Shown: one piece after another, positions 1-64,000 of the stretch | Position numbering within the stretch: position 1 is the first letter of the stretch | Layout: every line of letters starts with the position of its first letter | NCBI GenBank assembly: GCA_977017645.1 | Contig: OZ360221.1 | Location: forward strand, 120,962,001 to 121,026,000 | Direction of reading: 5' to 3' | Origin: Torpedo marmorata | Taxonomy: Eukaryota | DNA: 64,000 nucleotides | Made by a program: the position numbers and the translations under genes | Notes under the pieces: generated by a model | The model's input: the letters and a program-made list of their open reading frames with translations, nothing else | What the model was told of the DNA's origin: nothing | The model's database searches: none

Positions 1-2362
1 AACAAGACCACATTAACAAAGACTGAAAAGCTGCAAGGCAGTTACAGCCTAATTTTCTTCTGGAATAATGTGCCCAAGTTGAAATAGATAAAAACGTCTC
101 TCTGCTTAACAAGAATTTCAAGACAAAACACTAAACTCTCCTTAATGAAAGATTGTTATCAGTTCAGGCCACAACTGTTTTAAGATTGCTTCATGTTATA
201 CATGTTGCAAAATGGCTGATGCTGGATGCCCTCCTAGAGAAAACTAGATTACTAAATGGGTATTACTAATGGCAGACAAAATCGTATCAACTTCAGTATG
301 CCAATAGCAGATACAGAACATGAGTGATAAATTAAATAACAATGGAGCACATTTTCAGAGACTTCAATTCCATTTTGAAACAATAGGTATCATTGGTTTT
401 GCTTTACCACAGTACATGGACTGAATCACAACCGGAAGACCATTGTCCAGATATACAGTGTACAGAACCACAGTTAAATAGAAGCTCATTGGAACTGGGG
501 ATGAGGAATCATCTTTAAATTCGGTATTATAAAAATTATCTCAAATAAATAAATGATGATATAATACACAGGCTGAATCTCACAATGATAAGTGATGTGC
601 CCTGCATGTGGAAACATATTTTATGGGTTTAATTAAAAAGTGGAACAGGCTGCTCAATGAATATTTTCCCAGTCATTTAATATTAGGAGCTCATTTTCAA
701 GTTCATATTATCATTCACAACAATGCAAGAAAATTGTTGAGAATAATTATTTCCGATATCACAAAATCATAGTTTTTTGATTCACAGACGCAATGGAACA
801 CAGTTCTAAAGTATGCTGCAAAAATACGCGATTCATGTTTAAAATACAACATTCTCCAGATTTGGTGTATTTTTAGATGCGTTCCTTTAATACATGTGAA
901 AGGATATTCTCAATGTTCTTTATTGCAAATCGTTCTTGACCTCTGAAAACTGACTTGCTTACAGTTTAAACCTTCCTGTCTAAACTGTGCTGTACAACTG
1001 CTCTCTCAGGTTTTTAGCCTGTCAGCAGCATTCAATCAAAAGGAGCTGAAGAATAACATTATATATTTACTAACAGTGACTGAAGTAATATCTAAAAAGA
1101 CCAGTGAAACTAACCAAGGCCTAACAAATGTTCAGAAGAAATAGTGTGATTGTCCATTGCAAAACATTTTTAAAAAAGAAATTACTTGGAATTCAGCAGA
1201 CAGAAGGTTTTCACAATCACAAGAGAGACAAAGTCTGTTCATTGTTGTTGATTAAATAGTATGGAATTTTTATATTTAAACAGACTGTTTAAAACCTTTA
1301 AGGTCAGAAAAAAATCCCCCAATCCTCACGAAGATAGCTGGGTAAGACGGGTCTCATATCCAGACTAAGCTCTGCTAAAATTGCAGCTGAACCGGGACTT
1401 CTGCTAGTATTATTAAAATGGCCCAGGAGCTGATGACTGGCTTTCCAGTTAATAAAAACCAGATGTTTTCCTTCTGCTCTGCTAACATGCACTCTCAGTT
1501 ACTTTGTTTCTGTAGAGCATGTTTTTGACTGCTCTGCTCTCAGATATTTTAAAAAGACAAAAAAAAGAAGAAAATTGATGCAAAAATTATAAAGATGATT
1601 GAAACAGTTCACATTTTACAGCTATATTTTGTCAATGCTTTATACACAGGACTGCAGGCACTGTAGCAGCCAGCACCAACCCAAAGCAGCCAACAGGGTG
1701 TAGGCTGAACACTCGCAGAGATCACATTCTCTAGAAATCGACCTTGAAGGGGAAAAAAACCTTGTAAAATGCTGTATAATAGTGAAGGAAATAAAGCCAG
1801 CTGGATTATACAATGAGTAAAGCCAGACCCACTTTCCAAAAGTGGTATGTAATATGTACTGTCTAAAAGAGTTGCCACTGGCAACAGGGAAGTAAATGCA
1901 TTAAAATTATAAATCAAATCAAAGTGTCACCAGCTGCGGTCAAATTTGTAGCAAAAAAAAAGCAAAGCGAGTAGGCCTTCTCGGCAGCTCAACTAACAGG
2001 TAAATGACATGTCACCCAAGGAATCAACCAGCATTTGGGATACTTCAATAAAGAAGCAAGTATTTTTTTTAAATCAGACCAAATGAAATCTTTCATAAAA
2101 AAGAGCAATTAAAAGGATTCAATTAGCTTCATTTAAAAAGTGTTAATCCAATAAACAGGCAATCTATAATAACAGACCTTCCTCTTTCAAGTACCTATTT
2201 AGACTAATAGTTTGCCTGCAGGACACTCTGTTCAGCAGAGGCAAAAACAGAACATAATTCACAGTCCTCTGTAGTTGACTTGGCATTCATCATTCAATAA
2301 GTTCATAATTATATGTGTACAGTGTAAAAGACACACACACACAGACTTTTTGCATACGATAC

Positions 2363-2437
2363 CTTTGTGTGGAGGTAATGAGGATAATAGTAAGTGTACT
2401 GAGGGTACATTGGTTGCTGTTCCAAACGTTTGCCCAT
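2363..2437 (-). CDS. RBMS3: First coding exon of RNA-binding motif single-stranded interacting protein 3 (MGKRLEQQPMYPQYTYYYPHYLHTK); rest of the gene lies left of the window
   Basis: ATG at 2437-2435, 25 codons, then a phase-0 GT donor (AAG|GTATCG). The peptide closely matches my recollection of the vertebrate RBMS3 N-terminus (MGKRLDQPQMYPQYTYYYPHYLQTK) and is less like RBMS1. Confidence 0.9.
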
Positions 2438-3100
2438 GTAGATGGAATCTTTATCTCCGATGCAGGGAACTCGCTGACAGCGTGTAGTGCCCCAGGCCCT
2501 TCTTCCTCTTAAACCACTATTCCTGACAGTGTCAATGACTGATGAGGCTTTCGGGACTTCTCTGCCTTCTGCTGCTTGCCAGTTTAAATACAGCTGAAAG
2601 ATTTTTTCCTTTGGATTCGGAGTTCTTTCGGTGCTTGTCCTTCCTTTATAAAAAGGGTATACAATCCTTGCTCTTTGATAAAAGTGTGAATTCCAAAATG
2701 TCAGTTGATACTGCCCTCAGCAACTCCAATTACTTTGAAAGATGAGGAAGATAATTTAGCAGGCTAAAAATCACTGCAGTCCCGGCTTCCTCTTAAGCTT
2801 TCCGTGCTTCCACCAGCCTTCCAGCCTTGTTGCTGCTATCTCCTTCACAAAGTGACATGGTGTTTAGGGCTTGTCTTGTCTTTCATTCAACCCCCACCCC
2901 CACCCCTCCTCCTTCTCCTTCTCGCTGGTGGGTGGGACTTCAGCAGCCTCTCCCTCGAGAAACAGACGCAGTCCAGAAGGCTGCAGTATTTCCTCCAAGA
3001 AATAGCCTGCATTCAGTCTGATGCAGGCAGGAGCCCAATTCATTCTGCCATATCACTTGAATGCTAAGCACTTTTACAATAGGCCAATCATAACTAGAAT
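2438..3100 (-). promoter_or_regulatory. Putative RBMS3 5' UTR and proximal promoter
   Basis: No upstream AUG on the minus strand from 2438 to 2855; CACCC/GT-box run at ~2890-2908; CCAAT at ~3084; no recognisable TE. TSS not determinable. Confidence 0.5.
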
Positions 3101-3605
3101 AATGAAGTACCAAAGGCGACAGACATTCAGTACTCCCAAAAAGTTTCAGCTTTTGTGGATTAAATAAACCCCTGATCAGTTACATGTTGGGCAAAACGGT
3201 GTTACTTTGAATTAAGTTTTGTTTAAAAATAAAGTGATCTTTGTTTCCAGTGACTCTCATGACTTTTCTGGCTTCATTCTGTTTTCTCTGACATACCAAT
3301 AAAATAAATAACCTGGAACGCAGCCGGGCCTTGTATTCATTGAAGATTGTGATCTAAACACGAGGGAAACTAAAAAATATCCTTTGAGTTGAGGAGAAAC
3401 CAATCTTTCCAATTTATATTCACCCATGATCTGGATTTAAAATGTAGATTGCAGGAATATTTGACTGAAATAAAGCAAAAATGGTTGAATAATAATTGAT
3501 TTATTCTGCTATGGAATATGTGGAATTTGAATTTTCTCTTCCTGACTAATCATTTTCATGAAGTATTTGACGTAAATGTAAAAGCTTTATATTTATCTGT
3601 TTAAA

Positions 3606-3968
3606 TCAGGTATATAAGATTAAGAGGGGCTTGGATAGGGTGAACAGCCAGCACCTTTTTCCTGGTGCGACAATAGCAAATACCAGAGGACACCTATTTA
3701 AGGTAAGTGGAGGAAAGTTTGTGGGAGATGTCAGAGTAAGTTTTTTTTTAACACAGTGAGTAGTGGGTGCCTGGAAAGCAATGCCGGGGTTGGTGGAGGT
3801 TTGAGGCTGGTACAATTCAAAAGACCATTAGATAGGATGTATGAAAAATAGAGGGCTATGCATTTGAGGTAGGGAAAAATTAGATTGTTGTGGGATAGGT
3901 TTACATAGGTTAGCACAACATTGTGGGCTGAAGGGCCTGTACTGTGCTGTAATGTTCAATGTTCTGTG
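3606..3968 (+). mobile_element. CR1 LINE 3' fragment
   Basis: Degenerate ORF2 end (VYKIKRGLDRVNSQHLFP...TRGHLFKVSGGKF) plus the CR1 3' UTR motif GGGCTGAAGGGCCTGTACTGTGCTGTA. Confidence 0.8.
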
Positions 3969-6062
3969 TTTTGAAGCATCAGGCTAAATAAAAAAATTAC
4001 TTCTCAAAATAATAGATGTCCAATGGATCCATGATGTTGAAGAGATTTTGACTTGAAGCATTAACTCTGTTTCTCTTCCCATGGTTACTACCTGATCTGA
4101 TTGTTTTCCAGTATTTTCTCTTTATATTTCAGATTTCCAGCATCTGCAGTTTTGTTTACACGAAACATCAGTCTTATTGGGTATTTATCCATTATTTTGA
4201 AAAAGGAAGTCAACATTTGAGGGAAATATCCAAGGAATTTCAATGCAAATCCAGAGCAACCACCTGGTAAAGGCCAGAGAATTCTCATGTACATGACCAG
4301 GATCGAGAAGGTATTTCTGATTTCCCATCTTGCACCCTCTCCAAGTAGTTACATTGTGATGCGTTATGAATGGGCATTAAACACATAATCACAGTCCTGC
4401 AGTTGGTCTAAGAAACAAAATATTATCACTTTCCACCAACTAACAAACCGATCACATACTTAATAGAGAAGACCAAGTGATCTCAATTGCACCTGTATTT
4501 TGCTCTTGCCATACTTCTAGTTAATCAGCTTTAGGTAGCTGTTGGGTGCACCAGAAAGGAGACGTGATGAATCAAATAATTTTCTAGTCACACACAGTTT
4601 TTGGCGGTTCAATTGAAATAGTGAGGAAAATGGTGCTCACATAGGAGAAGGCTGTCATTGGCTGGAACTGGTCAACAGCTCAATTATCTACATCACTACC
4701 TATTACAATTGACTGGGGAAGCAGACAACTAGTAATGGCTTCGATGAAGGTAATTCTGCCAAATACATATTTTTAGAGATACTGGATTGCTTACATTTTC
4801 AGAATTTTAAAGGTTACTAGGCTCTGTCCTCATTGACCTTACAAGAATAACACAAAAATGGTTGTTAAAAAGATTGCTCAGCTTTCAAGAAATAAGGAAA
4901 TTAAAAATAAATCATTCAAAAACTGATTTTGCTCCTTGAACATCAATAATGCTGATTAATTTAAATATGTCGTGCAATTCAACTATGAAGGAAGCAAACA
5001 CTGCATCATTATGGAAGTGAAAACAAAAAAAAAGTATGATTGGCATTCTTGCATGACACATTTGGCATCAGTTTGCCTCATAAATTTAGTGAGACTCTAA
5101 TAGTTAACAGGCAATTTACACGTAATTGTTGCTAAAAAAAATAAAACAGATTTCTACTGTCATTTGTGCTAAGTAGTTGATAACAATATTCAGATGCAGA
5201 AGTCTTGCAATACAACACAATAGAAATTGATACCAATCAGGTGAGTATCAAAAAGGAGGAGCTGTGGATTATGACAAATAATTCACAAACAATAAAATCC
5301 AAAGTCACAGCACTCAGTAAAATGTAGGTCACCTCTGCATATCTAGGTCATTGTTTTCTGTTTGGACCACACAACAATCTTCAGAACAAACTACAAATAA
5401 TTATTTTAAATATCTGGTGATGATTATGCAAATATTTGACATGTTTACCTTGATTTCATTATGATTTTCCCCCACAGTCTCCTACATTTTAACTGAAATT
5501 CATCAACTAATCAAACAAAAAGAAATCATGGAGATGGTATAATTACACAGAACAAGCTTACCAAAAATAACTACCGGTACATACTTTTTCTCTCCTCAGC
5601 CTCACTGGGTTATCCATGGATGTGGAGAAATTGTTATGGAGAAAGCAGCACAGACTCCAACTTCCAATCTGGCCACTAGCAAAGGATACTCAGGTCTCTG
5701 CAGTTGGTTTCTTTCTTATTTTTTAAATCCAACTGTGTTGCACCCACTCCTGTGGTGCTACAAAGTGAGAGTCAAGAGCAAATGAAATCTACAGGTAATG
5801 TGAGGCAAGAGGACAGTGAATGAATATGTTCAATTAATTCATACTACTTTTTGCCATTTTTACACCAGTTCTCATTTGTCTCCTGTGGTGATATCAAGGA
5901 GACAAGACCAATATGATAAATTAGGTCAAGAATGGCTGGTAAAAGGATAATAGCATAAGGAAAGAAAGATAGGAGAAGTAGATAAGACTGGATGAGAATG
6001 GAGTGGCAGAATTGAAGTTAATCCGAAACAGCAAGATGAAGTATCTCCTCCACAATCTCCAT

Positions 6063-7095
6063 CAGTACCACAGGGCTGCGTTCTTAGCCCCCTGCCTGTT
6101 CTACTTATTTTACACCTACGACTGTGTGGCTCGGTACGACAATAACACCATCTACAAATTTGCCGACGATACCACGGTAGTGGGTTGTATAAAGAAAGGT
6201 GATGAGTCAGCATTCAGGAAGGAGATTGAAAACTTGGCTGAATGGTGCACCAACAACAACCTTGCACTCAATGTCACCAAAACTAAGGAGCTGATTGTTG
6301 ACCTCAGGAAGGGAAAACCAGAGGTATACGATCTAGTGATCATTGGGGGATCAGAGGTGGAGAGGGTGAGCAAATTTAAGTTCCTGGGAGTCACTATCTC
6401 GGAGGATCTTTCCTGGACCCAAAAAATTAATGGCATCATGAAGAAAGCATGTCAGAGCCTCTACTTCCTCAGGAGCTTGCGGAGGTTTGGTATGACAGCA
6501 GAAACCCTGGCAAATTTCTACAGAGGCGTGGTGCAAAGTGTGCTGACCGACTGCATCATGGTCTGGTATGGGGATAACAATACCCCTGAGCGTAAAGCCC
6601 TGCAAAAGGTAGTGGACACAGCCCAGGACATCACAGCAAAACCCTCCCCCACCATCGACAACATCTACAGGGAATGCTGCCGTCGGAGAGCAGCAGCAAT
6701 CATCAAGGATCCAGACCACCCAGCACACGCTCTGTTCTCGCTGCTGCCATCAGGAAAGAGGTATAGGAGCCATAAGACTCGCACCACCAGGTTCAGTAAC
6801 AGCTGCGACCCCTCCACCATCAGACTCCTCAACAATAAACTCAATCAGGGACTCATTTAAGGACTCTTACTTTTGCACGTTACTGATTTTTTTAAATTCT
6901 CTCTGAATTGCACAGTCAGTTTTTTTACATTTGTTATCTGTTTACAGTTCTTTATTTGTTTACATGTATACGCTGTGTACAGTTTTTTTATTGCACTACC
7001 AATAAGTAGTAATTCTGCCTCGCCCACAGAAAAAGGAATCTCAGGGTTGTATATGATGTCATGTATGTACTCTGACAATAAATCTGAAATCTGAA
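6063..7095 (+). mobile_element. Rex1/Babar non-LTR retrotransposon, 5'-truncated
   Basis: ORF 6003-6860 has [19 protein letters not shown] and C-terminal [18 protein letters not shown]; ends CAATAAA plus (ATCTGAA)n tail. Confidence 0.88.
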
Positions 7096-7292
7096 AAGTA
7101 GAGAATGAGTAGAGTAGGCAAGGAATGCAGGGAGGGATGGGGTTGGAGGAAAGAGGAAAAAAAAGGAATGAGGAATAGGTGAGAAAGATAGAGATGGAAT
7201 TGATAAAGGAGAGCATGTGAGAGAATAAGGATGTTAGACAGGAAGTGAGGTTAAACCAAAATATGTGGTAAAATGGATTAAAAAATAATTGT

Positions 7293-8488
7293 ATTTGTAT
7301 GATTAGCTCAATACTCCATCACAGCTGTTGTTTTAGCAGCAAATATGATACTGCACAGTGAAAACTTACAGAAAGTTAAACATTGTTACCTTCCAAGATG
7401 AAATAATGTGAACCAATTGTTGATTTTATTTCTAAAATTCAATGGTATAATAATAATTGCATTGCAAAATATGACAATCATGGACATCTACATGAGGCAG
7501 TGTCTTAAAAAAGCAGCCTCGATCTTCAAAGACCCCCACCACCCAGGCCATGCCCTCTTCACTCTGCTTCCATTGGGAAAAAGGTACAGGAGCCTAAAGA
7601 CGAGCACTCAACGGCACAAGGACAGCTTCTTCCCCGCTGCCATCAGATTCCTGAATAATCAATGAACCAAAGACACTGCCTTACTTTTCGTGCACTATTG
7701 TTTATAATTTTTTATAGTAATGTCGTTAGATGGTTAATATGAATGTTAATTGCACTATGATGCTGCCGCAAAACACCGAATTTCATGACTTGTTCATGAC
7801 AATAAATTCTGATTCTGATTCTGAAGTGTAAGTAGAGATAATTTTGTCCTAATGTGGTAATGTGGGATATTGAAGAGAGTTATGTTTTCAGAACCAAATT
7901 GTTTCTCTGTTTTGGAAGTTACATCTGGTGAAGTAAACCTTGGCTGGTCAGCACAATAGTAAACAGCAGGGCAAATGAGAGGAGAAAACATAGACATGAG
8001 GGAACTAAAGGGGTGGAGAGGGTGAGAAAGTGCAGAACCTGGCAGTGGTCAAAACCATGGAGGGAGAGCAAGAGCAATATTTTATTGACAAAATGAGGGT
8101 CAGAAGAGAACTATGTGGGGCTGGGTCTCCAAAAGAGATTGATTTCCTTTCAAAACTAATTAAAATTCCTTCCAACCTCTCCTAAAACATGGTTGAATGC
8201 TGACATTACAGAGTAAGGCAATTCTACAGCAACATTAGGTGGCCAAAGCTTGCAACTGCAAGTAAAGTCATTTGTATGATCAGCTCAATACTCCATCACA
8301 GCTGTTGTTTTAGCAGCAAATATGATACTGCACAGTGAAAACTTACAGAAAGTTAAACATTGTTACATTCCAAGATGAAATAATGTGAACCAATTGTTGA
8401 TTTTATTTCTAAAATTCAATGGTATAATAATTGCATTGCAAAATATGACAATCAAGGAAAGTGTAAGTAGAGATAATTTTGTCCTAAT
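7293..8488. repeat. ~220-bp local direct duplication (7293-7853, interrupted by Rex1, and 8270-8488)
   Basis: ATTTGTATGA..GCTCAATACTCCATCACAGC...GACAATCA and AAGTGTAAGTAGAGATAATTTTGTCCTAAT occur in both copies. Confidence 0.9.
7481..7823 (+). mobile_element. Rex1/Babar short 3' fragment (same family as 55107-56750)
   Basis: Near-identical to 56411-56750; tail AATAAA(TTCTGA)n. Confidence 0.85.
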
Positions 8489-8619
8489 TTATCAACATGC
8501 TATGAAGCTAAAGTATGAACAACAGCAGAAAAATATAAATTTTGTGTGATAAAGTTTACCTGGACTGGCTCTGTTCTGGAGGCCGAAGCTGTAAAATTTG
8601 TCAGTGTTGTGATTTTCTG

Positions 8620-9000
8620 GGTGAAACACGAAAGTCTGCAAACGCTGTGATTGTATTAAAGCACACCGAAATGCTGGAGGAACTCAGCTGTTCTTTTCGC
8701 CGTCCATAGGAGAAAAAGATATATTGCTGATGTTTCGGGTCTAGCCCTTTCTCAAGGAATAAGCAGAATGAGCCAGAAGCAGGAAGTCTCAGAAAGTCTC
8801 AGAATTCAGACAATGCTGGTTGGGGGAGAAATCCAGACCAACAAAAGGTGTTAGTAAAAAACACAAATGCTGGAGAAACTCAGCAGGTCAAACAGTGTCT
8901 TTTATGTAGCAAAGGTAGAAATACATAACCGACATTTCGGGCTTGAGCCCTTCATCAAAGTATGAGAAAATGCCGGCAGGCGTCCGAACAAAAGAGTGAG
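8620..9000 (-). mobile_element. Two tandem Penelope-like terminal-repeat fragments with hammerhead-like motif
   Basis: 8856-8995 is nearly identical to 46672-46810, the end of the Penelope remnant; contains TTGATGAAGGGCTCAAGCCCGAAA on the minus strand. Confidence 0.7.
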
Positions 9001-9439
9001 GAAGGTAGTACAAAATGGCAGTCCTGTCAATAATTTAGTTATATTAGAATTCATGGTAATTATGATAAAAGGATGGAGACACTTTTAGCATTATCGGAGT
9101 AGAGGGTGAAGGCCAAAAATGCTTGGAATGAAACTACACATAAATTCAAAAAGATAACCTGATAAGTAGAAATAGGGTCGAATACTTCGGCGACATTGGC
9201 CAAATTATTTTGACATTGTGTCATACGTGCATTATTATGCACATATATAGTCTGTGAAGAACTCCTGAATGAATAGCAATACCTTGTTTGAGCTCATATG
9301 CCCTTTTCAATACTCTGCACTGTATTGTGTTAAATATTAAGAACTCACGGAATACAGCATTCACTTACCAGCATAGTGTTTGGCTAATTCAAGAAAAGAA
9401 TGTTTGACAATTAGGACCAAAAACAAAAAAATGTATGGA

Positions 9440-9720
9440 GTACCAGGGTAGCTGTGATCCTTGTCTTCCCATGTGGTTCTGAGATTCAGACTATTGTACA
9501 CAAGGCATTGAAGAGAAACCACAACTACCATTTCCACAAAATCTTCCAAATCCATTGGAAGATCAGGCAAACCAACATTGGCATCCTCTCCCATGCCAGC
9601 ACTGAAACCTAATTTCACCCACTTGACTCTGCTAAGTGACACAGAATGGATTCAGGAGGCCATTAAGAACCAAAGTACACAGAGAGAGAACACATTAGAT
9701 GATCTTAAACTGTAGAAAGA
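9440..9720 (+). mobile_element. Highly degenerate RTE-like LINE remnant
   Basis: Reads HKIFQIHWKIRQTNIGILSHAS, similar to the RTE C-terminal motif LRKIL.I.W.DR.TN..VL. Confidence 0.4.
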
Positions 9721-10176
9721 ACATCAGCTCACTGGTTAGCCATTGCTTGTTCCATGAGGCAAAAGCATTCCCAAGCAACTGCCTGATGAACATTCTGTAT
9801 ATTGGCAACAAATATGCAATGACAAAGAATGGTAGCTCTCAAAAGTGGTCAACGCATCAAGGATGATAAGGACTTAATAGGAAGAGCAGAAAAATTGCAA
9901 AATCATTTCAACTCTTGGCTGTGGTCTGTGTAAAATTATAGGTTTACAGATGCCCATCAGGATTACATTATGAAGAATCCATTACAAACAGACATTCATA
10001 CTCTCCAAGTGGTAGAAGTCCCCATCATAGTAGTTAGAGCTGTGTAATAAAATCCAATTTTGAGGTCAATGGATGAATATTATGCCATTCTGCAAAGGTC
10101 CAGTTGTTTCCACTGCTATGGAAGGGAAGTCTGGAGTGAATCAATCTTGTTATGTCCTTTAAGTAGATGAACTGAT

Positions 10177-10510
10177 TCTCATGAGCAGGATTGAAGAAAA
10201 TCCCAAGGCATTTTATATTGACATTAAAAACAAGAGGATGATGAGGGAGAGGATAGGACCACTCAAGGGCAAAAGAGGGAATTTATGCTTGGAGTCAGAG
10301 GAAGTGGACGAGGTACTAAATGAGTACTTTGCATCAATGTTTACCAAGGAGAAGGACGTGGACAGTGATAGGGAGCATGGTATGGAGAATTCTCATGTGT
10401 TAGAACACATTGAGATCAGGAAAGAGTGGTGATGTGTCTTTTGAGGAGCATTAAGGTGGATGTCCCCTGGCCAGATGGGATATATCCTAGATTATTGAAA
10501 GAGGCAAGGA
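10177..10510 (+). mobile_element. CR1 ORF2 internal fragment
   Basis: ENPKAFY..IKNKRM.RERIGPLK...EVLNEYFASMFTKE...PDGIYPRLLKE. Confidence 0.8.
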
Positions 10511-10639
10511 ATTTGTGTGCCAACTCTTGCATGGGTTCATATGATAGAGATAACCTGTTAGATTACTTGCAGAAGAACCACTTTCACTGTACTAAGTATA
10601 ATGTGATGAATAAACTGAATCAAGAAACTTAAAAAAGGA

Positions 10640-11590
10640 CAGTTTCTTTCCTGCCTTTATCAGACTCCTGTGCACCTTACAACAGTAAAGTTGTGTTGCT
10701 TTTGTTCAGTACCATGTGATCTCGATCTCTCTGTAACTCTGCCCTTCTGTACTGTGCCTTACTTGTTGTACTATGTATGGGATGTCTATCTGGACTGTAG
10801 ACTTTATCAATGCATCTTGGTACAGGTGACAATAACCTTGAACGTGAATATAGAAGGGAGATTGAGGGACTAGTGGCCAAGTGTCAGGACAACCACCTCT
10901 CCCTCGATGTCACCAAGACTAAGAAACTGGTCACAGTCTTTCAGAAGCGGGTGGAGCTCATCCACATCAATGTCATCATAGTGGAGACAGTGGACAGCTT
11001 TATGTTCCTCAGCATAAACACCTCCAACCACTTCTGTTGGTCCAACCACGTCAACATAATGGCCAAGAATGAGCACCAATGCCTCTACATCCTCAGAAGC
11101 CCAAGGAATCCAGCATGCATCCCTCAACAACTTCTATAGATTCACCTGCCAGGATGCATCATTGCATGGTATGGGAACTGCTCCACCTAAGACCACAAGA
11201 AGGTGTGAAGTGTTGTGAACTCAGCTTAGTCCATTGTAGAAATCCCCCTGCCCTCCACCAATTCCATCTAAACTTCCGACTGCCTCAGAAAAGCAACCAA
11301 CATATTAAAACATTTATTCCACCCTGGACCACATTTTTCCATTTCCGCCAGTCAGAAAGAAGATTCACAACCATGAGATCACATACCACCACATGAAAGG
11401 ACAGTTTCTTTCCTGCTTCACGAGCAAAATAATTTTGCCTTTGCTCAAATTTCACTAACCTCTCTGCATCTCCGCACTCTGGGACGTGTTTTTACTGCTC
11501 TATAATGTATGGGTTGACTAGCTGGACTGTTCATAAAACAAACTTTCTCACCATACCTGCGTGCACGTGACAATAAACTTGAAATGATAA
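10640..11590 (+). mobile_element. Degenerate Rex1/Babar fragments
   Basis: YRREIEGLVAKCQDNHLSLDVTKTKKLV...; ends GTGACAATAAACTTGA. Confidence 0.7.
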
Positions 11591-11663
11591 ACATCCAACA
11601 TGTAATGATTCCGATAAGAGTCAAGATGAGAGAAAGCACATAGTCCAGAGATGGATAATACAT

Positions 11664-14624
11664 TTTTTTATTTTTTAAATATTTTATTTAAAATTTTAAA
11701 TCACAAAATACATAAGGTAAAATATGAAATTATCAAAATACTTGTGATACATTTTCACACTCCCATCCCTACTAATCTACTAAAATTAAAATAAAAAAGA
11801 AAGAAAAAGATAGAATGAGGAGAATGTCAATCTAAAAAACACATCTATAAACTAATTTTATTGTGGAGGATAGGTTCACCAGTCAGATCCGATGTCCAGA
11901 GATCTTCAAATCCTGAAACCAACAGCCTTCATATATGGGCTCCATATTTTCAAAAAGAAATGATATTTATTACGTAAATTATGTAATTTTTTCAAGTGGT
12001 ATACATGAACGAAGTTCTGCATGCCATCTCTCTAACCCTAAATCTACATCAGATTTCCATGTAATAGCAATACATTTCTTAGAAACAGCTAAAGCAATTC
12101 GCAAAAATTCTATTTGATACATATTTAATTTCATCTTAATACTAATTCTTTTAATATCTCCAAACAAAAATATCATAGGGTCCATTGGAAGTATAATACT
12201 CAATACTTTATCTAAATTTTTTTTAACTTTCAACCAAAAATCATAAATCTTTGGACAAATCCATGTGGAATGTACAAAAGAACCTTCCTCTCTGTTACAT
12301 CTAAAACATAAACCTGATAATGTCGAATTAAATTTCTTTAATTTTTTAGGCGTTAAATATAATTGATAAAAAAAGTTATATTGAACTAATCTATATCTAA
12401 CATTAATAATCTTCATCATACTTAATTTACATAATTCTTTCCAGTGTTCTTCATCTATTATTACATTCAAATCTGATTCCCATTTTAATCTTGATTTATG
12501 AATTCCTACTTTAGGGATTTTTCTCTGAAACAATCTATACATTTGAGAAATAAATTTATTTACATCTCCATTAGAAATTAATAATTCTAGTTCACTTTGT
12601 CTTGGTAAAGTCAAACGATAACCTAACTTCCCACCTAAAAATGCTCTAATTTGATAATAAGCAAAAAGTGTATAATTCAATACATTAAACTTAACCTTCA
12701 TTCTTTGAAAAGTAATAAATTTACCAGCTTCAAAACAATCATTTATTTTCTTAATTCCCTTTTGGAACCAAATTTTAAATAATTGATTATCAACAGTAAA
12801 TGGAATAAGTTTATTTTGATATAAAGGCATTTTTGGAGAAATCGACCCTTGCCCTCCTATCTCCCTATCCACTCTATTCCATATTTCTAAAAAATGTTTA
12901 AAAATAGGAGAATTCTTCCCTTTCGTTAATAATAATTTAGAATTCCATTTATAAATAACTTCTTCTTTCAAATCTTCTATATTATTTAATTCTATTCTAA
13001 TCCAAGCAGAAGACTTAGTTAAATCAAACATTTCATTAACAAATTTTAATTGAGCTGCTTTATAATAATTTTGAAAATTAGGAAGTTGCAAACCACCCAT
13101 TTCATATTTCAAAGTTAACTTCTCCATAGCTACTCTAGCCAACTTTCCTTTCCACAAAAACTCCTAATAATTAAATTTAAATCTTTAAAAAATTTCGAAG
13201 GGATTTCATAAGGAATTGATTGAAAAAGATATTGAATTCTTGGAAAGACATTCATTTTAATATAGTTTACCCTTCCTATTAAAGTTATAGGTAAGTCCTT
13301 CCAGCTTTCTAAATCTTTTTTAATCTTCATAAATAATGATAAATAATTTAATTTATATAAATTAGTTAATTTTGTACCAATCTTTATTCCCAAATATTTA
13401 ATTCCTTCCTTTGACCATTTAAATTGTGTAATTTCTTTACATTTACTATAATCCCCTTGTGTTAATGCCATAACTTCACTTTTATCAGAATTAATCTTAT
13501 AACCAGATATTTCCCCATATTCTCTCAATAAAACAGTTAATTGTATTAAAGAAGTAATAGGTTTTGTCATATAAATCAATACATCATCTGCAAATAAACT
13601 AATTTTATGCTCTTCTCTTCCAACATTAATATCTGCAATCTTAATGTCTAATTAATTCTGCCAAAGGTTCTATTGCTAAAATAAACAATGCTGGCGACAA
13701 AGGACATCCTTGTCCAGTTGACCTAGTCAAAGAAAATTTTGAAGAAATTTGTCCATTTGTCACCACTTTAGCAGATGGTTTTCTTTATATATAGTTTTAA
13801 TCCAATTAATAAATGTAGTTCCAAAACCAAATTTCCCCAATACCTTAAATAAATAATTCCACTCTAACCTGTCAAAAGCCTTTTCAGCATCTAATGTTAA
13901 TACTAATGCCAAATCATCTTTTTTTTTCCACATTAATTAAACTAATTAATCTAGCTATGTTATCTTTTGAATATCTATTCTTAATAAAACCAGCTTGATC
14001 TACATGGATTAAATCTGGTAAATAATTAGACACTCTATTTGCTAAAATTTTTGCCATTATCTTATAATTTAACAACGAAATTGGTCAATATGATTCTGTT
14101 TTCTTCTTTAGGTATAACTGTAATTATTGCAGTCGAAAATGTTTCCGATAACGAATGAGTTTCCGTTATTTGTTTCAACACATCCATATATGGAGGTATC
14201 AATAAATCTTTAAACTCCTTATAAAATTCTGATGGGAAAGCATCCTCCCCTGGAGATTTACCACTCGTTAAAGAACTAAGAACATCATTAACTTCCCTCA
14301 TTGAAAAAGACGAGTCTAAAAATTCTTTACTTTGAGTATTTAATCTAGGTAACTTAATTTTAGATAGAAATTCATTAATTTTAGAATCATCTTCATCAAT
14401 CTGAGATTTATATAAATTCAAATAAAAATCCTTAAAAGAATCATTTATATCTCGAGGTTTATATGTTATTTTCTTAGAATTCTTTTTTATAGCATTTATA
14501 GTTCTAGAAGTTTGATCTTTCTTTAATTGCCACGCCAACACTTTATGTGCTCTTTCTCCCAATTCATAATATCTTTGCTTAGTTCTTTCAATTAATTTTT
14601 CCATTTTATATGTTTGTAACATAT
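11664..14624 (-). mobile_element. L1-clade LINE copy A, 5'-truncated ORF2
   Basis: ORFs 14062-14622, 13130-13579 and 11979-13157 (GKSPGED.FP.EFYK, MNVFPRIQYLFQ, CFRC...HSTW.CP); A-rich 3' end at ~11664. Confidence 0.9.
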
Positions 14625-16800
14625 TTTTTAAAAAATATTTTATTTAAAATTTTTAAATCACAAAATACATAAAATAAAATATGAAATTATCAAAATATTT
14701 GTGATACATTTTCACCCCCCCTCCCACCCTCCCCTCCCCAACCCTCCCAACCCCACTAATCTAATAAAAATAGAAAATAAAAATAGAAAAAGAGGAAAAA
14801 AAAAGAAGAAAGAAAAGATAGAGTAAGGAGAATGCCAATCTAAAAAAAAAATCTATAAACTAATTCTATTATGGAGGTCAGGTATGCCAGTAGATCCGAT
14901 ACCCAGAGATCTTCAAATCCTTAAACCAACAACTTTCATATATGGGCTCCAAATTTTTAAGAAAAAATGATATTTGTTACGTAAATTATAAGTAATTTTT
15001 TCAACTGGTATACATGAACGAAGTTCTGCATGCCATCTTTCTAACCCCAAATCTACATCAGATTTCCAAGTAATAGCAATACATTTCTTTGAAACAGCTA
15101 AAGCAATTCGCAAAAATTCTATTTGATACATGTTTAATTTCATCTTAATACTAAATTTTCTAATATCTCCGAACAAAAATATCATAGGATCCATTGGAAA
15201 TATAATCTTAAATACTTTATCTAAATTTTTTTTAAACTTTCAACCAAAAATCATAAATTTTGGACAAAACCAAGTAGAATGTACAAAAGAACCTTCCTCT
15301 TTATTACATCTAAAACATAAACCTGATAATGTCGGATTAAATTTCTTTAGTTTTTTAGGTGTTAAATATAATTGATGAAAAAAATTGTATTGTACTAATC
15401 TATATCTAACATTAATAATCTTCGTCATACTTAATTTACATAATTATTTCCAATGATTTTCATCTATTATTACATTCAAATCTAATTCCCATTTTAATCT
15501 TGATTTATGAATTCCTACTTTAGGAATTTTCCTCTGAAACAATTTATACATTTGAGAAATAAATTTATTGACATCTCCTTTAGTAACTAATAATTCTAAT
15601 TCATTCTGTCTTGGTAAAATCAAAGCATAGCCTAATTTCTCAATCAGAAAAGCTCTAATTTGATAATAAGCAAAAAGTGTATTATCTAATATATTAAATT
15701 TATCTTTCATTCTTTGAAAAGTAATAAATTTCCCAGCTTCAAAACAATCATTAATCTTCTTAATTCGTTTTTGAAACCAAATTTTAAATAATTGATTATT
15801 AAAAGTAAATGGAATAAGTCCATTTTTATATAAAGGCATCCTTGAAGAAATCAATCATTTTCCTCCTATTTCCTTATCTGTCTTATTCCATATTTCTAAC
15901 AAATGTTTAAGAATAGGAGAATTTTTTCTTCTTGTTGATATTAATTTAGAGTCCCATTTATAAATAACTTCTTCTTTAGAATCTTCTCCTATATTATTTA
16001 ATTCTATTCTAATCCAAGCAGAAGATTTAGTTAAATCAAAAAATTCATTAACAAATTTTAATTGAGCTGCTTTATAATAATTTTGAAAGTTAGGAAGTTG
16101 TAAACCACCCATTTCATAATTCCAAGTTAATTTTTCTATACTTACCCTTGCCAACTTTCCTTTCCATAAAAACTTCCTAATAATTGAATTTAAATCTTTA
16201 AAACATTTTTGAGGAATTTCATAAGGAATTGATTGAAAAAGATATTGAATTCTTGGAAAAACATTCATTTTAATACAATTTACTCTTCCCATTAAAGTTA
16301 TAGGTAAATCTTTCCAATTTTCTAAATCTTTTTTAATTTTCATAAACAATGGTAGATAATTTAATTTATATAAATTAACCAATTTTGTATCAATCTTTAT
16401 TCCCAAATATTTAATTCCTTCTTTTGCCCATTTAAATTGTGTAATTTCTTTACATTTACTATAATCCCCTTGCGTTAATGCCATAATTTCACTTTTATCA
16501 GAATTAATTTTATATCCAGATATTTCCCCATATTCTCTCAATAAAGCAGACAATTGTACTAAAGATGTAATAGGTTTTGTCATATATATCAATACATCAT
16601 CTGCAAATAAACTAATTTTATGTTCTTCCGCTCCAACTTTAATACCTACAATTTTAACATCTTTTCTAATTCTGCCAAAGGTTCTATCGCTAAAGTAAAT
16701 AGTGCTGGTGATAAAGGACATCCTTGTCTAGTAGATCTAGTCAGAGGAAATCTTGAAGAAATTTGTCCGTTTGTAACTACTTTAGCAGATGGTTCTTTAT
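14625..16800 (-). mobile_element. L1-clade LINE copy B (same family as A), 5'-truncated within RT
   Basis: KISLFADDVLIY in ORF 15855-16721; 3' UTR near-identical to A, with a G-rich tract. Confidence 0.9.
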
Positions 16801-18140
16801 GACCTTTAATGTTGTTGAAAGATCAGTCAGTTAATGAGGATGTACAGTTAAATTTGTTAGATTATGTTTCAAAGTTCAAAGATCATTTACAGAAGGTCTG
16901 TCAGATAGCTGAGGAGAATTTTAAAATGGCTCAAGATGATATGAAGGTTTGGTATGACAGAAAAGCCAGAGAGAGAATTTTTAAACCAGGGGATAAAGTG
17001 TTAATTCTTTTTCCAACAATTTCTAATCCTCTCAGAGAAAAATTTTCACGACCTTATGAAATAGAATCTAAGGTAAATGAAGTTAATTATGTGGTTAAAA
17101 CTCCTGATAGGAGATGTAAAACACAGTTGCCACGTTAACATGTTAAAACCTTATTTTGAGAATTTGGATGTCAGCCAGAAGCAGCCTTCACCAGAGGTAT
17201 TGGTTGTGGAGAAAATTGAGGCGGTTATGGATCATGAGACCATACAAGCTGATTCTTGTGAGAGTCATTTTAAAGAGAATATTGTTACAGTTTGTTTACT
17301 TAATTCAAGTATATTGGAAGATTTGGATGAGAAGTTGGCTCATTTGAAACCTCAGGAAAAGGAACAAATAGGACAGTTGATTTTAAAATACAGAAATTTA
17401 TTTCTGGATGTGCCACAGATCGCTTGCCATGATGTTGATGTTGGAGATGCAAATCCTATCAAATAGCATCCATATAGAATGAATATTGAAAATTGTAAAT
17501 AGGTAGATCAAGAGATTGAGTACATGTTAAAGAATGATATTATTAGACGTTCTACTTCAGATTGGAGTTCACCTTGTGTACTGGTACCTAAATCAAATGG
17601 GACAGTTAGATTTTGCACTGATAATAGAAAAGTTAATGCAGTGACAAAAACAGATGCTTATCCTATCCCGAGGGTGGATGATTGTGTGGATAAGATTGGA
17701 AAAGCTACCTTTCTTACAAAAATAGATTTATTAAAGGTAACAGAAAGAGGAATGGAAATTTCATCCTTTGTAACCCCATCGGTTTTATATGAGTACAATG
17801 TTTTACCATTTGGAATGAAGAATGCTCCAGGAACATTTCAAAGGATGATTAATTCTGTGACTCAAGATTTAAAACATGCAGATGCTTATATTGACGACTT
17901 GGTTACAGGGAATGATACATGGGAAGAACACATCTCTGCTTTAGAGAAATTGTTTGATAAACTTTTGAAAGCCAATCTTACTGTTAATTTAGCTAAAAGT
18001 GAATTTTGTCATGCTAAGGTGACTTATCTTGGTTATGTTGTTGGCCAAGAAAAAGTGGCGCCTGTTCAAGCTAAAGTTTAGACAATTATTGAATGTCTTG
18101 TACCCACGAGTAAGAAAGCTGTGAGGAGATTTTTAGGCTT
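16801..18140 (+). mobile_element. Gmr1-like Ty3/Gypsy pol fragment (integrase upstream of RT), no LTRs
   Basis: Integrase C-terminus (WYDRKARERIFKPGDKVL..RPYEI..HVNMLKPY) directly precedes RT (WSSPCVLVPK..RFCTD.RKVNAVT..DAYPIP..YIDD). The IN-before-RT order is diagnostic of Gmr1 elements. Confidence 0.82.
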
Positions 18141-18228
18141 ATGTGTCTAAGAAATTCAATCAACACCAAAACAATTATTCTACTATTGAAAAGTAATTAT
18201 TGTCTCTTGTATGGGCTTTGCAACACTT

Positions 18229-21200
18229 CAAAAAAAATTTATTTAAAATTTTAAATCACTCGATAATACATATTATAAAATGCAAAATTATCAAAATACA
18301 TGTGATATATTTTCACCCCCCCCTCCCTCCCTCCCCTCCCTAATCCTCCCACCNNNNNNNNNNNNNNNNNNNNNNNNNNNNNNNNNNNNNNNNNNNNNNN
18401 NNNNNNNNNNNNNNNNNNNNNNNNNNNNNNNNNNNNNNNNNNNNNNNNNNNNNNNNNNNNNNNNNNNNNNNNNNNNNNNNNNNNNNNNNNNNNNNNNNNN
18501 NNNNNNNNNNNNNNNNNNATGTCAATCTAAAAAAGAACAACTATAAACTAATTTTATTGTGGAACATAGGTTCGCCAGTCAGATCTGATATCCAGAGATC
18601 TTCAAATCCATATTTTCAAAAAGAACTGATATTTGTTACGTGAATTATAAGTAATTTTTTCAAGTGGTATAGCTGAACGAAGTTCTGCATGCCATCTCTC
18701 TAACCCTAAATCTACATCAGATTTCCATGTAATAGCAATGCATTTCTTAGAAACAGCTAAAGCAATTTGCAAAAATTCTATTTGATACATATTTAATCTC
18801 ATCTTAATACTAATTCTTTTAATATCTCCTAACAGAAATATCATAGGATCCATTGGGAGTGTATTTCTTAATACTTTGTCTAAAAACTTTTTAACTTTCA
18901 ACCAGAAATCATATATCATTGGACAAAGCCATGTAGAGTGTACAAAAGAACCTTCCTCTCTATTACATCTAAAACATAAACCTGATAATGTCGTCTTAAA
19001 TTTCTTTAATTTCTTAGGTGTTAAATATAATTGATGTAAAAAATTATATTGCACCAACCTATATCTAACATTAATAATCTTCGTCATACTTTGTTTACAT
19101 ATTTCTTTCCAATGTTCCTCATCTATCGTTACATTCAAATCTGATTCCCATTTTAATCTTGATTTATGAATTCCTAATTTAAGCATTTTCCTCTATAACA
19201 ATCTATATATTTGAGAAATACATTTATTTACATCTCCATTAGTAACTAATAATTCCAATTCACTTTGTCTTGGTAAAGTCAAACTATAACCCAACCTTTC
19301 AACTAAAAATGCTCTAATTTGATAATAAGCAAAAAGTGTATTATTTAATACATTAAACTTCTCTTTCATTCTTTGAAAAGTAATAAATTTACTAGCTTCA
19401 AAACAATCATTTATTTTTTTAATTCCTTTTTGGAACCAAATTTTAAATAATTGATTATCAATAGTAAATGGAATAAGTTTATTTTGATATAAAGGCATTT
19501 TTCGAGAAATTAACCCTTTCCCTCCTATCTCCCTATCCACTTTATTCCATATTTCTAACAAATTTTTTAAAATAGGAGAGTTTTCACCTCCTCTTAATAG
19601 TAATTTAGAATTCCATTTATAAATAACTTCTTCTTTCAAATCTTCTTCTATATTATTTAGTTCTATTCTAATCCAAGCAGAAGATTTTCCTAAATCAAAC
19701 ATTTCATTAATACATTTTAATTGAGCTGCTTTATAATAATTTTGAAAATTGGGAAGTTGTAAACCACCCATTTCGTAATCCCAGGTTAATTTCTTCATAC
19801 CTACTCTAGCCAACTTTCCTTTCCACAAAAATTTCCTAATAATTAAATTTAAATCTTTAAAATATTTTTGAGGAATTTCATAAGGAATTGATTGAAAAAG
19901 ATATTGAATTCTTCGAATAACATTCATTTTTATACAATTTACCCTTCCTATTAAAATTATAGGTAAATCGTTCCAACTTTCTAAATCTTTTTTAATATTC
20001 ATAAATAATTGTAAATAATTTAAGTTATATAAATTTGCTAATTTTGTATGTTTTTATTCCCAAATATTTAATTCCATAATTTGACCATTTAAATCGTGTC
20101 ATTTCTTTACATTTATTATAATCTCCTTGTGTCAATGCCATAATTTCACTTTTATCAGAATTAATCTTATAACCAGATATTTCCCCATATTCTCTCAATA
20201 AAACATTCAGTTGTGTTAAATAAGTAATAGGTTTTGTCATGTAAATCAATACATCATCTGCAAATAAACTAATTTTATGTTCTTCTTTTCCAACTTTAAT
20301 ACCTACAATCTTAATATCTTTTCTAATTAATTCTGCTAAAAGTTCTATTGCTAGAATAAACAATGTTGGCGACAAAGGGCATCCTTGTCTAGTTGACCTC
20401 GTCAACAAAAATTTTGAAGAAATTTGTCACCACTCTGGCAGAGGGTTCTTTATATATAGTTTTAATACAATTAATAAATGTAGTTCCAAAACCAAATTTT
20501 TCCAATACCTTAAATAAATAATTCCACTCTAATCTATCGAAAGCCTTTTCGGCATCTAATATTAATATTAATGCTAATTCTTCTTTCTTTTGTGCCACAT
20601 TTATTAAACTAATTAATCTAGCTATATTAACTTTTGAATATCTATTCTTAATAAAGCCTGCTTGATCTACATGGATTAAATCTGGTAAATATTTAACCAC
20701 TCTATTTGCTAAAATTTTTGCCATTATCTTATAATCGACATTTAGCAATTAAATTGGTCTATATGATTCTGTTTTCAACAAATCTCTATCTTTTTTAGGT
20801 ATAACTGTTATTATTGCATTTGAAAATGTTTCCGGTAGAGAATGAGTTTCCGTTATTTGTTTTAACACCTCCATATATGAAGGTATCAATAAATCTTTAA
20901 ATTCCTTATAAAATTCTGATGGGAAACCATCCTCCCCCGGAGATTTTACACTTGTTAAAGAACTAAGAACATCATTAACATCTCTCATCGTAAACAATGA
21001 ATCTAAAAGTTCTTTACTTTGAATATTTAATCTGGGTAACTTAACTTTAGATAAAAATTCATTAATTTTAGAATCATCTTTATCAGTTTGAGATTTATAT
21101 AAATATAGATAAAATTCCTTAAAATAATCATTTATTTCTCGTGGTTTATATGTTATTTTCTTTGAATTCTTTTTTATAGCACTTATAGTTCTAGAAGTTT

Positions 21201-24143
21201 GTTCTTTCTTTAATTGCCACGCTAACACTTTATGAGCTCTTACTCCCAATTCATAATATCTTTGCTTAATTCTTTCAATTAATTTTTCCATTTTATATGT
21301 TTGTAACGTATCATTTTTTTTCGATTAAATTCTCCCTCTTTTCGTCTGATCTCTTTTGCAAATCCTTCTTCAAAAACTCGATCTCCTTCTCCAAATTATC
21401 CAATTCCTGAATATATTCCTTCTTAACTTTTGCTGAATAACTTATTATTTGACCTCTTAAATAAGCCTTTAGAGCTTCCCAAATAATAAATTTATTGTCA
21501 ATCGAATTAGAATTAATCTGTAAAAATTCTTGAATTTTTCTTCTTATATAATTACAAAAATCCGTTCTTTTCAATAAAGAAGAATTAAATCTCAATCTAT
21601 ATATAATTTTTTCTTTTTCTGGAATTATACATGACATTAATAGAGGTGAATGATCAGAAATTATTCTTGCTTTATATTGTGCTTGTGATGACAATAAAAA
21701 CATGTCTATTCTAGAATAAGAATCATGTCTAAAAGAATAAAAGGAATAATCTTTTTCTCTTGGATTCAACTTCCTCCAAATATCTATTAAATTTAAATCT
21801 TTCTTCAAAGTAAGAATTATTTTAGCAGTTTTAGTTCTGATAGTTGATTTTGATGTATTATCCATTATTGGATCTAAACAACAATTAAAATCCCCACCAA
21901 TTAAAATATTATCATTTGCTTCTGACAAGTGCATAAAAGAATCTTGAATAAATTGTTCATATTCCGTATTTGGCACATATATATTCATGAGTGTCCACAT
22001 TTCTGAATATATCTGACAATTTATTAAAACATATCTTCCTGACACATCTATAACCACAGATTGTATTTTAAAAGGTAACTTTTTATTAATTAATATAGCA
22101 ACTCCTTCTGCTTTAGAATTAAATGAAGACGCAATCACTTGACCAACCCATTCTCTGTTCAACTTCTGATGTTCTATATCTGTCAAATGTGTCTCCTGTA
22201 AAAAAGCTATAATATATGCTAAAGTTTTCTTCCTTTTAATCGAATTATTTAGCCCATTTATATTAATACTTACTACATTTATTAATTTACTATCCGCTAT
22301 TTCTAATATTTAATAACTCTCTCTCCATCAGACCTACCGGTTCCCCCTTCCACATTTGTAATCTATTTGACATCTCCTTAGAAAGAAAAATAAAAAAAAG
22401 AAAAAGAAAAAAAAAACTAAAAAACCCACTATATTTAATACTGGTATAATTACCCCAGTACTACCCCCCTCCATTGTTCGGGAAGTGGCCCTCGCCACTA
22501 AGGTGATGTGTGACTAGGTACGGAGAAGACAAAAAGTCCACCCCCCCCAACAGATTTTACACAACATTTGTTATCATTTCTTCATCCAGCTTCTTCGAGA
22601 TCTCTGTTAGCTTGATCCTCATCCATTTCGACCCCATCTTCTTGTCCTGAGACTCTTGGTGAGTCGGTACAATAACTTGAACTTGAATTTGCCCCATCAA
22701 ATCTTGATCTTTCTTTAATTTCAGAAGTGAATTTGCATGCTCCAAAGCTTCTTTATAATCAGTAAAAAAGAATGACTGATTGTCTGCAGACTGAACCTTC
22801 AATGTCGCAGGACATCTAAACGAAAATTTATATCCTTTACTGCAAAGTATTGCTCTCGCTGGGTTAAATTCTTTTTGTTTTTTAATTATTACTGCGCTTA
22901 GATCAGCATAAAAAATACCCTATTTTTATTAATTATCAATGGACTCTGGTTCATTCTAGCATTTTGAACAGCTAATTTCAGTATCTTCTCTTTATCCTGG
23001 TATCAAAAACATCTGATTAACACTGAACGTGGCCTTTGTCCAGGATACGGTTTTTTTCTGCTATCTCTATGGGCTCTATCTAATTCCAGTCCATATGGAA
23101 AGTGATCAGTACCCAAACCTTGTGGAATCCACTCTTGAAAAAATTTAGTTATGTTCACCCCTTCAAAGTCCTCAGGCAATCCCACGAGTTTAACATTATT
23201 TCTCCGACTCTGATTTTCCAATACATTTATTTTTTGTAAAAGTTCATTTCTTTGTTGCTCCCAACCTGTAAATGAGTCTTCCACTTTTTCTACTCTGTCT
23301 TTATATTACACCATTTCTTCATAGTGCTCTTTAACATCATTTTCAAATTTCTGGACTTTCGATATTACTTTATCCACAGTATTTGTATGTTTTCCCATAT
23401 CTTGCTTCATGTCTCTCATTTCTTCTTCAATTCCATTAAATCTAAATTCCATGTGTTGATTCATCTTTGACACTTGTTTTGTTAAATTGTCCATAGCTTT
23501 AATCAAAGTCTCTGATATTTCCTGTTTAGCCTGTGGTAATTGAGCCTCTTCTCCACTTAGTCCTTCATCCTCTCCCTCTATTTCTTCTATTTCTTCCTCC
23601 ATTTCTTCATCTTTCTCTCTCTTTTTGTCTTCTGAATCTGTTGATGATAAAAATTCCTGTCCCACATCATATTGAAATGATTGAAGGGCTCTTCTTTTGC
23701 CGTCAGCCTTAGCTGACAGCTCCCGTTCTCTATCGCGCATGCGCACCATTTCGCGCATGCGCGATCACTCACTTTCAGATTGTAGTTCTTTAGTCTTCTT
23801 TCGAGCGCCAGCGCCATCTTACCCAGCTCCCCGGGAGGACAGCGCTGGCGCGGAAGTTACCTTAAGCGTCTTTGTCTGCGTCTTCCTGGGAGGGAGAGAA
23901 ACTTGAGCCCAAGGCTCCATCGAAAAGTTAGGCCGATCTACCTATTGAATTAAACTTTCCTGAAACACTACTTTTTTTGCCTTTTGTTCCTTTCCTTTTC
24001 TTGTAGTCATTGTTGAATCATTAATAAACAATCTTAACTTTTTTAAATAACTAAATAAAGTTTTTTTAAACAGGTTTTAATTAATTCTGTAGGGAGAGGT
24101 GTATTTCCACGTCTCCAACCTATACCATCACGCCACACCCCCC
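18229..24143 (-). mobile_element. Full-length (~5.9 kb) decayed L1-clade LINE copy C: ORF1 ~24010-22557, ORF2 ~22300-18602
   Basis: 15-bp TSD GGCTTTGCAACACTT at 18214-18228 and 24144-24158. ORF1 has LENQSRRNNVKLVGLPE..ELDRAHR; ORF2 has APE (IGGDFN, SRIDMF, SDHSP) and RT (TRQGCPLSP, LFADD). Several stops and frameshifts. Confidence 0.93.
18354..18518. other. Assembly gap (165 N) in the G-rich 3' UTR of L1 copy C
   Basis: Run of N. Confidence 0.99.
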
Positions 24144-24186
24144 GGCTTTGCAACACTTTGAGGTTTATATTTGCAATGCTATGGGA

Positions 24187-27100
24187 TCAATTATGGTTTA
24201 TTAATCTACAGATGTTGAAATGTGAATATCGATTTTTAATAAATCCAGTCTGATCTTTAGATATAACAGAAGGAAGAATATTTTCCAACCTGCCGGCTAG
24301 AATCTTAGAAAGAACCTTAAAATCTACATTCAACAAAGAAATTGGCCTATAGGAAGTACATTCAGTCAGATCTTTATCTTTTTTAGGAATAAGTGAAATT
24401 GATGCTTCATAAAAAGTTGCCAGTAGGGTCCCAGAGAAAACTGAATTTTCAAATACTTTACATAGTTGAGGAGTAAGTAAGTTAGTAAGTGATTTTAAAA
24501 ATTCAACCTTAAAGCCATTGGGACCCGGGGCCTTGCCAGATTGAAGAGAAGTTATAGCTAGGGAAACTTCCGACTCTGAAATTGGAGCTTCCAACAAGTT
24601 TTGATCTTCTGATGATATTTTAGGAATATTCAACCGTTGTAAAAATGTATCCATTAAAATAGAATTATCAGGAAATTCAGATTTGTATAGATCTGAATAA
24701 AATTCCTGAAACACTTTATTAATTTCAGCATGGTCAAAAGTTATGTTTCCATCCTTCTTACGTATCTTTATGATTTGTCTTTTAGCTGCAGCTGCCTTCA
24801 GCTGACGAGCCAACAGCTTATATAAATTGAGATTGAAGTTTAAGTAGTTGATTCTCGATGGGGTAAGTTAATAATAAGTCATGCTGAGTTTGAAATTCTA
24901 CTCTTTCCTTATAAAGGTCCATACTAGGTGTCATAGAATATAATCTGTCAATCTCTTTAATTCTATTAGCAAGTAATGTCAGTTCACTTTTGGTATGTTT
25001 TCTCAGTCCAACAGAATAAAAATTATTTGTCCTCGTAGAAATGCTTTAAGTGCATCCCAAATTACCAGATTGGATATTCCTTCTGTGGAATTTGTCTGAA
25101 AAAAGAAAGAAATCTGATCTTTAATAAAGCTAATAAATTTCTCATCCTGAAGCAGAGTAGAATTGAACCACCATTGTTGAACTCCGGAAGTGACACCGGA
25201 GATTTCAACAGAAAGCTTTAAAGATGCATGATCAGAAACCACGATTGCATCGTATTCACATTTCCCTATCGAAGGCACCAATCGTGTATCAATAAAAAAA
25301 TAATCTATTCTTGAGTCATTATGGTAGACATGAGAAAGGAAAGAAAATTCCTTTTCCTTCGGGTGTAAAAATCTCCATATATCGACTAAACCATAGTCCA
25401 GCAGGAAAGAGTTAATATAACTAGCTGATTTATTTGGAAGTGTCTGAATGGCGGAGGACCTGTCAATCAGAGGATTTAAGCAACAGTTAAAATCTCCACC
25501 CATAATCAGAATGTATTCATTAAAATTAGGTAGGGAATTGAAAACCTTTTGAAAAAATTCAGGACAGTCGATATTAGGAGCATACATATTAACCATTACT
25601 ACCTTCTTATTTCCCAATGAACCAGTAACTATTAAAAATCTTCCTGCTACATCAGATATTGTATTAAAATGTACAAATGGAACCTTGGAATCAATAAAAA
25701 TCGAGACACCTCTAACTTTAGCTTGAGAAAGGGAATGGAAAGGTAAAATGTCAAGAGTTTCCATGGAACGTTTAACATGGAAATACCAATTGGGAGGTTT
25801 ACAACTCCCTAATTTTAAGAATTATTATCGAGCGGCACAAATGAGATTTGTTACTTCCTTTTTTGAAAGTGAAGTAAGACCTGCATGGGTTGGAATAGAG
25901 CTTGGTGAAATAGGAGAAAAGATACCAGAAGAATTTATATACAAATGGAATTCAAAACTATTGATAGGTGTTAAAGAAACGCCGTTGTTAAAACATTTGA
26001 TTAATGCCTGTAACAAGATTAATGATGAGATAGGGATGAAAGGAAACATATCACCCAAAATGCCTTTGATACAGAATAATCTTATACCATTTACAAAAGA
26101 TAATCAATTTTTAAACATATGGTCACAGAAAGGAATAAAGAAGATAGAAGATTGTTATGAAGGGAACCAGCTGATGTCGTTTGTACAACTACGAGATAAA
26201 TATGGAATACCCAATAACACTCTTTTTTGTTATTTTCAATTAAGAGGTTATTTAAGAGAAAAACTAGGTCCAGATATGTTGTTACAAGATTGTAGTGAGG
26301 TAGAAATTCTTATTAGGAAAGGAAATATTAAAAAATTTACTTCCATAATGTATTCTTTGTTACAAAGGGGAGCTTTAAAACAAGGACTTCATAAGTCTAG
26401 ACAAAGATGGGAGCAAGATCTTAATGTTACAATTGATGAAAAAAGATGGTCGGATTTATGTCAAGACAGTATGACTAATACTATTAATGTAAGATATAGA
26501 TTAGTACAATATAATTTTTTACATCAATTATACCTTACACCACAAAAATTGAATAAAATAAAATCTACGTTATCAAATAGGTGTTTTAGATGTGGTGAAG
26601 AGGGAGGGAACTTTTCTACATTCAACATGGTCATGTTCTAAAGTTAAAGGTTTTTGGATAGAGTTAGGGAACCGGCTACAGCAAATTACAGGTGTTACAT
26701 TTCCACAGAATCCTGATTTATTTCTATTAGGAAATGTGGAAGGAACCAGACCAAAGTTGAAGTTATCTACATGTCAATTGAAATTTGTAAAAATTGCTTT
26801 AGCAGTAGCAAGGAAATGTATAGCAGTAACCTGGAAATCAGATATAAGTTTAAGTATGGATAGGTGGAATTCAGAGATGCAAAGCTGTATTCCTTTGGAA
26901 AGAATAACATATAATATGAGAAATAAATATGGGATATTTTTGCAAATTTGGCGTCCATATATCCAATCATTAGGTATGAATATTTGAATGTGTTGCTCTA
27001 CATCCTGGACCCTATTGACTCTCTCAAACTTAAAGAATGAATACTGTTGAATACCACGCGTCGAGCCGTGGAACCAGCAGCGATCCGTTCAGTTATATTG

Positions 27101-28960
27101 GATAAGAAATATTAATACCCTCTTTTCTATTTTTTCTTTTAGTTTTTAGAAGGGGAGGGAATTAAGGGAGGGGAAGGGTGGAGGGTAGGCAACTTTATAG
27201 AGGGTGGGCTATGAGAGGGGTTGGATACACTGTAATACAAATTATGTTTTTCTATGTACTAGAATTAATAATGTATAATACGTATGTTGTATTACTGTGA
27301 AAAATTTAAAAATTTAAAATAAAATATTTTAAAAAAAGAAAGGGAATGGAATTGTAAACCCTTCCAAAATTTAAAAAAAAAACAATATTCGTCCTTCTTG
27401 CGAATGTGCGTCTCCTGCGCAAAAATAATATCGGCCTGAAACCTTTTAATCATATTAAATACCTTTTTGCGTTTAATAGGGTGATTGAGGCCGTTCAAAT
27501 TCCAAGAAATAAAATTAAATGTATTTATAGCCATATTAATATTAAGAATAATAAAATTAAAAAGGAAAACTTGGCGTGCATGTACAAGCACATTCCCAAG
27601 AGGGTGATAGAGCACATCATGAACCATTACAAAGACATAAATGATAACTTCCAAAACCATTTAAAGCTGCTCAGGGAAAAGAAAAAGCTTATACTAACCC
27701 CACTCCCACCCCCCAAAGCCCAAAAACTACCCAATAAGAGGGCAGCAAGCTAAAGCTACTCATCCCTTAACCCCTATCTCCAACTGGGAGCACTCCAAAC
27801 AAGAATTACAAAGTTATGTTCGTTCCCACACATTATTATCAAAATAAACGGAGTTATGCGTAGCAAGCCATCAAGCAAAAAAGGGGAGAAAACCCCTATT
27901 ACTTTTTATTTAAGCAAAAAAAATATATATAAAGAGAGAAAACAGAAAGAAAGGAGTGAGTCCAAACATATCTTCAGCCATAACCAGGAAACAGCTCATG
28001 TAGATTGCTACGGATCTTCCAGGTACTTCCAAGCTTGATCTGGAGTAGTAAACCATTTGGGGGGACCATTCTTGGGGAAAATCTTCAAATGAGCAGGAAA
28101 ACGAAGAGAAGGGCAAAGTTGTTTTTGATAGAGCTCAGACATGACTTCTTTAAATTTCATTCTCTCTGCCAAGACTTCAGGGCAGAAATCTTCCACAATA
28201 CGAATAGAGATATCATGAAATTTCAGCATACCTCACCTACGAGCCTCTCTGATTATAGCTTCCTTTGTTTGAAAATAATGAAAGCAGAGAATAACAGGTC
28301 AAGGTTTAACTTCGGGTGGAGCTTTTGACCTCAGAGCACGATGTGCCCGATCCAAAATTGGAGGTTTACTCAGCACTCCTTTAAACAAATCAAACAACAC
28401 GTCTGAGAAAAATTTAATCGAGTCACAAGCTTCAATGCCTTCAGGAAGTCCAAAGATACGTAAATTCTGTCTCCGATTACTGCTATCTAAATCGATAACT
28501 TTATGTTTATACTTTTGCAAATCAGCTGCAGTCTCTCGAAAATGTTCTTCAAAGGCATTAATTCTTTTTTCCAAAGTGCCAATATGCTCCGACTGATCTT
28601 GATAATCCGTGGAAAGCTTGTTATATTTTTCTTCTAAGTTGTCAAAACACCCTTGAAACTTTGTAATTTTTTGATCCAGTGCCTTATAACACACGTTCAA
28701 ATTATCAATTTTCGCTTCCATTCTTGTAAGAATTTCTTCAACAGATTGCGAGGCTTCTGATTTAGAACCTTTTCTTCCATTTTTCCCTTGTATTGGTTCA
28801 GGAACAGTCCTTCCACTTCTTAACTGCCATTTAGAGGGAAAAAATTTTTTAAATTCCCAGAAAGAACAGCTTTTATAGATTAAAATAGCTGTTAGGTAGT
28901 GGGAAAAAGGTTAGATGTTCAAGTGCAACACCAAAGACGTGTTACTCCATCGGCCACAAG
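24187..28960 (-). mobile_element. Second L1-clade family (copy D): 5' UTR, ORF1 (28830-28008) and ORF2 N-half (27534-24187), interrupted by copy E
   Basis: ORF1 DLDSSNRRQNLRIFGLPE..LDRAHR; ORF2 ISWNLNGLNHPIKRKKV..QETH, GGDFN, SDH, GKAPGPNGF, YRPISLLNVD. Confidence 0.88.
25741..27336 (+). mobile_element. L1-clade 3' fragment (copy E) nested antisense in the endonuclease of D
   Basis: 15-bp TSD AGAAAGGGAATGGAA at 25726-25740 and 27337-27351; ORFs 25748-26641 and 26592-26987 are homologous to the A/B/C C-terminus; A-rich tail. Confidence 0.92.
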
Positions 28961-28961
28961 C

Positions 28962-29666
28962 TGGAGAAATTTTTAATCTTTTCAACTATACTCCAGCTGG
29001 AGCTACGACCCAATCCAATAACTGCTCTTTTCAGGGTTATTGACCAAGACATAGGGAGTTTTTCTGCACCTGTTCAACTGGTTGTGGCCTTCTCTACATT
29101 GTTGGCTGGAAGAGCCATCCTATTCAAATGGAAAGACTCTAGACCTCCAACAGTGTTTCAATGGTTTTCTCATATTACGTCTTGTTCAAGCTTAGAAAAA
29201 ATTCATTATCATGTATTTGATTCATCGGTGAAATTTGAAGATACATGGTGACCTTTTATGTCTTATTTTCATATGATGTAAGTGTTTCTAATGTGATTAG
29301 ATGTATTTACTCTTCCTTTGTTTTTTGATTTACGGTAGGAACCAAAAATCACAAAATATATACATAACCTTCAGGATAAGCGGCTCATCTGTTCTTTGTT
29401 AGTTGTTCTTTTTTTTATTAGAGTAGGTTAGGTGTTTTTTTTAATATATATATAATACTTCTGATGGTTTTTTTTTCATTGTCACCTATTGCAGTGGAGG
29501 GGGATCGAATTTATACTGTTTGAAGTTTTATTTTAATATATATACATATGTGATATTGTATTTTCAATTTTGTTCTCTTTTCTTCATTGTATTGTATTTC
29601 TTATAAAATTCAAATTAGAAATAAATAAATAAATAGATAGATAAATAAATAGATAAATAGATAGAA
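28962..29666 (+). mobile_element. L1-clade 3' end (ORF2 tail, 3' UTR, (TAAA/TAGA)n tail)
   Basis: Reads LLAGRAILFKWKDSRPPTVFQWFSHITSCSSLEKIHY, followed by a T-rich UTR and an A-rich microsatellite. Confidence 0.75.
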
Positions 29667-31032
29667 AGTTATAAGAGCAGAAGTTGGCCAACCGGCCCGT
29701 CGGGTCACCTCTGTCATTATGAGCTGATCCTTATCACTCTGCCCCACTCCCGGTCCTTCTCTCCGTAACCCTTGATGCCCTGACTAATCAAATACCTGTC
29801 AATTTCTATCTTAAATACACCCAACAACCTCGCTTCCACAGCCGCCTGTGATAACAAGTTCCACAGACTCACGACCCTCTGGCTAAAGAAATTTCTCTGC
29901 ATTTCTGTTTTAAATTGACCACCTTTTATCCTGAAATTGTGCCCTCTTGTCCTAGAATCCCCTACCATGGGAAACAACTTTGTCACATCTACTCTGTCCA
30001 GGCCTTTCAGCATTTGAAATGTCTCCAAGAGGTCCCCCCTCATCAGTGTTGGCGCCAAGGGGGGCATTCACGGGCATTGCCACCCCAAACGAGGTGTTGT
30101 GACCCCCCCACACGCTCGCGGCCATCGCCCCCCAGACCACTGTCAGACCCATTCGCGCCCCCTGACTACGGTCAGACTCGCCCCAGCCCGCGTCACTAGT
30201 GTGTGTCAAGCTTCACTAGCGTCTAGCGTCACTAGCCGCTAGCAAGGCATGACGTACGCTAGTGACGCTAGAGACTCTCCACGACCACGTAATATAAGCA
30301 GTGCTTCCGTCGGCTACGTCGGAGGACGTTAATGTTCGGCAGGTAGGCACTACCACCAGCACCAACCCCCACCGCTGAGTGAGTTTTCGAGTGTTAGACT
30401 GTGCCCCTCCCGGTTACCCTAATGCCCCCCCGCTAAGACTCGTTCTGGCGCCGTCCCTGCCCCTCATCCTTCTGTACTCCAACGAGTACAGTCCAAGAGC
30501 CAACAAACGTTCCTCATATGCTAACCCTTGCATTCCTGGTATCATTCTAGTAAATCTTCTCTGAACCTTCTCCAAGATGAGCACATCCTTTCTCAAATAA
30601 GGCGCTCAAAACTGTACACAATACTCCAAGTGAGGTCTCAGCAGCGCCCTATAGAGTCTCATCATTGCATCCCTGCTCTTGTATGCTATTCCTCTAGAAA
30701 TGAATGCCAACATTGCATTTGCTTTCTTCATTGCCGACTCAACCTGGAGGTTAACCTTTAGGGTATCCTTCACAAAGATTCCCAAGTCCCTTTGCACCTC
30801 TGAATTTTGAATTTTCACCCCATCTAAATAATAGTCTGCCAGTCTATTTCTTGTTCCAAAGTAAAGTGTATGTCCATACACTTCCCAACATTGTATTTCA
30901 TCTGCCATCTCTTTGCCCATTCTCCTAATCTATCCAAGTCTCTGCAGCCTTTCCGTGTCCTCAGCACCACCAGCTCTACCACCTATTTTGGTGTCATCCA
31001 CAAATTTAGCCACAAAGCTATCCATTCCATAA
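29667..31032 (-). mobile_element. CR1 LINE 3' portion, interrupted by a hAT MITE
   Basis: VAKFVDDTKIGG, LLRPHLEYCVQF, LEKVQRRFTRMIPG, TRGHNFRIKG. Confidence 0.9.
30044..30459. mobile_element. 416-bp hAT-type MITE
   Basis: 8-bp TSD CCCCTCAT (30036-30043 and 30460-30467); imperfect TIRs CAGTGTTGGCGCCA / CAGGGACGGCGCCA; the CR1 sequence is continuous once it is removed. Confidence 0.9.
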
Positions 31033-32245
31033 CTTTTAAATCCGACTTCCACTTCCTTCTTGAATGATGACAAATTGTTCCATGTTTTATTTTCCAATAA
31101 GTGAATTCTTCTCTTGCTTTTGTTTGTGCTCTCAGATATGGTAGATGTAATATTAGACAACTGTTTCAGCTGTAATCCGAAATAAATGAGCAATTCCAAA
31201 CTTCCAATGAACAGTTTCACTTGTTACACAGGTAAACATAACTCAGATAACTACCGTACTTTTCTTCACCAGAGATGAGTGTGTCTGCGGGATATTCAAA
31301 CAGAAGGCAAGGTGAACCCAAACACATCATCAGTTCTTGTCCACACATGTACATGCAATTCTGGAACTATGATTAAATGTTGGAACTCGAAGAGAGGATT
31401 TCCCTCTCTAGGCAGCAAAGCCAACCGGAATATCCCAATTAAATCATAGCTGTGATTAATGAACTGGGTTATCCTGAGTCTGGGCAATATATTGCCAAAC
31501 TAGGTGATCCGCTTTATCAAGACCTAAAGCTCTTCCGATACCAACAATTTGGATGGCCCTTCTGCCAGGGAAAATACATCATAAGAGTTTATTCATGTTT
31601 GTATAGACCATGCAGCAGCTTTGAAGACTACCATCACATTTAATCAATCTTCACTCAGTCTTCAAGAGAACGTCACAGGAAAATGCATTCAGTCCAAAGT
31701 TCAATTCCCACTGCACTTTATACTTCCATTGTGAAATGAATACAGTGAAGTGCAACATTAGGCCATGTTTGTAAATAATTGATTTACCATTCTACACTAC
31801 AAAAGTTGAAGGGCTTTTAAGGATTTGCTATATGTCTTTAATGTTTTTGGAGTAGAGGCAATTGATTTCTCTATTAACGTATAGAAAAATGTGTTTTGTG
31901 GAGAAATATCTCAATTTGAATCAAATATCCTGCTAACTTTATGATAATGGAAATCAAATAGAATTCAGATTAGCTGTGAGTTGTTTCAAATATAATTTGA
32001 AAGATATTCTGTTCATAAAGACATTCCAGAAGATGAAGAGAAGTTATTTAGTATTATAGTCAGGATGACCAATAACCGAACAATTCTTGTCCCAATTAAC
32101 AAATCCCTGTTGCAGGATTTCTTAAAGTAATTCTGACACACATTTCATAGACAATAATGTATTAAATTAATGTATTATTTTCATCGTGTGAATAGCTAAA
32201 GGGAATTATTTCACAGTAAGAAAACATTGTGTGTACATGATCTTA

Positions 32246-32493
32246 ATTTAGACATACAGCATGGTAACAGGCCATTTCGGCCCACAAGTCCGTGCCACCC
32301 AATTTACACCCAATTAACCTACACCCCCGGTACGTTTCAAATGGTGGAGGAAACCGGAGCCCCCGGGGAAAACCCACGCAGACACGGGGAGAATGTACCA
32401 ACTCCTTACAGACAGCGCGGGATTCGAACCCAGGTCCCGATCACTGGCGCTGTAAAGGTGTTGCGCTAACCTCTACGCCAACCGTGCCGCCCC
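32246..32493 (-). mobile_element. tRNA-derived V-SINE (HE1-like)
   Basis: Head GGGCGGCACGGTTGGCGTAGAGGTTAGC with B-box GGTTCGAATCCC; V-domain TTCTCCCCGTGTCTGCGTGGGTTTTCC..CTCCGGTTTCCTCC; CR1-like tail GGGCCGAAATGGCCTGTT. Confidence 0.88.
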
Positions 32494-33214
32494 AATCTGT
32501 CAAATATCTCTGAGGTTCACATCTATGAATTATTTTGGGATGCATTAAACTCAGGTTTGCAGGTAAACTGCTTATTTTCTTTATCTTTTATCATTCTTTT
32601 AGTAATCATCAAAATGCACACAATTCTGTTAAAGATCAAGGCACTTTTTTCTCACACTTTTTTCTTACATATCTTTTACACACACCCATGTGTGATGAAA
32701 ACTGCTGGTCTGAGATTTACATGCTACTCTTCTTATACTGACTGGGAGGTCTGAGCATGTCACAGGTCAGAGGATACAAGCAGGGACTAAGGAAAGGAGG
32801 TAAAGGAAAACGTTGAATTTAGGAGTGCAGGATTAGAGACTGAAATTTGAAATGTATACAATGTAATTGTTTGTAGCAGAAAAACCAGTTGAGGAGGAAT
32901 AAAACCAGGATGCACTAAGCAGAAGATATGCAACTGAATGGAAATACTCAGGCAAGATATGCTGAACCATGGGGTTGTGAATAATTTGAAAATTGGCATC
33001 CTCAAAAGTCCTGGAAGAAAGAATAGGGTGATGGAACAAACAATGAGAAGTTGAAGGGTTTTGGCAGGTCAGGCTTCATCCACGGAGAAGAAATCGACAG
33101 TCAATGTTTCAGGTCAGGACCCTTACTCGAGACTAAAGTTGGAGACAGTAAGCATAAAAAAGGAGAACGTGGGTGGGAGAAGGGCTAGGAATAGGTCAAA
33201 ACATAATTGGTTGG

Positions 33215-36200
33215 TGATACGCCCATCAATACTCCAAAAGAAAAGAAGTTACACAAGAACTGAAAGGCTTTTATTAGCTACAGAATGGATCTACATTCGT
33301 GCTGGTGATCTGTCCCGGACTGAGGGAGGAGTTGTGGCACAATGGCCTTTTTTCAAGGGGGGTAGTGGGAGGAGCCACCGGGACAGTCAGCAGGGCATGT
33401 CCAAACCTATCACCAGCCCACAATACATATATAGTGGTTTACCACATTCACCCCTCCTTTTAAAAGAGTCCAGCGGGGTGAAGTGAACACTAACAACACA
33501 TCTAAAATATATTACAGTCACAGATCGAGTCGATCAGGCGGTCGAGTCTGACGTCGTGATCGGCCCAGTACTTGTGGTGATGGGGCAGGCGGCGGAGCCA
33601 CCTCCTGCCTGGTTTGGGGTACCGGAACGTCAGGTGACGGCGAAAGTGCTGGTGAGTGTGGTGTCGTGTTGGGATCGAATGGTGCGTCTTGTGTTTGCAC
33701 AGGGGTAATCGTAACAAGGGGGTGTTCGAGGGCGGGTTCCGGTGCTCCTGCGGGCGCCAGGTCCCGGATGGAGACGGTGTCTTCCCGCCCATCAGGGAAG
33801 ACCACGTAGGCGTACTGGGGGTTGGCATGAGCTAACTGGACCCTCTCAACCATTGGGGCGTATTTATTGCTCCTAATATGTTTGCGGAGCACAATATGGC
33901 TGGGGACGTCAGCCATGCTGGTAGGGTAGTCCCGGTGGTCGACTTCCTGGGGAAAGAAAAGAGTCTTTCATGAGGAGTCGCATTGGTGGACGTACATAGC
34001 AGGGATTGGATGGAATGGAGGGCCTCGGGAAGAACTTCTTGCCAGCGGGAGACTGGTAATCCCTTAGACCTGAGGGCTAAGAGAGTGGCCTTCCAGACCG
34101 TGGCATTCTCCCTTTCCACCTGTCCGTTACCCCGAGGATTGTAGCTCGTGGTCCTGCTAGTGGCGATACCCCTGGCCAGCAGATATTGTCGCAGCTCGTC
34201 GCTCATAAAGGAGGACCCCCGGTCGCTATGGATGTAGCAGGGGAAACCAAACAGGGTGAAGAGTTTGCGGAAAGCTCTGACAGAGGTGGCCGAGGTATCG
34301 GGGCAGGGAATGGCGATAGGGAACCGCGAGTACTCATCAATAACGTTGAGGAAGTACACGTTGCGGTCGGTGGATGGGAGGGGACCCTTGAAGTCGACGC
34401 TGAGTCGCTCAAAGGGGCGGGTCGCCTTAACTAGCTGTGCCCTGTCAGGGTGGTAGAAGTGCGGTTTGCACTCCGTGCAGACCTGGCAGCTGCTGGTCAT
34501 CGCCCTGACCTCTTCTAGGGAGTACGGTAGGTTACGGGCCTTCACAAAGTGAAACAGCTGGTAACTCCGGGGTGGCAGAGGTCACAGTGGAGGGCCTATA
34601 ACCGGTCGATCTGTGCGCTAGCGCACGTCCCCCGGGATAGAGCATCGGAGGGCTCATTGAGCTTCCCGGGCCGGTACATAATATCATAGTTGTAGGTGGA
34701 GAGTTCGATTCTCCACCTCAGGATTTTGTCGTTTTTGAATTTACCCCGCTGCTGATTGTTGAACATGAATGCGACTGAGCGCTGGTCAGTCAGCAGGGTA
34801 AACCTTTTGCCGGCGAGATAATGCCTCCAGTGCCTGATAGCTTCCACTATGGCTTGGGCCTCTTTCTCCACCGCGGAGTGCCGAATTTCTGGGCCTTGAA
34901 GGGTACGGGAGAAGAACGCCACCGGTCTTCCCGCCTGGTTGAGGGTAGCAGCCATTGCGAAGTCGGACGCGTCACTCTCTACTTGGAAGGGAGTGGACTC
35001 GTCCACCGCGTGCATTGCTGCTCTGGCAATGTCCCCTTTTATGAGGTCGAAAGCCTCACGTGCCTCCGCTGCAAGGGGAAAAGTGGTGGACTTGACTAGG
35101 GGGCAGGCCTTATCTGCGTAGTTAGGGACCCATTGGGCGTAATATGAAAAGAAGCCCAAGCACCTTTTGAGGGCTTTCAGGGTGTGGGGAAGCGGTAGTT
35201 CCAACAGGGGGCGCATGCGGTCGGGGTCGGGGCCGATGACCCCGTTCTCCACAACACACCCCAGGATAGCAAGTCGGGTGGTCCCGAACACGCACTTATC
35301 CTTGTTGTAGGTGAGATTAAGTGCTTTGGCCGCCTGGAGGAACTTCCGAAGGTTGTTGTCGTGGTCCTGGCAATCGTGACCGCAGATAGTGATATTGTCC
35401 AAGTACGGGAAGGTGGCTTTTAAATTGTACTGGTCCACCATCCTGTCCATCTCCCTCTGGAAGACGGATACCCCATTTGTGACCCCAAAGGGGACGCGCA
35501 GGAAATGATAGAGCCTGCCGTCCGCCTCGAAGGCGGTGTAAGTGCGGTCCTCTCAGCGAATGGGTAGCTGGTGGTAGGCAGACTTGAGGTCTATGGTGGA
35601 GAAGAGCTTATATTGTGCTATCTGGTTAACCATATCCACAATGTGTGGCAGGGGTTACGCGTCAAGCTGCGTGAACCTATTGATAGTCTGGCTATAATCC
35701 ACCACCATTCTATTTTTGTTCCCATTCTTCACGACGACCACCTGGGCCCTCCAGGGACTTGTGCTCGGTTCAATGATCCCCTCCCCAAGTAATCGCCTCA
35801 CCTCTGACTTGATGAATGCCCTGTCCCCTGCACTATATCTCCTTCCCCAGTCCGGGACAGATCACCAGCACAAATGTAGATCCATTCTGTAGCTAATAAA
35901 AGCCTTTCAGTTCTTGTGTAACTTCTAGTCTTTTGGAGTTATTGATGGGCGTATCAATTTTATTAGCTACACTGTAAATATGGAGAGCATTCTGAGACCA
36001 GACAAACTGGACATCGACCCGCAAGCATCGGACAGCAGTAACGCCTTCGAACTCTGGCTAGTCTGCTTTGAGTCGTTCCTACAGGAGATCAAGGTGCGGG
36101 ACGACGCGGAAAAACTCAATGTCCTCCTCTCTAGGGTAAGCCCACGAGTTTACTCAATGATCCACGACTGGCAGACCTACGAGGAGGCGATGAATGCACT

Positions 36201-37767
36201 GAAACGTCAGTATATACAGCCTGTGAACTCTGTATACGCGAGGCACAGGCTAACGACGCGGCAGCAGCGGCCCGGGGAGTCGATCGCAGAGTTCGTACGG
36301 GCCATACAGACACTCGTGCGGGCGTGTGACTGCAGGGGGCTGACGGCTGAGCAGCACGCAGAGCTGCTAGGAAGAGACACCTTTGTCACGGGGATCAGGT
36401 CAGTGTACGTGCGCCAGCGACTGCTGGAACATGCTGACCTGACCTTCCGTTCGGCGATTGAACTGGCCAACACGCTGGAGGCCGCGCTTCAGAACTCGGA
36501 CGCTATTCAAGTGCGCGATCTCCAGCAGGCCCCGTGGATGCCACCGACCCCCCACCCTACTAGCGACTCGACTACCGCCGCCATCAGCCGCAACCCCGAG
36601 AAATGCTATTTCTGCGGGCTCGAGAAGCACCCCCGAAAACGTTGCCCGGCCTGCGAAGCGACCTGCTCCAGCTGCGGTAAGAAAGGCGACTTTGCCAAGG
36701 TCTGCCGCTCAAAGCCGAGAGCGGGTTCGAGCAGTGCCGCGTGCGAGACTCGTCTTCTGTGCCGTCACTTCCGCTGCCGTCCTACCCACCCGCCGCTGCC
36801 AACACGTGCGAGGAATGGGGGCAGCCATCTTGGGCCTCGTCACTTCCGGCGCCGCCATCTTACCGACCCGACGCTTCACTTCCGGCGCCGCCATTTTACC
36901 GTCCCGGCGCTAACACGTGCGATCCATGGGGGCGGCCATCTTCTTCCGCGCCGGCGAGCCGACACTGGGTGCCGCCACCCCGGGACAGCGGCCACTCCAT
37001 CGCGACGTCGGATCAAGACAGCGACCTTACACTGGCGTCAGTGACACTCGACCAGAGTGCACCCCATCAACTATCGAGGTCAATGATGGACATTCTGGTC
37101 GAGGGACACAGGATAAACTGCCTGTTCGACACAGGCAGCACTGAGAGCTTTATTCACCCCGACACAGTGCAGCGATGTGGCCTCGCGACACTGCCGGTAA
37201 GCCAAAGGGTTGCCATGGCTTCCGGGTCGCACACAACAGACATCCGGGGGGGTTGTGTGGCGATGATAGTAGTACAGGGCACGGAATACCGGGACTTCAC
37301 ACTATTGGTCATGCCCCGACTGTGTGCCCCTGTACTACTGGGCCTCGATTTCCAGAGCCACCTCCAGAGCGTTACCATGAAGTATGACGGGCCCCTCCCA
37401 TCGATTACCGTCGGTAATCACCAGTTCCTCAAAAACACACCCCACACTACTTGGGGTCTATCCACCCTCAAGATCCCGCCCCCGTCGCTATTCGCCAACC
37501 TGACCTCTGACTGTAAACCTGTACCTAATAAAATTGATACGCCCATCAATAACTCCAAAAGACTAGAAGTTACACAAGAACTGAAAGGCTTTTATTAGCT
37601 ACAGAATGGATCTACATTCGTGCTGGTGATCTGTCCCGGACTGGGGGAGGAGTTGTGGCACAATGGCCTTTATTCAAGGGGGGTAGTGGGAGGAGCCACC
37701 GGGACAGTCAGCAGGGCATGTCCAAACCTATCACCAGCCCACAATACATATACAGTGGTTTACCACA
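33215..37767 (-). mobile_element. Ty3/Gypsy LTR retrotransposon copy 1 with an internal inversion
   Basis: LTRs 33215-33446 (3') and 37535-37767 (5'), TG..CA; 5-bp TSD GTTGG (33210-33214 and 37768-37772). RT/RH/IN on minus (33518-35843); R-U5-gag-PR on plus (35844-37522). Confidence 0.93.
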
Positions 37768-38542
37768 GTTGGAGAGACAGAGTGATAGACAGGGGAAGAG
37801 GCCATGTGGGGAAACAGGGGGTGGGGGAGTGGAATGGTGGGGTTGAGAGAAAGTCAGACTGGAGCAGATCATGGACAGATGGAAACAGTGGAACCAGAAT
37901 GATGTTGGGATACACTATTTGGTTTTATGCTACCTAAGTGGACTATAGAATGTGCTCCTCAAGTTTACATTTGGTCTTATTTAATTGTAGTTTTCTTTAT
38001 AGTTTATACTTCATCTTTGTAACACTCTACCCTGCACCCTTTGACTTACTTTAAGACTACACCATGCACTTTTATTATACTATTGCAATACCTGCTGTAC
38101 TTAAGAATGGGTTGACTTGCCTGGAAAGCAGGCAGATGTTCAGTTTCTCAGTACACTGACAATAAACAAATTCAATTAGAAGAAGCAATTGATCTTGCAA
38201 ACTTTTCTCAGCCTCAAACTATACCAATCTGCTACACAACCAACATTCATGTTGCAGTCAATGGACAAAATCTATATACAGTGGAGTTCCAAAAACATTA
38301 ATGAGATTAGTGGCTAAATATCCCTTTACATTGGTCACAGAATAAGTAATGGCTAAGATACCAAAATGCTATGCTCGCCCCCAAATCTTTTAGCTCTCTT
38401 GGAACTGTTTGATAGGAGGTAGCTGTAACAAATTTATCCCCAAAAAAAAACATTTTTTTTCTGGTTCAAGGGGAAGAGACGTTGCACTCCCAAAAATAAT
38501 TATTTCTCTGCTACAAACAAAAATCAAGTGCTCAATTTTTTG

Positions 38543-38781
38543 TTTAGAGATACAGCACAGTAACAGGCCCTTCCAGACCAAGAGCCACACTGCCCAATTG
38601 CACCCACATGACCAATTAACCTGCTGACCCTGTAAATCTTTGGAATGTGGAGGAAACCAGAACACCAGTCACGGGAAGAAAGTATAAATTCTTTAAAGAC
38701 AGTGGCGGATTTGGACCTGGGTTGCTGGCGCTGCGCTGCAACAGCGTATTGCTAATCACTAACCACAACGCTAACCATGCG
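38543..38781 (-). mobile_element. Degenerate V-SINE (HE1-like)
   Basis: Alignable by eye to 32246-32493. Confidence 0.75.
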
Positions 38782-40834
38782 GAATCACAAGTCTTCAGTT
38801 CTCACTATGCACCAAGCATATTTCACGAGACCTTATTCAATGCAGTAAAACAGCTATTGCTGAAAAAAACACATTTTTTAGAAGCAAATAATACAAGAAT
38901 AATGTCAAATTGCCATACATCAATTCCTGCCAACTATTTTTGCTGTAGTCTAAAATAAATGAGCAATTCCAAATTTCTAATGGCCAAAGATAATCTTTAT
39001 CCTATTTCTAGATAGAACCATAGAACACTATAGTACAAAAAACAGGCCATTCGTCCCTTCTAGTCTGTGCCAACCATTATTTTGCTAGTCCCATTGACCT
39101 GCTCCCATTCCATAACCCTCCAGACCTCTTCCATCCATGTATCGATCCAATTTATTCTTAAAACTCAAGATCGAGCCCGCATTCACACCAGATGGCAGCT
39201 CAATCCACACTCCCACCACTCTCTGAGTTTAGAACTTTCCCCTAATGTTCCCCCTAAACCTTTCCCCTTTCATCTTAAAACTATGACCTCTCGTATTTAT
39301 CTCCCCCAATCTAAGTGGAAAAAGCCTACTCGCATCCACTCTGTCTATACCTCTCATAATCTTGTAAACCTCTTTCAAATCTCCCCTCATTCGTCTTCGC
39401 TCCAAGGAATAAAGTCCTAACCTGTTTAATCTTTCCCTATAACTCAACTCCTGGAGACCTGGCAAAATCCTAGTAAATCTTCTCTGCACTCTTTCAATCT
39501 TATTGATATCCTTCCTGTAGTTAGGTGACCAGAACTGCACACAATATTCCAAATTTGGCCTCACCAATGTCTTAAACAACTTCAACATAACATCTCAACT
39601 CCTATACTCAATACTTTGATTTATAAAGGCTAAGATGCCAAAAGCTTTCTTTACAACCCTGTCCACCTGTGACGCCACCTTCAGGGAACAATGTATCTGC
39701 ATTCCCAGATCTCTCTGCTCCTCTGCACTCCTCAGTGCCCTACCATTTACTGTGTACGTCCTACCTTGGTTTGCCCTGCCAACATGCATCACCTCACACT
39801 TGTCTGCATTAAACTCCATCTGCCATTTTTTGGCCCATTCTCCCAGTTGGTCCAGATCCCTCTGCAAGCTTTGAAAATCTTCATCGCTGTCCACAGCGCC
39901 TCCTTTCTTTGTGTCATCAGCAAATTTGCTGATCCAATTTACCACATTATCATCCAGATCATTGATATAGACAACAAACAACAATGGTCCCAACACAGAT
40001 CCCTGAGGCACACCAGTCACAGGCCTCCAGTCTGAGAAGCAACCATCCACCACTCTCTGTTTTCTCCCACACACCCAATTACGAATCCAGTTTACGACCT
40101 CTCCATGGATACCTAGTGTCATAACCTTCTGAACTAACCTCCCATGTGGGACCTTGTCAAAGGCTTTACTAAAGTCCATGTAGACAACATCCACAGCCTA
40201 TCCTTCATCTACCTTCTTGGTAACCTCCTCGAAAAACTCTACAAGATTCATTAAACATGACCTACCACGCACAATGCCATGCTGACTGTCCTTAATCAGC
40301 CCATGGCTGTCCAAATACCTATATATCCTATCTCTCAGAATTCCTTCCAATAATTTACCTACTACTGACGTCAAGCTCACTGGCCTATAATTACCTGGTT
40401 TATTTTTGGAACCTTTTTTTAAACAACGGGACAACATGAGCTACCCTCCAATCCTCTCGCACCTCACCCGTGGCTAAGGACATTTTGAATATATCAGCCA
40501 GGGCCCCTGCAATTTCTACACTAGTCTCCCTCAAGGTCCGAGGGAATATCATATCTGGACCGGGTGATTTATCTACCTTTATTCGCTGTAAGGCAGCAAG
40601 CACCTCTTCCTCCTTCATCTCCATATGTTCCATGACCCTTCTGTTTGTTTCCCTTCCTTCCTTATGCACAATGCCAGTTTCCTGAGTAAATACTGATGCA
40701 AAAAAAAACTGTTTAAGATCTCCCCCATTACGTGAGGGTCCATACGTAGTTGACCTCTTTGATCCTCAAGGGAACCAATTTTGTCCCTTACTATCCTTTT
40801 ACTCTTAATATACTTATAGAAACCCTTCGGGTTT

Positions 40835-43800
40835 TGTGGTAAACCACTGTGTATGGATTGTGGGCTGGGTGATAAGTCTGGACATGCCCCTGCTGACTGT
40901 CCCGGTAGCTCCTCCCACAGATCCCCTTGAATAAAGGCCATTGTGCCACTGCCCCTCCCCCAGTCCGGGACGGATCATCAGCACGAATGTAGCTCCATTC
41001 TTTTGCTAATAAAAGCCATTCAGTTCTTGTGTAACTTCTAGTCTTTTGGAGTTATTGATGGGCTCATCAATTTTATTAGCAAAATTGTAAACATGGAGAA
41101 CATCTTGAGACCAGACAAACTGGACATCGACCCACAAACACCGGAAGCTGGCAATGCCTTCGAACTCTGGCTAGTCTGTTTTGAATCATTCCTGGAGGAG
41201 ATCAAAGTGCAAGAAGACGCCGCAAAAAGCAAGATCCTCCTCTCCAGGGTAAGCCCTCGAGTCTACTCTATGATCCGAGATCTACAGACTTATGAGGATG
41301 CAATGAATACCCTTAAAAGACAGTACATACGGCCTGTGAAAACTGTGTACGCAAGACACAGGCGAGCGACGCGGCAGCAGCGGCCCAGGGAGTCGAGCGC
41401 GGAGTTCGTACGGGCCCTACAAACACTCGTGCGGGCGTGCGACTGTCGGGGACTGACGGCTGAACAGCATGCAGAGCTCCTCGTGAGAGACGCTTTCGTT
41501 ACGGGGACCAGGTCAGTGTATGTGAGCCAGCGGCTGCTGGAACAGGCTGACCTTACCTTCCGTTCCGCGATCGAACTGGCCGACACGTTGGAGGCCGCGC
41601 TACAGAACTCGGATGCTATCCAGGCGCGCGATCTCCAGCAGGCCCCGTGGATGCCGCCGACCCCCCACCATACCAGTGAATCGACCACTGCCGCCATCAG
41701 CCGCGAGCCCGAGAAATGCTATTTCTGCGGGCTTGAGAAGCACCCGCGGAAAAGTTGCCCGGCCTGAGAAGCGACCTGCTACAGCTGCGGGAAGAAAGGC
41801 CACTTCGCTAAGGTCTGTCGATCTACACCGCGAGCGGGATCGAGCAGCGCCGCGTGCGAGACTCGGGGGCGGCCATCTTGTGTGTCGTCACTTCCGTCTC
41901 CGCCATCTTACCTACCCGCCGCCGCGGCCAACACGTGCGAGGTATGGGGGCGGCCATCTTGTGTTTCGTCACTTCCGTCGCCGCCATCTTACCTACCCGC
42001 CACCAACACGTGCGAGTCATGGGAGCGGCCATTTTGTTCCACGCCAGCGAGCCGACACAGGGTGCCACTATCCCGGGACAGCAGGCACTCCATCGCGACG
42101 TCGGATCAAGACAGCGACCCAACGTTGGTGTCAGTTACACTCGACCAGAGTGCACCCCACCTACTCGCGAGGTCGATGATGGACATTCTGGTCGAGGGAC
42201 ACAGGACAAACTGCCTGTTCGACACAGGCAGCACAGAGAGCTTCATCCACCCTGACACGGTACAGCGATGCGGCCTCACGACACAGCCGGTAAGCCAGAG
42301 GGTTGCCATGGCTTCCGGGTCGCACACAACAGACATCCGGGGGGGTTGTGTAGCGACGATAGTGGTACAGGGCACGGAATACCGGGACTTCACGCTATTG
42401 GTCATGCCCCGACTGTGTGCACCTGTACTACTAGGGCTCGACTTCCAGAGTCACCTCCAAAGTGTGACTATGGAGTATGACGGGCCCCTCCCACCGATTA
42501 CTGTCGGTAATCACCAATTCCTTAAAAACGGCAAGAATATTTTGTCACCCCACACTACTTGCGGTCTATCCACCCTCAAGATCCCGCCCCCATCGCTATT
42601 CGCCAACCTGACCCCTGATTGTAAACCTGTGGCAACCAAAAGCAGGAGATATAGCGCAGGGGACAGGGCATTCATTAAGTCAGAGGTGCAGCGGTTACTT
42701 GGGGAAGGGATCATCGAGGCGAGCACAAGTCCCTGGAGGGCCCAGGTGGTTGTCGTCAAGAACAGGGACAAAAACAGGATGGTGGTAGATTATAGTCAGA
42801 CCGTCAATAGGTTCACGCAGCTTGACGCGTACCCCCTACCACGCATTGCAGATATGGTAAATCAGATAGCTCAGTATAAGCTTTTCTCCACCATAGACCT
42901 CAAATCTGCCTACCACCAGCTCCCCATTCGCCGGGAGGACCGCCCCTACACTGCCTTCGAGGCGGACGGCAGACTCTATCATTTCCTGCGCGTTCCCTTT
43001 GGGGTCACAAATGGGGTTTCCGTCTTCCAGAGGGAGATGGACAGGATGGTGGACCAATGCAAATTAAAGGCCACTTTTCCATACTTAGATAATATCACCA
43101 TCTGCGGTCACGACCGCCAGGACCACGATAACAATCTTCGGAAGTTCCTCCAGGCGGCAAAAGCGCTTAACCTAACCTATAACAAGGATAAGTGCGTGTT
43201 CCGAACCACCCGACTCGCTATCCTAGGGTGCGTTGTGGAGAACGGGGTCATCGGCCCCGACCCCGACCGCATGCGCCCCCTGTTGGAACTACCACTTCCC
43301 CACACCCTCAGAGCCCTCAAAAGGTGCTTGGGCTTCTTTTCTTACTATGCTCAATGGGTCCCTAATTACGCGGACAAGGCCCGCCCCCTTGTCAAGTCCA
43401 CCACTTTTCCCCTTGCAACGGAGGCACGTGAGGCTTTCAGCCTCATAAAAGGGGACATTGCCAGAGCAGCAATGCACGCGGTGGACGAGTCCACTCCTTT
43501 CCAAGTAGAGAGTGACGCGTCCGACTTCGCACTGGCTGCTAACCCTCAACCAGGCGGGAAGACCGGTGGCGTTCTTCTCCCGTACCCTTCAAGGCCCAGA
43601 AATTCGGCACTCAGCGGTGGAGAAAGAGGCCCAAGCCATAGTGGAAGCTATCAGGCACTGGAGGCACTATCTCGCCGGAAAAAGGTTTACCCTGCTGACT
43701 GACCAACGCTCAGTCGCATTCATGTTCAGCAACCAGCAGCGGGGTAAAATCACAAATGATAAAATCCTGAGGTAGAGAATCGAACTTTCCACCTACAACT

Positions 43801-45274
43801 ATGATATAATGTACCGGCCCGGGAAGCTCAACGAGCCCTCCGATGCTCTATCCCGGGGGACGTGCGCTAGCGCACAGATCGACCAGTTATATGCCCTCCA
43901 CTGTGACCTCTGCCACCCCGGAGTCACCAGGCTTTTTCACTTTGTGAAAGCCCGTAATCTACCGTACTCCCTGGAAGAGGTCAGGGCGATGACCAGCAGC
44001 TGCCAAGTCTGCGCAGAGTGCAAACCGCACTTCTACCATCCTGACAAGGCACAGTTGATAAAAGCAATCCGCCCATTTGAGCGACTAAGCGTCGAATTTA
44101 AGGGCCCCCTTCCCTCCACCGACCGCAATGTGTACTTCCTCAACGTTATTGATGAGTACTCGCGGTTCCCTTTCGCCATTCCCTGCCCCGATACCACGAC
44201 CACCTCAGTCATGAAGGCCCTCCGCAAACTCTTCACGTTGTTTGGATACCCCTGCTATATCCATAGTGACCGAGGGTCCTCATTTATGAGTGACGAGCTG
44301 CGACAATATCTGCTGGCCAAGGGTATCGCGACTAGCAGGACCACGAGCTATAACCCACGGGGTAATGGACAAGTGGAGCGGGAGAACGCCACGGTCTGGA
44401 AAGCCACACTCTTAGCCCTCAGGTCTAAGGGATTACCAGTCTCCCGCTGGCAAGAAGTCCTTCCCGAGGCACTCCACTCTATCCGATCCCTGCTGTGTAC
44501 ATCCACCAATGCTACACCTCATGAGAGACTCTTTTCCTTCCCCAGGAAGTCAACCACCGGGACTACCCTACCAGCATGGCTGACGTCCTCAGGGCCAGTG
44601 CTGCTCCGGAAACATGTCAGGAGCAATAAATACGCCCCGATGGTCGAGAGGGTCCAATTATTACACGCGAACCCCCAGTACGCCTACGTGGTTTTTCCTG
44701 ATGGGCGGGAAGACACGGTCTCCATCCGGGACCTGGCGCCCGCAGGAGCACTGGAACCCGCCGCTGCCCTCGAACACCCTGTAGTTACGGTTACCCCCTT
44801 ACCTACCATTAAGGACACACAAGAGGCACCACCCAATTCAAACACGACACCACACGCACCAGCATATTCATCTGAGGTTTCGCCAGACATGCCGGTACCC
44901 CAGATCAGGCAGGAGGCAGCACCGCCACCTGCCCCATCACCACAAGTACTGCCTGATCGACTCGATTTGTAATTTTAATCTCTTGTAAATATTGTTATAC
45001 ACTTCACCCCGCTGGACTCTTTTAAAAAGGAGGGGTGAATATGGTAAACCACTGTGTATGGATTGTGGGCTGGGTGATAAGTCTGGACATGCCCCTGCTG
45101 ACTGTCCCGGTGGCTCCTCCCACAGATCCCCTTGAATAAAGGCCATTGTGCCACTGCTCCTCCCCCAGTCCGGGACAGATCATCAGCACGAATGTAGCTC
45201 CATTCTTTTGCTAATAAAAGCCTTTCAGTTCTTGTGTAACCTCTAGTCTTTTGGAGTTATTGATGGGCTCATCA
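40835..45274 (+). mobile_element. Full-length Ty3/Gypsy LTR retrotransposon copy 2 (4.44 kb)
   Basis: 235-bp LTRs at 40835-41069 and 45040-45274 (6 differences counted by eye); 5-bp TSD GGTTT; polypurine tract AAAAAGGAGGGGTGAA immediately before the 3' LTR. Confidence 0.96.
41093..44972 (+). pseudogene. Single gag-pol ORF of Gypsy copy 2 (Gag with two CCHC knuckles, PR, RT, RNase H, IN) carrying three lesions
   Basis: Stop at 41765, +1 frameshift at ~43540, TAG at 43773. Motifs CYFCG..H....C, CYSCGKKGHFAKVC, LFDTGS, YLDN, SDAS, HPG..C..C, IHSDRGSSF, GNGQVER. Confidence 0.9.
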
Positions 45275-46644
45275 GGTTTACCTTCACATTATCTGCCAAA
45301 GCAACCTCATGTCTTCTTTTTGCCTTCCTGATTTCCTTCTTGAGTATTTTCTTGCATTTTCTGTACTCTTCAAGTACCTCATTAGCTCCTTGTTGCCTAT
45401 ACTTGCTATACACCTCTCCCTTCTTCTTAACCAGATCGCCAATATCCCTTGAAAACCAGGGTTCCCTATGCCTGTTAACTTTGCCTTTAATCCTAACAGG
45501 AACATGCAAACTCTGCACTCTCAAGATTTCACCTTTGAAGGCCTTCCACTTACTTAACACACCCTGGCCAGAAAACAACATATCCCTATCCACTCTTCCT
45601 AGATCCTTTCTCATTTCCACAAAATTTGCCTTCCTCCAATTTAGAATCCCAACATGAGGATCAGACTTATCCTTTTCCATAATTAACTTGAAGTTAATTA
45701 CATTATGGTCACTAGACCCAAAATGTTCACCTACACATACATCTGTCACCTGACCTGTCTTGTTTCCTAATAGGAGATCAAGTATTGCATCCTCTCTTGT
45801 TGGTACCTCTATATATTGATTTAGAAAACTTTCCTGAACACATTTCACAAACTCCAAGCCATCCAGCCCTTTTACAGTATGGGAGTCCCAGTCAATATTC
45901 GGAAAGTTAAAATCTCCTACTATCACAACGTTCTGCTTCTTACATCGGTCTGCTATCTCTCTACAGATTTGCTCCTCCAATTCTCTCTATTGGGCGGTCT
46001 ATAATACAACCCTATCAGTGTGGTCACACTTTCCAGTTCCTCAGCTCCACCCATATGGCCTCTGTAGACAAACCCTCCTGGCTGTCCTAACTTCACACAG
46101 CTGAGATATTTTCCCTGACTAGCAATGCCACTCCTCCCCCTTTTATCCCTCCCCCTCTATCACGTCTGAAGCAACGGAACCTCGGAACATTAAGATGCCA
46201 GTCCTGCCCCTCCTGCAACCAAGTCTCACTAATAGCAATAATGTTGTAATCCCACGTGTCAATCCATGCCCTAAGCTTGTCAGCCTTTCTAACAATACTC
46301 CTTGCATTAAAATAAATACACCTGAGAAAATGTCTATCACGTACAAACCTTTGATTTCTGTCTATACATGCACTGGACTTCAGATGGCAGCTACTCACGT
46401 GGATTATGAGATTTTGTTTATCCAGTTGCATTTGGTCTCTCCACAGCAATGGAGAAGGCCGAGGGCAGATTGATAAAGGAGAAGGAAGGAGAATTACAAT
46501 GACATGCAACCGGAAACTCTTGATTGCTATTGTAGACAAAGCTCAGGTGATCTCCAACACGATCACCTTGTCTGCATTTAGTTTCTCCAATGTAGAGCAG
46601 TTAAATCCGAGCTCTCTACTCAGTAGTGTTAAGAAGTAAATCAC

Positions 46645-47430
46645 GAAAAGCTGCAGACACCGTGGTTGAAGTAAAAACACAAAATGGTGGAGAAGCTCAG
46701 CAGGTCAAACAGTGTCCTTTATGTAGCAAAGGTAAAGATACTTAACCGACGTTTCGGGCTTGAGCCCTTCATCAAAGTATGAGAAAATGCCGGCAGGCGT
46801 CCGAACAAAAAAGTTGGGGGGGGGGCAAGGGGTGGCAAAGGCAGGAGATGATAGGTGCAGAAAGGAGGGAGGGGACAGCAGCAATGAGGGGGAGGAGGGA
46901 TGGCTAGGTGGGTGGAAGAACTGGAAAGACAGGACAGGGAGGAGGGGAAAGAAAAGGCTAGCAGGTTTAGTGGAAAGCAGTAAAGTCAATGTTCATGCCA
47001 TCTGGCTGGAGAGTGCCCAGACGGAAAATAAGGTGTTGTTCCTCCAATCTGCGGGTGGTCTGGGTGGGATAATACACAAGGCCATGGACGGACATGTGAG
47101 CGCGGGAGTGTGACTCGGAATTGAAATGGTTGGCCACTGGGAGGTCGCTGTTGTTGCGAACGGAGCGGAGGTGGTGAGCGAAGCGATCTCCCAATCTGCG
47201 ACCGGGCAGTGCAGGGGTGGGAGAGAATGAGGTTGGTGGCTGTGGAGGGGAGGTGACCGTAGGTGATGAGATTGGAGATGGTGTTGGAGACAGTGGCTTG
47301 ATGTGTAGTGGTGGGGATCTGTGGGAGGAGTCGATAGGAGGAGGTGTCTGAGAGCTGTCGACTGGCCTCGGCAAGGAAGAGGTCAGTGCGCCAGACCACA
47401 ACTGCACCACCCTTGTCTGCGGGTTTCTCA
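46645..47430 (-). mobile_element. Internally deleted Penelope-like element (RT N-terminus joined to GIY-YIG C-terminus, plus terminal repeat)
   Basis: KPADKGGAVVVW...RQLSD, then RRLGDRFAHHLRSV..PVANHFN..H..LEEQHLIFRLGTLQPDGMN. Confidence 0.85.
46738..46780 (-). ncRNA. Minimal type-I hammerhead-ribozyme-like motif in a Penelope terminal repeat
   Basis: ATACT-TTGATGA-AGGGC TCAA GCCC-GAAAC GTCG GTTA-AGTAT; U replaces the canonical C3, so activity is uncertain. Confidence 0.5.
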
Positions 47431-48070
47431 GCAAGGTAGACTGTAATCCACATGCAAATCACTTTAAACTGGAAATACAAGCTGGTTTAGCTGCCTGATC
47501 TCCAGTCAGATTGGGCAGCAAGACAAAGGAAGAAAGCAACAAATTAAAATTAAATGGACAATATTTTTGCACCTGCTTATCTTTGTCCTACAGTTTGGCG
47601 ATTCATTACAGCATTCTTGACTCTCCAGTCCAGATACTCACCTGTACTTCAAATGTAGCCCCTGCACAGGGATGTGACCTGTAGCTCTACCATAACTGCA
47701 CTCTCAGATCCTCTCCTGTAATTGCATAGCAAAACATTTACAGGAACACATTTTAGCACCACCTAGTGCACAGACACCTTCAGTCTATTGGATGCAACCT
47801 CATATTTTACCTGATTGTCACACTATAACTGTTAAGCCTATACTCTAAATGAAAACAAAATAGGTAACACAGAGATCAGTTCTGCACACTCAGTAAACAC
47901 TAATGTCCACCTACTGTTTTGTATACAATTCTAAAATATCTCAAATTAAGGGAGGTAAGAGGAGGTTAAGAGTTGCTGCATGCTACAAATAACAATGCAA
48001 ACAATAATGCTGCCATTTCCCAGGGTAGGATTTGCACAGCAAATGGCAGGGCTCTGGAGAGTGTTGTAGA

Positions 48071-49189
48071 CAGTGCCTATTAACGCAACTGGAGGCCCTG
48101 GGCTAGGAGACCTTGGGAGGCCCAAACTAAATAGCATCTGATCATGAGAAACAAAACCTCGTTCTCTTCTTTATCTACTCAATGAAAATAGAACATTGCT
48201 GAAATTTTAGCATTGATAAAAAGATTGTTTATAAATTTATAACCTTTAATAAGTTTACAAAAGTATGGAATTAATGAAGACGTTCACACAGAACATTCAT
48301 AGCTATGTTTCAACATTACACTATATACAAAGTCAGAACAGTTTCTTTCGAGCTTTTTTGGATGCAAACTTATCAATTATGTCATTAAAATCAGTATGTT
48401 GCAGTTTATCATTTTCTATGCAGAGAATGCTCAGATCAGACAACCGATCTTGGGAAATTGTTGACCGTAGATCACTCTTAATCCTTTTTAGTCTAGAAAA
48501 TGATCTTTCACCAGTACAGTTAGTAACCATTAAACACAGGAACAATCTGAAAATTGTTTCCACATTTGGAAAAGCTGTCCGAATTTTCTCCTGGAATATT
48601 ATTTGATGCATTTCTTGGAGGCTGAAATTGTCTTTTTCAGGGTGAGCTTGTTTGACATACAGGTGGAAGTGCAAGAGTTCATCGACTAAACTAAGGTCAA
48701 CATCCTTTGGATACTCTTGCATCAACATCTCGACGCCATTGTGAATCTGTTCCTTGGTTGCTTGCAGGTTCACCAAAAATGAAAAATTGGCAGCTACACT
48801 CCTGTACACTGTTGCTCTTCTGTCGAGGTTGGCTTCAAGAGCATCCATGACATAATTCAGAATTCCTGCAAGTTGAGAATCGGCCATGCGGGAAAATCCC
48901 GCGGGAAAACTTGTGTAACTGTTATACATACGTGTTTAATGTTACTAAGCAACTGGGCCTCGATAGTAAAACCAAGGGCGAGTGCGTTCGGCACTCCAAT
49001 CAATGTGCTCCTGAATTTTATTTTGGATTTGTGCTTACACATTATTTTGGCCTAGGTACGCCCCTAATTTTTATCGTTACAAATGAAATAAAATTAATGG
49101 TAAATTTTTTATTGCAGGAGGCCGAGGCCCCCCTAGATTATGAGGCCCTGGGCTGCAGCCCGCTCAGCCCATATGTAAATCCGGCACTG
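48071..49189 (-). mobile_element. Internally deleted hAT (Tip100/ZMYM-like) DNA transposon with transposase C-terminal ORF 48929-48333
   Basis: TIRs CAGTGCCTATT / CAGTGCCGGATT; 8-bp TSD GTTGTAGA/ATTGTAGA (7/8); hATC dimerisation motif FPNV..IFRLFLCLMVTNCTGERSFSRLKRIKSDLRST..QDRLSDLSILCIE. Confidence 0.88.
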
Positions 49190-49197
49190 ATTGTAGA

Positions 49198-50500
49198 ACA
49201 GGGATACAGGTGCATAATTCCCTGAAAGTGACAATTCAGGTGGACAGGGTGGTGAAGATGCATTTGAGTACAAAAGTTTGGATCTCATGATACAACTGCA
49301 CAATGCACTGGTGAGCACACTGACAAGAATACCGTGTGCAGATCTGGTCGCCCAATTATAGGAAGGATACAAGTTGGAAGGGGTGCTGCTGAGAGAGGGC
49401 TTGAGGACAAGAGAGTTCCTTTCTTTTTTTCCTTTTATTGATTAACATACTGGAAATACTTTAACTTTTGCCTGCCGTAAGGCAGACAAAGAGTCGCCAT
49501 TAGTGTTGCCTGGCACCCCTTAGAGAAAGAGAAGCAAAAGGGAGTCCCTTCAGAGTCACTGAGTGTCCGTGGATTCACCGCCAGTGCTCCTGCATCCTCT
49601 GCAGCCACACAGACCCTTATTCGATTCATCAGCAACCAGAGCTCCAGATCCAAACCTCCAATATAATCAGGAAGCCTTCAGCGTCCGAGGCCCTTCAGGA
49701 GCGTTTCTTGCTCTCAACACCCTCTCGAATCCCAGCTCCAATACCTGGTTTCCATAGTCAGTGTTCAGCAGCCCGCAGCCTACGCAGGTCCCCCGACCAC
49801 AAGTCGCCAACAGTCCGCAGCCCATGCGGGTCCCTCAGACGCTGAGCCCTTCGCTGGGCTGCTGCCGTGGTCACCGTCCTGAAGGGTTGTCTCCTCTGCT
49901 TCTCCTTTTAATGAAGGGTGTTCTCCCCATTTCTGGTGCCCTGTGCTGCTTTGCTGCTCCCCCAGAGTCTGCAACCCTTCGAGGCCACTGCTGAGCACAG
50001 GCGCTGTCATCTTGGGCACAGACCTCACGGTTCCAGGATATTACTTACAAACACCATCGGCTCCTTTAACAGGCTGTTAAAAGCCTGTACGGTACTGTCG
50101 GCATTAGGACCACGCGGTTGAAACCTTCAGAGCAGCACTGTGTGTCCGTTCTCCACTCTCCCAGATAGACTGAGTTTTTACTCCCTAGAGTAGGAGGCTG
50201 AGGGTGACCTTATCAAGGTTTATAAAATCATGAGAGGCACACATAACATGAAAGCTCACCATCTTTTCCCCAGGATTGATGATTCAAGAACAAGAGGGTG
50301 CAGGTTTAATATGAGAGGAGAGATTTAAGAGGGACCTGAGGAGCAACTTTTTCCACTCAGTGGGTGGTCTGTATTTAGAATGAGCTACCAAAGGAAACTA
50401 TAGAAGTCAGTACAATTTCAACGTTCAAAAGGCATTTGGACAGAATAGTAAAGCATAGAAGGATATGGATTAAATGCAGGCAAATAGGACTAGCAAGAAT
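49198..50500 (+). mobile_element. Degenerate CR1 3' fragment interrupted by an unclassified element
   Basis: CR1-type TGGTCGCCCAATTATAGGAAGGATA before and GGTGACCTTATCAAGGTTTATAAAATCATGAG after the insert. Confidence 0.7.
49416..50160 (-). mobile_element. Unclassified ~750-bp GC-rich non-coding insertion, possibly a non-autonomous retroposon
   Basis: Interrupts CR1; the minus-strand 3' end has a CTGCC-TTAC-GGCAG stem-loop, AATAAA and an A-rich tail. Confidence 0.45.
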
Positions 50501-51044
50501 ATTGTGTCAGTTTTGAGGTTTTAATATTAAAATATACTTTTCGTCCAGGAACTCAAGGTTGTGCTGGTGCACAGAAGGTGATGCGTAAATGTGATTATCA
50601 ATGTCTAGCTTTTTTGATAAATGTATGTCAAGATATGGAAAGTGGCTCACATTTTCCTAGATTTTGTCACACACCTTTATCAACGCTGACAGAATTTACA
50701 CAATAGGGCATGTTGGTTGAGGACCTACGTTTGAATAAGTGCAATGCCTTTCCTCTTTCAAAGCTTCAGTAAATGAATTGACAGTAACTTGAGGCTTTTC
50801 ACTTTTAACTTTACATATACATACTGGAGCTCAATGACGGGCAGTGGGGTGACCAGTTCTGGAGCAGAAGAAAACACAGGCTGAAAAAGCTCCTATTTGC
50901 CCTGTAAATGAGCTCTGCAGTGAAACGCTTGTTGGAGGCAAGATGGAGTCCTGCAGTGAGAAAGGTTGAAAAAGAGTGTTGTAGCACTGACACAAAATTC
51001 TGGGCTTGTCCCATTTGCCTTCATTTGATCCACATCCTCTAAAC

Positions 51045-51175
51045 CAGGGGTGGGCAACCTTTTTTTTAAAACTCACATTCCACCTTAAGTATTCCCTATG
51101 CCATAAGTGCTCTGTGATTGGTAAGGGATTGCTTAAGGCGGTATGTGAGTGGGAAGGGAAGGTTGAGAACCACTG
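51045..51175. mobile_element. 131-bp hAT-Charlie-type MITE
   Basis: TIRs CAGGGGTGGGCAACC / CAGTGGTTCTCAACC; TSD CTCTAAAC/TTCTAGAC (NTCTAGAN-type); internal foldback ACTCACATTCCACCTTAAG..CTTAAGGCGGTATGTGAGT. Confidence 0.82.
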
Positions 51176-51839
51176 TTCTAGACCCAATTGTTACTGAAAT
51201 ATTTCTGGCTCGTGGGCCAGAAGGGCCTGTTTCTGTGCTGTATATCTAAAAAAAAGTTATCCACAATCCCTCATATTAGCTGATTATCTATTTGTGAGAG
51301 CTTGAGCTCACTGACAAGACTTTACTTCTGAGGCTGGGTTTGCAGGAAAGATCTTATGTAAAAGTCAATACTTCAATTCTTTTGTGAATTCAAATATATG
51401 CATGGAATAAAAAGTGCGTGACTGAGCATTGTAACCCTGACTTGATGGAGGTGGAAACTTGAGAATGCATGCTCTTTGCACTCAGAATGGAAAAAGCAGA
51501 TTACAATGGACACAAGACTCTCAGACTCCTTCTGTATCTGAATCAGACCTTTCCTGCACTTCACAAATGATCTTGCATTCTTAAGATCCTGCCTATGCAA
51601 TTTTCATTGTATTGTCTGTGCCAAGAAATATTAAAAGGACTGTAAAACATTTCTGGGTGGTGCATTAGGCTCACATGTTGACCTTTCTCTTCTAAAACCT
51701 GCCTTTAAGTGATGGTGTAAATGAGATAAAAATGTAATGGATTTGGACACGGTTTCATTGCTTTTGGTCTGAAAAGTAAAACTAACAAATTACATCAAAT
51801 TAAGTGTGATCTCAGAAAGGAAAAATCACAATGCAATAT

Positions 51840-53300
51840 GGTGACAAAAATTTGGGTGGAATTGTGAGTTGTAAAGAGAGTGGAAAAAGCTTTAACCCCA
51901 CTTGGACAAGATTACTGAATAAATAGAGCATAACATGGATAAATATGAATTTGTCTTTTTCAATCACAAAAAAAAAGCAGAGTATTGATTAAATGGTAAG
52001 AGATTTTGAAATGCTGATGCACATAATGATCTTTGTGTTCCTGTACATCAGTCACTAATAGTAAACATGCAGGTGTAGCAAGCAGTTAAGAAGACAAATG
52101 GTAATGTTTGCCTCACTGAAGGAGGTTTTGAGTTCAGAAGCAAGGATGTCTTACTACAGTTATATTGGGACTTCACTTTGAGCTCTTTGGCCAAAGAGGA
52201 AATGCAATGAAGACCATCATATGAGGAAGGGTCTGCATTTATTTCTTCATCTTCAAGGCAACCCTTTAAGATTAATAATGACCCATTTCTAGCATTTAAG
52301 ATCATGGGCCTCATGTTCAAAATCTGAAAGATGCAAGACCACTACCAACTTGATCATTTTGCACCAGCACAGCCTTTGGTCAATTGAGGAAAAAGGGGGT
52401 TTTCAAAATCAAGATTTTTTATCTTGCACAAGGTCAACAAAGAGCAGTGATACCTACCTTCTTCTTTGCTTCTGAAAACAGGACTATCCAAAGAAGGCAC
52501 CTAAAGGAACTGGAAAACTACCATTGAGGCTACTTTTATGACAGAGATGAACAGAGATGCGGAGGAATTTCTTCAGCCAGAGGATAGTAAATCTGTGGAA
52601 TTTGTTGCCACAGGTGGTTGTGGAGGCCTGATCATTGGGTGTAGTTAAGACAGAGATTGATAGGTTCTTGATTAGCCAGTGCACCAAAGGATATGGGGAG
52701 AAGGCTGGGCTGTGGGGCTGTGGGAAAATGAATCAGCTCATGATTAAATGAGGGAGCAGACTCGATGGGCTGAAGAGCCTATTTCTGTTCCTATGTTTCA
52801 TGGTCTTATGGTCTATGAAATTCTCTAAATTCATTGAAAGGATAAGCAAGTCAACATTAGTGACTTCTCCCAGACCAATGTCTCCAGCCCTAGCTACACT
52901 CAGTTAACTACAGTGGTCAGACCATTCTGTATTTACTAGAGTTAAGAAAAATGAAAGGAGCTCTCTCTGAAACAAATAAAATTATAATAGGGTTGATGTA
53001 GGGAGGGTTTTTCCTCTTCCTGGGAAGGTCCAGATAAAGGTACAATTTTTTGTACTAGTTACAAGAAATTTATTCTCTCAAATGGAAATTAGACTCTGGC
53101 ATTCTCTACCACAGTAGACTGCAGAAACTAAATAGCTGAATATATGCGAGAAGGAGCTTAATAAGTTTGTCGACACAAAAGGGATATGGGGTGCGAGTGA
53201 AAATTTGATATTGGAATAGAGGATTAGCTATGATTTCATGGAATGGCCGAAGAAGCTCAAAGGGCTGAATGGCCTACTGCTCCCACTTTTCTGGTTTTAT
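51840..53300 (+). mobile_element. Several degenerate CR1 3' fragments
   Basis: NMQV.QAVKKTNG, TEMRRNFFSQRIVNLWNLLPQ, and two CR1 3' UTR ends (GGGCTGAA..GCCTA). Confidence 0.7.
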
Positions 53301-53379
53301 GAAGCACTGGTTGAGTAAAAACATGACATCAGCAGCAAGCTTGGCATTCAATTGTCTATTCCAGAAAAGATGACATCAG

Positions 53380-53550
53380 CAAGAAATGGAGTGAAACAAG
53401 TCTGCAGATGCTGTGATTGTACTCAACACACAGAAGTGCTGGAGAAACACAGCAGGTCCTGCAGTGTCCATAGGAGGCAAAGATATATAACCAACATCTC
53501 GGGACTGAGCCCTTCGTTGAGGTACGAGCAAAAAACAGGCAGGCGCCATT
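53380..53550 (-). mobile_element. Penelope-like terminal repeat fragment
   Basis: Similar to 46645-46800 (TCTGCAGATGCTGTGATTG...GCTGGAGAAAC.CAGCAGGTC...GAGCCCTTC). Confidence 0.6.
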
Positions 53551-53559
53551 CTATTTAGG

Positions 53560-54990
53560 TGAGAAAATAGGAGCAGGAGTAGGCCATCCTTTCCTGTGTA
53601 ATTTCTCCATATTTATCTATCTATCAAATATTTATCCACCTCCTCTTCAAATATTTCTCCTGATTCAGGTTCCACCACCTGCCGGAACAGAGAATTCCAG
53701 AGATTCACCACCCTCTCCAAGATGAAATTTCTACAATCCTCAGCCTTAAATTCTTGTAGTTATGCCTCCTTGTTTAAGACACTCTCATTGGTGAAAACCT
53801 TCCAGCATCTAACTTGTCAAGCCCCTTTAGGATGTTTGATTAATGCCACCCCTCATTCTTCTAAACTCCACTAAACACAAGCCCAAACTATTCACTCTTT
53901 CTTGGTAGGACAGCTCTCTAATCCCAGGAATTAGCTTTATGGACCACCTTTCTACTGCCTCCAATGTTACGATATATATTTTTTAGGTAAGGGAACCAAA
54001 ACTGTACACTGTATTTCAGACGAGGCCTCACTAACACCTTGTATAATTGCAGCCAAACCTCTCTATTTTTAAACTCCAAACACTGCAATGAAGCCAAAGT
54101 GCCAATTGCCGCCATAACCACTCGTTGAACCTGTCTGATTGCTTTTTGTGATTCATGCACTCGAATACCAAGATCCCTCTGTATTTCACTCACTTGCAGT
54201 CTTTTTCCATTTATATAATAATCTGCCTTTTGATTTCTCTTACCGAAGTGCATGACCTCACACTCCCCACATTAAACACCATTTGCCAGTCTTTGGGCTC
54301 CTCATTCAATCTATTTATATCCCATTGCAAAATTTGTGTCATTATCACAACATCCCCTTCCACATTTCTTCGTATCATTGGCAAATATGGAAACCTTAAA
54401 TACTGTTCCTGCAAAGTAAGTTACCTCCTTTAAGTGTGAAAAGAACCCATTTATTCCAACTCTTTTCTGAGACTGCCAGTTTTCAATCCATTCTAACACA
54501 CTTTCTCTGAAACAGTTGGCTTTTAATTTATCCATCAACTTATCCACCAATCTCTTATCAGCCACCTTGTCAAATACCTTATTGAAATTTAAGTACACGA
54601 TATCTACAGGTTCCCCTCTGTCAACTCTCCCTGTTACACACACAAAGAATACACTAATTAATCAAAAAATGATTTACCTTTCATAAAACTTTGTTGACTT
54701 AATTTAATTATATTATTTCTTCAATGATTAACTATTTCCTTTTTGATTTATTGACTAATAATAGTTGTAAAATAACAGCTGTTAAACTAACTGGCCTGCA
54801 GTTCCCTGCCTTCCACCTTCTTCCTTGTTTGAACAAGGGAGCTACATTGGCTGCTTTCCAATCTTCCCATACCCTCCCAAAGTTTAGCAAGGTATGAACA
54901 TTTTCAGCCAATGCATCCACTATCCCTGCAGCCACTTCCTTTAAAGCCCCAGTGTGCAGTTCATTGTGTGCTGGAGATTTGTTTGGCACC
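53560..54990 (-). mobile_element. Degenerate CR1 RT and 3' end
   Basis: WKAANVAPLFKQG..GNCRPVSLT, VDIVYLNFNKVFDKV, LVRPRLKYSVQFW. Confidence 0.85.
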
Positions 54991-55106
54991 AGTTCGATCC
55001 CGAGAGTACTGGAGTAGAGAGTTACAATGCGTACTGCACTTAAGAATTATCCTGAAATCAGTGTTTAAGTTGTTAGAATAGGTCCTGAAAGCGAGGCAAA
55101 CACTAT

Positions 55107-56750
55107 AGACGGCTGTGATGCTTCACTACCCGATGAGTTGAACACCTTCTATGCCCGCTTTGAGAAGAACAAAACAGTGCCTACTAGAATCCCTGAAAAG
55201 GCTGAGGACCCTGTGATATCTGTCTCTGAGGGCGACATCAGAACATCATTCAAGAGGATGAACCCTCGCAAGGCGTCAGGCCCTGACGGCATACCTGGCA
55301 GGGTATTGAAAATCTGCGCCAACCAACTAGCCAGAGTGTTCACGGGCATTTTCAACCTCTCATTGCGGAAGTCAGAGGTTCCCACCTGCTTAAAAAGGGC
55401 ATCAATCATCCCAAGAAGAGTAGTGTGGGCTGCCTCAACGACTACCGCCCAGTAGCACTAACTTTTACTGTGATGAAATGCTTTGAGAGGCTGGTCATGG
55501 CCAGAATTAACACATACCTAAGCAAAGATCTGGACCCACTGCAATTCGCCTATCGTCACAATCGCTCCACAGCAGATGCAATATCGCTGGATCTCCACTC
55601 AACTCTGGATCACCTCGAAAACAGCAATTCATACATACGGCTGCTCTTCATCGACTACAGCTCGGCCTTCAATACCATTATTCCCTCAGTGCTGGTCAAG
55701 AAGTTACAAACTCTAGGCCTCTGTACTCCACTTTGCAACTGGATCCTTGACTTTCTCATCGGAAGACCACAGTCAGTACAAATTGGAAACAACGTCTCCT
55801 CCTCACTGATTATCAACACAGGCGCACCCCAAGGATGCGTGCTTAGTCCACTGCTCTATTCGTTATACACCCATGACTGTGTGGCCAGGCACAATTCCAA
55901 TGCCATCTACAAGTTTGCCGATGACACCACAGTTGTCGGCAGAATCACAAACGGCAATGAGGAAGCGTACAGGAGGGAGATAGATCAGCTCGTTGAATGG
56001 TGTAACGACAACAACCTTGAGCTCAACGTCAGCAAAACCAAGGAGATGATTGTGGACTTCAGGAGGAAGTCAGGGGAACACGACCCAGTCCTCATCGAGG
56101 GCTCAGTAGTGGAGAGGGTCAAAAACTTCAAATTCCTGGGTGTCAACATCTCCGAGGATCTGTCCTGGAGCCTCTACGTTGATGCAATCACAAAGAAGGC
56201 TCGCCAGCGGCTATACTTTGTGAGGAGTCTGAGGAGATTCGGTATGTCACCGAAGACTCTCGTAAACTTCTACAGGTGTACCGTGGAGAGAATTCTGGCT
56301 GGTTGCATCACTGCCTGGTATGGAGGCACCAACTCTCAGGACAAGAATAAACTCCAGAGGGTTGTCAACTTGGCCTGTGACATCACAGGCACCAGACTTC
56401 ACTCCATCGAGGACATCTACACGAGGCGGTGTCTTAAAAAAGCAGCCTCTATCCTCAAAGACCCCCACCACCCAGGCCATGCCCTCTTCACTCTGCTACC
56501 ATCGGGAAAAAGGTACAGGAGCCTAAAGACGAGCACTCAACGGCACAAGGACAGCTTCTTCGCCTCCGCTGCCATCAGATTCCTGAATAATCAATGATCC
56601 AAAGACACTGCTTTACTTTTCGTGCACTATTATTATTTTTTTTTTATAGTAATGTCGTAAGATGGTTATAATATGAATGTTTGCACTATGATGCTGCCGC
56701 AAAACACCGAATTTCATGACTTGTTCATAACAATAAATTCTGATTCTGAT
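55107..56750 (+). mobile_element. Rex1/Babar LINE, 5'-truncated, with a 390-aa uninterrupted RT ORF (55425-56597)
   Basis: [50 protein letters not shown]; (TTCTGA)n tail. Confidence 0.93.
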
Positions 56751-57095
56751 TATCCAACAATGCTACCTCTGAGCTACCGCTAATACCATTTAGTAATTTA
56801 ATAGTTATTTGGTCTAATCTTATGATATCTAACTTGTCATCAGTCACAATAACATTTTGGAGACCAAGTTGGCAAAACAAAGGCATTTATATGCAAAGCA
56901 GGGAATACATGGAATCTCAAAGCAGAAAATACAGTCTAAAAAAAACCATGCTGAATTTCTACTGCTCACATTTGAATGTACCATCAATGCTGGAAAAACT
57001 AAACACTGGCAATTCAGCAATATACCACAGCATGAAATACACTGGTTTTCTACAAAGACAGGGAGTTGGAGTGAAATTGGTCACAGTTGTGGACA

Positions 57096-57618
57096 ATTCA
57101 AAGTTCAAATTTATTGCCAGAATACAGACATGACATCACAAACAACTCTGAGATTCTTTTTCCTGCGGGCCAGGCAGAATGCAAAAAACTGTACTCAAGA
57201 AAAGATACGTATACAAAAGAGAGAAATGTAAACAAAAAAAGTGGAAATAAACTTATTTTGCAATACAGAAAATAAATATTCAATAATAAATAATGTGCAA
57301 TGTAAGTCCTAAAATGAGTCTCTGATTGAGTTTGTTGCTTAGGAGTCTGATGGTGGAGGGGTAGCAGCTGTTCCTGAACCGGTGGTACAAGTCTTGTGGC
57401 ACCTATACCTCTTTCCTGATGGCAGCAGCGAGAACAGAGCATGTCCTGGATGGTGTGAATCCTTGATGATTGCTGCTGCTCTCCGATGGCAGCGTTCCCT
57501 GTAGATGTTCTCGATGGTGGGGAGAGTTTTGCATGTGATATATTGGGCTGTGTCCACTACCTTTGCAGGGCTTTCCGCTCAGAGGTACTGGTGCCCCCAA
57601 ACCAGGCCGTGATGCAGA
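57096..57618 (-). mobile_element. Rex1/Babar 3' fragment (family of 6063-7095)
   Basis: [46 protein letters not shown]; similar 3' UTR. Confidence 0.85.
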
Positions 57619-58572
57619 CATTTCCCAGTAAGTAGCTTCTAAAAAACAGGGCAGTTCTGTAACTTTGAACCTGACTTTGCTCAAAAATTTGGGAAGTGGA
57701 TTTGGCCAACTGAGAAACCTTACTCAGAAAAGACAGGTTTTTATTTCCCTTGTCAATCCTTCTCTCAGAGTCATAGATGGTAACCAACAGCTTGAACAAA
57801 CTATGGAAATTAGGCCCAATTTTGGTTCAGCCTCAGGCCTCCCACTTGGAATGAACACTGCTTGCTCTATTCATATTCTATTGAGAGTTTTATTCTGCAG
57901 AGAAATGCTGGAGCCGATTGTGTTGGCCTTTGTTCCCTCTCCTGGAAATACTGTCCATATTCCTATTCACCTGCAGTAACACGAGTTGAACACTGGGGGC
58001 ACATACAAGCTGAATGCAGTGGGTGCACATCACCATCCTTCGTAATCCAAAGCCCAGCAACATGGTCCGGAGACAACACCCAAGCCTTGGCCTCAGAGAG
58101 GCATTTCCAAAGGCTGTCATTTTGACAACTTTTGAAAGCAGGCAAAGCTGGGAGCAGAGGATGTCACTTAGTTTTATTTTTAAGTTTTAAATATCTTAGG
58201 CATTCAAAAACATCTCATGTAAATTTCAACTACTTAAAAGCATTTAATATAAATGAAAAATAATGAAATAATGAAACACAAAAATTATACATACAAATCA
58301 TTAAAAGAAATCAAAATAATCTTGGAGTGTTTGCCTCCCAAATCTTTGCCTGTAAATCCCATTGAAACCAACTGGGCCACAGATTCTCTGCCCACAGCAA
58401 GACTTGGCTCTGCTCCTGGACTCTATTTGGACAGTGCAAATTGCCAAGTTCAGCCTTGTAAAACTGTAAGTTCTGGATTTCTACGTTTTACAGTGCACAT
58501 GCCAATATCTGGACTTACTGCAATTTCCCACTGAATTCCAGTGGTTCTGAAAATAATCTGGGCCTATACAAT

Positions 58573-59521
58573 TGTTGTGTGTGGGGGAGGCTCCTTGCCT
58601 ATTGCTAGTGGTCACGTGGCCTCCCCGCCTGAAACTCATTCGGAAGTCACACCACCTGTCAGTACATGGTGTACTTTTTGTTCCGCTCAGTTACAAAATT
58701 ATAGACAAAGTTACAAATTGCAGGTGGAATGCCAGTTAAGAGTGGGCTCAGACCACTGGTCAGTGCACACCTTGCCATTGGCTGGTTCAAAACACTCAGC
58801 GTCCTTATTGGCTAGAGCCCTGTATTTAGCACCAGCACAGAGGACACTCTCTCTCTCTGCCTTGTGGTGATAGCCCCGGACACTGCTCCATGCCAGGTCG
58901 CTACCAGACGTCGCTTGGAAGTGTCGCGGGTAAAATGCACTCTGCACTGAAGCTGAGCCGTGGTATTGCTATAGCTCAAATGACTATAGATCAATACTGG
59001 CAGTAGAGCCGCCGCTCTCAACTGATCAGGGGTCCGAGAGCGTGAGTATACCCCTGTGGGTACAGTGGTACCAGATCCACCTCTCAACTGATCAGGGATC
59101 CGAGAGTGTGAGTATACCCCTGTGGGTACAGTGGTACCAGATCCACCTCTCAACTGATCAGGGGTCCGAGAGCGTGAGTATACCCCTGTGGGTACAGTGG
59201 TACCAGATCCACCTTCCCTTATTCAGGGATCCGGGAGGTTGTGCATAACCCCTGCTTATAGGATGTGCATTAAAAATTGTGTACTGTTTGACGTTCTCCC
59301 CCGTTTGTTTCCCGTTATGGTCTGTTCCCACACTCCCTTATAAATTGTGTGTGCGTATGTTCCCACACTCCCTTATAAATTGTGTGTGCGTATGTTCCCA
59401 CGCTCCCTTATAAATTCTCTCTTATTAATTGTGTTAATAAAGTTACATTTGATTGCAAACCCTTGTGTCCAGACTCGTCTCTCTTTGAACCCACTGAACC
59501 TGACACTTTCTCAACAAAACA
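58573..59521 (+). repeat. 5' LTR (~950 bp) of an endogenous retrovirus, containing 3x66-bp (59015-59212) and ~2.7x35-bp (59323-59416) tandem repeats
   Basis: TGTTGTG...CAAAACA termini, AATAAA at 59436, PBS immediately after. The start is inferred because no 3' LTR is in the window. Confidence 0.72.
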
Positions 59522-59523
59522 AT

Positions 59524-59541
59524 TGGCGCTGCGAGCAGGGT
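59524..59541 (+). promoter_or_regulatory. tRNA-Ser primer-binding site
   Basis: TGGCGCTGCGAGCAGGGT, complementary to the 3' end of vertebrate tRNA-Ser(TGA/CGA) as I recall it, 2 nt after the LTR CA. Confidence 0.8.
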
Positions 59542-59579
59542 TCAAGGAGTTATGACTGGACACACGTGGAGCATTAACC

Positions 59580-61635
59580 ATGTTGGAGTGGGAGAATGGT
59601 TTAACTGTACGAGAGATTGTATTGATTACTGTGTGTGTGGGTGTCCTGTCAGGTGCATGGTTTATTGTGTACCTGCTCACTAACAAGGGTAGCAGCAGGC
59701 GACCCACAAATAGGAAAGGGACCCTGGGGTCAGAGTATAAAATCCCCGGGTGGACCGATGACCGTCAGGGGTCAGCCGTTTGGCGGTGTGGCTGGTAAGC
59801 CACGCCCCGCCAGTTGATTGGGTCGACAGGTTGGACCCCCACGGGCAGAAGATAGGGCACCAAGTGGTCTCTCTTCTGGAGGAATTGGAGTTTCCTGGGA
59901 CCAGGGAGAGTAGTGGGCTAGCTCTGTGGCTACTAATATCTCTACTGAGGCACCAGTCGGATATCACGGCAGAATTAAGCCGGCAGTGTGCTCAGCACAC
60001 TGAACAGGTAGGATCCATGAACATCGAGCGCGGGTCCATGCGGGATGCACTGGACACTGCTAGGACATGCAAACACAGCATGGAAGCGAAATACATCGAA
60101 GCTACCTGCGAGCTGATCAAAGCGCGGCAGCTTCAGGCAGCCCGTCGATCTGGCTGGCAGGTCAACCCGGTTAAGGTCAGGAGGAGAGTGATGCATGGTC
60201 GGGGGATTGGGATGTGTGGTTGGAAAATAATGACTTCGCAGAGGCTGAATCCAATTACGCACGCCCCCCACCCACCCCCCCCTTACGTTCCGGAGACATT
60301 GCAAGCCCAGCCGGTGACCACACGGTCCCAGCACCACCTTGAGGCTCAGCAAAATGAGGAGAGTGCCAGGAACGGTGAGAGTCCGAGCGGACGGGAGAGG
60401 GGCCGGTGCGAGGTCATAGAGAGGGAGTACTCCGCCAAGGAATTGGCTGCGCTGGTGGAGAGATACCGCCAGCGGTCAGGTGAGCATCTGGCCGCCTGGC
60501 TACTCCGGTTGTGGGATGAGAGGGGCCCCCACGTCCGCCTTTCCCACCTAGAGGCTAGTACTTTGGGTAGCCTGTCCACACAGCACTCCAATAACTCCCT
60601 GCGGGTGCATCCTGAAGGGATCATGGAGGAAAGCACACTGTGGGACCGGGTAGTAGCTGCGGTGCGGGCTAGGTTTCCCACGCTGTTAGAGTGGGACCTG
60701 ACGTGCCGACCGCAGTGGCATACCGTTAGCGAGGGCACGTGTGTCATTAGGGAATGGGCCCTTATCACCGACCTCTATGGCGGGGCTCCCGGGAGCAACA
60801 TTTCCGAGGACGTCAGGGTAACCCCCACCTTGGCTGGGCACCTAGTCACCACCGTCCGTCCCGACCTCAGAGGGGTGGTCTTCCCTTTGATGGGAACAGC
60901 AAGCGACAGGACGGTTCGTGAAGCCATTGCCCTGCTGGAAGGGCTGGAATACTTAGAACGGGGAACACCCACAAATGGGGTCCCCACACAGGTTCTCTGG
61001 GCGGAGACAAAATATGGGGAAAATAGGAGCAGCGAGGTCCGTAAGGATTTGTACTGTGCCCTAGTACGTGCGGGAGTGGATCATGCCCGTTTAAATAATA
61101 TTCCCACCACCGCCATGTTCGCTATGTGGCAGGAATACTGTGAATATAACCCACGAAAACTCGCACCGCCCACCACGCAGCCTTCTGCTCCTTCCCCACC
61201 TGAGGTGGCCTCTGCCGCGCTCAGGACTGAGATAATCTCCCTGGTGCAACAGGAGCTGTCCAACAAAGGCACCCTGTCGCACCAGACCACCCCCGCTGTC
61301 TGGAACAATGCAGTCCCTGCCCCATAAGATAGAGGCCAGGCGCCCCGGCGGATCCGCTTAGAGGTCCTGTCCCACCCCCGTGCCCCGAGGCCATTTATTC
61401 CAGTGGCCGTCCACTGGGAAAAGGGAAATACCCAGCGCTGGATGGCGCTGGTCGACACAGGGGCAGTCCATACTATTATCCCCGGAAATCCCGCGGGGTG
61501 GAGGGGTCCCAAAGTCAATATAGAGGGGCGAGGGGATTCTATCCTCTCTGCCAGAAAGGTCATCCTCCGCCTTTCTATTAGGAACGAGCCTCCCCGCGCC
61601 GTCCCGGCCCTGGTAGCTGCCTCCCCTGACTGCAT
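59580..61635 (+). mobile_element. Class III (ERV-L/ERV-S-like) endogenous retrovirus gag-pro, interrupted or truncated by CR1
   Basis: Gag YSAKELAALVERYRQRSGEHLAAWLLRLWDERG..LS..E...LGSLS resembles the ERV-L/Fv1 capsid motif; protease VHWEKGNTQRWMALVDTGAVHTIIPG lies in frame after TAA at 61325. Confidence 0.8.
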
Positions 61636-64000
61636 CAATAGACAATAGACAATAGGAGCTGGAGTAGGCCTTTCGGCCCGTCGAGCCAGCACCGCCATTT
61701 TACAGATCATGGCTGATCACTACTATCAGTACCCCTTTCCAGCCTTATCCCCATAACCCTTAACTCCTCTGCCCACTAGAGTCTTATCTAACTCTCTTTT
61801 GAACATAATCAGCGAATCTGCCTCTACCACCCTCTGTGGCAGAGCATTCCACAGATTCACACTTCTCTGGGTAAAAAACGTTTTCCTCATCTCCGTCCTA
61901 AAGGGCCTTCCCTGTATTCTTCAACTATGCCCTCTAGTCCTCGTCTCTCCCATCATTGGGAACAAGTAATCCGACTTCACCCTGTCTATCCCCTTGATAA
62001 TTTTGTATACCTCAATCATGTCCCCCCTCATCCTTCTAAACTCCATCGGATATAAGTCCAGTTTTTCTAACCTTTCAGCATATGTCAACCCTGCCATCCC
62101 TGGAACTAACCTTGTAAATCTGCGCTGCACACCCTCTATAGCTAGTATGTCCTTCCTCAAATTTGGAGACCAGAACTGGACGCAATACTCCAGGTGGGGT
62201 CTCACCAGGGCCCTGTACAACTGCAGAAGGGCGTCTCTGCTCCTATACTCCAATCCCCTCTTTATGAAAGCCAACATGCCATTTGCCTTCTTCACAGCTT
62301 TCTGAACCTGCATGTTAGCCTTCAGTGACCGGTGAACAAGTACACCCAGATCCATTTGCACTTCCCCACTCCCTAGCTTGTCTCCATTTAAATAATACTC
62401 AGCTTTCCTATTACTGCCCCCAAAATGGATAACCTCACATTTGCTCACATTGAACTTCATCTTCCATTCTTCAGCCCACTCCCCCAACCTGTCCAAGTCC
62501 CTCTGCATTTTCCTGACATCCTCTTCACACTTTACACCGCCACCCAGTTTAGTGTCATCTGCAAATTTGCTCATGTTATTAATAATCCCATCATCCAAAT
62601 CATTTACATAAATGACAAACAACTGAGGACCCAACACCGATCCCTGCGGCACTCCACTCGTCACATCCTGCCATCCTGAAAAAGACCCGCTTACCCCAAC
62701 CCTTTGTTTCCTATTTCTTAACCAATTTCCTATCCATGTCAGCACCTTACCTTCAATACCATGCTCCCTGATCTTGCCCACTAGTCTCCCGTGCGGGACC
62801 TTATCAAAGGCCTTCTGGAAGTCCAAATACACCACATCCACTGGCTCTCCCAAGTCCACCCTCTTTGTCACATCTTCGAAAAATTCCAGAAGGTTAGTCA
62901 AGCATGACTTACCCTTAAGGAATCCATGCTGACTAGCCCTTATACTATTATTTCTGCCTAAGTGTTCTGCTATTACTCCTTTTATGATAGATTCCAATAT
63001 CTTCCCCACCACTGACGTCAGGCTGACCGGTCTATAATTTCCCGTTTTCTCCCTCCCTCCCTTCTTAAAAAGCGGCACCACATCAGCCACTCTCCAATCC
63101 ACAGGGACCTCCCCCGAATCTATGGAACTTTGGAAAATGTCGACCAGTGCCTCGACAATTTCCAGAGCAACCTCTTTAAGCACCCTGGGATGCAGCCCAT
63201 CAGGCCCTGGGGATTTATCAGCCCTCAGTCCCAACAATTTACTCACAACCTCCTGCTTCTGGATCCGGATATCTATCAGATTCCCTACTTCCCCAGGAAA
63301 GTTCCCCAAGTCTCTTGATACTGCATGACCACTGCCCCCTAACTGACCATAACCTATATCCTCCTTGGTGAAGACAGATGCAAAGTATTTGTTAAATTCC
63401 TCAGCCATTTCCTTGTTTACAGTAATAATTCCACCCTTTTCCATTCTTAATGGACCAATTTTAGACCGAACCAATTTCTTCCTCTTCACATATTTAAAAA
63501 AGCTTTTGCTATCCTCTATTATATTACTTGCTCATTTCCTCTCGTACTTCATTTTCCCCTCTCGTATGACTTTCTTAGTTACCCTCTGATGTTCTTTGAA
63601 GGTTTCCCAATCCTCTAGCTTCCCACTCTGCTTCGCTATCTTATACTTACTCCCTTTGGACTTGATAATGCACTTGATTTCATTAGTTAGCCACGGCTGC
63701 CATTTGCATCTCCTTGAGCCTTTCCTCCACTTTGGAATGAATTTGTCCTGAATCCTGTGAAAAATGTCCAAAAATACCTGCCATTTTTCCCCAGTTGTCC
63801 TCCCAGCTAGTGTATCTTACCATTTTATTTTGGCTAGCTCCTCCCTCATAGCTGCATAATCCCCTTTATTTAACTGCAGTATAGATGCTTCCGACTTCCT
63901 TTCTTTTTCCCTTTCCAATTTCAGATCAAAAGTAACCATACCATGGTCACTATTCCCTAATGGCACCCCTACTTCGAGGTCACTTATTAACTCTGCATCG
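61636..64000 (-). mobile_element. CR1 LINE with a 522-aa open RT region (63489-61921), continuing beyond the window
   Basis: KSPGPDGLHP, YRPVSLTS, LDFQKAFDKV, GVPQGSVLGP, KFADDTK; (TCTATTG)n 3' tail at 61636-61655. Confidence 0.94.

Follow-up and report, generated by a model that had tools for sequence, protein, structure and literature searches.

The locus raises the question of how a retrotransposon copy with two outer LTRs and one pair of TSDs came to carry gag and protease antisense to pol, next to a third, partial LTR. It lies in the window, the whole 64,000-nucleotide stretch of Torpedo marmorata DNA that was analysed, and is referred to here as copy 1; a colinear relative is copy 2. 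Our reading is that copy 1 is probably one Ty3/Gypsy element that integrase inserted after its cDNA had been rearranged in the course of reverse transcription.

Architecture and insertion of copy 1

The features of both copies are listed in Table 1. BLAST comparison of the window with itself divides copy 1 into two blocks: 33215–35843 aligns in reverse to 45274–42644 of copy 2, and 35841–37522 aligns forward to 40954–42630. The outer LTRs are direct repeats of each other, and 35839–35971 is an inverted copy of 37652–37520. Thirteen nucleotides of copy 2 (42631–42643) have no counterpart in copy 1; the same 13 nt also turn up in runs X2 and X4, where they form loose ends at 35843/37522. With this gap, and with microhomologies of 5 nt at junction A and 3–4 nt at junction B, copy 1 has a geometry of the twin-priming type. 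Base 35844, next to the junction A microhomology, is private to copy 1. The original prediction had described two intact outer LTRs with a GTTGG TSD, an antisense block inside them, a 13-nt loss relative to copy 2, microhomology at both junctions and a breakpoint at the end of the primer site. These are borne out by our comparison: the inner block reads LTR(116–233)-PBS-gag-PR, junction A shares CTCCT, junction B shares TGT at 37520–37522 (CTGT with the LTR-derived primer as reference), and breakpoint B falls on the final base of the self-complementary 14-nt PBS. With gag-PR antisense to pol, copy 1, if rearranged before insertion, would have been non-functional from insertion on; it has no evident function.

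Table 1. Positions of the features of copy 1 and copy 2 in the window
Feature	Positions	Strand	Remarks
Left TSD, GTTGG	33210..33214	.	Single GTTGG at the empty site, run X1 record 1
3′ LTR of copy 1, 232 nt	33215..33446	-	Holds all 5 substitutions and the 1 gap separating the outer LTRs, with copy 2 as reference
Polypurine tract (PPT)	33447..33461	-	Same tract present in copy 2
Sense pol (RT-RNase H-integrase) and 3′ tail	33462..35843	-	Interrupted by stops and frameshifts
Junction A, CTCCT, 5-nt microhomology	35839..35843	.	Common to pol (copy 2 42644–42648) and LTR 116–120
Inner inverted partial LTR (LTR 116–233)	35839..35956	+	By sequence comparison
Inner copy of putative self-primer (LTR 165–178, spans AATAAA)	35888..35901	+	
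Inner PBS, 14-nt perfect complement of putative self-primer	35958..35971	+	
Inverted gag (two zinc-knuckle motifs) and protease, to PR/RT boundary	35980..37522	+	
Junction B, 3–4-nt microhomology, last bases of outer PBS	37519..37522	.	
Outer PBS	37520..37533	-	One private substitution relative to inner PBS
5′ LTR of copy 1, 233 nt	37535..37767	-	Putative self-primer 37603–37590; GAATAAA 37675–37669
Right TSD, GTTGG	37768..37772	.	
Copy 2, colinear, sister subfamily, TSD GGTTT	40835..45274	+	Stops and frameshifts; comparison reference
Cryptic complement of copy-1 PBS tail in copy 2	42628..42641	+	10 Watson-Crick and 1 G-U of 14

Run X1 record 1, a contig from another run, joins 33209 to 37768 and represents the empty site with one GTTGG. 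The short TSD flanking copy 1 on both sides, present once at the empty site, is that of an integrase-type insertion. Among the contig pieces listed from other runs, only an empty allele appears at the GTTGG site. None of the 32 listed pieces, with 85,910 more beyond the listing, spans junction A or junction B, as would fit an assembly or read chimera; the sole run with both flanks has the empty site. Such an artefact is very improbable, given that the inner segment duplicates neither LTR (it has two private changes, and the outer PBS has one), that both junctions lie on functional landmarks and that the flanks agree with the empty site.

Between the inner and the outer R-U5-PBS 3 of 128 sites are different, and the outer LTRs differ from each other at 5 of 232 sites plus one gap. 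By this measure the inner R-U5-PBS and the outer LTRs appear to be of the same age within error, a comparison of low power. The LTR test also has little power, as none of the changes in the 5′ LTR is private and thus available for sharing with an inner copy. A test on shared derived sites was rejected: at each of the four sites where the inner copy sides with the 5′ LTR and not with the 3′ LTR, copy 2 has the same base, and these sites are therefore ancestral and uninformative. Copy 2 diverges from copy 1 by 7.7–15%, and the inner R-U5 differs from it at 10 of 113 sites, indicating that the inner R-U5 belongs with the outer LTRs. This grouping speaks against nesting, in which a second family member would have inserted antisense and later undergone deletions, an idea for which the high copy number of the family and the second copy 3 kb away could be cited. 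The inner and outer parts also complement each other to within 13 nt, and there is no inner 3′ LTR, the LTR search of the 64-kb window having returned five matches, all assigned. The original prediction had named an inner TSD, or an inner segment of a different subfamily than the outer LTRs, as the marks of nesting; neither was found, and nesting is exceedingly improbable.

Complementarity of PBS and LTR, and lineage

In both copy 1 and copy 2 the PBS pairs perfectly over 14 nt with a segment of the LTR, with two compensatory changes between the copies. PBS-LTR complementarity of 13–19 nt is present in 14 of 19 related loci and covaries across distant relatives. The covariation, between copies and among relatives, indicates that the element family is probably self-priming, without a tRNA. 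No published description of self-priming in the non-chromoviral double-knuckle Gypsy lineage of copy 1 was found, a weak absence as subscription literature and Repbase lay mostly outside the scope of the search. A tRNA-Gly called by ARAGORN at 34631–34723 was treated as spurious; it lies antisense in the RNase H coding sequence, and Rfam gives no matches in 33000–46000.

The putative primer starts at LTR 165, 44–49 nt downstream of break A (LTR 116–121). Tf1 uses the first 11 nt of its RNA as self-primer (PMC7175516). The proposal that the break at 35844 maps the RNA 5′ end is not supported, since the break lies about 45 nt upstream of the self-primer, whose counterpart in Tf1 forms the RNA 5′ end; break A is only a lower bound on template reach. 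The break does lie about 30 nt past GAATAAA, as originally stated (LTR 93–99 versus 116–121), whereas its label as a transcription start is an interpretation. In related LTRs no TATA at a constant distance from the putative primer is evident by eye. Break B, from which the primer length was to be read, bounds that length to 12–15 nt and does not fix it, because the switch may fall anywhere within the microhomology. A tail of 12–15 nt would place the primer 5′ end near LTR 165.

The order gag, PR, RT, RNase H, IN between TG...CA LTRs with a PPT, which copy 2 shows and copy 1 retains piece by piece, is that of Ty3/Gypsy, and the best solved match for the element is Ty3 RT (E 1.6e-36). A chromodomain at the integrase C-terminus is absent in copy 2 and in six of six relatives. 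The RT motif YxDN occurs in 103 of 120 cases and a double zinc knuckle in 69 of 72 proteins of at least 1,100 aa. Two zinc knuckles in Gag are a feature of Gypsy's Mag lineage; the element shares it, and the likeness concerns this one feature. No named reference sequence for an RT-RH-IN tree (Mag, SURL, CFG1, Gulliver or Hydra2-1) is among the relatives found, and no relative occurs among viral contigs. The architecture of copy 1 recurs at 0 of 87 related loci; three loci match in both orientations, which in two cases reflects adjacent elements and in the third (L036) a rearrangement of another kind.

Origin of the inversion

The PR/RT breakpoint coincides with the best non-LTR complement of the copy-1 PBS in copy 2, which ranks first of 4,424 14-mers by match count. 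Among the 63 sites that share its 3-nt terminal match it is likewise first (P = 0.006 for at least 7 of the other 11), although these statistics were chosen after the junction was seen. The duplex energy of −7.8 kcal/mol (RNA parameters) is unremarkable, 11th of the 15 separate sites listed. The site, absent from the earlier reading, is read from copy 2 and the X2/X4 loose ends, not from the parent of copy 1. Its footprint spans the junction B microhomology and 11 of the 13 nt missing from copy 1, which suggests that the apparent deletion roughly marks where a plus-strand strong-stop tail annealed at the wrong place, as in twin priming. A different use of the site, as a long self-primer cut from the RNA at PR/RT and copied by the plus strand, predicts pol-type letters after the 5′ LTR; all four diagnostic positions there are PBS-type, and this reading was rejected.

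From the structure of copy 1, its TSD, the PBS-LTR complementarity and the cryptic site we infer the following series of steps. LTR 165–178 would pair with the PBS and be cut to a primer of 12–15 nt, and minus-strand DNA would transfer to the 3′ end and enter pol. The PPT would then prime plus-strand strong-stop DNA (U3-R-U5-PBS), the PBS tail of which would anneal to its best RNA look-alike at the PR/RT boundary instead of the minus-strand PBS. The tail would be extended toward the 5′ end of an uncut, 5′-extended RNA, through PR, gag, PBS and U5 into U3. The annealed tail and RNase H would end the minus-strand template at most 2 nt from the tail footprint. Finally, the two nascent strands may pair via CTCCT and be completed, giving two full LTR ends acceptable to integrase. 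The core of this scheme, in which a strong-stop tail mis-primes at PR/RT, copies back and joins a stalled minus strand, was part of the original prediction and is strengthened by the cryptic PBS complement and the covariation.

Several observations count against an origin in reverse transcription. There is one copy only, with none of the listed pieces across its junctions, and the 10/14 pairing is weak compared with the 14/14 primer hybrid. The template must reach at least 44 nt upstream of the primer, requiring a non-standard RNA. The Tf1 self-primer is reportedly not removed, going by the title of one paper.

A genomic inversion after insertion could have arisen from staggered breaks at LTR 116–121 plus the PBS end and at PR/RT, or from two replication template switches, joined by microhomology. 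Staggered-break inversions yield an inverted duplication of 46 bp to 1.9 kb at one breakpoint (PMC1885836), a duplication of flanking sequence, and the earlier argument that a genomic inversion would not duplicate R-U5-PBS fails on this point. The microhomology and the 10/14 match fit DNA template switching as well, and within L036, a degraded relative, gag is inverted in a different pattern, indicating that such changes occur in the lineage. We nevertheless regard a genomic inversion as unlikely: it leaves unexplained why a break should fall on the final base of the PBS (about 4 of 1,898 ends that would serve equally well) together with a footprint-sized loss, and it would have to have closely followed insertion, as the inner-outer divergence is not lower than that between the LTRs. 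The ages are equal within error, with low power.

Reverse transcription could also have followed another order or used DNA, with the stalled minus strand first folding back on U3 via CTCCT, or with the strong-stop tail priming on displaced plus-strand DNA of a sibling cDNA. A DNA template would reach U3 without a 5′-extended RNA (break at LTR 116–121, primer at 165). These variants leave the resumption of pol at most 2 nt from the tail footprint unexplained and require more template switches, and we consider them quite improbable.

With mis-priming on RNA as our preferred reading, a fuller account can be offered tentatively. Copy 1 may be a fossil of twin priming that took place in the particle of an LTR retrotransposon: plus-strand strong-stop DNA would have primed synthesis in the minus sense at a cryptic PBS complement on RNA, and the lost bases would be the primer footprint. 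Its Gypsy lineage, which is non-chromoviral, has a double knuckle and is widespread in aquatic animals, would prime itself without tRNA, as an origin of self-priming apart from Tf1/sushi and TAR. If true, strong-stop DNA can use its PBS tail to prime on RNA with integrable cDNA as the outcome, twin priming extends from L1 to LTR elements, and inverted proviruses gain a testable route. An origin in reverse transcription also predicts a recurrent, subfamily-specific junction that could be counted in one genome. Copy 1 is a lone dead copy that is instructive as to mechanism; the covariation found along the way, which points to priming without tRNA throughout a broad Gypsy lineage of animals, may be of more consequence.

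Comparison with known systems

No published precedent for the architecture of copy 1 was found, a weak absence as subscription literature lay mostly outside the scope of the search. Defective HIV-1 proviruses with inversions and autointegration inversion circles would share with copy 1 an internal inversion of retroelement cDNA before or at integration (PMC9278108, PMC7197481). Autointegrants are circular, and each of their junctions has a complete LTR, whereas the inner LTR of copy 1 is partial and both outer ends are intact; for the HIV inversions the passages on HIV offer no mechanism. The three-LTR complex insertions of Sabot and Schulman share with copy 1 one TSD, two matching outer LTRs and extra LTR sequence inside, and are attributed to abnormal template switching. 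There a whole third LTR joins two complete internal domains in tandem, in contrast to the partial inverted LTR and the one domain in two orientations of copy 1 (PMC1950507).

As in Tf1/Tf2, Tj1, sushi, Tcn1 and TAR, the PBS just after the 5′ LTR complements an LTR segment and lacks a tRNA-type TGG start (PMC7175516, PMC4600332, PMC6317226). Those elements are chromoviruses or plant Copia, whereas the lineage of copy 1 has no chromodomain (0/6 relatives), mostly a YxDN motif in RT and a double zinc knuckle, with a primer that is putative.

The closest geometry is that of 5′-inverted L1 insertions formed by twin priming, in which another DNA 3′ end pairs within the RNA and is extended toward its 5′ end, the two cDNAs are joined by microhomology, and an inverted 5′ block precedes a sense 3′ block (PMC2912911). 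L1 is a non-LTR, target-primed element, and both of its primers are cut target DNA (PMC2912911). Copy 1 is an LTR element with integrase ends and lacks the traits of L1 proper (target priming, endonuclease-cut primers, a poly(A) tail and a non-LTR structure). Its second primer would be its own strong-stop DNA, and it was inserted by integrase with a 5-bp TSD.

Architecture of the rearranged copy

The window contains two copies of one Gypsy family, with gag, aspartic protease, RT, RNase H and integrase domains and neither an env nor a chromodomain among the domains of the element. Its nearest named relatives are proteins of rays and sharks (90% for Mobula, 83–86% for Hypanus and Scyliorhinus), which makes a cartilaginous fish the probable host. 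Comparison of the rearranged element (copy 1) with its colinear relative (copy 2) shows that the originally predicted structure, a copy with an internal inversion between its two LTRs, a GTTGG target site duplication (TSD) and 13 nt missing, is real. The missing nucleotides correspond to copy 2 positions 42631–42643. Junction A (35839–35843), where pol meets LTR positions 116–120 of the inner block, has a microhomology of 5 nt, and junction B (37519–37522), between the end of the outer PBS and the PR/RT boundary, one of 3 nt, or 4 nt if the LTR-derived primer is taken as the reference. The neighboring base at junction A, 35844, is private to copy 1; it may have been miscopied at the junction or have mutated later.

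Features of the two Gypsy copies and of other elements in the window
Feature	Position	Strand	Description
Copy 2	40835–45274	+	colinear; TSD GGTTT
Copy 1	33215–37767	-	rearranged element; TSD GTTGG at both ends
Copy 1 5' LTR	37767–37535	-	first block in element sense
Copy 1 outer PBS	37533–37520	-	second block in element sense
Copy 1 antisense block	equals copy 2 from 42630 down to 40954		protease, gag and PBS, then LTR positions 233–116
Copy 1 sense pol	copy 2 42644 on		followed by PPT and 3' LTR
Imperfect tandem repeats	36753–36942, 41853–42037		both copies, between zinc knuckles and protease; copy 1 reading frame shifts within 36753–36942
tRNA-Gly (ARAGORN)	34631–34723		likely spurious; antisense within the coding sequence of RNase H and unsupported by Rfam
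L1/Tx1-like cluster	11669–21318		pieces of 2–2.8 kb, 85–89% alike
RT fragment	17503–18081		within the L1/Tx1-like cluster
Tandem repeat	59015–59254		66-nt unit, ahead of the open frame
Open frame	59762–61327		521 aa, resembling gag of another retroelement

Elsewhere in the window lie further pieces labeled L1-like, CR1-like, REX-like and hAT-like, an assignment that, like the L1/Tx1 label, goes by motifs.

Of five public runs, none recorded as RNA, four were compared with the window, all as contigs. In run X1, one contig of 1,095 nt matches 32900–33209 and 37768–38100, contiguous in the coordinates of the record, and represents the empty site with one GTTGG, confirming the TSD of copy 1. With 13 differences in 643 nt of flank, X1 stems from a different individual or from a sister species. 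This flank difference of 2.0% is near the LTR–LTR divergence of 2.2% (window 32900–38100), and the insertion, absent from X1, is a marker that tells close lineages apart by its presence or absence. In two contigs of X1, 35843 is connected to 37522 with the strands opposed, and the 13 nt missing from copy 1 are present in loose ends of runs X2 and X4 with one base variable; both represent the normal family arrangement. Neither junction A nor junction B is spanned by any of the contig matches listed for the four runs. The inner segment, the outer PBS and the 3' LTR carry two, one and six private changes of their own, respectively, indicating that the inner block is not a duplicate of either LTR; this speaks against an assembly artefact, a very improbable reading.

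Divergence amounts to 5 of 232 sites and one gap between the outer LTRs, 3 of 128 sites between the inner and the outer R-U5-PBS, and 10 of 113 sites between the inner block and copy 2. This places the inner block in the same subfamily as the outer LTRs, with an age about that of the insertion; these values fit both an origin at the reverse transcription stage and a rearrangement soon after insertion, because the 5' LTR has no derived change that a later duplicate could share. A nested insertion, which would bring in the inner segment separately, is regarded as the least probable reading. The six outer-LTR differences (33215–33446) are all private to the 3' LTR, which may reflect chance, gene conversion between inverted repeats or two parental templates.

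A cryptic PBS complement at junction B

All 4,426 14-mers of copy 2 were ranked by how well they complement the PBS of copy 1. The top ranks are held by two LTR segments, and the next best site, 42628–42641 (10 Watson-Crick pairs and one G-U, the three 3'-terminal bases being paired), is the site of junction B. It is the sole site with at least 10 pairs and a 3-nt terminal match and ranks first among the 63 sites sharing that match (P = 0.006 for at least seven matches among the remaining 11 positions), as computed after the fact from the sequence of copy 2 and other runs, not that of copy 1's parent; by duplex energy it is only 11th among the 15 sites listed (-7.8 kcal/mol, RNA parameters). 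Of the 13 lost bases, 11 lie beneath the cryptic site and pol restarts 2 nt past it, so that the loss roughly matches what a PBS tail annealed there would cover. The site is part of a coding motif that is conserved (the KSRxYS pattern matches in 52 of 120 proteins), and its likeness to the primer of the subfamily is thus an accident of sequence; like the energy rank, this counts against priming at the site. Likeness to the LTR primer segment extends through two bases past the A run (12/16 over 42628–42643), stops exactly at the end of the lost 13 nt and mimics the putative cleavage context.

The priming step of the original prediction is therefore better supported than its author knew, and we consider it likely that the inversion formed during reverse transcription by priming at the cryptic site. 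The self-primed minus strand would advance into pol, and the strong-stop tail would anneal to the cryptic site of an uncut RNA packaged in the same particle and be extended toward the 5' end of that RNA. The minus strand would exhaust its template at the tail footprint, and the two nascent strands would pair through CTCCT, so that the finished cDNA has both LTR ends intact. A caveat for this mechanism is that the Tf1 primer is reportedly not removed, going by a 2006 title of Atwood-Moore et al. It is standard for a particle to hold two RNAs and for transfer to take place between molecules (PMC6894440, PMC9278108). A different order of events, or a DNA template, during reverse transcription appears improbable. 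A genomic staggered break or template switch is unlikely, yet more plausible than the other alternatives. The duplicated R-U5-PBS, previously held to be beyond the reach of a simple genomic inversion, is not decisive alone, because staggered-break inversions do give inverted duplications (46 bp to 1.9 kb, often at a single breakpoint; 17 of 29 Drosophila inversions) (PMC1885836). At 1,898 of 4,427 element positions a landing site of the same quality exists on the opposite strand, so nothing would lead a switch at the DNA level to begin at the PBS end, whereas plus-strand strong-stop DNA necessarily ends there (PMC7197481). The structure is real and is probably a fossil of reverse transcription.

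The proposal that break A maps the RNA 5' end fares worse than first thought, as the primer starts at LTR 165 and break A lies at 116–121. In Tf1 the first 11 nt of the RNA serve as the self-primer (PMC7175516). A 44-nt unpaired 5' extension of the primer would leave a strong-stop tail unable to pair at the second transfer, and the tail at junction B is 12–15 nt, which puts the most likely start of the working RNA near LTR 161–167; an Inr-like motif starts at LTR 159. The inverted block was most likely copied from a longer uncut RNA, or from DNA. Such an RNA may have been initiated further upstream, close to the Inr-like motif at LTR 124–130, or have come from read-through. This motif lies ~30 nt after GAATAAA, a weak coincidence given four such motifs in the 233-nt LTR.

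Probable self-priming in the family and its relatives

The PBS, the 14 nt that follow the LTR end, is a perfect complement of LTR 165–178, which spans the second AATAAA. Copy 2 departs from copy 1 at two positions of the LTR segment and likewise at two of the PBS, with pairing kept at 14/14, and the predicted leader fold includes the helix between segment and PBS. Among 87 related loci, 45 are 4 kb or longer, and 25 with a flanking direct repeat were picked; six were dropped for repeats within coding sequence (L003, L057, L081) or for lack of a complete LTR end or PBS (L036, L045, L072). A perfect 13–19 nt PBS–LTR complement, matched by none of 500 shuffles, was found in 11 of the 19 remaining loci, several of which are copies from one assembly and so not independent. 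Three more (L009, L047, L073) have a 16-nt complement overlooked by the search pattern, giving 14 of 19 with L001, L002, L005, L049, L050, L054, L055, L060, L063, L066 and L067; the other five (L030, L044, L051, L061, L079) have short or interrupted matches only. The PBS of the 14 loci is of a non-tRNA type. By eye the 19 loci form about six LTR families with differing primer sequences, at 55–66% best-segment identity to the window RT-RNase H. In nearly all, the primer segment has an A run at its end followed by GCC or ACC, 35–65 nt from the LTR end. Taken with the two window copies, these loci give strong sequence evidence for priming independent of tRNA, with putative cleavage of the primer, and the 14 loci point to putative lineage-wide self-priming outside the chromoviruses.

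One dropped relative, L036 (2548–3354), is degraded, with TSD GGAGG, a truncated 5' LTR and a lost PBS, and has two adjacent in-place inversions within gag, a rearrangement unlike that of copy 1. Seven relatives (L081–L087) lie on contigs filed under bacterial genome records and are probably animal DNA carried into bacterial assemblies.

Relation to known systems

The double knuckle in 69 of 72 proteins of 1,100 aa or more and the YxDN motif in 103 of 120 are reminiscent of the Mag lineage, a putative placement. Plus-strand transfer to wrong sites gives rise to deletions in retroviral vectors. A literature search, with Repbase entries, older virology papers and supplements outside its range, found no report of the copy 1 architecture and no description of self-priming in this lineage; the accessible text of PMC6238403 and PMC5445492 holds nothing on the primer of this lineage, and in that of PMC3601003 hairpin priming comes up for some chromoviruses alone. 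Self-priming is known for Tf1/sushi, Tcn1 and TAR (PMC6317226). Inverted proviruses of HIV-1 number two in the set of PMC9278108, and autointegration yields inversion circles (PMC7197481). Grass elements with three LTRs and one TSD are attributed to template switching, and there a whole third LTR is common to two complete elements (PMC1950507). The route proposed for copy 1 works like the twin priming of L1, but is not of the L1 type (PMC2912911).

What the first reader, a model, noticed from the sequence alone, without database searches (positions are those of the whole stretch)
40835..41092. tRNA-independent, apparently self-priming Gypsy family: PBS is complementary to its own LTR and co-varies between copies
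Seen: neither copy has a TGG-type tRNA PBS. In copy 2 the 14 nt after the LTR (TTTTATTAGCAAAA, 41071-41084) are the exact reverse complement of LTR 41001-41014 (TTTTGCTAATAAAA, overlapping the poly(A) signal). In copy 1 both sides differ at the same two positions and still pair perfectly: TGTAGCTAATAAAA (35888-35901) with TTTTATTAGCTACA (35958-35971). The enclosed U5 folds into small hairpins (TAACTTC/GGAGTTA; ATTGATG-ggct-CATCAAT). Known: self-priming by the transcript's own 5' region is established for fission-yeast Tf1 and proposed for Tf1/sushi chromoviruses. Inference: this family (two CCHC knuckles, 5-bp TSD, no chromodomain seen) self-primes. The primer appears to sit ~40 nt downstream of the predicted TSS (Inr-like CCAGTCC at 40960-40966) and to sequester AATAAA only at the 5' LTR, which could also block premature polyadenylation. 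I cannot tell whether this has already been reported for the lineage.
Basis: partly seen in the sequence, partly recalled or inferred. Interest (0 to 1): 0.88.

Follow-up and report, generated by a model that had tools for sequence, protein, structure and literature searches.

The report
Self-priming Gypsy retrotransposon clade in animals
This jumping gene and its relatives in many other animals carry at their primer site a perfect mirror copy of their own poly(A)-signal region instead of a tRNA match, so the group likely starts copying itself with a piece of its own RNA, a trick so far proven only in a fission-yeast element.

Summary
Confirmed and extended. The 14 nt after the 5' LTR (41071-41084) are the exact complement of LTR 41001-41014, which ends in the poly(A) signal. 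In this genome 105 of 114 located copies pair 14/14, in 11 haplotypes. A PBS predicted from a lone 3' LTR was found in 11 of 11 5' LTRs. On a gag tree all 12 shared changes swap one Watson-Crick pair for another; the neighbouring U5 hairpins never do. This fits a PBS re-copied from its own primer. About 15 distant families keep the layout [variable]TAAA|GCC...CA-A-TTTA[complement]. No chromodomain in 37 of 37 full-length relatives; RT-RH tree places them outside chromoviruses, though AU tests do not reject kinship. Self-priming about 0.8; cleavage and TSS are unshown (no RNA data). This scan noted the same clade on two other genomes; ten literature searches found no description for it, but Repbase/GyDB and key older papers were unreadable. 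New variant of a known kind.

The parts
40830..40834 (+). 5-bp target-site duplication of copy 2 (repeated at 45275-45279)
40835..41069 (+). 5' LTR of copy 2, 235 bp, TG...CA; 229/235 identical to the 3' LTR
40930..40937 (+). TATA-like AATAAAGG, kept in all subfamily LTRs printed; predicted promoter
   Evidence: function inferred
40960..40966 (+). Inr-like site about 30 nt after the TATA-like box; predicted TSS (alternative Inr-like CCATTC at 40995-41000)
   Evidence: sequence; not shown by RNA data
41001..41014 (+). R-region arm (predicted self-primer): 7 variable nt plus invariant AATAAAA with the poly(A) signal at 41008-41013
41015..41017 (+). GCC right after the arm; predicted cut lies between 41014 and 41015
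   Evidence: GCC in 40 of 46 distant loci with at least 10/12 pairing; cut inferred
41033..41053 (+). U5 hairpin A (6 bp, carries shared G-U and mismatches)
41055..41070 (+). U5 hairpin B closing on the LTR-terminal CA and spacer A (U5-IR-like; G-C/G-U/A-U at one pair)
41071..41084 (+). PBS, exact complement of 41001-41014, no TGG
41093..44972 (+). gag-pol (two CCHC, PR, RT with YLDN, RH, IN; no chromodomain); in this copy broken by an in-frame stop and a frameshift
45024..45035 (+). polypurine tract, followed by TGAA and the 3' LTR
45040..45274 (+). 3' LTR of copy 2; its AATAAA is predicted unpaired (0.93) because no PBS follows
37535..37767 (-). true 5' LTR of copy 1 (233 bp); PBS at 37533-37520 with one mismatch, ending at inversion junction A
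35841..37522 (+). inverted segment of copy 1: duplicate of R-U5-PBS plus gag and PR; starts within about 10 nt of the predicted TSS; 13 nt of pol lost at the inversion point
   Evidence: junction unique among 40 scored hits
35888..35971 (+). arm (35888-35901) and PBS (35958-35971) of the duplicate, second haplotype
33215..33446 (-). 3' LTR of copy 1; TSD CCAAC at 33210-33214 and 37768-37772

Best explanation
The element's primer site is the exact complement of its own R segment ending in the poly(A) signal, and the element likely primes reverse transcription with that segment of its own RNA rather than with a tRNA. Inferred steps, by analogy to Tf1: the 5' R arm folds onto the PBS, closing two short U5 hairpins; the element's RNase H cuts at the end of the duplex (TAAA|GCC); the new 3' end primes minus-strand synthesis through U5; the 15-25 nt of R left downstream of the cut serve the first strand transfer; plus-strand synthesis copies the primer back into the PBS, so any change in the arm is carried into the PBS within about two cycles without a second mutation. 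The same helix would hide the 5' poly(A) signal and leave the 3' one free. Unlike Tf1, the primer appears anchored on the poly(A) signal, about 40 nt (here) to about 100 nt (L197) inside the predicted transcript.
For: Shown: exact pairing. 105 of 114 located loci pair 14/14 (124 examined), 11 perfect haplotypes, 9 in two or more copies, no non-Watson-Crick haplotype in two or more copies. Prediction written before looking and met in 11 of 11 located 5' LTRs from 12 regions. 18 distinct rows: arm helix 100% paired, 5 pairs changed on both sides, 0 on one side; covariation 0.205 vs 0.091 shuffled, 0/500; slid controls 33-53% paired. Pair parsimony on a gag tree of 111 loci: shared changes WC>WC 12, WC>GU or mismatch 0; the two U5 hairpins WC>WC 0 of 10 shared. 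Arm positions 1-7 change 2.29 times per column vs 0.73-0.79 in flanking LTR. Where a 5' arm mismatched, the same element's 3' arm matched the PBS in 3 of 3 checked. Distant loci: 40 of 48 located have at least 11/12 pairs. Controls with TGG-type PBS have self-complement of 4-7 nt in 6 of 6. Helix pair probability 0.9-1.0 for its core in 139-500 nt contexts. Copy-1 inversion junction falls on the last PBS base, the expected end of plus-strand strong-stop DNA.
Against: No RNA data: no RNA run holds the stretch, so TSS, cut site and poly(A) site are unshown. In Tf1 and its kin the self-primer is the very 5' end of the RNA (bioRxiv 2022.12.06.519325, passages); an internal primer has no tested precedent that I found. 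The same arm also lies in the 3' R, so the donor copy is not identified. Loci are best hits, not a random sample; 30 of the 48 distant loci are one family. Hairpin-templated repair could also equalise arms. No intermediate with both LTR arms changed and an old PBS was seen (8 mismatched copies checked). The inversion is a single event read after the fact.
Confidence: 0.63

Rival explanations
1. Self-priming, but the primer comes from another copy of the arm: the 3' R of the same RNA (closing it into a loop) or a short transcript ended at the 5' LTR and acting in trans.
For: If the TSS lies upstream of the arm, the arm is present at both RNA ends. All covariation results fit equally. The arm is tied to the poly(A) signal, not to the predicted TSS. 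Under the twin-priming reading of copy 1, one RNA was copied through an uncut 5' arm.
Against: The 5' arm is only 56 nt from the PBS and is predicted paired with probability above 0.9; the short U5 hairpins bring the two together as in the Tf1 'pretzel'.
Confidence: 0.17
2. The helix is a regulatory RNA structure (hides the 5' poly(A) signal, or serves packaging or translation), and minus-strand synthesis starts from some other, unseen primer.
For: The invariant half of the helix is the poly(A) signal; predicted unpaired probability 0.04 at the 5' end vs 0.93 at the 3' end. Gypsy elements with no TGG and no clear primer exist (Skipper, PMC5006619, passages).
Against: A helix kept only by selection should evolve slower than its flanks and keep G-U intermediates; this one evolves about three times faster and keeps none, while adjacent hairpins do keep them. 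Its 3' arm starts 1 nt after the LTR-terminal CA in all families, exactly where priming must start. Some relatives have GGTAAA or GTTAAA, poor poly(A) signals, yet keep the helix.
Confidence: 0.16
3. A host tRNA, tRNA half or other small RNA primes, and the self-complementarity is incidental.
For: The tRNA set scanned was small: 27 distinct genes of 7 amino acids.
Against: No TGG; 11 PBS haplotypes here and about 15 unrelated ones elsewhere each track their own LTR; best tRNA match at most 7 nt for 14 PBS variants.
Confidence: 0.03

Closest known systems
Tf1/Tf2 (S. pombe), Tj1, Tosmo/Tcry and the Tf1/sushi group of chromoviruses
   Same: Ty3/Gypsy; no tRNA PBS; PBS complementary to own 5' LTR; flanking U5 duplexes (bioRxiv 2022.12.06.519325 and PMC4600332, passages).
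   Different: No chromodomain or SH3_Tf2-1 or Ty3_capsid hit (0 of 37); two CCHC knuckles; RT-RH about 30% identical to chromoviruses and outside their clade in the best tree; primer ends on the poly(A) signal and is predicted internal, not the RNA's first nucleotides; 13-17 bp helix.
TAR (Houba/Osr-1) Ty1/copia and Tcn1 chromoviruses of plants
   Same: Self-priming predicted by the same criterion, at least 10 bp complement starting 0-5 bp after the 5' LTR (PMC6317226, passages).
   Different: Other superfamily or clade, plant hosts; covariation depth not compared here.
Cigr-1 clade (Ciona; also molluscs and annelids)
   Same: Recalled, not checked: about 4.2 kb, LTR about 245 bp, one ORF of about 1,200 aa, matching this clade's size. 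The clade is reported in molluscs and annelids (PMC6238403, PMC8556966, passages).
   Different: No Cigr-1 sequence was available; the original paper is not held. Identity with Cigr-1 or a MolGy clade is untested. Neither paper's main text has the words PBS or primer.
Mag lineage and Gmr1 elements
   Same: Animal Gypsy; Mag-like gag is distantly related (24-35%).
   Different: Gmr1-like elements of this genome and two Mag-like loci have TGG PBSs without self-complement and RT 25-32% identical. The Mag label for those loci is my own reading.

Membership tests
Ty3/Gypsy LTR retrotransposon | LTRs TG...CA, TSD, PPT, gag-PR-RT-RH-IN order | tested here: met
   best PDB match Ty3-G Gag-Pol
Tf1/sushi group (chromoviruses) | Chromodomain at the integrase C-terminus | tested here: not met
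   0 of 37 full-length relatives; none in 120 precomputed lists; positive control L296 hits Chromo
Tf1/sushi group (chromoviruses) | RT-RH groups with chromoviruses | tested here: inconclusive
   Best tree: clade (SH-aLRT 100) outside a chromovirus clade (100) of algal/plant elements plus one axolotl element; AU tests do not reject sisterhood (p 0.254) or grouping with the axolotl element (p 0.13). Tf1 and sushi themselves were not available.
Tf1/sushi group (chromoviruses) | PBS complementary to own 5' LTR, no tRNA match | tested here: met
   tRNA scan partial
Tf1/sushi group (chromoviruses) | Self-primer is the first nucleotides of the transcript | tested here: inconclusive
   TATA-like/Inr-like spacing points to a TSS 39 nt upstream (about 100 nt in L197), but an Inr-like CCATTC also abuts the arm; no RNA run
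Tf1/sushi group (chromoviruses) | Three-duplex 'pretzel' leader | tested here: inconclusive
   Central duplex and a U5 hairpin next to the PBS present; a 5-bp helix to the start codon has no two-sided change
Tf1-type self-priming mechanism | RNase H cleavage of the RNA duplex releases the primer | not testable with these tools
   needs biochemistry
tRNA-primed Gypsy (Mag, Gmr1, CsRn1) | TGG-type PBS complementary to a tRNA 3' end | tested here: not met
   all 14 PBS variants of this genome begin TTTTAT; controls show TGG
Gmr1 clade | Integrase before RT | tested here: not met
   RT-RH-IN order
Cigr-1 / MolGy clades | RT groups with the named reference elements | not testable with these tools
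   no reference sequence obtainable; motif search in papers found nothing

The most novel reading that the evidence does not exclude
An old, animal-wide, non-chromovirus Gypsy clade invented self-priming independently of Tf1/sushi and does it differently: the primer is an internal RNA segment whose 3' end is the poly(A) signal itself (cut at TAAA|GCC), so one helix both silences the 5' poly(A) site and supplies the primer, and the PBS is rewritten from the LTR each cycle. The copy-1 inversion is a fossil of plus-strand strong-stop DNA ending exactly at the 14-nt PBS and priming a second, L1-style 'twin' synthesis up to the RNA's 5' end.
Probability: 0.4. Interest if true: 0.82.

Novelty: new variant of a known kind. 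Interest (0 to 1): 0.66.

Why it matters
Self-priming is proven only for Tf1 and is treated as a hallmark of the Tf1/sushi chromoviruses. A large chromodomain-less clade from corals to rays doing the same, with a primer fixed to the poly(A) signal, would widen or multiply the origins of tRNA independence, would escape silencing aimed at tRNA-type primer sites, and explains why PBS-based annotation misses or mislabels these elements. The strict, fast, wobble-free covariation is a sequence-only signature that separates a copied primer from an ordinary RNA stem and can be applied to any LTR library. Young, abundant subfamilies (tens of thousands of gag candidates in this genome) make the cut site directly testable in native RNA.

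Tried and rejected
Four scans of viral contigs found no relative; phage collection none. A copy that seemed to start at the predicted cut (L109) is interrupted by another insertion with a target duplication: rejected as evidence. Three loci with an A-run after the poly(A) signal are not processed RNA copies: one starts with a full LTR and two abut another element, so they do not map the poly(A) site. The copy-1 inversion junction was not found elsewhere (1 of 40 scored). No chromodomain Gypsy found in this genome as a control: 15 Chromo hits, 6 fetched, none with RT nearby. The single-column co-change count (7 one-sided internal changes) is a tie-breaking artefact and was replaced by pair-state parsimony. 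One search used a structure string out of register by two columns; one search is the corrected count. A helix between upstream CCAT and the start codon is present but never changes on both sides, so it is not claimed. Search for compensation intermediates in 8 mismatched copies found none. Literature: ten searches found no account of self-priming in this clade; five primary papers were not held; supplements of PMC6238403 were listed, not read; Repbase and GyDB entries and bioRxiv supplements could not be seen and may already note this.

Full report
Observation. Copy 2 is a 4,440-bp Gypsy element (40835-45274) with 235-bp LTRs (229/235 identical), a GGTTT target duplication and a polypurine tract. 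After the LTR-terminal CA (41069) and one spacer A, 41071-41084 is the exact reverse complement of 41001-41014, whose last seven bases contain AATAAA. 0 of 20000 shuffles reproduced a 14/14 match. The second haplotype at 35888/35958 is also exact.

The family. The genome is 6.2 Gb; gag searches gave over 50,000 first-look candidates (rough, not copy numbers). The closest named proteins come from rays, so the host is probably a cartilaginous fish (inference). Relatives at 55-65% RT identity are single ORFs of about 1,150-1,340 aa with usually two CCHC knuckles, named from Trichuris, Ischnura, Actinostola, Porites, Pocillopora, Acropora and Sanderia.

Covariation inside this genome. Of 124 loci examined, both arms were located in 114; 105 pair 14/14, in 11 haplotypes (9 with two or more copies); the 9 imperfect ones are all singletons. 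The loci are best hits of five searches, not a random sample. For 8 imperfect copies I fetched the rest of the element: in the 3 with a mismatched 5' arm and a readable 3' LTR, the 3' arm matches the PBS, so the mismatch arose after insertion; in 2 with a private PBS change both arms agree with each other; 3 gave no 3' LTR. A prospective test: a lone 3' LTR of a more distant subfamily (gag 72% identical) showed a new arm; I wrote down the predicted PBS and found it in 11 of 11 located 5' LTRs among 12 regions, where pairing extends to 17 bp. On 18 distinct rows the arm helix is 100% paired with 5 pairs changed on both sides and none on one side; the two U5 hairpins keep G-U pairs and mismatches; covariation 0.205 against 0.091 in shuffles (0/500; this control ignores relatedness) and 0.025-0.063 in slid controls. 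On a gag tree of 111 of 122 loci, all 12 shared changes in the helix are Watson-Crick to Watson-Crick, plus 4 private ones, against 7 private breaks; in the hairpins 0 of 10 shared changes are. The variable half of the arm changes 2.29 times per column, flanking LTR 0.73-0.79, the unpaired spacer before the ATG 3.0. Recombination between subfamilies could distort these counts. A stem held only by selection should be slower than its flanks and pass through G-U; this one is fast and wobble-free, as expected if the PBS is re-copied from the arm (inference; that the Tf1 self-primer stays on the cDNA I know from a title in a reference list).

Distant relatives. Of 90 metagenome and MAG loci, 48 had a gag start and a CA-N-TT(T/A)(A/T) site, 22 lacked the N-terminus, 18 lacked the motif by my rule (decayed copies, misplaced starts, and distant TGG-type elements) and 2 were too short. 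40 of the 48 pair at 11 or 12 of the first 12 positions; 30 of the 48 are one family. By eye these make 14 families plus L115; best copies pair over 11-17 nt except one at 9, while shuffles reached 7-10. The variable part differs wholly between families; what is fixed is TAAA at the arm's end, GCC after it (40 of 46) and CA-A-TTTA at the PBS. The hexamer is mostly ATTAAA or AATAAA but also AGTAAA, GGTAAA and GTTAAA. Six control elements with TGG-type PBSs have self-complements of 4-7 nt.

tRNA test. No PBS starts with TGG. Against 27 distinct host tRNA genes of only 7 amino acids the best match of 14 PBS variants was 5-7 nt. The set is partial (it also lacked the tRNA for the controls), so the weight lies on the covariation.

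Where the transcript starts. A TATA-like AATAAAGG (40930) is kept in every subfamily LTR printed, with an Inr-like site about 30 nt later; L197 shows the same pair with the arm about 100 nt further on. That places the arm inside R, tied to the poly(A) signal. An Inr-like CCATTC directly before the arm is an alternative. No RNA run was available. Folding predicts the core helix at 0.9-1.0 probability, AATAAA unpaired 0.04 at the 5' end and 0.93 at the 3' end.

The copy-1 inversion. One junction falls on the last PBS base with a short microhomology to pol; the other lies 4-10 nt upstream of the Inr-like A; 13 nt of pol are lost; LTR ends and TSD are normal; the duplicate differs from the 5' LTR at 1 of 110 nt while the LTRs differ at 5 of 232. 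This fits plus-strand strong-stop DNA ending at the PBS, mispriming on the RNA and running to its 5' end, as in L1 twin priming (mechanism recalled; search listing only). It is one locus and a replication-based rearrangement after insertion is not excluded, so it is a hint only.

Comparison with known systems. Tf1/sushi elements are chromoviruses whose self-primer is the RNA's 5' end, in a three-duplex structure (bioRxiv 2022.12.06.519325 and PMC4600332, passages). Self-priming is also predicted for plant Tcn1 and TAR elements (PMC6317226, passages). Here 0 of 37 full-length relatives match Chromo, SH3_Tf2-1 or Ty3_capsid (control). In a 38-row RT-RH tree the clade has full support and lies outside a fully supported chromovirus group (L189, L295 and L296 were left out as too short), but AU tests do not reject sisterhood (p 0.254) or grouping with the one vertebrate chromovirus-like row (p 0.13), and Tf1 and sushi were not in the tree. 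So it works like Tf1, fails the chromodomain test for membership, and independent origin is open. It may be the Cigr-1 clade or a MolGy clade (size match recalled, untested). Other papers seen as passages only: PMC3601003, PMC6934838, PMC6238403, PMC3670739, PMC12471100, PMC7472051, PMC5006619, PMC8556966; none describes this. Ten searches found no account for this clade; Repbase, GyDB, Butler 2001 and the Cigr-1 paper could not be read and may hold one. Two earlier notes of this scan report the same clade and reading on other genomes; I saw them after searches had given the main result and count them as repeats, not as support.

Verdict. Real, strongly supported sequence feature; self-priming in some form about 0.8, the 5'-arm, Tf1-like version about 0.63. 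New variant of a known kind; interest 0.66.

Noticed in passing
window 41768-43702 (RT) and relatives P0005-P0124: The RT catalytic motif reads YLDN rather than YxDD. 84 of 118 scored relatives have Asn at the second Asp; in this genome 9 of 23 loci read YLDN, 11 YLDD (3 unread), so both occur in young subfamilies. A paper search for YLDN found nothing.
   Followed up: partly
window 33215-37767: Inversion-duplication in copy 1 with junctions at the PBS end and near the predicted TSS; possible twin-priming product of an LTR element.
   Followed up: yes
window 41838-41999 and 36790-36870: An 81-nt unit between gag and PR is present twice or more in copy 2; the Narcine relative P0005 has a different long repeat at the same place, so this linker expands freely.
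   Followed up: no
window 11682-22309: Three decayed, very AT-rich (26% GC) copies of a non-LTR element on the minus strand, one with an endonuclease ORF. Ends of a similar element are inserted into the U5/R region of several family LTRs.
   Followed up: partly
L207-L216: An abundant young Gmr1-like family (integrase before RT, 640-900 bp LTRs up to 100% identical, TGG-type PBS) shares this genome.
   Followed up: partly
L191-L200, L295, L296: Animal and oomycete-like Gypsy elements sit in bacterial MAG and plasmid records, evidently eukaryotic contamination.
   Followed up: no
window 45036-45039; L195: The PPT is followed by GGGGTGAA|TG both here and in the distant relative L195, a conserved plus-strand start motif.
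   Followed up: no
window 48336-48935: hAT transposase dimerisation-domain remnant.
   Followed up: no
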